A stretch of 32,000 nt of DNA. Source: Nitrosopumilus ureiphilus (GTDB lineage Archaea > Thermoproteota > Nitrososphaeria > Nitrososphaerales > Nitrosopumilaceae). The position numbers and the translations under genes are program-made. The notes under the pieces are model-generated. The model saw only the letters and a program-made list of their open reading frames with translations. It had not been told where the DNA came from and made no database searches. Location: NCBI RefSeq assembly GCF_013407185.1, contig NZ_CP026995.1:1009483-1041482 (forward strand). The letters run 5' to 3'. Below are positions 1 to 32,000 of this stretch, piece by piece. Each line of letters begins with the position of its first letter. Within the stretch, counting starts at the first letter, position 1.

Positions 1-369
1 AACAAGTCCCTTAATTTTATGTGTGAGTGGACAAATCTGATTGTTGAAAATAACAAAACTCCGTTTACAAATCAGTTTAAACTTCATCAAAAAATTCCAA
101 TCCCTATAGCTAATGGAGAAGGAAGATATTATGCAGATGGTGATGTCCTAAAACAATTAAAGAAAAAAAATCAAATTGTTTTTAGATACAGCCAAATTGT
201 AAATGGTTCTACAGATAGAATTGCAGGAGTATGTAATGAAGCAGGAAATGTTGTTGGCATGATGCCTCATCCTGAAAGAGCAGTTGAACCCGAAATTAAT
301 CCCGTTGATAACAAACCTTCTTCACTAATTTTCGAATCACTTTTAGTAAAAATGGGTGTTAGTAATTGA
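1..369 (+). CDS. purQ: Phosphoribosylformylglycinamidine synthase glutaminase subunit PurQ, C-terminal part (5' end outside window)
   Basis: Frame 1 is open from nt 1. The translation carries the amidotransferase C-terminal signatures PIANGEGRYY and GMMPHPERAVE. TGA at 367-369 overlaps the purL start. Confidence 0.9.
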   Translation, partial: NKSLNFMCEWTNLIVENNKTPFTNQFKLHQKIPIPIANGEGRYYADGDVLKQLKKKNQIVFRYSQIVNGSTDRIAGVCNEAGNVVGMMPHPERAVEPEINPVDNKPSSLIFESLLVKMGVSN

Positions 370-2531
370 GTTTAGAATCTCATGAACTATCAGAATTAAA
401 ATCTAAAATTGGCAGGGACCCAACTTCAACTGAATTACAAATTGTGGCTGCAGAATGGTCAGAGCATTGCTCATACAAATCATCAAAAAAACATCTCAAA
501 ATGCTACCAATGACAGGATCTCTAGTGATTAATGAAAAAGGGTATGATTCTGGTGTCCTAGATGTTGGTGGAGGTTATGTTGTAACTGCACATATTGAAA
601 GTCATAACCACCCATCTGCTGTTGAACCGTTTGGAGGGGCAGCAACTGGTGTTGGTGGAGTGATTAGAGATATTTTATCTGCAGGAACAAGGCCTATTGC
701 AATCTTTGATGGTTTGCGTTTTGGCAATATTGAAAAAGATCAACAAGCAAGATGGCTTTTCAAGAATGCTGTTAGCGGCGTTGCAGCATATGGCAATTGT
801 TTGGGAATTCCTACAATTGGCGGAGAAGTTGAATTTGATGATTGTTATCAAAACTATGCACTAGTTGATGTTGCAGCCATCGGGTTTGGTAAAAAAGAGA
901 ATTTGATAAAAAATCATGCACAGAAGGGTGATCTTGTTGTGTTGCTAGGTGGTTCTACTGGTAGGGATGGAATAGGTGGTTCTCAATTTGCTTCTGATTC
1001 GCTAGAGTCTGAGGATCGTTCTGCAGTACAAATTCCTGATCCTTTTATTGAGAAATTAATCATTGAGGCAGTTTTGGAGGCAAGAAACGAGAAACTAATT
1101 CATGCCATGAAAGACCTTGGTGGCGGTGGACTCTCCTGTGCAGTTTCTGAGACTGCAGATGCATTAGACATAGGAATTGAGATGGATGTTCAAAAAGTTC
1201 ACACTCGTGAGTCTGACATGCGTCCTGATGAAATCATGGTTTCTGAATCTCAAGAAAGAATGTTAATTATTACAGATAAAACAAAATTAAAAAAACTGGA
1301 GATCATCTGCAAGAAATTTCATCTCGAATGTTCTGTGATTGGTCATGTCACATCAGATAATCAGATGCATGTAAAAAAAGGTAAAAAGACTTTTGCAAAT
1401 CTTCCAACTGATGTTGTTGCAAATGCCACGTTACTTGATTTGCCATCAAAAAAACCTGAATATCTAAAAGCAATTGAAACAGAAAAAAAACTCAAAACAA
1501 TTTCTAATTATTCTAAAACTCTTTTGAAATTACTTGCTTCATCAAACATAGCAAGTAAGATTTGGGTTTATGGACAATATGATCATGAAGTTGGAATTAG
1601 AACTGTAATAAAACCTGGAGGCGATGCATCCGTTTTAAGATTAGACAATGGAAAATTTCTTTCAGCAAAGATTGATGGAAATCCAAAACAATGTTACATT
1701 AATCCTAGAGAAGGCGCAATAGGCTGCTTTGAAGAGGCATGTAGAAATGTTGTATGCACTGGAGCAAAACCAATTGGAATGCTTGACCATCTTCAATTTG
1801 GAAATCCCAAAGATCCTGAAATCTTTTGGACCTTTTTAGAATCATTAAAAGGATTAACTGATTTTGCTAAAGAGTTTAAGATTCCCTGTGTTGGTGGTAA
1901 AGTGAGTCTCTACAATGAAACTCCTGCTGGACCAATAAAACCGACACCTGTGATTGGTGTTTTGGGACTAATTGATAAAAAACCACTAATCCCTCAAAGG
2001 ATTTCTGAAAGTGACTGCCTTGTAATTATCGGCGACACTAAAAATGAAATGGGTGGTTCTGAATACTTTGAATATGTTCACAAATTCATTGGAGGAAAAT
2101 GCCCTGTTGTGAATTTTTCAGAATCCAAGAAAAACATGAAAACTGTACTTGATGTCATTGATAATGAAATTCTAAAATCTGCCCATGACTGCTCCAAGGG
2201 AGGGCTTGCAGTAGCAATATCTGAATTATGCATGAAAAACATGATCGGCTGTAAAATATCTCTGGAAACGGTTCCTGGGGAGAGTCTTGATGTTGATAGA
2301 GTCCTCTTTTCTGAAAGTCATTCTCGTTATCTCTTGGTTTTTGATAAGAAAAATCTAAAAAAACTAGAAGATTTGCTAAAAAAGAATAATGTTTCATTCA
2401 AACTAATTGGGCAATTTGGAGGAGATGAAATTCGATTCGTAAAAGGAACAAAAACGATCATAGATCTAAGAGTTGATAGAGCACAAAAAATTTGGTTAAA
2501 TTCGTTAAGGGACTTGGTGCTTCATGGTTAA
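366..2531 (+). CDS. purL: Phosphoribosylformylglycinamidine synthase subunit PurL (small, split type)
   Basis: 721-aa ORF with typical PurL motifs (EWSEHCSYKSS, HNHPSAVEPFGGAATGVGGVIRD, GGSTGRDGIGG, DLGGGGLSCA). TTG start at 366 overlaps the purQ stop. Confidence 0.97.
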   Translation: MSLESHELSELKSKIGRDPTSTELQIVAAEWSEHCSYKSSKKHLKMLPMTGSLVINEKGYDSGVLDVGGGYVVTAHIESHNHPSAVEPFGGAATGVGGVIRDILSAGTRPIAIFDGLRFGNIEKDQQARWLFKNAVSGVAAYGNCLGIPTIGGEVEFDDCYQNYALVDVAAIGFGKKENLIKNHAQKGDLVVLLGGSTGRDGIGGSQFASDSLESEDRSAVQIPDPFIEKLIIEAVLEARNEKLIHAMKDLGGGGLSCAVSETADALDIGIEMDVQKVHTRESDMRPDEIMVSESQERMLIITDKTKLKKLEIICKKFHLECSVIGHVTSDNQMHVKKGKKTFANLPTDVVANATLLDLPSKKPEYLKAIETEKKLKTISNYSKTLLKLLASSNIASKIWVYGQYDHEVGIRTVIKPGGDASVLRLDNGKFLSAKIDGNPKQCYINPREGAIGCFEEACRNVVCTGAKPIGMLDHLQFGNPKDPEIFWTFLESLKGLTDFAKEFKIPCVGGKVSLYNETPAGPIKPTPVIGVLGLIDKKPLIPQRISESDCLVIIGDTKNEMGGSEYFEYVHKFIGGKCPVVNFSESKKNMKTVLDVIDNEILKSAHDCSKGGLAVAISELCMKNMIGCKISLETVPGESLDVDRVLFSESHSRYLLVFDKKNLKKLEDLLKKNNVSFKLIGQFGGDEIRFVKGTKTIIDLRVDRAQKIWLNSLRDLVLHG

Positions 2532-2599
2532 GGAAAATCGCATATAGATTACGTCTTTTTACATGTCTGAAAACTATCCTCATCTAGGAAAATAAGAAA

Positions 2600-3118
2600 A
2601 TGAATTATACTGAAAACATCAAAAAAAGAATCATACTTGTAATTGTCGCAGTTGTAGCATACATTTTTGTTCCAATTCCAATCAGCTTGTCGATGCTTTC
2701 ATTTCTTTATTCTCCATCTTTCCCCCTTGCAGGGATTGTGATGCATACAATTCAGATTTCTGTGTTGATGATATTGTTGTATGGAGCATTAGCATGGGTA
2801 AAACCATCACTTGTCCCTTCATATATCTCAAAGAAAGTTATTACTGCAATAATTTGTGTGATTATAATTTTATCTATGTTACCTAGTGGGCTATTATCCC
2901 TAGAGTCTACAGGAAGTTGTACAATTATTAACAATTATCAGGGAGTTATAACCACAAGTAGCAATGTTCATTCCACAGAACAACAATGCATTGATAGTTG
3001 TATTGATGGTGGAAATACAAATAATCAATATAACCAAAAAAATTGTGAGTTTACTGGTGTTGGAACTTCATGGTCAAAAACCCCTGAGGATTTCAAAGGA
3101 TACAAACCAAATATCTGA
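2600..3118 (+). CDS. Hypothetical multi-pass membrane protein with Cys-rich C-terminal tail
   Basis: 172-aa ORF with three to four long hydrophobic segments, then a polar tail with five Cys. I recognise no family. Confidence 0.6.
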   Translation: MNYTENIKKRIILVIVAVVAYIFVPIPISLSMLSFLYSPSFPLAGIVMHTIQISVLMILLYGALAWVKPSLVPSYISKKVITAIICVIIILSMLPSGLLSLESTGSCTIINNYQGVITTSSNVHSTEQQCIDSCIDGGNTNNQYNQKNCEFTGVGTSWSKTPEDFKGYKPNI

Positions 3119-3147
3119 GAGAGTTGAATTAGAGAACGAAAACTAGA

Positions 3148-3167
3148 GTTCAAACCTGTATGGATTT
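3148..3167 (+). promoter_or_regulatory. Upstream box GTTCAAACCTGTATGGATTT (copy 1)
   Basis: Exact core shared with 6059, 9735 and 15499. It lies 37 nt upstream of the TATA-like TTTTATGAATA (3185), which is 32 nt upstream of the ATG at 3217. Confidence 0.55.
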
Positions 3168-3216
3168 ACACATACAATAGAATGTTTTATGAATACATGA
3201 ATTTTAGAAAAACAGA

Positions 3217-4053
3217 ATGAAAACTAATCTTGTGATAATTATTTTGGGCATTATAATTACTATTTCTGTTATTGTAGGGGGACTCTTTATTTTCCAATCC
3301 CCATCACAAAGTATACAATGTGATGTTGGATATTTGCCAAAAGCACATGCTTCATTGATATACAGTTCCATAAACGATGTTTACCTTTCTGCTAATGTCA
3401 TAGTAGTTGGAACCATCCAAACCCCAAGTAATGGATCTAATTTTCTGGTAAATGTCTCTGAATATGTCAAAAATCCTCGACAAGAAAATATGTTGATATT
3501 GGATTTGTCATATCCTCCTTCAAATATAATCAACTCTAATGAGAAGCATTTTTCTCCAAATGAAAATGCACTTTTGTTTCTAAATGGACCTGATATAGAG
3601 AACAAATTCAAGATAATACCATACTCTGTCAGAATTCCAGAGGATTCCATGTCTGGAAAGGATTTGATAAAAGGAATAGAGGTAAGAGCCATGGAAAAAA
3701 GACTAGTGATGGAACAGGGACAATCTGCAAAGTTTGTTTTATGTCTTGACTCTTTTTTTGGATATAATGAAGATGTTCCTCTGAGGATATCTGGGTTCAG
3801 CATCTATGATTCTTCAGGTAACGGAAAATTATATGAAGACCCAAGCAAACTAGAGGAATTTGGAATATTATTAAACATACCTCAAATAACGGCAATCTCT
3901 GACAAAACCGTATCATTTGAAGTTCCCGTACATATCAAAGACGATGCAATGAAAGGAAGATACTTTATTGACATTGAACATAAAGATGGAAACTCCTTTG
4001 AAGAATTGTATTGGAAACGAGGATCAATACAACTGCATGTGTTTTTGGAATAA
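3217..4053 (+). CDS. Hypothetical secreted/anchored protein (MKT-start family of leaders)
   Basis: 278-aa ORF. N-terminus MKTNLVIIILGIIITISVIVGGLFIF is a signal anchor. The mature part begins near a single Cys (QCDVGYLP...VVGTI...VNVSEYVKN), loosely resembling the start of the 7581 protein. Confidence 0.7.
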   Translation: MKTNLVIIILGIIITISVIVGGLFIFQSPSQSIQCDVGYLPKAHASLIYSSINDVYLSANVIVVGTIQTPSNGSNFLVNVSEYVKNPRQENMLILDLSYPPSNIINSNEKHFSPNENALLFLNGPDIENKFKIIPYSVRIPEDSMSGKDLIKGIEVRAMEKRLVMEQGQSAKFVLCLDSFFGYNEDVPLRISGFSIYDSSGNGKLYEDPSKLEEFGILLNIPQITAISDKTVSFEVPVHIKDDAMKGRYFIDIEHKDGNSFEELYWKRGSIQLHVFLE

Positions 4054-4206
4054 TTGGAGAAAATGAAACTAGACATTTAATAATTATGTCTATTTGATAC
4101 ATAATTTTCATAAAATGCTATTTCGTATTTTATCTATTCCTAAAATTTGTATTTTTACTAATGAATCATCAGTGCTTATTATATAGAAAAATTCGATCCA
4201 TCGTCT

Positions 4207-5493
4207 ATGGCAGGTATGATAATTCTTGGAATCAGTGTTGTTTTAGCACTGTTTTTTGCCACAAATTCTGTTTTTGCCGATTCAGTTGATACAAGTGAAC
4301 AAATCACTCTTTCAAAAGATCTTGAAAATAATTCTGTTGCGCAAGACATTCTAAAAAAAATTGAAAAAAGCAAGAAATGGATTGCACAAATAGAACAAAG
4401 AAATTTTGAAGCCCTGGAAAAACAAAAAGAACTAGAGAAAAAAAGAGCAGAGGCTATACAAATTCTAGAGAAAAAACTAAAAAAATGGGAAGATCTTTGG
4501 GAATACTATACCTTTGATAAAATGCTTGAAAGTGCACTTGAAAATAGTCCTGCAAAATATACTTCCAGCACATATGATCATCCGCTAAAATTTACTGCAT
4601 CAAAGATTAATGCGGGACGTGATGCATTACACAAAGTCATTCTTGAAGGTGGAGGACCAGAAAAAGCAAGAGAGGCTTTTGTTATTGCAGCCAAAATAAC
4701 AAGAGCAGAGATGCTTGCTGCCAATAGTCTCTTTAATGTTATTAATAATAATGCATACTATAACCAGCAGATTCTCTTTAGTTCTGATGGTAACTTTGAG
4801 GAGATTATTTCTGGAGAACAACTAAGAAAATATTATCAAGATTATAGAACAAACCCTGGCTATCTACAAGCAAATCCATTTGACAAAATATCTTGGGAAG
4901 ATCTTGGCAAGAATAACCCAGATACTGAATGCAGACAGGATCAAGTATTGGTGTATAGAACACATGCAGATGATTATGTATGTACAACAGAATACACTGC
5001 TGAAATGTGGGTACACCATAAAATGGGAACTGTGGTAACTGATACATTTTTAGAAACAAAAGATCCTGTAGATGTAAAAAAATTCCAACAAGACAGAATT
5101 TTTGAAAAAGTAAAAAACCTCAATTCAAAAATTGAATCTATGCAAAAACATAATGAGTTAAAAATATCTGATACAAAAAAGAAATACACTTCTATTTTTG
5201 TGAACATGGAAACAGAACAAAATGAAGAGGAAAAAAAAGTAATTGAGAAATTCAACAACTCTGGTTCTATGTCTAAAAAAACGTTTAGTCAGCAAATTTC
5301 TGATATTCGAGAAAAATACAAGCAACTAGAGGAAACTGTTGTGGATGAACAGTCTCGCATTCTGGAAATTCTAGAGAATCAACATCAGACAAGCATCAAT
5401 AATTTTGTAAAAAACTACGAATCTGATTCTGAAATGAGAATAATATGGAATTCACAGAATCCTGTCTTTGAAGCAGAAATATCTTTATCGTAA
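4207..5493 (+). CDS. Hypothetical secreted coiled-coil protein with a Cys-pair module
   Basis: 428-aa ORF. Signal peptide MAGMIILGISVVLALFFATNSVFA/DS, with Lys/Glu-rich heptad-like stretches at both ends. Central ECRQDQVLVYRTHADDYVCTTEYTAEMWVHHKMG resembles the Cys-pair module in three neighbouring proteins. Confidence 0.75.
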   Translation: MAGMIILGISVVLALFFATNSVFADSVDTSEQITLSKDLENNSVAQDILKKIEKSKKWIAQIEQRNFEALEKQKELEKKRAEAIQILEKKLKKWEDLWEYYTFDKMLESALENSPAKYTSSTYDHPLKFTASKINAGRDALHKVILEGGGPEKAREAFVIAAKITRAEMLAANSLFNVINNNAYYNQQILFSSDGNFEEIISGEQLRKYYQDYRTNPGYLQANPFDKISWEDLGKNNPDTECRQDQVLVYRTHADDYVCTTEYTAEMWVHHKMGTVVTDTFLETKDPVDVKKFQQDRIFEKVKNLNSKIESMQKHNELKISDTKKKYTSIFVNMETEQNEEEKKVIEKFNNSGSMSKKTFSQQISDIREKYKQLEETVVDEQSRILEILENQHQTSINNFVKNYESDSEMRIIWNSQNPVFEAEISLS

Positions 5494-5668
5494 ATTATTT
5501 TACATCTGTCTATTCCTAGAACGAAATTCGCTAAAGTGCAAAATCTATGTCACTGATTATACTCCCTGTACCATTTCCGGTGGAACCAATTTGAACCACA
5601 AAACAACTCATGTAACCAAATCCATTAGGATTTACATCATAGTTAGGTTACTGATCCTTGTTTTACAC

Positions 5669-5998
5669 TCACATAATCTGAATTCCGTGTGATCTCTCAT
5701 GAGATATTAGATCTTCTTTGTATGTAACAAACCCACAAATCGTACATCGTGAAAGACCAAAATGCTCAATCATCACTTTTTTTGCAATGATTACTGTGTC
5801 TGAATCTGATGGAATAATCTGTAACTCCTTTATCTTTCCCGTCTTTTTTAGATAATATTCTAATTCATCTTTTGTTACCCTGGGATCACTCGTTGTAATG
5901 ATGCTGTCTTTTTCTTTGACAATATCAAACCTTTTTTCTTTTAGATAGGATGCAATCTCATCAGATAGCTTTTCATCAAAAGCACAATCTATAATCAA
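5669..5998 (-). CDS. Small protein with C-terminal C2H2-type zinc finger
   Basis: 109-aa ORF ending in CTICGFVTYKEDLISHERSH (C-x2-C-x11-H-x3-H, with Phe and Leu at the usual hydrophobic positions). No signal peptide. Confidence 0.65.
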   Translation of the reverse strand: MIIDCAFDEKLSDEIASYLKEKRFDIVKEKDSIITTSDPRVTKDELEYYLKKTGKIKELQIIPSDSDTVIIAKKVMIEHFGLSRCTICGFVTYKEDLISHERSHGIQIM

Positions 5999-6058
5999 CA
6001 GTTATTATCACTCTCTTAAGTTTAAATTTATTTTGTACACAAAAACATGACTTTAATT

Positions 6059-6076
6059 GTTCAAACCTGTATGGAC
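6059..6076 (+). promoter_or_regulatory. Upstream box GTTCAAACCTGTATGGAC (copy 2)
   Basis: Same core as 3148, 9735 and 15499. It lies 36 nt upstream of CTTTATGAATA (6095), which is 35 nt upstream of the ATG at 6130. The spacer ACTGATCATTCAAACACTTTATG is nearly identical to the one at 9757-9780. Confidence 0.55.
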
Positions 6077-6129
6077 TCACTGATCATTCAAACACTTTAT
6101 GAATATCCCATTATCCATCTAGTCATATT

Positions 6130-7302
6130 ATGAAATATTTTGTAATTTTCTTGGTATTGATGATGTTTGTAGGCACAATTGCTCCTGTATTAGGTTTTGA
6201 GATTCATGATCTTGACTATGAAAATTCCCCATATCAAAACAAGAAGACTCCATCCCTTGGAAAACCAGTAGAACTATTCTATCAAGTTGTAAACCATGCT
6301 CCAAAAAATCAAAGCTATGATGTTATGATTTCAATTACAAATCTTGATGAGAAAAAACAGGTTCACTCTAAACAGTACCAATATGAAATTCCATCAGGTA
6401 AATTTATTGATATTATTTGGAAATTTACGCCAGAAACTTCTGGTCTTTATCTTGTAGATGTGACTGAGAATCATTACAAATACACAAAACATATTTTTGC
6501 AGTGCCTGAAAATAACGATTTTAAAAAAATTCACAAGACAAATCCTGTATTACTTGAGAACCAAAGCCCAAGACAACAATTCCGTATGGGTATTGATCCA
6601 AAAGAGATATTTTGTAAAGATGAATTATACCTTGCACTAAAATCCTCAGGACTTCCTGTTTGTGTGACCCTTGATACATTAATAGAATTTAGACAAAGGG
6701 ACATCATCATTCCTGATGTGATTGATTATGATCGAATTGGTTTTGCGGTTTCAGAAAATCAATTCATAAAAATGTTGGATGAAAACAATATCGAGTATGA
6801 TCGAGAAGAATTACTATTGGTCTCAGGATTTGCTCAACTTTCACTTCCGCCAACAAGTGGCTATTGCGGATATGTTCTAGATAAAACCCCCGAAGACTAT
6901 TGGTTTTCTAGCTCCTATCATTTTGACACTTTGTTGAGTTCCAATCTTTATGATGAAAATCCAAATCCATGTATCAGTGCGATGAGTTTTACATGTGAAT
7001 GTTCAATTCAAACACAACTAAAAGAAAATGAATTAACAGAATTATCATACTTTGATGAATCTCAAGAAAAGCATGTAGGGAATATGTTTCGGGATTATCT
7101 TAATGAAGGGGGAAAGATTGCAAATGCCCCAAACTCATTTATCATTGGAAAATACAACATGGATTTGGATTCTGACATCACTTTGTTTTGTGGACAATTT
7201 CAGGGAAAACAATACTGGCATTTTACAGGCTCAATTAATGACACAAAGATATCTGATTGGGGACGAATCGGATGGACGACCCAAACTATGTGCAATAAAT
7301 GA
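6130..7302 (+). CDS. Hypothetical secreted protein (Ig/CARDB-like N-terminal region plus Cys-pair module)
   Basis: 390-aa ORF. Signal peptide MKYFVIFLVLMMFVGTIAPVLG. Residues 146-191 (SPRQQFRMGIDPKEIFCKDELYLALKSSGLPVCVTLDTLIEFRQRD) match the module in the 8569 and 9805 proteins. Promoter and leader are duplicated at 24814-24873 (minus strand). Confidence 0.8.
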   Translation: MKYFVIFLVLMMFVGTIAPVLGFEIHDLDYENSPYQNKKTPSLGKPVELFYQVVNHAPKNQSYDVMISITNLDEKKQVHSKQYQYEIPSGKFIDIIWKFTPETSGLYLVDVTENHYKYTKHIFAVPENNDFKKIHKTNPVLLENQSPRQQFRMGIDPKEIFCKDELYLALKSSGLPVCVTLDTLIEFRQRDIIIPDVIDYDRIGFAVSENQFIKMLDENNIEYDREELLLVSGFAQLSLPPTSGYCGYVLDKTPEDYWFSSSYHFDTLLSSNLYDENPNPCISAMSFTCECSIQTQLKENELTELSYFDESQEKHVGNMFRDYLNEGGKIANAPNSFIIGKYNMDLDSDITLFCGQFQGKQYWHFTGSINDTKISDWGRIGWTTQTMCNK

Positions 7303-7358
7303 CAACCCAATATCTTTTACTTTTGATGAATCTGCAATTGTCAAACAACAATGAGAAA

Positions 7359-7574
7359 ATGAAAACTAGACATATCTTGATACCTATTGTAATTTTTTTT
7401 ATAATTGTTGGATTGATGACATATTTTGACTATTCAAAACTAACAACTCCGATTAACGGAATTCCGATAGAGGAATATTGTGATCAATTCCCAAATCCTT
7501 TTTGTACTGAAAGACCATTAGATTTGGACTTTTTTGAATATCTACGGTATAAAATATCCTCTTGGAATGGTTGA
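7359..7574 (+). CDS. Small membrane-anchored protein (MKT start)
   Basis: I prefer the ATG at 7359 (MKTRHILIPIVIFFIIVGLMTYF) over the track start at 7299. It is preceded by GAGAAA and carries the ATGAAAACTAGA cassette seen at five other gene starts. Confidence 0.6.
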   Translation: MKTRHILIPIVIFFIIVGLMTYFDYSKLTTPINGIPIEEYCDQFPNPFCTERPLDLDFFEYLRYKISSWNG

Positions 7575-7580
7575 TTTGAA

Positions 7581-8051
7581 ATGAAAACTAAACTTTTGGT
7601 AATTGTGGGGTTGATTGTATTTTTGATTCCTTTATCAGATGTATATGCTTCATGTGCCACATTTATTCCAGGAATAGACAACATCAAGGCTTATGATGAA
7701 GCATCTACTGTGTTTTTAGGAACCGTCATTAAAGCACATGAACAACAAAATTCAGATTCTGGCACAGCATTTTCAGAATATACTACATTTGATGTGCATT
7801 ATCTTTTCAAAGGTAGCCTAATTGAAGGCCAAGTGAGAACAAATCCTAGGAGTTCTACAGGATATGAGGGATTTGAAGAAGGTCAGACTTATTTTGTATA
7901 TGCATATGATCCTGCAAATGAAGTCTATGAATGCATAGCGCCAACACCTTTTCCATTTGCATTTCCAATTCTTATTCTACATTTCCCTTTTGTGTTGATA
8001 CCCATTGGAATCATTAGTGGTGTAGTGATTATTTGGAGAAAAAGAAAATGA
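7581..8051 (+). CDS. Hypothetical secreted protein with C-terminal TM anchor and basic tail
   Basis: 156 aa. Signal peptide MKTKLLVIVGLIVFLIPLSDVYA/SC. The mature N-terminal Cys followed by AYDEASTVFLGTV...FDVHYLFKG loosely resembles TIMP/netrin-like OB modules (weak call). The C-terminus PFPFAFPILILHFPFVLIPIGIISGVVIIWRKRK is a TM segment plus basic cluster. Confidence 0.75.
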   Translation: MKTKLLVIVGLIVFLIPLSDVYASCATFIPGIDNIKAYDEASTVFLGTVIKAHEQQNSDSGTAFSEYTTFDVHYLFKGSLIEGQVRTNPRSSTGYEGFEEGQTYFVYAYDPANEVYECIAPTPFPFAFPILILHFPFVLIPIGIISGVVIIWRKRK

Positions 8052-8572
8052 AAACCAACTTTATTCTGCTAACTACCACTATAGTATTTGCGTTACTTAC
8101 AGTTACATTTGGATATGGTGGACTATTATCAAATTATCAACACTTGACATGTTGGGATTCATGTGCTTGGGAAATACTTGAGGGATGTGATGAAATCTGT
8201 AAAGATGTCCCTGAAAAACGAACAGAATTAACAAGAGAAGAACAAAAAGAAAAAGGCCAAAAACTCAGAGAGATATACGATCCAATCCTTGAGAAATATA
8301 TTAGTTCAATAGGAATTATGGGAGGACCATTTCCAAGAGGCCACGGGTATTCATATCCTGTATCTCTAGAAGATAATCTTGATGCTAATTTTGATTATTC
8401 TGACGGATTTTTCATGCATTCTCAAATATTGGAGATAGTCTCTCCATTAAAACAAACAGATGATGCAGGAAAAATAACTATTGTAAAAGAAATGTTGTTT
8501 CCAGAGATGTATGTATTCTGGTTATTTGTCATAGCAATTGGGATAATTGTAGGATTCAAGATACGAAAATGA
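8048..8572 (+). CDS. Hypothetical secreted protein with C-terminal TM anchor and basic tail
   Basis: ATG at 8048 overlaps the upstream TGA (ATGA). MKTNFILLTTTIVFALLTVTFG leader, then a Cys-rich segment CWDSCAWEILEGCDEICK. C-terminus FPEMYVFWLFVIAIGIIVGFKIRK. Confidence 0.75.
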   Translation: MKTNFILLTTTIVFALLTVTFGYGGLLSNYQHLTCWDSCAWEILEGCDEICKDVPEKRTELTREEQKEKGQKLREIYDPILEKYISSIGIMGGPFPRGHGYSYPVSLEDNLDANFDYSDGFFMHSQILEIVSPLKQTDDAGKITIVKEMLFPEMYVFWLFVIAIGIIVGFKIRK

Positions 8573-9678
8573 AAACTAGAGTTTTGATTCCAATGCTTGC
8601 ATTATCCTTGTTGGCTTCTACAACTGCACTTTCATTTGGTGAATCATCTGATGAGTATGCATTGGGAATAGTAGAATGGCAGTATGACTGTCATCCACTT
8701 GTATTCAATACGGGTCTGATCAGAATCACTGATCCTGACATGAACATTGATGATGATGTGCCTGACAGATTTGACATTGAGGTTCTGTCTGATTATAATG
8801 AGAATAATATTCAAAAATATGTCAATCCCGTTTACACAGTAATTGAAACTGGTGATTCAACAGGGGTATTTGAGACGGTGGTATTTTGGGGAGATCCAGG
8901 TGACGAGGGAATCGGACATAGAGTGCCAATCTGGGATAACGTTACAGTTACTGCAAAGTATACTGATCATACACTGCCTTTATCTTACTTGGATTCAAGT
9001 TTGGACATTACAAGTTCTATAATTGTAAGAGATGTAAAACCAATAGAGAAAAAGAATTCTGACGGAATATCGGGTTTCTATTATGTATATGAGCCTTGCA
9101 CTGTGGAATTATTGGATATGAAAAACGACCCAAAATACACTGTAAACCACGATTTTATTTTTCTGCCCCCACTAAAACAAATCAAATCTGGAATTGCAGC
9201 AAAAGATGTGATTTGTAAGGAAGAATTACATCTTGTCAAGAAAAATTGGAAAGAAAATTGGGTTTGTGTCAAAAATTCAAGTATGGAGAAGCTAACATCA
9301 CGTAATTACATTTATCATAGTTTTGGCTCATCTGGAGTGGAAATTCCATCAGATGAATCAATACCCCGTATTCCATTGCTCGGATTGCCCGAAATTGATA
9401 ATGTGGAGATACAATCAATGATAGACTTGTTTGAAAACAGATACCACACATCTAAAATATCATTTGCTGGTTCAAACGTATTACTGAACGCTACACATAT
9501 CGGAGGCAAGACAGTGTCTCTTGTTATACAGTCCTTAGATGATAAAGTGACTGCCACATTGACTTGCAATCATATGGACTGGAGAAATCAAGAAGTAATC
9601 ACTGAAAACGTACTGGATTATCTAAAAAATGTGAATTGCTTTAATCCCTCAATGGAAGAAACAGGAAATGAAAACTAA
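8569..9678 (+). CDS. Hypothetical secreted protein (TDPDMN beta-module plus Cys-pair module)
   Basis: 369 aa with an ATGA overlap to the upstream gene. Signal peptide MKTRVLIPMLALSLLASTTALSFG. Residues about 33-135 are paralogous to the N-terminal domain of the 24019-24837 protein. Residues 200-247 form the PLKQIKSGI...C...L.L...VCV...KL..RNY module. Confidence 0.8.
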   Translation: MKTRVLIPMLALSLLASTTALSFGESSDEYALGIVEWQYDCHPLVFNTGLIRITDPDMNIDDDVPDRFDIEVLSDYNENNIQKYVNPVYTVIETGDSTGVFETVVFWGDPGDEGIGHRVPIWDNVTVTAKYTDHTLPLSYLDSSLDITSSIIVRDVKPIEKKNSDGISGFYYVYEPCTVELLDMKNDPKYTVNHDFIFLPPLKQIKSGIAAKDVICKEELHLVKKNWKENWVCVKNSSMEKLTSRNYIYHSFGSSGVEIPSDESIPRIPLLGLPEIDNVEIQSMIDLFENRYHTSKISFAGSNVLLNATHIGGKTVSLVIQSLDDKVTATLTCNHMDWRNQEVITENVLDYLKNVNCFNPSMEETGNEN

Positions 9679-9679
9679 A

Positions 9680-9753
9680 GTTCAAACCCACAAAAATCCA
9701 CACAGTTCAAACCTATTAGGTTCCAAACAATCTAGTTCAAACCTGTATGGATT
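9680..9753 (+). promoter_or_regulatory. Tandem array of three GTTCAAACC boxes (two degenerate, one full)
   Basis: GTTCAAACCcacaaaaatcc (9680), GTTCAAACCtattaggttc (9705) and GTTCAAACCTGTATGGATT (9735). These are followed by CTTTATG (9774) and the GTG start at 9805. Confidence 0.55.
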
Positions 9754-9804
9754 TGTTACTGATCATCAGAACACTTTATGTTCTTGCATGTATCCTGACC
9801 ATTT

Positions 9805-11304
9805 GTGAAGTGTTGTATTGCCATTTTGTTTTTGGTGCTTGTTTTTTCATTAACATACAATGCATATGCCATAGAATTCAAACCACTTGTAGCCAAAGAT
9901 GCAGATGGAGTGAATATATCTAATGGAATAGTTGGCAAACCAATTATTTTTCAACATACCGTTTCAAATGGTGAACTTAGCGCAGTAGATTTTGAAATCG
10001 TATTTTCCACATTCACGCCAGACGATAAAACACTAGATCAACAAATACAACGGATTCACTTGGGGCCAGGTGAAACAAAAATCATGCCCTATCAATTTGT
10101 TCCAATAAATGAAGGAAATTACATTACAAGTGTGTTTTCTGAGGAATATCTTGCCGCAGATTCAATATCCTTTCCAGCATTAGATGGTGCTAAAAATTAC
10201 AAAAAAGAAACAATCCATCTGTATTCTAATTCTTCTGATAGTGACTGCTCGTTTGCATGCACGAAGCCTTCAGAGAAAACTGTCAGTGTTGGAACCATTG
10301 TAGAATGGGTAAATGATTCTAATGATGATCATAGTATTTCAACTGGGACCTATCAAGAAGAAGATAATGGAATTGGTTGGAGTTATGATAAAAGATTTTC
10401 AGGAAGTTTTGGCCCAAATGAAACATTCTCATTTCTGTTCTTGGAGCCAGGAGAATACCAGTATTTTTTAGCAGAGCACAGATTGAGCACGACTCCTGTT
10501 GTAGGAACAATTCATGTGTCATCAGATATTTTTCCTGCAACCGATAAAACAATTGATATTTTGCAAGGAATAATGAACGACAAGAATTCCAAAATTCCAA
10601 TTACGTCACTTTCTGTAAATCCAAAAAATTCGATAATAACTGTGGGGATTGATGACCGAAAACATGCTTTTTTTACTATTGAACTTTACAAAAAAATACT
10701 TTACAAACAAGTTGGAAATGTGTATCTTAACATAATTCCAAATCCAACTCCAAGAATAGGGCAAATGTGTGATGTAAATGATGAAACACAAGTAAGAAAG
10801 GAACTTGAAAAAGACCCAGTGGTGCAAAAATTCCTAGAATTGTACACTTCATCTACTTTTGAGCATTTTAAAACATATGATGAGCCTGGTAATCCACGTA
10901 CTTATTCGGAATTTCGTTTTGGCTCATTTCTTCTCAGAGTTCTTGTTTTGTCATATGATGAAAGCGGGGTTTGTTATCCCGTATATGGATATTCTGTAAA
11001 TCATGATAATTCTTTATCTGAGATAAAACAAAATTTGTTTGAAAATTTCTATTCCAAGTCAGATAAAATACAAGAAGCGATAAACGCAGTAAAGAATCTT
11101 GCAAATCCCCTAAAACAACTCAAATCCGGAATTCCAATATATGAAATGCAATGCAATGAGGGATTACAACTCACATTAAAAAATTCTAATGACAATCCAG
11201 TCTGCATCAAAGAAACCAGTGTTAAAAAACTATCCATGCGCAATTATGTTTCTGATATAATAATAATCGGCTTAAAACACTCATTGCCGGAAATTGAAAA
11301 ATGA
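9805..11304 (+). CDS. Hypothetical secreted multidomain protein (Ig-like N-term, cupredoxin-like domain lacking the Cys ligand, Cys-pair module)
   Basis: 499 aa with a GTG start. Leader MKCCIAILFLVLVFSLTYNAYA. The segment VSVGTIVEWVNDSNDDHSIS...GEYQYFLAEHRLSTTPVVGTIHV follows the cupredoxin pattern. ANPLKQLKSGIPIYEMQCNEGLQLTLKNSNDNPVCIKETSVKKLSMRNYV is the Cys-pair module. Confidence 0.8.
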   Translation: MKCCIAILFLVLVFSLTYNAYAIEFKPLVAKDADGVNISNGIVGKPIIFQHTVSNGELSAVDFEIVFSTFTPDDKTLDQQIQRIHLGPGETKIMPYQFVPINEGNYITSVFSEEYLAADSISFPALDGAKNYKKETIHLYSNSSDSDCSFACTKPSEKTVSVGTIVEWVNDSNDDHSISTGTYQEEDNGIGWSYDKRFSGSFGPNETFSFLFLEPGEYQYFLAEHRLSTTPVVGTIHVSSDIFPATDKTIDILQGIMNDKNSKIPITSLSVNPKNSIITVGIDDRKHAFFTIELYKKILYKQVGNVYLNIIPNPTPRIGQMCDVNDETQVRKELEKDPVVQKFLELYTSSTFEHFKTYDEPGNPRTYSEFRFGSFLLRVLVLSYDESGVCYPVYGYSVNHDNSLSEIKQNLFENFYSKSDKIQEAINAVKNLANPLKQLKSGIPIYEMQCNEGLQLTLKNSNDNPVCIKETSVKKLSMRNYVSDIIIIGLKHSLPEIEK

Positions 11305-11783
11305 AAACTAGTTTTTTGATAATTATTGGAATTACTGTAATTCTAGCTGGCGGATTTATCTATGTGTCTTACATTCAATACACACATTACAAAACTTGGG
11401 AAAACAACGAACATTGGTATTATCATCCTGATGGGTATGAAGTGGAGTGCGAAATACGATTGTTTCAAACTCCAGGTCAGTGTGAAGCCGTAGATGAAAA
11501 TGGAATTATCGTAGACACAAAAACAGGATTGGGAAATTGGAATGGTGTAAAATGGTTAGGCGATCCAGATTATTGTAAAGATCAAGGCGGTAATTGGAAT
11601 GACACTGCAAGAGGTTGTTATGGATTATATGAGATGTGTGAAAAAGATGGAGGTATTCCTAGATTTTTAAAAAAGAGTTTGCCTTTTCCAGACATTGAAG
11701 AAAACAAACCCATTGAATATCTCATGGATTGTTATTATGGAATTTACCCAATTGAGGATAATTACTTAGGTGGACCTGAATAA
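11301..11783 (+). CDS. Hypothetical membrane-anchored Cys/Trp-rich protein (MKT start)
   Basis: 160 aa with an ATGA overlap to the upstream gene. MKTSFLIIIGITVILAGGFIYVSY anchor, then seven Cys and many Trp/Gly/Asn. Confidence 0.7.
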   Translation: MKTSFLIIIGITVILAGGFIYVSYIQYTHYKTWENNEHWYYHPDGYEVECEIRLFQTPGQCEAVDENGIIVDTKTGLGNWNGVKWLGDPDYCKDQGGNWNDTARGCYGLYEMCEKDGGIPRFLKKSLPFPDIEENKPIEYLMDCYYGIYPIEDNYLGGPE

Positions 11784-11853
11784 AAAATACAATAATGAAA
11801 TTTAATCATGGACTATCAGTTTTGTCCAAATCTGTTAAGGTTTGAACTAGGAA

Positions 11854-12198
11854 CTATTTTACTAAATTCTGAACCCTGGGAATCATGCTGACAAAATCCA
11901 TATGCTCGCATTGATCTTTGTGTTTGCTGCACGTCAATTTCCCGTTCTTATCTTTCACCTTTACAGTTGTTCCAATCTTGTAATCCATTAGAATGACAAA
12001 ATCTGACTCTACATCCATCAGTTCAAGATATGCCATAAAGCTAGAGTAGTGCTTTAGAAAATCCCTTACAGCATATGCTGCCATCTGTGATTTGTTAGTA
12101 AACCCTAGATTCCTTGACACATTTGACTCTGAGAACTTTTCAAGCTGGTCAATTAGCTCCTTTGGAAGCATTATTGACTTCCACTTTGTCTTATCCAT
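11854..12198 (-). CDS. Ribbon-helix-helix-like DNA-binding protein with C-terminal CxxHxxxCxH cluster
   Basis: 114 aa. N-terminus KWKSIMLPKELIDQLEKFSESN...SQMAAYAVRDFL fits a strand-helix-helix layout and is paralogous to the N-terminus of the divergent 12288 gene. The C-terminal part contains LTCSKHKDQCEH. Confidence 0.6.
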   Translation of the reverse strand: MDKTKWKSIMLPKELIDQLEKFSESNVSRNLGFTNKSQMAAYAVRDFLKHYSSFMAYLELMDVESDFVILMDYKIGTTVKVKDKNGKLTCSKHKDQCEHMDFVSMIPRVQNLVK

Positions 12199-12235
12199 AT
12201 GATATATGTATAATATGCTTTGTTTAATACTAATC

Positions 12236-12253
12236 TCTGATACATGTATCAGA
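12236..12253. promoter_or_regulatory. Perfect 18-bp palindrome TCTGATACATGTATCAGA (candidate operator)
   Basis: Self-complementary by hand check. It lies in the 89-bp divergent intergenic region, immediately upstream of AAATATTTAATAA (TATA-like, about 30 nt before the ATG at 12288). An extra half-site TCTGATA occurs at about 12272. Confidence 0.6.
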
Positions 12254-12287
12254 AATATTTAATAATGCTATCTGATAAATGTAACAT

Positions 12288-12608
12288 ATGAAAGTAATAT
12301 TGGGCAAGCAGAAAAAATGGCGTAACTGTATCATTTTGGGCTCAGTGCTCAACGAAGTGGAAAATTATTGCAAAGACAACGGCTGTGATTTTGCAAACCC
12401 AACACAGTTTATCGGATATGCTGTAAGAAAAGAGTTAGACTTTAGAAAGGGCATAAAATCATCAAAAATATTTACCGAAGATCAGATTAAAGAAAAGCTA
12501 GACAGATGGATTGATCAAGTAAAACAAGAAATGGAATTGGATAGCAGACTAGAAAAAGTTTTCAGAAACAGCAAAACACATGCAAAAACTCTGAGTGAAA
12601 ATATTTGA
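12288..12608 (+). CDS. Ribbon-helix-helix-like DNA-binding protein (paralog of 11854-12198)
   Basis: 106 aa. KWRNCIILGSVLNEVENYCKDNGCDFANPTQFIGYAVRKEL aligns with the N-terminus of the divergent neighbour. The C-terminal part is helical and charged. Confidence 0.6.
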   Translation: MKVILGKQKKWRNCIILGSVLNEVENYCKDNGCDFANPTQFIGYAVRKELDFRKGIKSSKIFTEDQIKEKLDRWIDQVKQEMELDSRLEKVFRNSKTHAKTLSENI

Positions 12609-12669
12609 TAGTAAATCCTTCTAAAAAATATTGGTTTGATAGTGTACACAAGTATCTGAATTTTGCAAA

Positions 12670-12825
12670 ATGAATGAACTGACATCATTGCAAAAACCAA
12701 ACCTTTTGGTGCGCTATCAATTCAATGATGATGAAGAAATCACACACGTTTGGTTAACCCAAAGTCAATATGAAAACTTTCGAATACTTCCAATTGTAAA
12801 ATTCTGCGAGATTGTAGAGAGTTAA
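12670..12825 (+). CDS. Possible small ORF (51 aa), below the track threshold
   Basis: Runs ATG 12670 to TAA 12823-12825: MNELTSLQKPNLLVRYQFNDDEEITHVWLTQSQYENFRILPIVKFCEIVES. Composition is protein-like, but there is no other support. Confidence 0.3.
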   Translation: MNELTSLQKPNLLVRYQFNDDEEITHVWLTQSQYENFRILPIVKFCEIVES

Positions 12826-13105
12826 TCAATCCGTATGGTTCTTAATTATTATTCACAACAAACAAGATCTGAATGTCTCTACAATATTTTCTGGTAAATT
12901 AAATGATAAATAAAACATAATGGTCATTCACATACACATTTGTAGTGAACTATGTTGTCATTATCCATCTTCATTTTAATATGACAGCAAGTGTCTTTCA
13001 CATTTGCATGCGCAGTATGGTAGTCACCTGTTGCCCACTTTTTTCTTTACTAGGCCACATTTTTTCCTTCAACTTCTTCAGGCAACAACGCCTCAGTTGC
13101 CTGCT

Positions 13106-13330
13106 CTAAAAATTCAAACTTGGCTGAAAAATCCCACTCTTCTTCTTTCTTTTTTTTCTGTGGCTGCCCACTATGATTATGATAACAGTTCCAAAAACTA
13201 CTATCACAATAATTATGATTGTGCCTATTATTACAATGACTACTAGTACGTTGTCTGATTGACTTTCGAGTGTCTCTTCTTGCTGTGCATAGAACAGAGA
13301 TGTAGTCCCTGCTATTAGCATGCTAAACAT
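13106..13330 (-). CDS. Small single-pass membrane protein with poly-basic tail
   Basis: 74 aa: a short hydrophobic N-terminus, an acidic stretch, a roughly 30-residue Ile/Val TM segment, then HRKKRKKK. The basic tail is encoded by an A8 run (13150-13157 on plus). See the finding on an alternative -1 frame. Confidence 0.5.
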   Translation of the reverse strand: MFSMLIAGTTSLFYAQQEETLESQSDNVLVVIVIIGTIIIIVIVVFGTVIIIIVGSHRKKRKKKSGIFQPSLNF

Positions 13331-13491
13331 GATATCTAAAAGTAGTCTGCTTATTGTGTTTGGGTGTGGATACTATGTTAAAAGTGTTATTCTATGATTC
13401 TCTTACTCTTTGTGAACTATGATCTGAATGATTTGAAAATGCTTTTGATATATGCGATATTTTTATTAATATGTGAAACTCATTAAATAAC

Positions 13492-13911
13492 ATGCTCATG
13501 CCTGAATCTCAAAGCATATGGTACAACGAGCTAGGCTCAAAGATGGCCCTTGATGCAGACGGTAAAGGGGGACTGACTGGCACGTATGTATCGGCAGTAG
13601 GTTCAGCTCAAGACGAGTATGCCTTGGTGGGTCGTTACAATCCTGCACAATCCCCGCCCACAGTAGGTTGGACGGTCCAATGGGTAAACTCGCACAAGAA
13701 GACTAATTCCGTGACGTCGTGGTCAGGGCAGCTGATGAATGTTGATGGTGTGCCTACAATTTTGACCACATGGCTATTGACACAGCAGACAAAACCTGAG
13801 AATGAATGGGAATCGACTATGGTTGATCAGGATGTGTTTACTCCAAACAAACCAACGGATGAGCAGATACGACTGGCAAAGATGAAACGTGGTTGCTCAA
13901 ATCCCGTCTGA
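13492..13911 (+). CDS. Avidin/streptavidin-family biotin-binding protein homologue, no signal peptide
   Basis: 139 aa, collinear by eye with core streptavidin: WYNELGS, GGLTGTYVSAVGSA..YALVGRY, VGWTVQW, SVTSWSGQ, TTWLLT, EWESTMVDQDVFT. An in-frame TGA at 13474-13476 rules out an N-terminal extension. A TATA-like TTTTTATTAATA lies about 30 nt upstream. Confidence 0.85.
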   Translation: MLMPESQSIWYNELGSKMALDADGKGGLTGTYVSAVGSAQDEYALVGRYNPAQSPPTVGWTVQWVNSHKKTNSVTSWSGQLMNVDGVPTILTTWLLTQQTKPENEWESTMVDQDVFTPNKPTDEQIRLAKMKRGCSNPV

Positions 13912-14004
13912 GTAATGTTGGGATTTTTGTTATAACCTTTGCATCAATTTGAATTGTAGTAATCGTTAAATGCTTGAAAATATTATCCTCATAATGTAAC
14001 ACTG

Positions 14005-14238
14005 ATGAACAATATCTTAAAAAGAATGGATCCTTTGATAATCCAAAATATTATGAAATTAATTTATGAAAACAGATCAATACGAAAGACTCCTCTTATG
14101 GAAAAGGCAAATATGAATTATTTACGTCTAAACGCATATTTAAAATGGTTAGAACTGATTGATTTTATAAAAATTGATGAGTCAAATATATTTTTGACCG
14201 AAAGCGGTTCAAAATTTATTTTCCGATGTTTGAAATAA
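14005..14238 (+). CDS. Small winged-helix DNA-binding protein (HTH_45-like)
   Basis: 77 aa. IIQNIMKLIYENRSIRKTPLMEKANMNYLRLNAYLKWLELIDFIKIDESNIFLTESGSKFI follows the pattern of small archaeal wHTH proteins (name, KT, ANLsY..l..YL..L...gli, y.LTekG..fl). Confidence 0.6.
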   Translation: MNNILKRMDPLIIQNIMKLIYENRSIRKTPLMEKANMNYLRLNAYLKWLELIDFIKIDESNIFLTESGSKFIFRCLK

Positions 14239-14330
14239 TGTTAATATGATATTATCATATGCTAATATTTAAGAATTATGAACTGCTGCAGTTCATGTTG
14301 TTTAATTATTATTAGTTTGTGAGAATCACA

Positions 14331-14774
14331 ATGACTACAAAAAATAATAGAAAACTGACAAAGATCATCCCCCTAGCGTTTGGGTTGGTAGCAATCATTG
14401 CTGGAATGTCTGTTGTTCCTTCATTAGGTCAACAAGAAGCTACTGCAGCAATCAATTGTCCATCAGGAGGCGGTGCATGTTACGGAACATCTGGTAACGA
14501 CACGATCTATGGAAGTGCAAACAGGGATATCATTCTTGCTGGTGCTGGTGATGACACGATCTTTGGCAATGGTGGAGATGATAACATCTATGGTGAAGCA
14601 GGAAAAGATACCATTAGTGGCGGTGCTGGAAATGATAATCTATATCATTCCGGTTCAGCATCAGGTTCAGATGGATTCGCCGATTCACTTGATGGTGATT
14701 CTGGTTCAGATACATGTCATTGGAACTCATCAGATGGTGATACAATGGCAAATTGTACCTCTATACCTTGGTGA
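14331..14774 (+). CDS. Secreted protein with hemolysin-type (RTX) calcium-binding nonapeptide repeats
   Basis: I prefer the ATG at 14331 (the track uses GTG 14319). Sec-type leader MTTKNNRKLTKIIPLAFGLVAIIAGMSVVPSLGQQEATA/A. Six consecutive GGxGxDxUx-like units follow: GTSGNDTIY, GSANRDIIL, AGAGDDTIF, GNGGDDNIY, GEAGKDTIS, GGAGNDNLY. Confidence 0.75.
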   Translation: MTTKNNRKLTKIIPLAFGLVAIIAGMSVVPSLGQQEATAAINCPSGGGACYGTSGNDTIYGSANRDIILAGAGDDTIFGNGGDDNIYGEAGKDTISGGAGNDNLYHSGSASGSDGFADSLDGDSGSDTCHWNSSDGDTMANCTSIPW

Positions 14775-14975
14775 TAATCACACCCCCTTTATTTTTTATG
14801 ATAAACTAATTTTAATATATTAAAAATATGATAATATATTATTCTCATATTATGATAAATCAAAAATCAAAATTAGTTCGATTAGAAAGAAAAAATTTAT
14901 TTATTAAAACAATTAAGAATATTCCTGGACAATAAAATACATCAACTCTCATCAAAAAGAAATTTTGGAATTATT

Positions 14976-15467
14976 TTGATAATGATTGTTATTTTATGTT
15001 TTGTTTTTTTATTTTCTCTTCAACTTCTTTTCAATCCTTTTTACATTATTACGAGTGGAAGTATGTTGCCAACACTTGTTCAAGAAGATATGGTTATTAC
15101 ATCTGATGAATCTTTTTTTGATCTAAAAGTAGGTGACATAATTGTTTTTAAGAGCAATTACAATAATTTAGATCGTACATATGTACACAGAATAGTAGAA
15201 ATCATGGATGATGATGAAAGGTATGTTAAAACCAAAGGGGATTATAATCCTTCTTCACTAGAAGGTTTGGATTATCCCATAAAAGAAAGTAATTATGTTG
15301 GTAAAGTAATTATTGTACTCCCAAAAATCGGCATGTTTATTAAAATTTTTTCCCCTCCAATAAATTACTATATCATGATTATTTCTTCTAGTTTACTACT
15401 GTTTTTTTTCCGAAAAAATATATTTTATTGTTTGTATAAATCAAAAGAATTTTCTGAGAATACCTGA
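14976..15467 (+). CDS. Signal peptidase I, archaeal/ER (Sec11/SipW) type
   Basis: 163 aa with an N-terminal TM, then the SGSMLPTL Ser box, YVHRIV His box and TKGDYN box, and a C-terminal TM. Start is TTG 14976 or ATG 14982. Confidence 0.8.
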   Translation: MIMIVILCFVFLFSLQLLFNPFYIITSGSMLPTLVQEDMVITSDESFFDLKVGDIIVFKSNYNNLDRTYVHRIVEIMDDDERYVKTKGDYNPSSLEGLDYPIKESNYVGKVIIVLPKIGMFIKIFSPPINYYIMIISSSLLLFFFRKNIFYCLYKSKEFSENT

Positions 15468-15498
15468 TGGAATAACCTTTTAGGATTAACGCAACATT

Positions 15499-15517
15499 GT
15501 TCAAACCTGTATGGATT
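15499..15517 (+). promoter_or_regulatory. Upstream box GTTCAAACCTGTATGGATT (copy 4)
   Basis: Same core as the other copies. It lies 43 nt upstream of CGTTATAAA (15542), which is 34 nt upstream of the ATG at 15576. Confidence 0.5.
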
Positions 15518-15660
15518 TGGTAAAATTCAGATTTCATCAAACGTTATAAACAAAATATTATCAGTATCAACACAAATGCACAATACATCCACACTTGTTT
15601 TTAGGATATCATAATATCTGAAAGTGAATCAATTGGATTATAAAATAACATTTTCAGTCA

Positions 15661-16083
15661 TTGCAGCAATCATCCACTATTGATGGAATAGTGATCTATC
15701 CTGATGAACCAAAAAATATCAAGCATACTTTTCGCAGTCACAATCCAGTTTTAGTCATCTTTGATGTTAATCCACAAAAAATACCTTACAGTGTAATGAT
15801 TACAAATTATGAGTGGTCCGAGGAAGTTCTAAACGTAGTGGAATCAGATTCTGCACAACATAGAATAAAACATGTCAGATACGGTACATATGACTTTGAC
15901 TTTGCAAATCTGGGTGATGAGGAACTGTATCTAACAATAGATATCAAAGATGCAAAATATGATGAAATAAACAACTTTCATAACTCCATCTCAATTATGA
16001 TCTACATTTACTATTCTGTATTTTTTGGAGGGATAATTATTAGTAGTGTTGGTGCTGTCATTTGGAGGATGACAAAACGATAA
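15661..16083 (+). CDS. Hypothetical protein with C-terminal TM anchor; 5' end possibly disrupted
   Basis: 140-aa ORF that can only start at TTG 15661 and has no leader. The C-terminus ISIMIYIYYSVFFGGIIISSVGAVIWRMTKR is a TM segment plus basic tail. The promoter-proximal ATG (15576) is in another frame and hits TAA after 12 codons. Confidence 0.5.
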   Translation: MQQSSTIDGIVIYPDEPKNIKHTFRSHNPVLVIFDVNPQKIPYSVMITNYEWSEEVLNVVESDSAQHRIKHVRYGTYDFDFANLGDEELYLTIDIKDAKYDEINNFHNSISIMIYIYYSVFFGGIIISSVGAVIWRMTKR

Positions 16084-16292
16084 CTGAATTATTCAAATAT
16101 GTCCTGTCATTTACCGAGGAAATTAGGCTGAAAGAAGATTACGTAAAAGATCATACTTGAAAAACAAACATTACAAACAAAAATGAGTTGGAAAATTCAG
16201 TTTTTCCTTAATAACACGTTTGTATTAACTTGTTGCAAATGATTAGAAGCGTTTATGAGTATCATAACTTGAATATTTTTTAGATAAATACA

Positions 16293-17231
16293 ATGGCAGA
16301 ATTAGATCTTGGCATACTTATCGTACAAATAATAGTTGGATTGATCATTATTGGAATTCTTCTTTCCGGAATACGAATAATCAGACCTACTCATAGGGCA
16401 GCAGTTGAGACACTTGGAAAATATACTAGGTTTCAAAATTCGGGAATAACATTCATTGTACCGTTTTTTCAAAAAATTTACTCCATAAACATCACAGAAC
16501 AACTAGTTGATGTCATGCGTCAGGAGGTAATCACAAAGGACAATCTAAACTGTACAGTTGATGCCCAAGTTTACTTTAAGGTTGGTGCAAGTGAGCGTGA
16601 ACTCAAAAGTGCACTATACCAAGTAAACAACTATGATGTTCAAATTGTTCAGCTTGCTAGAACTACCCTGAGAAATGTAATTGGAGACAACATGTTCAAA
16701 GATGTAAACTCTCAACGTGGAAAACTCAACAATGAAGTGTTTGAAACAATGGCAGTTGAAACAAAGGACTGGGGAATCACAATTGTAAGAGTTGAATTAA
16801 AAGAGATAGAGCCACCTGATGATGTTCAAGAAACCATGAATATGGTCATCAAGGCTGAAAATGACAAACAGTCAGCCATTGATTTTGCAAATGCTCGTGA
16901 AACTAAAGCTGATGGTGAGCGAAGAGCCAGCATCAAAGAAGCAGAAGGTATACGTCAATCTTTGATATTGGAGGCAGAAGGCAAATCCCAAGCAATTGAA
17001 AGAGTGGCAGAAGCCCGAGCAAAAGAAATTCAACTTGTTAATGAAGCAGCTGAAAAATATTTTGTTGGAAATGCCAAGGAGCTAAAGAAATTAGAGGTAA
17101 CCCAAGCAAGTCTTGAAACAAATTCCAAAATCGTATTGACTGAAAAAGGTATTTCTCCAACAATAGTTCTCAATGAAACAACTGATACTATTATTCCAAC
17201 AAAGACAAAACAAGAACCTAAATCCGAATAA
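16293..17231 (+). CDS. SPFH/band-7 (stomatin/prohibitin-like) membrane protein
   Basis: 312 aa. N-terminal TM, then the typical SPFH core (ITKDNLNCTVDAQVYFKV...IVQLARTTLRNVIG...WGITIVRVELKEIEPPDDVQETM) and an Ala/Glu-rich coiled tail. Confidence 0.9.
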   Translation: MAELDLGILIVQIIVGLIIIGILLSGIRIIRPTHRAAVETLGKYTRFQNSGITFIVPFFQKIYSINITEQLVDVMRQEVITKDNLNCTVDAQVYFKVGASERELKSALYQVNNYDVQIVQLARTTLRNVIGDNMFKDVNSQRGKLNNEVFETMAVETKDWGITIVRVELKEIEPPDDVQETMNMVIKAENDKQSAIDFANARETKADGERRASIKEAEGIRQSLILEAEGKSQAIERVAEARAKEIQLVNEAAEKYFVGNAKELKKLEVTQASLETNSKIVLTEKGISPTIVLNETTDTIIPTKTKQEPKSE

Positions 17232-17327
17232 ATTTATTTTGAATTTTATTTTCAGAAAATGAAACTCCGACTTTGTTATTTTTTGTTCTGTTATAACTTC
17301 TAATACCGAGTATGAAAATCAAAAACA

Positions 17328-19364
17328 ATGGTAAAACCAAATACTGGTCTTGGAATTGCATGTTTTTTAATACTGGGCATTTCATTTTTAATTCTATTTG
17401 CATACTTGACATTTTTTGACATCTATGCAACACAAACTTCAAGTGTTGAGGGTAATTTTGACGGAGTTGATTTTACCAAAAAGCGAATTTTTGTATTGGG
17501 TGCAAGTTCAGTTGACGTTCTAAATTTTACTAGCATTGATGAATATTTGGCTAATCATGGCAAGAAAGATTACGAAGTGTACAATCTTACCGAAGATGGA
17601 GACAGACCTTCAGAAAGAATTGCACAGATTGACAAGATAATTGACATGGAGCCTGATTTGGTTTTATACGGACTGGGAATGAGGGAATTTGGATATGATG
17701 ATTTTTCCCCAGGCCTAACAAAATGTTTGCCTCTGAATTATGGTGCATTTTGGGAGATGCGTAAAGAAATACCAGACAAAGAAAAAATTACAGATATCCC
17801 TCAGGATTCAAATGTTTTTGAGCCTCTGGCAATCATAAAAAATGAGATCAAAAAGCAAACTGTGCCAGGATTCCCAGATTTTGTAGAGCCCAAATTTGCG
17901 ACTGTTTCATTTTTGAATAACATTTTGTATCAAAAAGAAGTTCAGACAGAGTCATTTCTTGATAAAAATTATACGGAATTAAAAAAACAGGGAGGGGTAA
18001 AAGAGATTGTTCCAAACAGCAAGTTAAAAGAAAAATTGAAAAACATGGTTTTTGGATACTGCGAAGAAATGAACAAGGATGAATTGGCACATCTTGGGAT
18101 AATTCTAGACAGATTACATGAAAAAAATATCGACGTGGCAGTTTTTGTTGCCCCGTACAGCGGGCCATATCTAGATGTATTGTCAGATCTTTCAATCCAA
18201 CATTATTTTGTAGGATTACACAAGATTACAAACAATGCTAATGTGAAACTCTATTCATTTTTGGACAGATACAAAGAACTGGACATATTTCATGATGCCA
18301 CTCATGTAGCAGCTAATGCAAAATCATCTGTGTTTAGCAAAGATTTTGCATTTTTTACACTAAACATCATAGACAGCAGAGAGAGAAACTACGAATCACA
18401 GAATCTATTAGAATTTCAATACGGAAAATCATCAAGTGAAAATTTGAACAGTAAACAAATACGTAAACTGCATTCATTTGAAAATCTCAATCTTTCAGGT
18501 ATTGTTCTAGCAAATGAAGATTTGTCCGGAAAGAAAATTGCAAATACAGACTTGACTCAAGCAAATCTGGAATCTGTTGATTTTTCACGCATCATTATGA
18601 GTGATTCAGTTTTGAATGGAGCCAACATGTATTATGCAAATCTCTCTAATGCAGAAATTACACACACATCCATGAACGGTGCAAATTTGTTGTTTGCAGA
18701 TGTAACAAATGCAATATTGTCCGATATTGATTTGAGGTACTCTCTGGTTATGGGGGTGAATTTCTCAAATCTGAACATGACGAACATTGATTTTTCAGGA
18801 TCAAATATGTTGAAATCAAATTTTAGAGATTCCCACATGACAAATGTGGATTTTTCAAGTGTAGACTTATCTCAGACCGATTTTAGCGGTGCTCAAAGGG
18901 ATAATAAAACGAGATTCTCAGGCACAAAACTGATCGAATCGAATCTCAGTAATTTTGACATGTCATATTTGGATCTGTCCGGAGTTGTTCTGTCTGGGGC
19001 AAATCTTACAAATACCTCATTTAGAGGGTCAGAATTTATTTTCTCTGATCTGTCCGGAGTTGATCTTTCTACATCAGATATGAATGGGGTGACACTTTTA
19101 GCATCTGATTTGAGTTTTACAAATATTCCAAATGCACAATTCTCACAGATTAATGCAAAGCATGCAAATTTTGCCAATGCAAATTTGATTGGTGCAGACT
19201 TGTCTTTTGCAGATTTTCTTGGCGCACGGTTTGTAAATACTAATTTAACTGGGGCAAATCTTACAGGAACCCAACTAAAGTTTGCCAATTTTACAGGAGC
19301 CATTCTGGATAATGCTAATCTGCGGTGTCTCGATCATACCATATGCAATAGTTTGAGGGAGTAA
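17328..19364 (+). CDS. Membrane-anchored fusion: SGNH/DltD/AlgJ-like domain (tentative) plus long pentapeptide-repeat domain
   Basis: 678 aa. N-terminal TM GLGIACFLILGISFLILFAYLTFF. The middle region has IFVLGASS (block-I-like Ser) and FHDATHV (DxxH-like). The last roughly 290 aa are uninterrupted A(D/N)LxX pentapeptides (ANLSNAEITHTSMNGANLLFADVTNAILSDIDL...). The stop is 1 nt before the MBOAT start. Confidence 0.8.
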   Translation: MVKPNTGLGIACFLILGISFLILFAYLTFFDIYATQTSSVEGNFDGVDFTKKRIFVLGASSVDVLNFTSIDEYLANHGKKDYEVYNLTEDGDRPSERIAQIDKIIDMEPDLVLYGLGMREFGYDDFSPGLTKCLPLNYGAFWEMRKEIPDKEKITDIPQDSNVFEPLAIIKNEIKKQTVPGFPDFVEPKFATVSFLNNILYQKEVQTESFLDKNYTELKKQGGVKEIVPNSKLKEKLKNMVFGYCEEMNKDELAHLGIILDRLHEKNIDVAVFVAPYSGPYLDVLSDLSIQHYFVGLHKITNNANVKLYSFLDRYKELDIFHDATHVAANAKSSVFSKDFAFFTLNIIDSRERNYESQNLLEFQYGKSSSENLNSKQIRKLHSFENLNLSGIVLANEDLSGKKIANTDLTQANLESVDFSRIIMSDSVLNGANMYYANLSNAEITHTSMNGANLLFADVTNAILSDIDLRYSLVMGVNFSNLNMTNIDFSGSNMLKSNFRDSHMTNVDFSSVDLSQTDFSGAQRDNKTRFSGTKLIESNLSNFDMSYLDLSGVVLSGANLTNTSFRGSEFIFSDLSGVDLSTSDMNGVTLLASDLSFTNIPNAQFSQINAKHANFANANLIGADLSFADFLGARFVNTNLTGANLTGTQLKFANFTGAILDNANLRCLDHTICNSLRE

Positions 19365-19365
19365 A

Positions 19366-20868
19366 ATGCTTTTCAACACAATTGATTTTATTGTATTTTT
19401 CATCCTAGTTGTAACTACAATAGTCATTGTTAAAAATCGCAATTACCAACACTTGTTTTTATTAATTGCAAGTTATTTCTTTTTTTATTATTCATCAAAC
19501 TATTTGATCAGCCTGTTGATTTTTTCTACAGTTCTTGATTTCTATGTTGCAAAAAAAATACATCAGCAAAAAAATAACCCTGCTCAGAAAAAGATTCTGC
19601 TTATAACAAGTTTGGTTGGGAATTTAGGGTTGCTAGGATTTTTCAAGTATGCCGATTTTGCAATTGCGCAATTCAACTTTTTTGGAAGTTACTTTAATCT
19701 GGCTGATGAAATACCATTTCTGTACATTGCGTTGCCCATTGGAATTTCATTTTACACATTTCAAACAATTAGTTATACCGTAGATGTTTATCGAGAAAAA
19801 CTAGAACCATCAAAATCTCTAAAGGAGTTTGCACTTTTTGTAGCATTTTTCCCACAGCTAGTTGCAGGCCCAATTTTACGTGCAAGTGACTTTCTACCTC
19901 AACTAAGAGAGAAAATCAAGAGTTTGGAAACTGTTTCATCATCTACCATAAAGTTAGGCAAAAAAATACAACTGTCTAAAATCTCAATAAATAGCAGCAA
20001 CCTCAAACTGGGAATCACGATAATGGGTTTTGGTTTTGTAAAAAAGATGTTTTTTGCAGACAATATTGCGCCTCTGGTAGATGAAATATTTTCAAATCCT
20101 ATGGGATTAGAGTCATTTTCCATCATTTTGGGAGCAATTGGCTTTGGAATTCAGATTTATGCTGATTTTTCAGGGTACTCTGATATTGCAATAGGTATAG
20201 CTACAGTTTTGGGTTTTAAGATTCCAATCAACTTTAATCGTCCTTATTTTGCCACATCTCCTAGAGATTTCTGGAAGAGATGGCACATTTCTTTGTCAAC
20301 ATGGTTGAGGGATTATCTGTACATACCACTTGGTGGTAGCAAAAAATCATCTGTTGGGACATATGGCAATTTGTTTGCAGTGATGATTTTAGGTGGAATC
20401 TGGCATGGCGCTGCATGGAATTTTGTAGTATGGGGACTTCTTCACGGAGCGTATCTAGCAGTAACTCGATTCTTTGGAAAGAAATTTCCTCAATTTACTT
20501 TGCATCCATTTTTTAGTACCAGAATTGGTAAAATTATTTCAATTTTAACGGTACAGTACTTTGTATTTTTAGCATGGATTCCATTCAGAGTTCAAAATTT
20601 TGATTTTATGTTGTACTCTATGCAAAAATATGTCCTAATAGATTTTGCAACAGAGAAAACGCTGGAACTAATATCCTCAAACAAGATTTCAGTTTTCTTG
20701 ATTGTTGTTTTTATCATAACCTGCATTATATCATACAAGAAAAACATCCATCAAATTGCATCGAATTTGTCTCTGAAAAAATGGACATTAGTCATGACAT
20801 TGTTTGCAGTAATAATTTTGGTTTTGTATGACGGTTCCCCGCAAGATTTTATTTATTTTAAATTTTAA
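19366..20868 (+). CDS. Membrane-bound O-acyltransferase (MBOAT; AlgI/DltB/PatA-like)
   Basis: 500-aa polytopic protein with the family signature SPRDFWKRWHISLSTWLRDYLYIPLGGS and a downstream WHGAAWNFVVWGLLHG. Confidence 0.92.
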   Translation: MLFNTIDFIVFFILVVTTIVIVKNRNYQHLFLLIASYFFFYYSSNYLISLLIFSTVLDFYVAKKIHQQKNNPAQKKILLITSLVGNLGLLGFFKYADFAIAQFNFFGSYFNLADEIPFLYIALPIGISFYTFQTISYTVDVYREKLEPSKSLKEFALFVAFFPQLVAGPILRASDFLPQLREKIKSLETVSSSTIKLGKKIQLSKISINSSNLKLGITIMGFGFVKKMFFADNIAPLVDEIFSNPMGLESFSIILGAIGFGIQIYADFSGYSDIAIGIATVLGFKIPINFNRPYFATSPRDFWKRWHISLSTWLRDYLYIPLGGSKKSSVGTYGNLFAVMILGGIWHGAAWNFVVWGLLHGAYLAVTRFFGKKFPQFTLHPFFSTRIGKIISILTVQYFVFLAWIPFRVQNFDFMLYSMQKYVLIDFATEKTLELISSNKISVFLIVVFIITCIISYKKNIHQIASNLSLKKWTLVMTLFAVIILVLYDGSPQDFIYFKF

Positions 20869-20955
20869 AATAATTCCAAAATGACGTATTTTATGTAATT
20901 AAAATTAGAGTTTAAACTATAGTTCAATGTATATTTTGATGTAGTTGATTTTGTA

Positions 20956-21406
20956 GTGTATGAATTTTTTCTAGCAGACAAAATGATTGAAAAGTATGGT
21001 GGAACAAGAGAAGACTATTTTATGAAACTAAATGAGTACTATGAGGAAAGGCTGACCAATGCCAAAAAACAAGGGTTTTCAAATGAATTTAGTGCACCTA
21101 GCATAATCTATCACGGAAATGTGTATAGTGGAATCCTTTTTGGACATCTGATGAACATCCTCTTTTCATGTCTGTGCATTTGATGCCAGAATAGATGATA
21201 CTGATCATGCAGCATTTTATTGTGAAAAATGTGAACGTGAAGTGCGCATAGTAAATTTGACATTTTACAAAGAATCCAAAAATGAACATAAACTCAAACT
21301 AATCCACACTTTACGATTTGAATTATTCTGCGAAGGATGTGGGACATCGGATACAAAGAAGATCTATGTCAATAATTCGTTGTTGGATGGTATTAGTTGG
21401 GATTAG
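20956..21406 (+). pseudogene. Disrupted gene: N-terminal ORF (frame 1) plus CxxC...CxxC zinc-ribbon segment (frame 2) lacking a usable start
   Basis: Frame 1 is open 20956-21183. Frame 2 is open 21152-21406 and encodes ...FYCEKCEREVRIV...FCEGCGTSDTKKIYV... with no ATG/GTG/TTG before the first CxxC. The only upstream frame-2 ATG (21119) is separated from it by TGA 21149-21151. Confidence 0.4.
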
Positions 21407-21485
21407 AATATTTTGTTTCAGTGAAATTATTTGTTAAAAAGAAACGTTTTAGCTAATCTACTTTACTTTCTGATGTACTAACCAT

Positions 21486-21539
21486 GTACTATGTATTTAT
21501 AGTACTTTTACCATAATATTATGGTAATAAACCATAATA
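21486..21539. promoter_or_regulatory. Operator-like repeat cluster: GTACTAT-N6-ATAGTAC and perfect 18-bp palindrome TACCATAATATTATGGTA plus a third half-site
   Basis: Inverted repeat at 21486-21505. Perfect palindrome at 21509-21526 (hand-checked). ACCATAATA is repeated at 21531-21539. The cluster overlaps the A/T-rich TATA position about 30 nt upstream of the ATG at 21551. Confidence 0.55.
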
Positions 21540-21550
21540 GGTGCCTAAAT

Positions 21551-22636
21551 ATGAAAGAAAACATGTACAAAATACTGGATATATTGGCCAGAGAGATTGG
21601 CAACCCAATGTCAATTAACGAAATAAAAAATAAAATCGAATGCATCTATGGATCTGCAGATTACAAAAATATTCACATGTCCATCCATGAAATGGAAAAG
21701 TCAAATCTTATCACGATTGAAAAAATTGGAAAGTCATCTATTGCATCGCCAAACTTTGATAACCCTTTGTTAATTGATAATCTAGCACAGGTTGAACTCA
21801 TCAACAAGGTTCAATTTTTAGAAAAAAGAAAAGATTGGCAAATACTATTTCTACAAATTAATTCATATCTGAGAGAATTTAGCATAATAAGATCTATTTT
21901 AATTATAAATCCTGAAACAAATGCAAAGTTAAACAGAATTGAATTTCTTATCTTATTGCGCAAAGAAGAGAATAAAGAAGAATTCAAAGACATTCGTAGT
22001 AATATGGAATTACTTCAACGAGTGCACAACATCAGAATAGATTATTTGATGTTAGATGAGACAAGCTTTGAGAATTTGATGAGATATGAAGATGCCAATC
22101 CAATAAAAGAAGTAATGTCAGACAAAATTGCAATATTTTATCCTCAGGCTTTTTGGCTTATGATCAAAAACCTTCTTGACAAAGGAATAAGAATTAAAGT
22201 AGAAGAAGAATCAATTTCACTTGCAAAGATTTCAGAGCAAGATATTGTTTTTAATCTTGCAAGATTTGGATACAAAGAGATGGGTACAAAAATTACCCAG
22301 GGAAAAGCAATAGGAATTGAATATCTAGTAACTTCGATTTTGGTAAAAAAAGACAATGTTCGTAGGTTAGAGGCAATACCAATAATCCTTGCAAAAAACA
22401 AAGAAAAGATCAACTATTCTCTTCTAGTTTTTCTGGTAACAAAATTCAAGATGATACGACAACTATACAATATTTTGAAAGTTTTAGATGAGATAACTCC
22501 CACAGAAGAGGTCAAACAAATCATGAGAGAGATTACTGGTGCAGTAAAACAGAAGGTAAAGACAGACCAACAGGTAATAGAACTGAGCCTGAAAGACATG
22601 GAAAAAAAGATGAGGCTGTACGATGTCATTGAATAA
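21551..22636 (+). CDS. Large N-terminal winged-helix protein (putative regulator/antitoxin-like partner)
   Basis: I prefer the ATG at 21551 (MKENMYKILDILAREIGNPMSINEIKNKI...) because the track start at 21521 lies inside the palindrome. A wHTH-like N-terminus is followed by about 290 aa of unknown function. The 3' end overlaps the next gene by 14 nt. Confidence 0.7.
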   Translation: MKENMYKILDILAREIGNPMSINEIKNKIECIYGSADYKNIHMSIHEMEKSNLITIEKIGKSSIASPNFDNPLLIDNLAQVELINKVQFLEKRKDWQILFLQINSYLREFSIIRSILIINPETNAKLNRIEFLILLRKEENKEEFKDIRSNMELLQRVHNIRIDYLMLDETSFENLMRYEDANPIKEVMSDKIAIFYPQAFWLMIKNLLDKGIRIKVEEESISLAKISEQDIVFNLARFGYKEMGTKITQGKAIGIEYLVTSILVKKDNVRRLEAIPIILAKNKEKINYSLLVFLVTKFKMIRQLYNILKVLDEITPTEEVKQIMREITGAVKQKVKTDQQVIELSLKDMEKKMRLYDVIE

Positions 22637-23132
22637 GCAGGTACTTTTGGACTTTCTAGAGGAACTAGACAAGGAACTTGAACGCAAGATAACAGTTGTG
22701 GCCGTAGGTGGTACTGCGATGACACTTCACAACGCCAAAGAATCTACAATTGACGTCAATTTCACGATTCCAGCAGAAGATTATGCAGAGTTTCACAGGG
22801 TTTTGAATCTGGTTCCTCACGGGTTCAAAGTCGACACGTGGAACAACGGAATGGTCTTCAGCCAAGACCTGCCTGATGACTATTTGAAAAACAGCAGAAA
22901 TGTCAGAACAAAGATGAAAAACATGAAACTCAAGACTCTAGATCCACTTGACATCATCGTGACAAAAATCGGCAGGCTAAATGAAAGAGACAAGGAAGAC
23001 ATTGCAATGTGCATCAAAAAATTCAAGATCACAAAGGCTCAGATCAAAAAAAGAGCAAAGCAAGTGATCTATACAGGCAGAGAAGAAAACTATGAGATTA
23101 ATCTGAACCATGTGATGAAGAAGTTTTTTTAG
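22623..23132 (+). CDS. Nucleotidyltransferase-fold protein (DUF6036/AbiEii-like, tentative)
   Basis: 169 aa. VVAVGGTAMTLHNAKESTIDVNF fits hGG-x12-D-h-(D/E)-h, except that the second acidic residue is Asn. LDPLDIIVTKIGRLNERDKEDIAMCI matches the family's C-terminal K...R.KD..D pattern as I recall it. Confidence 0.5.
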   Translation: MSLNKQVLLDFLEELDKELERKITVVAVGGTAMTLHNAKESTIDVNFTIPAEDYAEFHRVLNLVPHGFKVDTWNNGMVFSQDLPDDYLKNSRNVRTKMKNMKLKTLDPLDIIVTKIGRLNERDKEDIAMCIKKFKITKAQIKKRAKQVIYTGREENYEINLNHVMKKFF

Positions 23133-23223
23133 ACATTACAGATCCTTACGTGAAAATGTGTATGGAATATTTTAACATGTATTGATCAGACCAATTATTA
23201 ATCATTAAAAATATAATTTTGCC

Positions 23224-23472
23224 ATGCCTGATGAACTAGATAAAATTGGAAAATTGATCAAATATGCAGTTTATTATGATAAACGAAATCCACGTATCCT
23301 AATTCATCAAATAGGAGTACACAAACTGTTCAAAGGTGAACGTGTTTTTGATTCTCCTGTAGATGCTTGGACATTCTTCAGCAATAAAGATGATACAATG
23401 TTATTTACGAAGTCAATACATGATGCTAATCCACAACTTCCAATAAAGCAATGTATGTTGTGTAAAATATAA
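23224..23472 (+). CDS. Hypothetical small cytoplasmic protein
   Basis: 82-aa ORF with protein-like composition (MPDELDKIGKLIKYAVYYDKRNPRILIHQIGVHKLFKGERVFDSPVDAWTFF...). I recognise no family. Confidence 0.5.
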   Translation: MPDELDKIGKLIKYAVYYDKRNPRILIHQIGVHKLFKGERVFDSPVDAWTFFSNKDDTMLFTKSIHDANPQLPIKQCMLCKI

Positions 23473-23494
23473 AATAAATTAGAATCTGACAAAT

Positions 23495-24016
23495 TCAGAT
23501 AATAGAATATGTGCCAGAAGATACTCTTTTGAAGTATTCTGTGTATTTTCATGGATTTCCTTTCCTGTGCTTTGGCAAAAATGTACTGTATGTAGAATCT
23601 GCAAATCCTTTGATTTTTTTCTTCACATCTTTTGCAGAAAATTTGCTTGGAAGTGTTCCAGATTTTACAGCATCATGAATTGTTCAGATAGGGGTTTTCT
23701 TATCATTTCTTCTTAATTTTTAAAGAAACTGCTTGAGTGTTTCTTTATCTATTCTATATTTTAGAGAGGAATATCCATCAATCTTCCTGACTGATTTCCA
23801 TAATTCCTTTTTGTTTTATGAGGATTTATTGTTTCAATCTTCTTGCAGGTTTTTATCTTTGGCCTTCGTAACTTGCACACCTACGCTATCTCCTACGGAT
23901 ACATCTTCCTTAAGATGCCGTACACTTTTCTTTACAACCCCAACATTTTCACTGACATCCACTTTTTCGTTAATTGCTCTTTCATGATCTCCAATTTTCT
24001 TATCATTTTCTTTCAC
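23495..24016 (-). pseudogene. Single reading frame of 174 codons (including the terminal stop) interrupted by five in-frame stops (decayed gene)
   Basis: Hand translation of one minus-strand frame: KENDKKIGDHERAINEK...NLQED*NNKSS*NKKELWKSVRKIDGYSSLKYRIDKETLKQFL*KLRRNDKKTPI*TIHDAVKSGTLPSKFSAKDVKKKIKGFADSTYSTFLPKHRKGNP*KYTEYFKRVSSGTYSII*. Protein-like sequence continues across each stop without any frame change. Confidence 0.5.
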
Positions 24017-24018
24017 AA

Positions 24019-24837
24019 TTACTTGACAAACAAGTTAATGTTTACTGGAGGAGACAGGGCAGTAGGATTGTTAACAGATTCCCAAACAAATACAGTTGCA
24101 GTGTATTTGCCTTCTTTGAAAGGAATCCATGTCACCTCAGGATTTATTTTCTGAAAAGATGTAAGATTTCCAGTAAGCCAAGATAAAGATTCTACTTGGT
24201 TTTGACTGTTTTGTATTTGAACTAAATATGCAAATGGCTGAATTCTGTCCATTTGGTTTTCTAAGTCAGAAACTAGTCTAATTTGTTGGTCTACAGAAAT
24301 TAAATTGTCATCTATAGGTATTTTTTCTGTATCTAGCACCATAAAGTTTGATACAGGAGCTCTCTCCATCGGAGGTGAACTTCCCCCAACTATGGCAGTT
24401 GAAAACATCTCTATTCCATTTTCTGTGATTATAGCATTTCTAGTAGGTGTATGATTTACAGGAAATAGAGTATCCACATACTCTGCAGTTATTGTATCCC
24501 CTTCAACAGTATGTAAAAATCCTGTCCCCGAAGGTGGTTTTTCTACAAATACAACATCTCCTTCAAATATGCCCGAATCAAAATCGGTTTCAAAAAGTGT
24601 CATTCTAAAACCAGAATGATCAGTATCCGAATGAATTGCAATCCACACATAGTCTATTACATTTGGATGTCGATTCATGTCAGGATCAGTCACAATTATG
24701 GTGGCTTTGGTTCCATCATGACTTGGGAAACTGGCCTGTTTCCAGTAAACTTCGGCAACCGTAAAATCAAGGGGTTCTCCAAATACTGTTGACGTCAGGA
24801 ACCCAATTAGAATCAAAAAAATTACAAAATATTTCAT
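24019..24837 (-). CDS. Hypothetical secreted protein (TDPDMN beta-module plus Ig/CARDB-like C-terminal domain)
   Basis: 272 aa. Signal peptide MKYFVIFLILIGFLTSTVFG. N-terminal domain VYWKQ...IIVTDPDMN...HSDTD..G...LFETDFDSGIFEGDVVF...GDTITAEYVD is paralogous to the 8569 protein. Its promoter and leader duplicate those of the 6130 gene. Confidence 0.8.
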   Translation of the reverse strand: MKYFVIFLILIGFLTSTVFGEPLDFTVAEVYWKQASFPSHDGTKATIIVTDPDMNRHPNVIDYVWIAIHSDTDHSGFRMTLFETDFDSGIFEGDVVFVEKPPSGTGFLHTVEGDTITAEYVDTLFPVNHTPTRNAIITENGIEMFSTAIVGGSSPPMERAPVSNFMVLDTEKIPIDDNLISVDQQIRLVSDLENQMDRIQPFAYLVQIQNSQNQVESLSWLTGNLTSFQKINPEVTWIPFKEGKYTATVFVWESVNNPTALSPPVNINLFVK

Positions 24838-25042
24838 AATATGACTAACAGAATAATGGGAAGTTCATAAAGGAATCTACTAAAATGTGCTAAACAACCC
24901 AATCACGGAATTTTATGATTTTGATCGCATAACTGATTAGCGTTTTTATTGTCATAACTAATAACCATAATGATGGTTACTGGATTTTCAGTATCTGATT
25001 TGCGGTTTAAAATTTACGCACTAATAAGGAGTCAAAATAGCT

Positions 25043-26476
25043 TTGGTTAAGGAAAATTGTGGCGTTGTTGGAATCTTTAGCCTGAGTGGAACTAATGTAG
25101 TTCCTATGGTAATTGATGCATTAAGAGCACTTCAACACAGAGGACAAGAAGCCTGGGGTCTTGCAATTCCAAACAAGCCTCCACTTAAACGATTAGGATT
25201 AGTATCTGGAGCATCATCCGAATTTAAAAAAATCACCGAAGAATATTCTTCCCCAGCAGTAATTGGGCATGTTAGATATTCTACAATGGGAAGAAGTTCA
25301 TTAGAAAATGCACAACCCCTCAAGGTAAAAGATCTCTGTATTGCACATAATGGAACCATAGCAAATGTACAAGAATTATCAAATCTAGTTGGTGGATGTT
25401 CTTTTACTCCGCAAAATGCAAGTGACACACTTGTAGCGGCTCAGAGACTAGTTGCACTAATTTCTGAGAATGGTCAAATGGGAAAAGCACTTTCAATTCT
25501 CAAAAATGAAATGATTGGCTCTTATTGTTTTACCTTTATCTCTGATGATAATTCTGTTTATGCAGCACGTGATCCAAAGGGATTCCGTCCAATGGTTTTA
25601 GGGTACAAGGAATCTGATAATACTTACATTGTTGCATCGGAATCTTCTGCAGTATCTGCAGTTGGTGCAAAACTACAACGAAATGTAAACCCTGGCGAAT
25701 TAATAAAATTAAGTAACAATGGTTTGGAAACTGAACGTTTCTCTGATGATCCTGCACGTGCACATTGTTCTTTTGAATTTACTTACTTTGCACATCCCTC
25801 AAGTAACATGGAAGGAACTAACATCTATGTTGCAAGAAAGAATATTGGAAGATTTTTGGCAAAGAAATTTCCAATTAATGATGCTGATTTAGTAATTCCT
25901 GTACCTGATTCTGCAAGGCCAGCTGCATTGGGATATGCACAAGAACTTGGTGTCTCTTTTGATGAAGGACTTCTAAAGGATAGATATAGCAAGAAAGGTC
26001 CATTGCGAAGTTTCATTGAACCGCATCAATCAGACCGAATAGAAATTAACCGATGGATTATCCCAATCAGGGAAATTATTGAGGGAAAACATGTTGTTGT
26101 AATTGATGATAGTTTAGTTAGGGGCACAAGCTCAAAAGCAATAATTAAAGCACTACGTAGGGCAGGAGCTAAAAAAATTAGTATGGTCATTACATATCCT
26201 CCAATTAAATTCCCATGTTATGCCGGAATTGATTTTCCATCTCAAGAAGAACTTGCAACATTTTCTGACGGCAAAGAGATGACTCAAGAAGAAATTACTG
26301 AAATGGTAAGACAAAGTATTGGCGCTGACTTTTTGGGATACAATGATGCTGAAAATCTTGCAGCAGCAGTTGGAATTCCAAAAGATTCGATGTGTTTCAC
26401 ATGTTCTTCAGGTGATTATGAATCACTTGGTATTACTCCTGAATTTCGAAGTAGAAAAGAAATGAAAGGAGAATAG
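25043..26476 (+). CDS. purF: Amidophosphoribosyltransferase
   Basis: 477 aa. Short propeptide, then the catalytic Cys (MVKEN/CGVVGI), GHVRYST and HNGTIAN (Ntn glutaminase), the VVIDDSLVRGTS PRPP-binding loop, and C-terminal Cys residues. Confidence 0.97.
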   Translation: MVKENCGVVGIFSLSGTNVVPMVIDALRALQHRGQEAWGLAIPNKPPLKRLGLVSGASSEFKKITEEYSSPAVIGHVRYSTMGRSSLENAQPLKVKDLCIAHNGTIANVQELSNLVGGCSFTPQNASDTLVAAQRLVALISENGQMGKALSILKNEMIGSYCFTFISDDNSVYAARDPKGFRPMVLGYKESDNTYIVASESSAVSAVGAKLQRNVNPGELIKLSNNGLETERFSDDPARAHCSFEFTYFAHPSSNMEGTNIYVARKNIGRFLAKKFPINDADLVIPVPDSARPAALGYAQELGVSFDEGLLKDRYSKKGPLRSFIEPHQSDRIEINRWIIPIREIIEGKHVVVIDDSLVRGTSSKAIIKALRRAGAKKISMVITYPPIKFPCYAGIDFPSQEELATFSDGKEMTQEEITEMVRQSIGADFLGYNDAENLAAAVGIPKDSMCFTCSSGDYESLGITPEFRSRKEMKGE

Positions 26477-26513
26477 GGTATTTTTTTAAATATGGTAAAT
26501 TGAATTAAAAAAT

Positions 26514-26792
26514 ATGCAAGCAGTATGGAATGGTGTGGTAATTGCCGACAGTGATGACACCGTAGTTGTTGAAGGAAATCACTATTTTCCAATCGATTCT
26601 ATAAAAAAAGAATATTTTGCAAAGACTGATTTTACATCTTTTTGCGGTTGGAAAGGTATGGCAAATTATTATTCAGTTACAGTAAATGGCAAAACCAACA
26701 AAGACTGTGCATGGTATTATGAAGAGCCAAATGACGCTGCCAAGAAGATTAAAGGAATGGTAGCGTTTTGGAATGGTGTTAAAATAAAGTGA
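26514..26792 (+). CDS. DUF427-domain protein
   Basis: 92 aa. WNGVVIADSDDTVVVEGNHYFP...FCGWKGMANYYSV...CAWYYEEPNDAAKKIKGMVAFW matches the DUF427 pattern. Confidence 0.8.
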   Translation: MQAVWNGVVIADSDDTVVVEGNHYFPIDSIKKEYFAKTDFTSFCGWKGMANYYSVTVNGKTNKDCAWYYEEPNDAAKKIKGMVAFWNGVKIK

Positions 26793-27085
26793 TTTGTTTC
26801 TAGTTTGTTAATTCTATGATGCTGTGATCCCGAAACAGGATAGAGTATAAAATCATAATTTACTTCAAAATAAAACTCAAATGGCTCCAAAATCTGTTTA
26901 TTGTCATCAATATGCATCAATTTCATAATTTCTATTTTATTGAAAAATTATTTTATCCCTACTTGTTTAAAAAATACAACTTTTGAATAAAGATGTGCCT
27001 AGAACCTGGAATTTTCAATATTTTAGTTTCAACTGCCACAAATATTTTGACTAGTTTTAATTATTAGAAAAACCATGAATTATGC

Positions 27086-27472
27086 GTGAAACAGTATACT
27101 GCAATTATTGGTACGGGAATTGGTGCTATTGTAATCATGGCAGTAATCTTTGGAATGGATGTTTTGAAATTATCTGTATCTACACAGGATTATGATATTT
27201 TTGTTGATCCTGTTTTGGATAAACAAAGTCTGTTTGTTATGGGACGTGTAACGATTCAAAATACAGGGTTTCAACCATTAACTAATGTTCATGTTAATTT
27301 TGGGGCAGGAGATACCTTGGAATTGGGAACTATTGATGTAGGTAAAAAAATCATTGTTTCTCCACCTTCTGACAATCCAATGGAGTTTGTAATGATCACT
27401 GCTGACAATGATGTTTTTGTAAACAAAGCATACCGGGAAATGCCAAAGATGGTAGGAATGATGGGTTCCTGA
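27086..27472 (+). CDS. Hypothetical membrane-anchored Ig/CARDB-like protein
   Basis: 128 aa with a GTG start. N-terminal TM AIIGTGIGAIVIMAVIFG, then VMGRVTIQNTGFQPLTNVHVNFGAGDTLELGTIDVGKKIIV (beta-sandwich-like pattern). Confidence 0.6.
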   Translation: MKQYTAIIGTGIGAIVIMAVIFGMDVLKLSVSTQDYDIFVDPVLDKQSLFVMGRVTIQNTGFQPLTNVHVNFGAGDTLELGTIDVGKKIIVSPPSDNPMEFVMITADNDVFVNKAYREMPKMVGMMGS

Positions 27473-27515
27473 TTTTTCCTAGCAGTTAAATCCCATAAAA
27501 TTATGATATGGTTGT

Positions 27516-28340
27516 TTGAAGTTTCTAACAAGTGGTAAAGTAAAGGATCTTTATGATGTGGATGAAAATACCCTGCTCTTCAAGTTCTCAGATAGAGTTT
27601 CAGCATATGATGTAAAATTCAAACAAGATATTCCTAGAAAGGGAGAAGTACTGTGCAAATTTGCTGAATTTTGGTTTAATGAATTATCTGTGCCTAATCA
27701 TTTTGTCAGACGAGAATCTGACACTGAAATTATTGTAAAAAAGATGAAGATGTTGCCAATAGAGTGTGTTGTGAGAGGCTATTTTTACGGTAGTCTAGTA
27801 AATCGATGGAAAAAAGGTGAGGTCATAGTTCCTGAAGGAACAGACACAACCTTGGCTGCAAAACTCCCAGAACCTCTTTTTGATCCTACTACAAAATCAG
27901 AACACGATATTCCAATCAACAAAGAAAAAACGTTGGAGATGAATTTAGTAACTGAGGAACAATACCGATGGTTAGAGAAAACATCTGTTGAAATTTACAA
28001 AAAAATGTCTACAATTGCAGATGGTGCTGGTTTTATTTTGGCTGATTTGAAATTAGAGTTTGGAATTCTAGATGGCAAAATTACGCTGGGTGATTCTATT
28101 GGCCCTGATGAGTATCGTTTATGGCCAAAGGACTCCTATACTGTTGGAGAAATACAAGAGGCATATGACAAACAACTATTGCGAGACTGGTTAACTGCAA
28201 ATGGATATCAAAAACAATTTGATGATGAACGTGATGCAGGAAGAGATCCTGTTGCACCTGAGATTCCAAATGAAATTATTCAAAAAATGACTGAGCGCTA
28301 CGTGATAGCATATGAAAAATTAACTGGAAATACTCTTTAA
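27516..28340 (+). CDS. purC: Phosphoribosylaminoimidazole-succinocarboxamide (SAICAR) synthase
   Basis: 274 aa with a TTG start. Motifs GKVKDLY...FSDRVSAYD...ECVVRGY...[10 protein letters not shown]...[13 protein letters not shown] are typical of PurC. Confidence 0.95.
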
Positions 28341-28361
28341 CCCTTGATGAATTGAAATACT

Positions 28362-28667
28362 ATGGGAACAATAGAAGATAAAAAAGAAATTGAAACATTG
28401 TTGAATATTGTAATTAATCAAATCCCATCTTACACCAACATGGTAAACTCTGAACATTGGGATATGAATCTGGATGATTGTATTTTTGGAATGGTTTATC
28501 ACTCATTTGTTGCAAAAGCAACTAACTATCTAAATAACAAACTTACGGATACTGAACAAGAGACTAATGCAGAATCAACTTTTCAAATGATGAATTTGAT
28601 ATCTGAAGTCTTCAATGACCGATTGGCAGATATCAAACAAGAAATTGTTTCTGCATTAAATTCTTAA
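28362..28667 (+). CDS. Hypothetical small cytoplasmic protein
   Basis: 101-aa ORF with helical, acidic composition. I recognise no family. Confidence 0.55.
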   Translation: MGTIEDKKEIETLLNIVINQIPSYTNMVNSEHWDMNLDDCIFGMVYHSFVAKATNYLNNKLTDTEQETNAESTFQMMNLISEVFNDRLADIKQEIVSALNS

Positions 28668-28827
28668 TCTGCGCCTAGCATCTTTCTTTCAACTCGAATT
28701 GTGTTTTTGATGATTCACAAAATAATGTCTTGATGGCAATTTTCTGACATATCTTTTCTGATTTTTATTTTTTTGGTACTTTTTGAAAATTTTAAAACCA
28801 TTACAAAAATTCTTTTACTGATGTTAC

Positions 28828-28890
28828 AATAATTATAGTGGTATCATAATAATTACAGTGGTATCATAATACTATGTTGCATTATAGTAT
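28828..28890. repeat. Two tandem 20-bp direct repeats AATAATTA(T/C)AGTGGTATCAT followed by inverted repeat ATACTAT-N8-ATAGTAT
   Basis: The repeats occupy 28828-28847 and 28848-28867 (one mismatch). A third copy of the core TAGTGGTA lies at about 28897. The inverted repeat spans 28869-28890. All of these sit in the 350-bp intergenic region upstream of the ArsR-like gene. Confidence 0.6.
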
Positions 28891-29016
28891 TTCTTGTAGT
28901 GGTAATGATAAAATTGATAGCAATCCAATATTAATTAAAGTAAACAAAAATTGATGCGATTAGACAAAAAAATATGATACGCGGATCTTTTAGATCGGAT
29001 TTGAAGGTAATTCTGT

Positions 29017-29517
29017 ATGTCTACATTGTTAGAAAAGCAAATCAAAGTTAATCGTATTGTTACGACAAGTATTGAACACGCACGTGCAATTGAAGACCCT
29101 GCACGGGCAAAAATTGTGGAAATTTTATACCGTCAAGCATTATCTGCAGACCAAATTTCAACTGCTCTAAAAAAGACTGGATACAAAAAAGCTTTGACTA
29201 CAGTACGGCATCATCTGGAAATTCTAAAAGAATCCGGATTAGTTGAAATTGCACGAATTGAGGAATCACGAGGTGCTATTACAAAATATTATAGTACATC
29301 AACTAAATTGTTGGATTTTCAAACACCTGAAGATTTTGACTCTACATATTCCAAAGTCATTAACAACACATCTACAAAAATTGAAAAAATCCTCAAAGGA
29401 TTGACACCAAAAACAAAATCAAAAGGGAAAAAATCTGAAGATTATTCACAGTATTTGGTAATGGAAATAATGAATAGAGCGATGACTAATGTACTTGAAA
29501 AATCTCACAACAAATAG
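29017..29517 (+). CDS. ArsR/TrmB-like winged-helix transcriptional regulator with C-terminal extension
   Basis: 166 aa. DPARAKIVEILYRQALSADQISTALKKTGYKKALTTVRHHLEILKESGLVE...KYYSTS is an ArsR-type HTH and wing. Confidence 0.75.
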   Translation: MSTLLEKQIKVNRIVTTSIEHARAIEDPARAKIVEILYRQALSADQISTALKKTGYKKALTTVRHHLEILKESGLVEIARIEESRGAITKYYSTSTKLLDFQTPEDFDSTYSKVINNTSTKIEKILKGLTPKTKSKGKKSEDYSQYLVMEIMNRAMTNVLEKSHNK

Positions 29518-29667
29518 ACATTATGTGCAATTTGATTCTAATGAATCATTAAATGCGATCAAAGACACATTTGATTTTTCTGAACATTTTCATGAAAAAA
29601 TCGATAAAAAACAAGACACATTGTTAATATTGCAAAATCAATCTCACAGATCTGGTGTAATGAAAAA

Positions 29668-30075
29668 ATGATTGACGAAAAAGTTGTAAATCTATTTTCT
29701 GAAAAAAATCTTGTTTTCATTGCAACTGTAATGGAAGATGGTTCTCCTCAAGTATCTCCGGTTTGGGCAAATTATGAAAATGGTTATGTTTTAGTAAATA
29801 CTGCAGAAGGAAGAATCAAACACAAAAATGTTTTACGTGATCCTCGCGTTGCAGTTTCTGTTGTATCCAAAGACAATCCACTTGACATGACTGCAATTCG
29901 TGGAACTGTTGAAGAATTAATTCCGGATTATGAATACAAACATGCAGACAAACTTACACAACAATACCTGGGACGAGAACATTATCCATTCAAACGCGAT
30001 GATGAAAAAAGAGTCATCCTAAAAATCAAACCAAACAACGTTTTTGTTTTGCCAGAATTAAAGATGAATGAGTAG
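29668..30075 (+). CDS. Pyridoxamine 5'-phosphate oxidase-like (split-barrel flavin/deazaflavin-binding) protein
   Basis: 135 aa. LVFIATVMEDGSPQVSPVWANYENGYVLVNTAEGRIKHKNVLRDPRVAVSV is the typical PNPOx-like N-terminal pattern. Confidence 0.75.
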   Translation: MIDEKVVNLFSEKNLVFIATVMEDGSPQVSPVWANYENGYVLVNTAEGRIKHKNVLRDPRVAVSVVSKDNPLDMTAIRGTVEELIPDYEYKHADKLTQQYLGREHYPFKRDDEKRVILKIKPNNVFVLPELKMNE

Positions 30076-30084
30076 CAATTTCAA

Positions 30085-30110
30085 TGTTTCTAAATTCGAA
30101 TTTAGAAACA
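30085..30110. terminator. Perfect 26-bp palindrome TGTTTCTAAATTCGAATTTAGAAACA between convergent genes
   Basis: Hand-checked as self-complementary. It lies 10 nt after the stop of the + gene and 47 nt after the stop of the - gene. Confidence 0.55.
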
Positions 30111-30156
30111 TCATAAACTAAGTATGTAAAATAAGAAAAAAGATAGTATAGACAGC

Positions 30157-30540
30157 TTAACGTCGACGTTTAGCTGCCTTTCTCTTTGGAGCGGCTCTGC
30201 GTTTTGCTGCTGCCTTTCTCTTTGGAGCTGCTTTTTTAGCTGCAGTTCGTCTCTTAGGAGCGGCTCTGCGTTTTGCTGCTGCCTTTCTCTTTGGAGCTGC
30301 TTTTTTAGCTGCAGTTCGTCTCTTAGGTGCTGCCTTTCTCTTTGGAGCGGCTCTGCGTTTTGCTGCTGCCTTTCTCTTTGGTGCTGCTTTACCTGCACTT
30401 TTCCTTCGAGATGCTGTTGCCCTTCTCTTACGAGCTGCTGCTGCTTTTAGTGCTTCAGCTGCTTTTTTAGCTGCATTTCTCTTTCGAGTTCTTGCTGCTT
30501 TTTTAGCTGCTTCGGCTCTTTTGGCTTTGGATACTGCCAT
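30157..30540 (-). CDS. Highly basic Ala/Lys/Arg/Pro repeat protein (histone H1 C-tail / AlgP-like)
   Basis: 127 aa from the ATG at 30540 (the track start TTG 30552 is less likely). MAVSKAKRAEAAKKAARTRKRNAAKKAAEALKAAAARKRRA... is followed by repeated AAPKRRTAAKKAAPKRKAAAKRR units. The gene is visibly richer in G+C than its surroundings. Confidence 0.7.
   Translation of the reverse strand: MAVSKAKRAEAAKKAARTRKRNAAKKAAEALKAAAARKRRATASRRKSAGKAAPKRKAAAKRRAAPKRKAAPKRRTAAKKAAPKRKAAAKRRAAPKRRTAAKKAAPKRKAAAKRRAAPKRKAAKRRR
30188..30325. repeat. Perfect tandem duplication of a 69-bp unit inside the basic-protein gene
   Basis: Units 30188-30256 and 30257-30325 are identical on hand comparison. The 15-nt core TGCCTTTCTCTTTGG (PKRKA on the minus strand) recurs five times between about 30175 and 30380. 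Confidence 0.85.
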
Positions 30541-30632
30541 AACATTTTGCAAAAATCATGTGTGTTATATGGTAAAAGTCATACATTACTACACAAACTA
30601 TAGAAAAATTTGACACAATTTTTGCTTTACGA

Positions 30633-31157
30633 TCAACAATTTGTAATACAAACAACAGCTGTATCAACTGTTGACTGATCTTTTTGCGGTCTGATAATTA
30701 TTTTGTATTGTTTTTCTTCATCAAATGGAATGTCAAACTGTGTTGTTCTTTCAATTGGTTTGTTTGGTTCTAGAGTTTCTAAAAATAAATCTTTTGATGA
30801 AAATTCTCCATAAACTGCTTCGTGTTTTTGTTCTTTATCATCAACAATGTAAAATTGTCCTCCTGAAATGATTGTTTTCTTATCGGTGATGTTTTTTGCA
30901 GTGATTCCTATTTTTACAAATGTGTTTTCTGGTACGACTTCTTTACTTCCCTCATGTGTTCCTTCAAAAGTAATAATGTATTCTACTGGACCAACAATGG
31001 TTGCTTTTCCTCCAACTGCCTCAATGTAGTTTGTTGTGTATTGTGTATACATGTAATTTGCAAAGATTATGGATGCTATTATGGCCCCAACCACAATTAT
31101 TACTCCCATTCCAGCCATAAATTGACTGAAATTTTTTGGTATATAGTTGAAACGCAT
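30633..31157 (-). CDS. Membrane-anchored beta-sandwich protein (DUF4352-like, tentative)
   Basis: I prefer the ATG at 31157 (MRFNYIPKNFSQFMAGMGVIIVVGAIIASIIF). The extracellular part (VKIGITAKNITDKKTIISGGQFYIVDDKEQKHEAVYG...LEPNKPIERTTQFDIP) fits the DUF4352-type pattern. Confidence 0.7.
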   Translation of the reverse strand: MRFNYIPKNFSQFMAGMGVIIVVGAIIASIIFANYMYTQYTTNYIEAVGGKATIVGPVEYIITFEGTHEGSKEVVPENTFVKIGITAKNITDKKTIISGGQFYIVDDKEQKHEAVYGEFSSKDLFLETLEPNKPIERTTQFDIPFDEEKQYKIIIRPQKDQSTVDTAVVCITNC

Positions 31158-31599
31158 TTTTTTGGGTATATTTTGCACAAAAAATAGGGGGTTTAGCTTT
31201 TACGCACAACAATAAAACTTGAGGCATGATTAGATGGCAGAGCTTGGTGGATTAATGGTTGCATTTCATATTCAGGCACAAGTGTTACACCCCCCCTCAA
31301 AACGACTGTTTTTGAAAAAATCATCTTGTGACTAAATACACCATTTTTCAGGGGGGGTTTAACGCCTAGGCATAATTTCAATTAGTTAGTCATTTTACAA
31401 AATTTTGAAGCATTGGAGTGATCATATCTATAATTTGAAAAATAGCATGATGAGAATTATTCCAAACTTTTCAAATATGTTGTAGAATGATTCTACTATT
31501 GGTGATTTACTAATTTGTAAAATGAATCCTTTTACATATTGTCTGAAATGATTCTTATTTTATCACCCATACGTGCTTTTTTGAACACACCTTTATTCT

Positions 31600-31624
31600 A
31601 AAAAAAAGGGGGGGGATTTACCCC
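31600..31624 (-). terminator. Short G/C hairpin followed by a T8 run (read on the minus strand)
   Basis: Minus strand reads GGGG-TAAAT-CCCC-CCCC-TTTTTTTT, 25 nt downstream of the stop of the 31650-31835 gene. Oligo-T tracts are the established archaeal termination signal. Confidence 0.45.
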
Positions 31625-31649
31625 GACATTGAAACAAAAAACCCGAAAA

Positions 31650-31835
31650 TTATTCTCTTTCTACTCTGATAGTAATTTTTCCTTTTTTGGCAGTATTGAC
31701 AACTTTGAGTGCTCTACTCATTACTCCCATACCAAATCTTGACAGCTCAGCTGTAGATAGAGTTAATTCTCTTGGTTTTGATTTTGAAGTTTTGCTTTTC
31801 ATATTTTGAAATATTGCTTTTTTGATATAAGGCAC
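31650..31835 (-). CDS. Small basic hypothetical protein
   Basis: 61-aa ORF (an alternative ATG gives MKSKTSKSKPRELTL...). It follows the upstream partial ORF after a 26-nt gap on the same strand. Confidence 0.5.
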   Translation of the reverse strand: MPYIKKAIFQNMKSKTSKSKPRELTLSTAELSRFGMGVMSRALKVVNTAKKGKITIRVERE

Positions 31836-31861
31836 GCGTAGAACTGATAAATCGTCTATTT

Positions 31862-32000
31862 TTAGAATGTCTTTAACAAAAATCTCGATGTTTTTTCATG
31901 TTTTTCAGATACACTCTCTATTGCATCAAAAACTGTTTGTTGGTTGATATTTTCTTTGTCATCTAGAACAACATATACTCCAATCTTCTGTTTTCCATCC
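31862..32000 (-). CDS. 3' end of an unidentified gene (5' part outside window)
   Basis: Hand translation of the minus strand from 31999: DGKQKIGVYVVLDDKENINQQTVFDAIESVSEKHEKTSRFLLKTF*. The frame is open to the window edge. It is too short for the ORF track. Confidence 0.45.
   Translation of the reverse strand, partial: DGKQKIGVYVVLDDKENINQQTVFDAIESVSEKHEKTSRFLLKTF

Follow-up and report, generated by a model that had tools for sequence, protein, structure and literature searches.

A sharply bounded 17-nt box upstream of secreted-protein gene promoters in a flexible island of Nitrosopumilus

The window analysed here (the whole stretch of 32,000 nucleotides) includes a flexible island of the ammonia-oxidising archaeon Nitrosopumilus that interrupts the pur gene cluster, with purL on one side and purF on the other. 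It contains a 17-mer, GTTCAAACCTGTATGGA, that is non-coding and under sharp sequence constraint. We read this box as an upstream operator at which a sequence-specific DNA-binding protein docks, in a position that makes activation probable, and give this reading a probability of about 0.5. The reading is supported by the recurrence of the box before non-homologous genes, with a fixed position upstream of the BRE and TATA box; protein binding and the sign of regulation are what we infer beyond this.

Recurrence, boundaries and promoter geometry of the box

Four exact copies of the 17-mer, as claimed in the first-pass annotation, lie on the + strand of the window at 3148, 6059, 9735 and 15499. 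A shuffle control gave an expectation of 0.17 matches at ≤3 mismatches, and none of 100 shuffles reached four. When the window was scanned for the 17-mer with 1–3 mismatches, no copies were found. The 9-mer GTTCAAACC at the left of the box has further exact sites at 9680 (+), 9705 (+) and 11839-11847 (−), and all seven GTTCAAACC sites fall within the 20% of the window that lies outside the listed ORFs (80% is coding). Mean pairwise identity among the four copies is 1.00 within the 17-mer and 0.24–0.36 in each of the adjoining 17-nt blocks, where random 17-mers would give 0.28. At either edge of the 17-mer, identity falls from 100% to the background level over a single base, and the spacers of the four copies are otherwise unalignable.

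A dyad of 24 bp, GTTCAAACC-TGTATG-GATTTGAAC, has the 17-mer as its left arm and spacer, and the four window copies have degenerate right arms, with 2–5 mismatches. Such right arms would be unusual for a symmetric dimer site and therefore count against the operator reading.

The box stands at a constant place ahead of a core promoter. Downstream of copies 1–3, TTTATG lies at 3186, 6096 and 9775, 37–40 nt past the motif start, and the start codons (3217, 6130 and 9805) lie 30–34 nt beyond TTTATG. The dyad element lies about 69 to 46 nt ahead of the start codon and 20–23 nt ahead of the TATA box, and it adjoins a BRE-like AGAAC on the upstream side of that element. Copy 1 (3148..3171, +) consists of the 17-mer at 3148-3164 and a right arm, GATTTACAC, preserved in part; it is abutted by a degenerate gene-start module, GAGAACGAAAACTAGA (3132..3147, +), in which ATG has become ACG. 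The promoter that follows (3178..3193, +) has a BRE-like TAGAATG and the TATA sequence TTTATGAA, and the same sequence is found at loci L011/L089 and L068. Copy 2 (6059..6075, +) has a degenerate right arm and shares a divergent intergenic region with 5669-5998 (−); its TATA sequence, TTTATGAA at 6096..6103 (+), is preceded by CAAACAC and is conserved in orthologues. Copy 3 (9735..9758, +), an exact 17-mer with the right arm GATTTGTTA, is followed by a core at 9759..9780 (+) that contains the palindrome CTGATCATCAG (9759-9769), AGAACAC (9768-9774, overlapping the last two bases of the palindrome) and TTTATG (9775-9780). The TATA box at a fixed distance described in the first-pass annotation is thus present for copies 1–3, but copy 4 (15499..15515, +), also an exact 17-mer, has a TATA-like sequence of another type, CGTTATAA (15542-15549). 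Among 13 exact copies in Nitrosopumilus-like DNA, TTTATG occurs at +37 to +40 in nine, and in seven a secreted-type gene has its start codon at +68 to +74.

The BRE/TATA assignment is sound because orthologous promoters keep the AGAAC-TTTATGA core: orthologues of 54–61% identity from other Nitrosopumilaceae retain tAGAAsAmTTTATGAr 30–35 nt ahead of the ATG. Archaeal activator sites lie just upstream of BRE/TATA (PMC4158304), and the proposal that the box is such a site agrees with its location 20–23 nt ahead of this orthologue-conserved core. The core does not require the box. Orthologues of the 278-aa and 390-aa genes (54–83% identity), which were retrieved by protein similarity and not by the motif, have promoters that lack the 17-mer, and so does a control paralogous module of TATA box, 5' region and signal peptide at 24814..24872 (−); an 88%-identical orthologue at L011/L089 keeps the box. 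The box is therefore an add-on to the core, separable from it and lineage-restricted. The control module is 88% identical to 6095-6153 and the mature proteins are unrelated, which shows that promoter and signal-peptide modules have been shuffled.

The ORFs after copies 1–3 encode proteins of 278, 390 and 499 aa whose N-termini (MK followed by hydrophobic residues) resemble signal peptides. The proteins encoded downstream of the boxes are of secreted or membrane-anchored type and are not homologous overall. The 278-aa gene (3217..4053, +), which has a hydrophobic N-terminus, starts 69 nt after the start of the box; in other lineages it sits inside an operon. Just beyond it, GAAAATGAAACTAGA (4059..4073, +) is what is left of a downstream gene, its truncated start, and homology with the relative stops there. 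Copy 2 is at the head of a close-packed run of secreted-protein genes (6130..9678, +) composed of the 390-aa gene and then genes at 7359, 7581, about 8048 and 8569, and copy 3 precedes the 499-aa gene (GTG start, signal peptide ending AYA/I with cleavage between AYA and I) together with an overlapping 160-aa gene (9805..11783, +). The earlier claim that each box precedes a start codon opening a leader-peptide gene holds for copies 1–3 but not for copy 4, where the unit at 15542..15614 (+) has an ATG at 15576 that opens only 12 codons, MHNTSTLVFRIS, before a stop. This transcription unit looks decayed. An N-terminal signal is also lacking in the next real ORF (15661-16083), whose original start may have been a GTG at 15624, now out of frame through a frameshift.

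In the mechanism that we favor, a putative binding protein would dock on the dyad just upstream of the BRE-like AGAAC, and a site upstream of BRE/TATA suggests activation through help to TBP/TFB recruitment. Weaker sites 25–30 nt further upstream could permit cooperative binding. The box would head transcription units for secreted or membrane-anchored proteins, transcription probably starting at or near the start codon to give leaderless mRNAs, and the regulator may be encoded within the island itself.

The dyad family and its distribution

The dyad family has the consensus GTTCAAAYC-N6-GRTTTGAAC, and the 17-mer is one subtype within it. Related loci contain 24 matches where about 1.3 would be expected (about 18-fold enrichment), 21 of them with the 9-6-9 architecture, and the full dyad is found at L011/L089, L051 and L068. 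Family members often occur in tandem, 25–30 nt apart from start to start, with 1–6 nt left between units and no more than three in a row. Copy 3 is preceded at distances of 55 and 30 nt by two degenerate tandem sites (9680..9728, +), at 9680 and 9705, and a degenerate distal site (15469..15492, +) lies 30 nt upstream of copy 4; the segments 15474-15522 and 9710-9758 are 80% identical. Some members are located at gene 3' ends or adjoin truncated gene starts. The degenerate copies of the first-pass annotation are real as exact 9-mers, but the one on the − strand is not a promoter box: the element there, GTTCAAACC TTAACA GATTTGGAC (11824..11847, −), comes 6 nt past the 3' end of a 114-aa gene (11854-12198, −) and faces the 3' end of a + strand gene.

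Across 185,579 species genomes, a set that leaves out the 2.17-Mb source genome, the exact 17-mer occurs in just two Nitrosopumilus MAGs, once in each, and in the other species representatives it is no commoner than chance. Nine further exact copies were found in Nitrosopumilus-like contigs; these metagenome copies were retrieved by exact match, so their exactness is no sign of constraint. The box appears from these sequence searches to be confined to a few close relatives, with a narrow and recent-looking distribution. Genes with a signal-like N-terminus follow three of the four window copies and 7/13 overall. The exact copy at L051 lies between convergent genes, window copy 15499 and the L061 copy precede ORFs of only 12–15 codons, and none of these three has a plausible target gene. 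The scan of relatives proposed in the first-pass annotation yielded copies in two MAGs and in contigs, some before secreted-type genes and others not. With one copy in each of two MAGs, orthologues that lack the box, and a secreted-type gene after 7 of 13 copies, these data do not demonstrate a broad surface-protein regulon.

In the closest relative, the box lies with its dyad family in an island that has a tyrosine-integrase gene at its start and wHTH and small regulator genes further on, and a divergent HTH_20 regulator gene faces the box. At L089, two dyad elements lie just 3' of the tyrosine-integrase gene, and there are 6–7 elements over about 11 kb. That the motif might be part of a larger mobile repeat, which the first-pass annotation had named as a ground for abandoning its interpretation, is partly the case, because the dyad family to which the 17-mer belongs fills this integrase-bearing island and is also found at gene 3' ends and truncated gene starts. 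Flanking att repeats were searched for and none was found. The window contains a divergent small-gene pair (11854..12608) encoding proteins of 114 aa (−) and 106 aa (+), with a perfect palindrome, CTGATACATGTATCAG, at 12237-12252. Homologues of this pair adjoin dyad elements at L051 and L089, and we speculate that the two proteins are candidate cognate DNA-binding proteins; family and structure checks of the pair gave no support for a DNA-binding fold.

Alternative explanations of the box

The dyad could instead be a joint at which modules (promoters, secreted-protein genes and small regulator pairs) are swapped by a site-specific recombinase or by homologous exchange, so that its position at promoters is a by-product. 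We regard this as doubtful, although a variety of observations point to it. The 9-6-9 inverted repeat resembles tyrosine-recombinase core sites, and Thaumarchaeota commonly carry cryptic integrated elements whose att sites are short (PMC6563490). Homology between the window and L011/L089 over the 278-aa unit starts exactly at the G of GTTCAAACC and stops after ...CTAGA, and homology with L037 has the same left boundary. In at least five places a truncated or pseudo gene start, GAAAATGAAAACTAGA, stands immediately before the left arm; the tyrosine-integrase gene of L089 adjoins two dyad elements; and dyad elements stand beside small-gene pairs in L051 and in the window. However, the 30 window ORFs scanned include no integrase family, and homology breaks at the outer edge of the left arm rather than in the spacer, where tyrosine recombinases cut; comparison of the window with L011 and L037 revealed no synteny break inside the dyad spacer. 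Mosaic joints are not limited to the dyad, since some fall at the TATA box (6095) and others inside signal-peptide codons, which indicates that recombination here is general and not dyad-specific. The upstream intergenic DNA is just 1–60 nt long, and therefore any breakpoint must fall near the box. A constant 20–23 nt to the TATA box over two types of spacer sequence is better suited to a promoter element.

It is also unlikely, in our estimate, that the box is an inert relic, in which case a promoter unit of about 55 nt would have been copied before different genes by duplication and recombination and the 17-mer would be its best-preserved part, with no dedicated factor. The box, the BRE-like AGAAC and TTTATG do move together before non-homologous genes, promoter and signal-peptide modules are demonstrably shuffled in the window, decayed copies exist, and the distribution looks narrow and recent. 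A neutral relic should nevertheless decay evenly, and identity instead falls abruptly at the edges of the 17-mer, the window lacks copies with 1–3 mismatches, and the box is separable from the core promoter. Gene conversion of exactly 17 nt at four places is implausible.

A role in RNA, in which transcripts would carry the dyad as a hairpin that stabilises the 3' end of the upstream gene's RNA, terminates it or signals its processing, is very improbable: full-dyad copies can form a hairpin of 9 bp (−8.9 to −9.0 kcal/mol, z −1.9 to −2.6) and several family members come right after stop codons (window 9680 and 11824-11847, L051 position 3, L089 7384), but the four window copies share no common hairpin (z +0.6 to −1.4, with differing pairings), copy 2 has no upstream gene on the same strand, no T-tract follows the element, conservation covers the left arm and spacer and not both arms, and an Rfam scan of the window gave no match.

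Three known repeat classes were rejected. A MITE or insertion sequence needs near-identical copies of ≥100 nt, terminal inverted repeats and target-site duplications, and the identity here is limited to 17–22 nt, or to 49 nt at 63–80%. A tRNA-derived att fragment does not fit loci without tRNA genes (the window, L089, L051, L025, L067 and L068). CRISPR repeats are 24–37 nt long with spacers of about 30–40 nt, and the dyad units are separated by 1–6 nt with ≤3 in a row.

Relation to known systems and significance for the island

We found no account of the motif in the literature, in keeping with the earlier statement that it matches no described element. The operators of the SSV1 ribbon-helix-helix repressor F55 occur in tandem and overlap the core promoter, which they repress. 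The box resembles them as one short repeat at several promoters of a mobile-element-like region, often in tandem and with small putative DNA-binding proteins nearby; it differs in lying upstream of BRE/TATA, and the small proteins of the window have no confirmed DNA-binding fold. Ptr2, an Lrp-family protein of Methanocaldococcus jannaschii, binds paired sites directly upstream of BRE/TATA and activates by TBP recruitment. The box shares that location and the pairing of sites, its binding being putative, but there is no sequence similarity, and the window ORFs scanned include no Lrp-family gene. Ptr2 is cited as an activator precedent for archaeal sites upstream of BRE/TATA (PMC4158304).

The Thermococcales glycolytic motif (TGM, TATCAC-N5-GTGATA) is bound by TrmBL1/Tgr, which activates when the motif lies upstream of BRE/TATA (PMC4158304). 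Like the box, the TGM is a short inverted repeat whose spacer length is fixed and which recurs at several promoters, and within a genus some species have it and others do not (PMC4158304). The box differs in sequence and phylum, its arms are 9 bp and its spacer 6 nt, and its window copies have a degenerate right arm; beside it no TrmB-family gene was identified, and its targets encode uncharacterised secreted proteins rather than a metabolic pathway. The integrase gene at the start of the closest relative's island recalls the cryptic integrated elements of Thaumarchaeota as presented in the portions of PMC6563490 used here, which describe no internal repeat family of this kind; in contrast to those elements, no integrase was found among the window ORFs scanned, and no flanking att repeats were found.

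A wider proposal, which we consider a long shot, is that the dyad family is the operator or junction system of a Nitrosopumilus island or cryptic integrated element belonging to a class not described before. A small element-encoded DNA-binding protein would read many dyads, and together with the ultra-conserved gene-start module GAAAATGAAAACTAGA these would be portable joints that reshuffle promoters and secreted-protein genes. If this is true, the dyad joints would constitute a cassette-like system for varying the archaeal cell surface.

A box upstream of a conserved core promoter

We found four exact copies of the 17-mer GTTCAAACCTGTATGGA on the + strand, at 3148, 6059, 9735, and 15499 (copies 1–4), as the first-pass annotation had proposed, and the copies that it called degenerate share an exact 9-mer, GTTCAAACC, which is also present at 9680, 9705, and 11839-11847 (-). 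Only 0.17 matches to the 17-mer at up to three mismatches would be expected by chance in the window, compared with the four exact matches found, and the window contains no copies with one to three mismatches. All seven 9-mer sites fall outside the listed ORFs, which leaves them in 20% of the window. The mean pairwise identity of the four copies is 1.00 across the 17-mer and 0.24–0.36 in every neighboring 17-nt block (random 17-mers give a background of 0.28), and the boundary of conservation is one base sharp. We regard the box as a real element that is probably cis-regulatory. Literature searches for the motif, for Nitrosopumilus promoter motifs, and for transcription start sites found nothing relevant; on the searches for the motif, the box is undescribed, and it is best read as one of the archaeal upstream operators, within a recombining island.

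It had also been proposed that each copy precedes, at set distances, a TATA element and the start codon of a leader-peptide gene. This geometry holds for copies 1–3, in which TTTATG begins at 3186, 6096, and 9775 with a start codon 30–34 nt beyond it, at 3217 (278-aa gene), 6130 (390-aa gene), and 9805 (499-aa gene), but not for copy 4, which has CGTTATAA at 15542 and an ATG at 15576 that opens only 12 codons. No N-terminal signal is present in the next ORF after copy 4 (15661-16083), which may be frameshifted, and so three of the four leader-peptide genes are real. From a GTG at 15624, a signal-like peptide (…KITFSVIAAIIHY*) reads into this 140-aa ORF in another frame, and 15624-16083 is possibly a frameshifted gene; the 140-aa ORF encodes a membrane anchor at its C terminus.

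Orthologs of the 390-aa gene, fetched on protein similarity alone (54–61% identity), lack the 17-mer. All of them keep tAGAAsAmTTTATGAr 30–35 nt before the ATG, and because this footprint is kept amid upstream DNA that is otherwise unalignable, it supports the reading of the TTTATG element as a BRE/TATA core. Archaeal TATA boxes center near -26, and the position of the element therefore suggests that transcription would begin at or adjacent to the start codon, giving leaderless mRNAs; operon-internal genes of the island have GGAG and then ATG instead.

The box can be separated from this core promoter. A 59-nt inverted repeat that is 88% identical between 24814-24872 (-) and 6095-6153 spans the TATA element and the 5' region and extends through codon 14 (MKYFVIFL...), and at 24814-24872 (-) unrelated DNA occupies the box position and the mature protein is unrelated to that of the 390-aa gene. 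As the repeat is common to two genes with unrelated mature proteins, promoter and signal-peptide modules are being swapped between genes. Homologs of the 278-aa gene at 68–83% identity lie inside operons or are preceded by different DNA, and the box is kept, at the same distance, only in the 88%-identical ortholog from the closest relative (L011/L089; L numbers denote other Nitrosopumilus-like loci).

A dyad family of narrow distribution

In L011/L089, L051, and L068 the box extends into a near-perfect palindrome, GTTCAAACC TGTAT GGATTTGAAC, of which the right arm is degenerate in all four window copies. A search for GTTCAAAYC-N5-7-GRTTTGAAC at up to three mismatches in 183 kb of Nitrosopumilus-like DNA yielded 24 elements, against ~1.3 expected; the spacer is 6 nt in 21 of them. 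All but one of the elements (23/24) come from loci in which the exact 17-mer is present too (~74 kb together), and the homologous loci of other species (~101 kb) contributed one weak match. Members often occur in tandem pairs 25–30 nt apart, as at 9680/9705/9735 and 15469/15499 in the window, 296/324 in L068, and 7354/7384 in L089. Two orthologous promoters of the 390-aa gene in other lineages carry different palindromes at the box position, each a single observation: CTGGTAATC-N7-GATTACCCAG in L082 (~560-600) and TTTCATAATC-N8-GATTATGAAA in L087 (~2570-2610). Both have AATC...GATT cores like those of the dyad family. The sequence CTRATCATYAG, which sits between the 17-mer and the BRE and recurs in L025, L037, L061, and at 9759 in the window, was rejected as an independent second box because its three matches in the window (3.5 expected) show no enrichment.

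The exact 17-mer has 28 matches in 185,579 species genomes (596 Gb), where ~70 would be expected by chance, and two of these come from Nitrosopumilus MAGs, each with a single copy, on contigs NZ_JBBDLU010000007.1 / JBBECB010000009.1 and JAJCXK010000086.1. Metagenome contigs gave 41 exact matches, eight of them Nitrosopumilus-like, and none of the four exact matches in viral contigs was Nitrosopumilus-like. As the exact scans of all three collections gave few Nitrosopumilus matches, the 17-mer is not widespread. We compared 13 exact copies from Nitrosopumilus-like DNA, including the window. Nine of the 13 have TTTATG at +37 to +40, and seven have a start codon with a signal-like N terminus at +68 to +74; the proteins downstream are not homologous overall, and several share a ~48-aa domain. 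The L051 copy is between convergent genes, the L061 copy precedes a 15-codon ORF, and in L060 and L067 the spacing is altered or the TATA element mutated. The exactness of the metagenome copies is a product of the search pattern and no evidence of constraint, whereas the contrast within the window is such evidence. The suggestion that the box defines a regulon of surface proteins finds only partial support; the copies make up a small set, limited to a narrow lineage, and some of them are decayed.

An apparent flexible island and its short modules

The box copies lie between purQ/purL (19-2531) and purF, DUF427, and purC (25043-28340). The genes in the intervening ~22 kb mostly lack a family, many begin with MK and a hydrophobic stretch, and the best matches of the window proteins are hypothetical proteins from Nitrosopumilus species; on this basis the region resembles a flexible island that encodes secreted or membrane-anchored proteins. 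The G+C content of 1-kb blocks of the window is 31–40%, mostly ~33%. An avidin-family gene (13492-13911, Pfam E = 1.6e-29) falls in the most G+C-rich kilobase (13001-14000, 40% compared with ~33%), which suggests that it is of foreign origin. Directly upstream of copy 4 lie a gene for a secreted protein bearing RTX calcium-binding repeats (14319-14774) and, after it, a signal-peptidase S26-like gene (14976-15467). A 678-aa pentapeptide-repeat protein and then an MBOAT acyltransferase (17328-20868), and a 371-aa protein overlapping a DUF6036 nucleotidyltransferase (21521-23132), are typical flexible-island cargo. Tandem repeats of 69 nt and 30–36 nt (30178-30510) lie within overlapping - strand ORFs (30111-30552) whose product is probably a repeat protein rich in Ala and Lys.

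The left arm abuts the 3' end of GAAAATGAAAACTAGA in at least five places; this 16-nt gene-start module (Shine-Dalgarno region plus ATG AAA ACT AGA, encoding MKTR) is standard in operon-internal genes of these clusters. Exact copies are found at 7355-7370 and 8565-8580 and in many relatives, variants at 3132, 4059, 9664, and 11297, and further copies in L075 (9997), L068 (741), and L045 (1179); the window holds five copies against 0.16 expected. The module is DNA-identical before non-homologous secreted-protein genes in several species and may serve as a recombination joint, and its shortened copies mark sites of gene loss. After the 278-aa gene, a truncated start of this type is kept in the window (4059-4073) and in L089, and in other lineages the start at this point opens the next gene. 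The stretch over which the window and L089 are homologous begins exactly at the G of GTTCAAACC and stops where the truncated start ends. Because the TATA box and signal-peptide codons are likewise sites of mosaic joints, we conclude that the island recombines at many conserved short modules, of which the dyad is not the only one.

In L089 (1-11600) the box and the 278-aa gene are inside an ~11 kb island with a tyrosine-integrase gene (Pfam E = 7.5e-7), adjoining a GATase gene, at its start. It contains six or seven dyad-family elements, all intergenic, a divergent HTH_20 gene that faces the box, and wHTH and small genes common to L051 and, in part, to the window's 106-aa gene. Within the island, 166 nt are duplicated (2915-3080 and 7390-7555), and two stretches (3594-3662 and 7570-7637) are 100% identical. 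This island is probably a cryptic integrated element; a search for flanking (att) repeats gave no convincing pair, and the ends of the island were not located. Thaumarchaeota commonly harbor integrated elements with short att sites (PMC6563490). Dyad elements lie a few nucleotides past the 3' ends of small genes in L051, L089, and the window (11824-11847), and no integrase was found among the 30 window ORFs scanned.

Candidate regulators are guesses only. A divergent pair of genes encoding 114-aa and 106-aa proteins (11854-12608) flanks a perfect 16-bp palindrome, CTGATACATGTATCAG, at 12237-12252; homologous small-gene pairs are found in L051 and 106-like genes in L089. The two proteins, putatively ribbon-helix-helix-like, match no Pfam family, sequence comparison with the PDB gave nothing meaningful for them, and their single-sequence AlphaFold2 models (pLDDT 44 and 47) were unusable. 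Neither the element nor the 106-aa protein had a match in the phage database. A 109-aa C2H2-like protein (5669-5998) gave zinc-finger matches below threshold only and has no homolog in the other loci compared.

A proposed upstream operator and its alternatives

The reading that explains most of the observations, to which we give a probability of about one-half, is that the box is an upstream operator for a sequence-specific DNA-binding protein. It would account for the sharp boundary, the noncoding location, the dyad and tandem form, the separability from the core promoter, and the gap between box and TATA element, which is constant at 20–23 nt across two unrelated spacer types. From its position upstream of the BRE/TATA, a regulator at the box would be expected to activate, much as TrmBL1/Tgr bound to the TGM does from that position and as Ptr2 does (PMC4158304).

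The shape of the dyad and its genomic context would also fit a recombination or junction motif. We consider this unlikely, as breakpoints fall at the outer edge of the arm and not in the spacer, the genes scanned in the window include no recombinase, and the shortness of the upstream spacers forces any breakpoint to lie near the box. A likeness to a recombination motif of Sulfolobus plasmids was dropped because no paper was found for that motif. Slightly less probable again is that the box is a neutral relic, which cannot account for the sharp boundary of conservation. An RNA hairpin is very improbable, since the window copies have no fold in common; the window contains no tRNA gene and no Rfam family, and a tRNA search of L089, L051, L025, L067, and L068 was also empty. 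A MITE or IS, a CRISPR, and a tRNA T-arm fragment were ruled out on anatomy.

Ammonia-oxidizing archaea are abundant and slow-growing; to our knowledge they lack routine genetic tools, and few if any of their cis-regulatory sites or factors have been characterized. The narrow distribution and the decayed copies limit the general importance of the box. As a 17–24-bp site of defined geometry, it offers a concrete probe for finding binders and a system in which to test activation at the leaderless promoters of this phylum. In addition, it tags the transcription units of a hypervariable island whose secreted proteins are likely to be relevant to phage or surface interactions.

Follow-up and report, generated by a model that had tools for sequence, protein, structure and literature searches.

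A leaderless avidin with a conserved C-terminal Ser-His/Asn-Pro tail in a variable genome segment of the archaeon Nitrosopumilus ureiphilus

The avidin gene and its immediate surroundings

The window analysed here (the whole stretch of 32,000 nucleotides from N. ureiphilus) includes a gene for an avidin-family protein (Table 1) whose product is identical to C5F50_05920 of N. ureiphilus, encoded on a 2.17-Mb contig and labelled "hypothetical protein" at NCBI. This exact match bears out the archaeal context that an earlier sequence-only reading of the same DNA had assigned to the gene. That reading also held the protein to be leaderless and an upstream extension impossible, and both points stand: an in-frame TGA lies 18 nt 5' of the ATG, and no signal peptide is present because just nine residues without a hydrophobic stretch (MLMPESQSI) precede Trp10. 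Lacking an export signal, the protein is therefore expected to reside in the cytoplasm of N. ureiphilus, which does not exclude its release via lysis or vesicles.

Upstream, the AT-rich element TTTTTATTAATA (~21-32 nt 5' of the avidin ATG) stands at a spacing that suits an archaeal TATA box and is a candidate for one, from which a leaderless or very short-leader mRNA would arise. Downstream lies a small winged-helix (wHTH) gene, to which the sequence-only reading had tentatively assigned the control of the avidin. This suggestion found no support: a wHTH homologue stands beside the avidin in none of ten related archaeal loci, so that we rejected wHTH as a conserved partner and do not take it for a dedicated avidin regulator. 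The wHTH gene also seems to be preceded by an AT-rich region of its own, and a T5 run beyond the avidin stop could possibly separate the two genes. Among the window neighbours searched with PADLOC, wHTH gave only weak WH_III-A matches (E > 1e-3).

Table 1. Features of the window, in window coordinates.
Feature	Position	Strand	Basis
purL	366-2531		
Variable accessory segment (~13.7 kb, purL to Band_7 gene) with avidin and mostly orphan genes	2540-16240		
AT-rich TATA-like element TTTTTATTAATA	13460-13471	+	Direct sequence reading; sigma-70 promoter/terminator scan uninformative for archaea
In-frame TGA, bars N-terminal extension or signal peptide	13474-13476	+	
Gene of the avidin family (139 aa; TGA stop at 13909-13911)	13492-13911	+	NCBI C5F50_05920
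Eight-stranded beta-barrel (predicted), residues 8-117	13513-13842	+	AF2, Foldseek, residue mapping
C-terminal amphipathic helix DEQIRLAKMK (predicted), residues 123-132	13858-13887	+	AF2; streptavidin alignment
Ser136-Asn137-Pro138, conserved S-[H/N]-P motif, putative intrinsic pocket ligand	13897-13905	+	
T5 run 13 nt past avidin stop, possible archaeal oligo-T terminator	13924-13928	+	Inferred
Winged-helix gene (HTH_45), 77 aa	14005-14238	+	Pfam E=2.5e-10
purF	25043-26476		
purC	27516-28340		

Family membership, fold and biotin pocket

The product of this ORF is a genuine protein of the avidin/streptavidin family. The Pfam search proposed in the sequence-only reading gave a significant match to Avidin (PF01382) over the full length of the profile (E=1.6e-29, 103 bits for a gathering cut-off of 24, 3-116 of the 116 profile positions), and phmmer against the PDB retrieved streptavidin at ~1e-29 and tamavidin 2 at 1.8e-28. 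The AF2 model, based on 26 homologues (pLDDT 86.7, pTM 0.81), has eight strands followed by a C-terminal helix, and Foldseek superposed it on streptavidin with a TM of 0.84-0.88 and an rmsd of 1.5-1.6 Å over 118 columns; with full-length streptavidin (2bc3), 137 columns were aligned. The eight-stranded, antiparallel up-and-down barrel expected of an avidin is thus predicted for the window protein.

To compare the biotin sites, residues were mapped through the HMMER alignment to PDB streptavidin, whose chain index equals the mature streptavidin numbering. Eleven of the 12 biotin-contact residues are identical to those of streptavidin, namely (window residue in brackets) N23 (N12), S27 (S16), Y43 (Y32), S45 (S34), W79 (W64), S88 (S73), T90 (T75), W92 (W77), W108 (W94), W120 (W106) and D128 (D114), and the sole change is Asn49 to Ser (S38), exactly the set that had been read from the sequence. 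Further kept positions are L25 (L14), V47 (V36), G48 (G37) and L110 (L96). The N49 column is variable across the avidin family, with Asp in tamavidin 2 (checked against PDB 2zsc). W106, the equivalent of the cross-subunit Trp120, is invariant in the family alignment, and because this residue is kept the window avidin probably forms the usual avidin oligomer. The protein would also bind free biotin very tightly.

A conserved tail beyond the barrel

The amphipathic helix that follows the barrel is aligned with SIDAAKKAG of streptavidin; its counterpart in full-length streptavidin and in streptavidin C1 is the "C-Lid" helix. Beyond it, the HMMER alignment pairs the window tail EQIRLAKMKRGCSN with the streptavidin tail SIDAAKKAGVNN. 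The window tail includes S136-N137-P138 at +20 to +22 past the last barrel Phe, with only Val139 after it. Broadly speaking, tails in the family extend ~22 residues past the barrel, and consist of a Pro-x-x-Glu-x-Ile-x-x-Ala helix and then Ser-His-Pro ("SHP" in the alignment consensus).

We counted the spacing of this motif from the last barrel Phe and took shuffled tails as the null. An [HN]P lies at +20 to +23 in 92 of 168 relatives, where tail shuffling expects 4.8. Among the 92 motif-bearing relatives it is placed at +21 in 67 and at +22 in 23, is preceded by Ser in 76, and has His in 82 and Asn in 10; some natural tails read SHPQ (e.g., P0010 and P0027). The S-[H/N]-P motif is more frequent in leaderless than in N-extended proteins (33/51 vs. 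5/19, Fisher p=0.006, phylogeny not corrected for).

Several characterised avidins use their C-terminus as a ligand of their own. In full-length streptavidin, N150-G151-N152-P153 folds into the biotin site of the same subunit and competes with biotinylated macromolecules (PMC3344845), and in streptavidin C1 the "C-Lid" helix is followed by an ANPP peptide inside the pocket (PMC7924230). The tail of bradavidin, of unrelated sequence, also fills the biotin site, and its authors speculated that such tails permit the capture of free biotin yet spare the biotin carboxyl carrier protein (PMC3344845). The window protein has the sequence hallmarks of these intrinsic C-terminal-ligand avidins, i.e., the helix and an Asn/His-Pro at fixed spacing, and by homology we infer that its S136-N137-P138 tail docks in its own empty pocket. 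Two features count against such docking: the window motif has Asn where the majority has His, and only one residue follows the Pro. In AF2 models of the window protein and of a Nitrososphaeraceae homologue (P0019), the last 4-7 residues have pLDDT <50 in both, and the prediction thus lends no support to docking of the tail. The sequence-only reading had argued that a cytoplasmic avidin implies tight control; the conserved tail, which that reading had not noticed, suggests an intrinsic way for the cell to live with such a protein in place of strict regulation of its transcription.

A variable segment between purL and purF

Apart from the avidin, the purL-purF interval holds mostly orphan genes, the exceptions with Pfam matches being an S26 signal peptidase, a Band_7 protein, a pentapeptide-repeat protein, an MBOAT protein and a DUF6036 nucleotidyltransferase. 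Conserved genes follow purC up to ~31.2 kb. A close relative is represented by the 48-kb metagenomic contig L059 (81-90% amino-acid identity in shared genes), which is collinear with the window at 7-2437, 16240-17219, 25046-26795 and 27478-31156, but where the purL-Band_7 gap measures only ~660 bp and the Band_7-purF gap ~150 bp. Given this break in synteny, the avidin lies in a 13.7-kb segment that is missing from the relative. Different cargo adjoins Band_7 in other relatives, and the purL-Band_7 region is therefore a variable hotspot. As for mobile-element hallmarks, we found no tRNA genes; flanking repeats of any note, direct or inverted, were likewise absent, and the Pfam matches include no integrase.

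Across 58 avidin loci, in which ORFs within ±6 kb of the avidin were clustered, neither biotin genes (bioY, birA, bio) nor a universal partner stood beside the avidin, and the context thus yields no functional pointer. Seven loci have AAA ATPases (IetA-like by PADLOC) at a distance of 1-3 kb or less from the avidin, and six have GT4 glycosyltransferases just 3' of it; both are absent from the window. The avidin itself matched nothing in PADLOC or PHROGs.

Relatives, distribution and origin

An indexed search returned 25 homologues besides the window protein, at 78-40% identity and almost all unannotated. The closest of them (P0002-P0007, 58-78%) are found on contigs of 30-44% GC, some with archaeal markers (ribosomal protein S17e and HTH_45 on L054, a NitrOD1 domain on L139), and a further contig (L052) has a homologue of the window gene at 15661-16083 ~5 kb from its avidin. 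Scanning GTDB with one genome per species, we detected 51 avidin loci, which included Bacteroidota, Acidobacteriota, Nitrospirota, Actinomycetota, Chloroflexota, Myxococcota, Proteobacteria and a Parcubacterium among the bacteria, and two Nitrososphaeraceae and five Ca. Methanoperedens among the archaea; no other Nitrosopumilaceae among the GTDB species representatives had an avidin. Overall, the family is small: an exhaustive phmmer search of 1.84 billion cluster representatives yielded only 828 members with E≤1e-3, and 336 when the limit was set at E≤1e-10.

Leaderless copies dominate among these relatives. In nearly all of the 58 loci, 6-10 codons separate the start codon from WYNELGS, an in-frame stop often lies just 5' of the start, and signal peptides were found in only three copies, all from actinomycetes (two Amycolatopsis, one Streptomyces). 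Likewise, 66 of 91 single-domain relatives, bacterial and archaeal, were leaderless (best 150 representatives plus earlier matches). The clade is patchy, mostly leaderless, and spread across numerous phyla of bacteria and three or more archaeal lineages; the window protein is thus the archaeal counterpart of the tamavidin type rather than an isolated oddity.

A neighbour-joining tree (75 sequences, 138 columns, 100 bootstraps) recovered a Nitrosopumilus-type clade with a support of 93, joined by P0006, P0007 and a Rhodothermales sequence at a support of 70. The Nitrososphaeraceae and Methanoperedens avidins were placed elsewhere among bacteria, i.e., the three archaeal groups are not monophyletic. 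Between the window gene and its nearest relative, dN/dS was 0.097 at a dS of 1.85; the two remaining pairs with estimable dS gave 0.14. Purifying selection thus acts on the avidin, and the archaeal clade is not of recent origin. The tree names no donor lineage, since deep nodes have support <50 and synonymous sites are saturated.

The avidin gene has a GC of 0.488 and a GC3 of 0.486, against a mean GC3 of 0.267 (sd 0.066) for the other 32 window ORFs (z=3.3), and its codon adaptation (0.52) is the lowest in the window; the gene is indeed richer in G+C than its flanks, as had been noticed by eye. This GC-rich patch is limited to the avidin ORF, and no structured RNA was matched there or anywhere in the window by Rfam. 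The avidin genes of relatives all stand 0.07-0.10 GC above their own contigs, and GC3 in the closest relatives (0.29-0.43) tracks that of the host contigs. Some of the raw GC excess comes with the avidin protein itself, and the GC3 excess is specific to the N. ureiphilus copy. These values fit a donor of higher GC from which the gene reached the N. ureiphilus lineage comparatively recently.

Overall, the avidin is accessory and was probably acquired horizontally, as the sequence-only reading had proposed, given the 13.7-kb segment missing in L059, the foreign GC3, the patchy distribution and the failure of the archaeal groups to cluster. Ubiquity and vertical inheritance in the lineage, which would have spoken against this proposal, were not seen; the gene is rare, patchy and accessory. 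Literature searches for an archaeal avidin (Thaumarchaeota, Nitrosopumilus, N. ureiphilus) found no paper, in line with the sequence-only reading, to which no characterised archaeal member was known, and a search for papers linking HPQ with tamavidin was likewise empty. One systematic survey of prokaryotic avidins covers bacteria only, and is silent on the SHP motif (PMC8033661).

A proposed function and its rivals

We consider it reasonably probable that the gene encodes a functional cytoplasmic avidin of the streptavidin/tamavidin type, gated by its tail, which captures free biotin. While the pocket is unliganded, the S136-N137-P138 tail would fold back into it; free biotin would displace this lid, which would in turn hinder the binding of a bulky biotinylated carrier protein (AccB). 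The biotin-dependent acetyl/propionyl-CoA carboxylase would thereby be spared, because the lid would hamper the bulky biotinylated protein and not free biotin. This archaeon's 3-hydroxypropionate/4-hydroxybutyrate cycle depends on this acetyl/propionyl-CoA carboxylase. Avidin is an inhibitor of the HP/HB-cycle carboxylations (PMC6138646), and a cytoplasmic avidin beside an avidin-inhibited CO2-fixation enzyme raises the question of how self-poisoning is avoided, to which the conserved S-H/N-P tail offers a possible answer. However, a lid of ~30 µM would weaken femtomolar biotin binding only modestly, so that the toxicity is not obviously solved. A more specific idea, which we hold to be doubtful, is that the S-H/N-P tail is a natural built-in "Strep-tag" that plugs the pocket and lets a widespread class of cytoplasmic avidins, bacterial ones and those of three or more archaeal lineages, capture free biotin and yet coexist with essential biotinylated carboxylases.

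The pay-off is the least certain step of this proposal: biotin might be hoarded in the cell, or withheld from competitors or grazers upon lysis. We favour biotin capture as the pay-off, after the proposals made for tamavidin and egg avidin. The evidence does not discriminate among withholding, an intracellular store and the sequestration of a toxin, of which the last is less likely.

If withholding were the whole function, the cytoplasmic stockpile would act as a defensive "public good" that strips biotin from neighbours after lysis, grazing or viral burst, or via vesicles, and the tail would merely keep the avidin inert before release. The closest characterised leaderless relative, tamavidin 2 (47% identity), is regarded as antifungal, and bacterial avidins were read as defence proteins in the survey cited above (PMC8033661); the island also holds proteins of secreted or surface type, among them an RTX-repeat protein and the S26 signal peptidase. 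The IetA-like AAA ATPases and GT4 "conflict" glycosyltransferases near the avidin in some lineages point the same way, but they are limited to 7/58 and 6/58 loci, with neither in the window. Nor does the avidin have a secretion signal, a lysis or export gene nearby or a PADLOC or PHROGs match, and dilution in seawater would weaken any extracellular effect unless cells live in sediment or biofilm. We regard this defensive role as on the unlikely side. Slightly less likely still, in our view, is a purely intracellular sink or store that traps biotin made or imported by the cell, stops its leakage and drives uptake, with recovery by turnover. This would suit a leaderless gene under purifying selection and the presence of the family in Ca. 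Methanoperedens, whose order was reported to be without biotin synthesis genes and to use BioY uptake (PMC6138646), and where an AAA+ ATPase lies 0.5-1.5 kb from the avidin in three loci. Near-irreversible binding, however, would make retrieval costly, bioY, birA and bio genes are unlinked in all 58 loci, and the avidin is not needed for a normal biotin economy since it is rare in Nitrosopumilaceae.

Two further explanations appear far less probable. One, our own hypothesis and a very improbable one, is the sequestration of a biotin-like toxin, i.e., resistance to bacterial biotin antimetabolites: leaderless copies, sometimes two per genome, are found in Streptomyces, Kitasatospora and Amycolatopsis, and the gene is accessory and horizontally mobile, but an altered specificity is not indicated where the biotin contacts are all conserved, and genes for biosynthesis or resistance were not recognised next to the avidin. 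The foreign GC3, the lowest codon adaptation in the window and a literature search that gave no report of expression would also suit a silent passenger, recently imported and without a role in N. ureiphilus, or an assembly contaminant. Against this stand the position of the gene within a 2.17-Mb archaeal contig with native flanks, the homologues on several low-GC contigs with archaeal genes (S17e, NitrOD1), a dN/dS of ~0.1 with an intact reading frame and intact functional residues, and the plausible archaeal TATA element 5' of the gene, and we give such an origin hardly any credence.

Significance

Avidins are heavily used in biotechnology, and their natural roles are poorly understood. Were the doubtful reading of the tail as a natural "Strep-tag" to hold, N. 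ureiphilus would be an ammonia oxidiser that gained by horizontal transfer a self-gated means to hoard or withhold a vitamin. Ecologically, the avidin could be a vitamin-withholding or vitamin-hoarding trait in abundant marine nitrifiers, the generality of which is limited by the rarity of the gene in Nitrosopumilaceae. The protein might also find practical use, being a small avidin that has no leader, comes from a mesophilic marine archaeon and may have a natural peptide lid.

Comparison with known avidins

Tamavidin 2 from Pleurotus cornucopiae (2zsc) resembles the window protein in being leaderless, in its WYNEL(G/N)S start and in its length (141 vs. 139 aa, at the 47% identity given above), and the two share the barrel and a C-terminal extension, which in tamavidin comprises the helix TEQQIAHAQL and a Cys-x-x-Pro-containing tail. 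Tamavidin 2 differs in being fungal, in a tail that ends in HCRAPRLK without S-[H/N]-P at +21, and in having Asp, not Ser, at the Asn49 equivalent. Full-length streptavidin from Streptomyces avidinii (2bc3) has 46% core identity to the window protein, the same biotin contacts except N49, a homologous C-terminal helix, and nearly the same spacing of the Asn-Pro (+22/+23 in streptavidin, +21/+22 in the window protein). Unlike the window protein, streptavidin has a signal peptide and is secreted, and its tail is trimmed by proteolysis to "core" streptavidin.

Streptavidin C1 from S. cinnamonensis (7cpz/7cq0), which was among the top Foldseek and phmmer matches of the window protein, shares the "C-Lid" helix, and its extension VTSANPPAS binds the biotin site of the same monomer; in contrast to the window protein, it is secreted, of actinomycete origin and has a longer tail. 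Bradavidin (Brad-tag) and hoefavidin have in common with the proposed lid the principle that C-terminal residues are an intrinsic ligand of the biotin site, but they belong to distant clades, are secreted, and insert a tail of unrelated sequence (SEKLSNTK) into the neighbouring subunit. Finally, the family consensus S-H-P-x matches the SHP of Strep-tag II (WSHPQFEK), the start of its pocket-binding HPQ core, whereas Strep-tag (AWRHPQFGG) and Strep-tag II are artificial peptides selected in vitro, and the window tail has Asn in place of His. The avidin family, its fold and its ligand were known; what is new here is an archaeal avidin with a conserved S-[H/N]-P tail.

Genomic context of the avidin gene

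When compared with its relatives, the window is collinear along a purS-purL-Band_7-purF-purC backbone except where this is broken by two blocks composed mainly of orphan genes (see table). At the equivalent sites, the close relative L059 (a metagenomic contig) has ~660 bp in place of the larger block and ~150 bp in place of the smaller one, and the cargo adjoining Band_7 differs in other relatives. Together, the two blocks look like a genomic-island hotspot in Nitrosopumilus.

Besides the avidin gene, the only GC3 outliers of the window encode a DUF6036 nucleotidyltransferase and a small protein, which had no match in a Pfam search but was judged by eye to be a putative ribbon-helix-helix DNA-binding protein. 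As each of these genes falls within a variable block, this suggests that several foreign genes landed there independently. Two genes downstream of the avidin, an RTX gene likewise exceeds the window average in GC (0.43), its product combining calcium-binding nonapeptide repeats with a hydrophobic segment at the N-terminus. Farther along the window, one ORF consists over nearly its whole length of Lys/Ala/Arg/Pro repeats (GC2 0.68); it encodes a low-complexity protein that is strongly basic and resembles histone H1, and its conservation in L059 is partial.

Features of the window and of loci carrying related avidins
Feature	Location	Strand	Detail
Variable block	window 2540-16240		13.7 kb
Variable block	window 17230-25040		7.8 kb
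Putative ribbon-helix-helix protein	window 11854-12198	-	GC3 0.45
RTX protein	window 14319-14774	+	151 aa; HemolysinCabind, E=6e-16
DUF6036 nucleotidyltransferase	window 22623-23132	+	GC3 0.50
Lys/Ala/Arg/Pro-repeat ORF	window 30157-30552	-	131 aa; repeats AAPKRKAAAKRR...
Avidin, Rhodothermales MAG	L001 7998-8402		4.5-Mb contig
Paired avidins, Chitinophagaceae MAG	L002 6198-6740 and 8001-8420		1.3 kb between copies
Paired avidins, Streptomyces humicola	L020 and L021
Paired avidins, Flavobacteriales MAG	L011 and L013
ArsR-type HTH/Archaeal_AmoA-like protein	L055 2965-3444; also L056-L058		160 aa
GT4 glycosyltransferase	L007 8686-9831; L014 8558-9700; L017 8441-10363; L038; L043
AAA+ ATPase, Ca. 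Methanoperedens	L030 8932-10038	-
AAA+ ATPase, Ca. Methanoperedens	L035, L040
AAA+ ATPase, Nitrospirota	L006 2746-4413; L016 8195-9859

Avidins and their neighbours in other genomes

The Rhodothermales avidin is 53% identical to that of the window and is placed in our tree within the Nitrosopumilus-type grouping, adjoining the archaeal P0007 (support 70). This nesting of a bacterial sequence beside an archaeal one points to movement of the gene between bacterium and archaeon, in either direction. Several bacteria carry the leaderless avidin in two copies (see table).

The L055 protein, whose gene precedes that of the avidin P0002 by approximately 0.6 kb, joins an ArsR-type HTH (HTH_5, E=5e-6) to a short stretch matching Pfam Archaeal_AmoA (34.7 bits, cut-off 25.6, profile positions 119-157), an odd combination. 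In five loci, from Acidobacteriota, a Thermoanaerobaculia MAG and a Cellvibrionaceae MAG, the avidin is accompanied by a GT4 glycosyltransferase whose match to Pfam “GT4-conflict” is weak (28-36 bits, cut-off 26) and which lies within ~450-700 bp of the avidin start motif, i.e., soon past the stop codon; in L016 (Nitrospirota), a homologue is found ~4.9 kb from the avidin on the opposite strand.

Finally, 7 of the 58 loci examined for neighbours include an AAA+ ATPase (Pfam PRS2_N, AAA and AAA_lid_PRS2_C) 0.5-3 kb from a leaderless avidin, followed in the Methanoperedens loci by a 346-aa protein that matched nothing in Pfam or PADLOC, the anti-phage defence-system library. The ATPase itself is IetA-like by PADLOC (E as low as 1e-41), and its proximity may mean either that it is functionally linked to the avidin (e.g., through unfolding or release) or that the locus is a defence island.

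Follow-up and report, generated by a model that had tools for sequence, protein, structure and literature searches.

A probable glycan O-acyltransferase gene pair of Nitrosopumilus ureiphilus with an SGNH/DltD-like partner fused to a long pentapeptide-repeat rod

Pairs of an MBOAT and an SGNH-type protein shape the bacterial surface, influencing among other things resistance to lysozyme, biofilms of alginate and the charge of teichoic acids. Targets of O-acetylation by such pairs are peptidoglycan (PatA/PatB), the secondary cell-wall polysaccharide (PatA1/PatB1) and alginate (AlgI with AlgJ/AlgX/AlgF). Few cells in the ocean are as abundant as archaea of the Nitrosopumilus type; to our knowledge, the MBOAT/SGNH pairs of Archaea are essentially unstudied. 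In the PatA/PatB and AlgI-type systems, the MBOAT carries acetyl across the membrane and a partner of the SGNH fold loads it onto the extracytoplasmic glycan (PMC9487903), and DUF1574 (PF07611) is listed as an SGNH family without known activity or structure (PMC9487903). For DltB, His336 was identified as the invariant active-site histidine of MBOAT proteins and His289 as the second conserved His/Asn position (PMC11035591). The part played by DltD in the acyl relay is debated, the DltB structure paper proposing that the DltD triad may not join directly in transfer (PMC11035591). The S-layer of Nitrosopumilus-type cells is described as glycan-coated and negatively charged, and concentration of ammonium and protection of the cell from phages are its proposed roles (PMC11153153).

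In this study we analyzed a stretch of 32,000 nucleotides of the N. ureiphilus genome (hereafter the window; positions are counted from its first letter and all features lie on the + strand), in which an ORF for a 678-aa fusion protein (17328..19364), hereafter the partner, is followed by that for a 500-aa MBOAT (19366..20868), assigned to the bacterial AlgI/PatA/DltB type by PF03062 and by alignment with DltB. The two ORFs are co-directional and, as given in the preliminary description, separated by a single nucleotide, the base 19365 between the partner stop and the MBOAT start. The partner carries, from N to C terminus, a transmembrane anchor, an SGNH/DltD-like domain, a pentapeptide beta-helix and a Cys cap. 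We consider it likely that the pair constitutes a two-component extracytoplasmic glycan O-acyltransferase system, akin to those of AlgI, PatA and DltB, in which the partner bears a rod. What appears new is that the predicted outer enzyme of this otherwise usual two-gene acylation machine is fused to an unusually long rod of fixed length; in the literature searched we found no description of a fusion between an SGNH-type partner and pentapeptide repeats, in line with the preliminary description, nor any report of a pentapeptide fusion of DUF1574.

The partner family was recovered only by exhaustive HMMER search, and residue conservation was counted over 151 members. Most of the relatives are stand-alone proteins of ~330 aa, and the pentapeptide fusion is found in two small clades, with fusion orthologs of 674-705 aa at the related loci L001, L003, L004, L006 and L007. 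The gene pair is conserved: at each of the 12 distinct loci whose flanking DNA extended far enough (7 with fusion and 5 with stand-alone partners) the partner gene adjoins an MBOAT gene, even at L014 where the gene order is reversed. This adjacency is shared with DltB/DltD. The stand-alone pairs sit in glycan-biosynthesis clusters of Nitrosopumilus-like archaea, among genes for NeuB, CMP-sugar synthetase, DegT, epimerases, glycosyltransferases (GT1/2/4), PMT_2 and a Polysacc_synt flippase, a setting that the related loci have in common with PatA/PatB and AlgI systems; the Nitrosopumilus-like taxonomy of the relatives was deduced from the metagenome-assembled genome bin_7KS, an Archaeal_AmoA neighbour at L003 and the low GC content. 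The glycan-gene neighbourhood holds for the stand-alone relatives and not for the window pair itself, which lies outside any glycan cluster as far as its neighbours were scanned in the window, these being a Band-7 protein, a signal peptidase, proteins of unknown type and a DUF6036 nucleotidyltransferase. The acceptor was extrapolated, for this reason, from paralogous or orthologous loci, and the cluster context of the stand-alone relatives points indirectly to a surface glycan. Conservation is limited to the pair itself and does not extend to its flanks. A 272-aa gene 3' of the pair was considered as a conserved neighbour in the window and at L001, and the two proteins proved to be unrelated. 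A WING-49 domain is present among the window neighbours; the idea that family member P0236 carries this domain as its C-terminal repeat gained no support.

The SGNH/DltD-like catalytic domain of the partner (residues ~50-352; 17475..18383) was delineated by an AF2 model, Foldseek, and Pfam and profile matches of the family. The window protein alone stays below significance with every SGNH-type Pfam model, including DltD (PF04914; 13.5 bits against a gathering cut-off of 22.7, E=0.045, the match spanning D323-H326), and its N-terminal domain alone gives no significant match to PDB sequences, so that homologs and a structure model were required for the assignment. Three independent lines then point to the SGNH/DltD-like fold. 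In a per-member Pfam scan of 100 relatives, 41 matched DltD (E<=0.1, best 1e-8), 22 Lipase_GDSL_2 and 20 DUF1574 (best E 9e-10), the last a family without a match in the window protein, and the fusion-type member P0129 exceeded the DltD cut-off with 23.6 bits. The family profile matched the GDSL esterase 7ddy (E=5e-4). With the AF2 model of the domain (pLDDT 80, pTM 0.75), all 16 Foldseek matches in the PDB at E<=0.001 were SGNH enzymes, among them 7ddy (1e-5), DltD 6pfx (1.5e-4) and 3bma (2.5e-4), the target-normalised TM-score being 0.6-0.72 for compact esterases. The domain is, by these sequence comparisons, a distant sister group of DltD rather than a clear member; unlike the established partners, it belongs to none of the PatB (DUF459), DHHW and AlgX families, the ALGX model (PF16822) giving weak matches in only 3 of the 100 relatives (best E=0.013).

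Conservation of the candidate catalytic residues agrees with this assignment. The motifs IFVLGASS and FHDATHV, tentatively proposed at the outset as the Ser and DxxH blocks, are present, and their Ser60, Asp323 and His326 coincide with conserved positions of the family. The candidate nucleophile Ser60 (codon 17505..17507), within block I (G58-x-S60), is conserved in all 151 members and G58 in 150. Block V (D323-x-x-H326; 18294..18305) would supply the acid and the base of the candidate triad. Here His326 is kept in 150 of 151 and Asp323 in 107 (Asn in 27, Glu in 6); the fusion subfamily shows no change at either position, the replacement of Asp323 in ~30% concerning the wider family. In SGNH enzymes a Gly of block II and an Asn of block III form the oxyanion hole; conserved residues of these types in the partner family are N66, N86 and G115.

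The top Foldseek matches are hydrolases, namely acetyl-xylan esterases, TesA and sialate O-acetylesterase, and this raises the alternative that the SGNH-like domain is an esterase, trimming or removing acyl groups or hydrolysing an acyl intermediate, with the MBOAT alone responsible for acylation; the doubt over direct participation of the DltD triad in transfer (PMC11035591) also speaks for it. The strict adjacency to the MBOAT at 12 of 12 loci is, however, the signature of the transferase pairs PatA/PatB, AlgI/AlgJ/AlgX and DltB/DltD (PMC9487903), and generic GDSL esterases are less favoured by the sequence matches than DltD and DUF1574. An esterase is therefore unlikely in our judgement, and the reading of the partner as a transferase component is retained.

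The MBOAT matches PF03062 with 121 bits (cut-off 27; E=8.8e-35), which places it in the family, and aligns with the solved DltB structures 8jem and 6bug (E~3e-22). Its motifs around H347 and H307 align to WHG and RWHMSLS of DltB with both histidines kept. The catalytic-histidine signature previously pointed out, WHISLSTWLRDY, does contain a conserved histidine, H307 (RWHISLS; codon 20284..20286), the counterpart of DltB His289, but the equivalent of the invariant active-site His336 is H347 (codon 20404..20406) in GGIWHGAAW. More than 8000 relatives of the MBOAT were found, including one in the named metagenome-assembled genome Ca. Nitrosopumilus sp. bin_7KS; where sources name these relatives, they are called AlgI or DltB, by homology only.

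The best solved structural relatives of the two proteins are DltB and DltD, which serve in D-alanylation of lipoteichoic acid in Firmicutes, and there, as predicted here, the MBOAT works with an SGNH-like protein that has a Ser/His/Asp triad, lies outside the cytoplasm and is anchored by a single N-terminal membrane pass. Transfer of an aminoacyl group to a teichoic-acid-like polymer, instead of acetyl, was considered on these grounds, together with a weak match to Glyphos_transf (teichoic-acid-type polymerase) at one stand-alone locus. We regard it as quite improbable, since the MBOAT reaches 132 bits with the DltB equivalog TIGR04091, far under the cut-off of 375, the DltB names of its relatives carry no more than homology, and neither a DltA-like ligase nor a DltC-like carrier was found among the scanned window neighbours or at the related loci; DltX was likewise not found near the window pair. 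Unlike the Firmicutes with Dlt systems, the host archaeon is, as far as we know, devoid of teichoic acids, and DltD is without a pentapeptide domain. The group transferred by the window pair is probably acetyl.

The N-terminal helix (residues 4-35; 17337..17432) is by hydropathy the sole hydrophobic helix of the partner, as anticipated, and is modelled by AF2 as a helix of residues 4-38. Application of the positive-inside rule to the 135 family members with a transmembrane helix gave flank net charges of +2.1 versus -1.4 and an N-in orientation in 99%. With the N terminus predicted inside, the catalytic domain and the repeats are predicted outside, in agreement with the extracytoplasmic setting first supposed; this N-in/C-out topology is also fitted by the cysteine counts, almost always even among family members, and by the conserved terminal Cys pair.

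The pentapeptide-repeat region (residues ~383-668; 18474..19331; PF00805, register analysis and AF2) matches PF00805 with 156 bits (cut-off 20.2; E=1.2e-46) through tandem repeats of the A(D/N)LXX type, in which a central hydrophobic residue recurs every five positions, and hence belongs to that family. A long array had been noticed before, but with roughly 58 units in uninterrupted succession; we count ~56-57, arranged as 28 units, a one-residue (+1) register shift at GAQRDNKTRFSG (~residues 522-534) and ~28 further units. In the full-length AF2 model the rod has a pLDDT of 85-95 and a strand every five residues, forming one continuous helix, and Foldseek matched it to HetL (1.9e-12) and Np275/276 (1e-8), so that a right-handed quadrilateral beta-helix is predicted. 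The pentapeptide-repeat fold has four units per coil with a rise of ~4.8 Å, from which we calculate ~14 coils and a length of roughly 7 nm. The repeat and its predicted helix are shared with Rfr-fold proteins such as HetL, Np275/276, Qnr/MfpA, lumenal Rfr32 and At2g44920, some of which are not cytoplasmic. The solved pentapeptide proteins matched are stand-alone chains of ~130-240 residues, whereas the window rod, which is archaeal, comprises ~283 repeat residues, continues the chain of a membrane-anchored enzyme, and ends in a Cys-x5-Cys cap. In AlgX the accessory domain is instead a carbohydrate-binding module. The cap, C667-x5-C673 (CLDHTIC; 19326..19346), recognized in the alignment of fusion proteins, is invariant in all 7 aligned fusion proteins and in L001-L014, and the two cysteines probably form a disulfide that closes the helix.

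The rod is acidic, with a net charge of -13 in the window protein and -10 to -22 over all fusions, as in DNA mimics, and its closest named matches in sequence and structure (HetL, Qnr, MfpA) are cytoplasmic proteins. A pentapeptide domain working in the cytoplasm as a DNA mimic like Qnr/MfpA, with the opposite topology of the partner, is nevertheless very improbable: the C-terminal part is predicted outside in 99% of members, with only one transmembrane helix the rod shares its side of the membrane with the SGNH domain, the partners of MBOATs act extracytoplasmically (PMC9487903), the terminal Cys pair is conserved, and lumenal pentapeptide proteins, for instance 2f3l, 2g0y and 3n90, are known.

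The length of the rod is constant among the window-like (group A) orthologs, and 283 residues align free of indels down to 36% identity, with the exception of one central loop. Its dN/dS, 0.10-0.14, equals that of the enzyme domain, indicating purifying selection of the same strength. A first word-indexed search with the N-terminal domain as query gave no relatives, and one with a family alignment only 12 proteins; an exact-sequence look-up returned no match, scans of two genome collections gave no relative, and a diverse alignment (A1) contained no usable conserved stretch. The failure of the first search, the look-up and the scans to find the protein would suit an origin as an assembly or gene-calling artefact, or as a decaying accidental fusion with functionless repeats. 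Such an origin is already refuted within the limits of sequence data: the same architecture recurs at 7 distinct loci, which stem from different assemblies and sources, and 8 representative clusters have it too, with dN/dS ~0.1 and conserved length of the repeats. Each of the two fusion clades is monophyletic (bootstrap 100 and 99); their union has 47% support and takes in four non-fusion members, and the shared Cys-x5-Cys cap favours a single origin of the fusion.

The identity of the MBOAT, the SGNH-like partner, the predicted topology and the adjacency of the two genes all support the reading as an O-acylation system, put forward in the preliminary description. For the acyl donor, the acceptor, the order of the relay and the function of the rod, we infer the following scheme. 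The acyl group, most probably acetyl supplied by acetyl-CoA, would be taken by the polytopic MBOAT from a thioester donor in the cytoplasm and presented at an outward-facing site formed by His307 and His347. The partner would be held next to the MBOAT by its single N-in transmembrane helix. Ser60 of the SGNH/DltD-like domain would pick up the acyl group, with His326 as the base and Asp323 as the acid, and the partner would pass it to a hydroxyl of an envelope glycan, which may be linked to protein, belong to a lipid-linked oligosaccharide or form part of some other surface polymer. Glycoproteomics has reported no O-acyl groups on Nitrosopumilus glycans, the chemistry of which is largely uncharacterised. 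The rigid acidic rod, distal to the catalytic domain, would extend into the gap that separates the membrane from the S-layer. As the catalytic domain adjoins the anchor, the rod cannot be a stalk raising the enzyme off the membrane. The spacer, ruler or binding rod suggested earlier is speculation, with some backing from conserved length and purifying selection; most likely the rod is non-catalytic and serves either to dock or position the enzyme with respect to some component of the envelope, or to bind the acceptor. More specifically, and only as a doubtful conjecture, the acidic, length-conserved rod of ~7 nm could be a strut or ruler that connects the membrane-embedded acyl-transfer complex with the S-layer, at its inner face, or with a different polymer of the envelope, and so sets the place and time of envelope-glycan acylation in ammonia-oxidising archaea; the available part of PMC11153153 gives no membrane-to-S-layer distance for N. 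maritimus.

Acylation of envelope glycans would alter the ammonium-concentrating and phage-shielding properties of the S-layer. The fusion also bears on the old question of the role of pentapeptide-repeat helices outside the cytoplasm, and makes it experimentally approachable in that a rod of conserved length is covalently joined to an enzyme of predictable function. If the strut or ruler were true, a pentapeptide-repeat domain outside the cytoplasm would have a defined mechanical or positional role for the first time, and Archaea would have, in this pair, their first characterised system for MBOAT-dependent acylation of the surface.

Upstream of the pair lies an AT-rich intergenic stretch (17232..17327, recognized by sequence reading), in which TTATAA is found ~38 nt 5' of the partner ATG; this stretch may represent an archaeal promoter.

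The window is AT-rich (GC about 33%), and two co-directional open reading frames were called on its forward strand, one at 17328..19364 encoding a protein of 678 aa and the other at 19366..20868 encoding a protein of 500 aa, separated by a single base and located exactly where the preliminary description had placed an MBOAT acyltransferase and its SGNH-like partner. The MBOAT identity of the downstream protein was borne out by a match to PF03062 (E=8.8e-35), and the solved DltB structures 8jem and 6bug align to it with E of about 3e-22; its score lies far under the DltB equivalog cut-off. The motif originally taken for the catalytic-His signature, RWHISLSTWLRDY, does contain H307, which is aligned with the conserved His289 of DltB, but the active-site histidine that is invariant in the family lies elsewhere, at H347 within GGIWHGAAW, the counterpart in the alignment of DltB His336. 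Both H307 and H347 are kept in the window MBOAT. This protein shares 88% identity, over 82% of its length, with the MBOAT of 'Ca. Nitrosopumilus sp. bin_7KS', whose locus (L003) carries the same fusion plus an Archaeal_AmoA-domain gene close by; on sequence grounds, the source organism is Nitrosopumilus-like.

When the N-terminal 385 residues of the 678-aa protein were analyzed alone, the DltD match was sub-threshold (E=0.045, residues 232-328), no match was obtained against PDB sequences, and a word-indexed homolog search with this N-terminal domain returned no relatives. An exhaustive HMMER search gave 447 representative clusters of relatives at E<=0.001, mostly 300-340 aa in length, with 8 of the 150 best relatives extending to 475-952 aa. 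By three independent lines of sequence comparison and modelling, the middle domain is SGNH/DltD-like. Firstly, Pfam scans of 100 single relatives detected DltD in 41 (best 1e-8), Lipase_GDSL_2 in 22, DUF1574 in 20 and ALGX in 3, and Pfam's own DltD cut-off was passed by one fusion-type relative, P0129. Secondly, the family profile matches 7ddy, a GDSL acetyl-xylan esterase, at E=5e-4. Thirdly, an AlphaFold2 model of the domain was built from the family alignment (pLDDT 80, pTM 0.75), and its 16 PDB matches at E<=0.001 comprise SGNH enzymes only, with DltD of two species among them (6pfx, 1.5e-4; 3bma, 2.5e-4). Among 151 family members, Ser60 is conserved in all, Gly58 and His326 in 150 each, and Asp323 in 107, the rest mostly having Asn or Glu at this position, so that the Ser and DxxH blocks, only tentatively proposed before, correspond to conserved catalytic positions and are real. 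The catalytic family may already be catalogued, since the Pfam accession PF27429 covers one stand-alone relative, i.e. one without pentapeptide repeats, in precomputed annotation.

The 678-aa protein carries one N-terminal hydrophobic helix (residues 4-35), and such a transmembrane helix is present in 135 of 150 relatives. Within these, the short N-flank has a net charge of +2.1 versus -1.4 for the 15 residues past the helix, the N-flank being the more positive in 99%. The positive-inside rule then predicts a cytoplasmic N-terminus, and therefore the SGNH domain and everything downstream of the anchor should lie outside. The number of cysteines after the anchor in the relatives is almost always even (0, 2 or 4), and an invariant Cys-x-[DN]-x-x-x-Cys forms the C-terminal end of all typical fusion proteins, a motif that fits a putative disulfide cap.

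The pentapeptide-repeat region of the 678-aa protein matches PF00805 with 156 bits against a cut-off of 20.2. Register analysis identified 28 consecutive in-phase pentapeptides and, after the register moves by one residue at GAQRDNKTRFSG, about 28 more; the long array reported earlier thus stands, but it comprises about 56-57 units instead of about 58 and is nearly, not strictly, uninterrupted. In the full-length model, residues ~383-668 form one continuous beta-helix (pLDDT 85-95) with a strand every five residues, and in structure it best matches other pentapeptide-repeat proteins, namely HetL (1.9e-12), Np275/276, Qnr, MfpA and lumenal Rfr proteins. In this fold, four pentapeptide units make up one coil with a rise of about 4.8 A, and 56 units are therefore calculated to give about 14 coils, or a rod of roughly 7 nm. 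As the catalytic domain starts about 15 residues past the transmembrane helix and the rod is C-terminal to it, the rod would project beyond the enzyme and not lift it off the membrane. Comparison of the window with its orthologs in L001, L003 and L006 gave a dN/dS of 0.10-0.14 for the rod, the same as that of the SGNH domain (0.12-0.14 versus L001 and L003; synonymous sites were saturated versus L006). The 283-residue repeat region is free of indels down to 36-40% identity (L004 and L007), except for a loop of 9-10 residues at the central register shift, and all fusion proteins have an acidic rod (net charge -10 to -22). That both length and sequence of the rod are constrained speaks for a specific structural role. 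The candidate functions, all consistent with the conserved length, the acidity and the distal position of the rod, are docking to a component of the envelope, binding of the acceptor and a role as positional element or ruler.

Wherever a fetched locus included sufficient flanking sequence, HMM search placed an MBOAT gene directly beside the SGNH-family gene, covering 7 distinct fusion loci (window, L001, L003, L004/5, L006, L007-9 and L014) and 5 distinct stand-alone loci (L002, L010/11, L012, L015 and L018). In L014 (1-3231), which encodes a divergent fusion protein of 659 aa, the MBOAT gene comes first and the SGNH-pentapeptide gene second, 12 nt apart, indicating that the adjacency of the pair is conserved and the gene order is not. 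Since its flanks vary by locus, the fusion pair behaves as a single unit. The stand-alone pairs sit in glycan-biosynthesis clusters with genes for NeuB, CMP-sugar synthetase, DegT aminotransferase, epimerases, GT1/GT2/GT4, PMT_2, Polysacc_synt flippase, PIG-L and WbqC. Scanning of the window neighbours revealed no glycan-biosynthesis cluster around the window pair, its neighbours being a Band-7 protein, signal peptidase, unknown proteins and purine-biosynthesis genes. The L010/L011 cluster includes two MBOAT genes, one cut at the locus edge and the other preceded by a stand-alone partner, together with two NeuB homologs, a CMP-sugar synthetase, a B12/radical-SAM enzyme and a weak match to Glyphos_transf (teichoic-acid-type polymerase).

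Neighbour-joining analysis of the catalytic domain recovered the fusions resembling that of the window (group A; window and P0121-P0124) with a bootstrap value of 100%, and a second fusion clade (group B; P0125, P0126, P0128 and P0129) with 99%. The split joining both groups has a bootstrap of only 47% and takes in four non-fusion members, and the tree would fit either two origins of the fusion or one origin with losses; the shared terminal Cys motif favours a single origin. Repeat number is more variable in group B, from about 54 to about 85 units. The same catalytic domain bears other accessory modules too: in P0129 (952 aa), about 85 pentapeptides are followed by an extra C-terminal domain of ~170 aa without family match, and in P0236 (427 aa) two copies of a ~45-aa repeat, 'SAKWWAEGxIxDxxFxxGIQFLIKEG', replace the pentapeptides. 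The P0236 repeat was considered as a possible WING-49 domain, and comparison did not support this.

By analogy with PatA/PatB, AlgI/AlgJ/AlgX and DltB/DltD (PMC9487903; PMC11035591), the MBOAT would take the acyl group of a cytoplasmic thioester donor and deliver it to its histidine site, which faces outward, Ser60 of the anchored SGNH-like partner would accept it, and the partner would then acylate a hydroxyl group of an envelope glycan. The acyl group is most likely acetyl from acetyl-CoA; neither an adenylating enzyme nor a carrier protein was found beside the pair in the loci examined. An envelope glycan as the acceptor is suggested by the glycan-cluster setting of the stand-alone relatives. 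The S-layer of N. maritimus is heavily N-glycosylated (PMC11153153), and Nitrosopumilus glycan chemistry is unresolved (PMC12153357). The MBOAT/SGNH partnership itself is an already known kind of system. Full-text search of open-access papers and bioRxiv found no description of a fusion, in Archaea, of an SGNH/DltD-like partner with a long pentapeptide helix, and MBOAT and 'pentapeptide repeat' occurred together in one paper only, in unrelated contexts.

Several other genes were noted in the window. Just downstream of the MBOAT, the genes for a 371-aa protein without family match and for a DUF6036 nucleotidyltransferase share 14 nt (21521-23132, forward strand); the two may constitute a toxin-antitoxin or defence-like pair, which is missing at the corresponding position in L001, L003 and L006. 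On the reverse strand, 24019-24837 encodes a 272-aa protein with a weak match (E=7e-5) to a segment of the anammox S-layer glycoprotein Kustd1514; in L001, a gene of equal size lying downstream of the pair was considered as its counterpart and rejected, the two being unrelated. Upstream on the forward strand, four consecutive genes without Pfam match (4207-5493, 6130-7302, 8569-9678 and 9805-11304) look like an array of paralogs that probably encode envelope proteins; NCBIfam WING-49 was detected with E of 2e-13 to 2e-17 in all except the first, in which the match is weak (E=0.007, under the 22-bit cut-off), and the last additionally contains a plastocyanin-like stretch. The gene at 14319-14774 (forward strand) encodes a small, probably secreted protein that combines a hydrophobic N-terminal segment with RTX-like calcium-binding GGxGxD repeats, and the next gene encodes a signal peptidase of family S26 (14976-15467, forward strand). 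A 139-aa homolog of the streptavidin/avidin family without obvious signal peptide is encoded at 13492-13911 on the forward strand (NCBIfam Stavidin, E=1.5e-34, 119 bits, under the equivalog cut-off of 300), and, since the kilobase that contains it is the only one in the window with raised GC (0.40 versus about 0.33), it may have been acquired horizontally.
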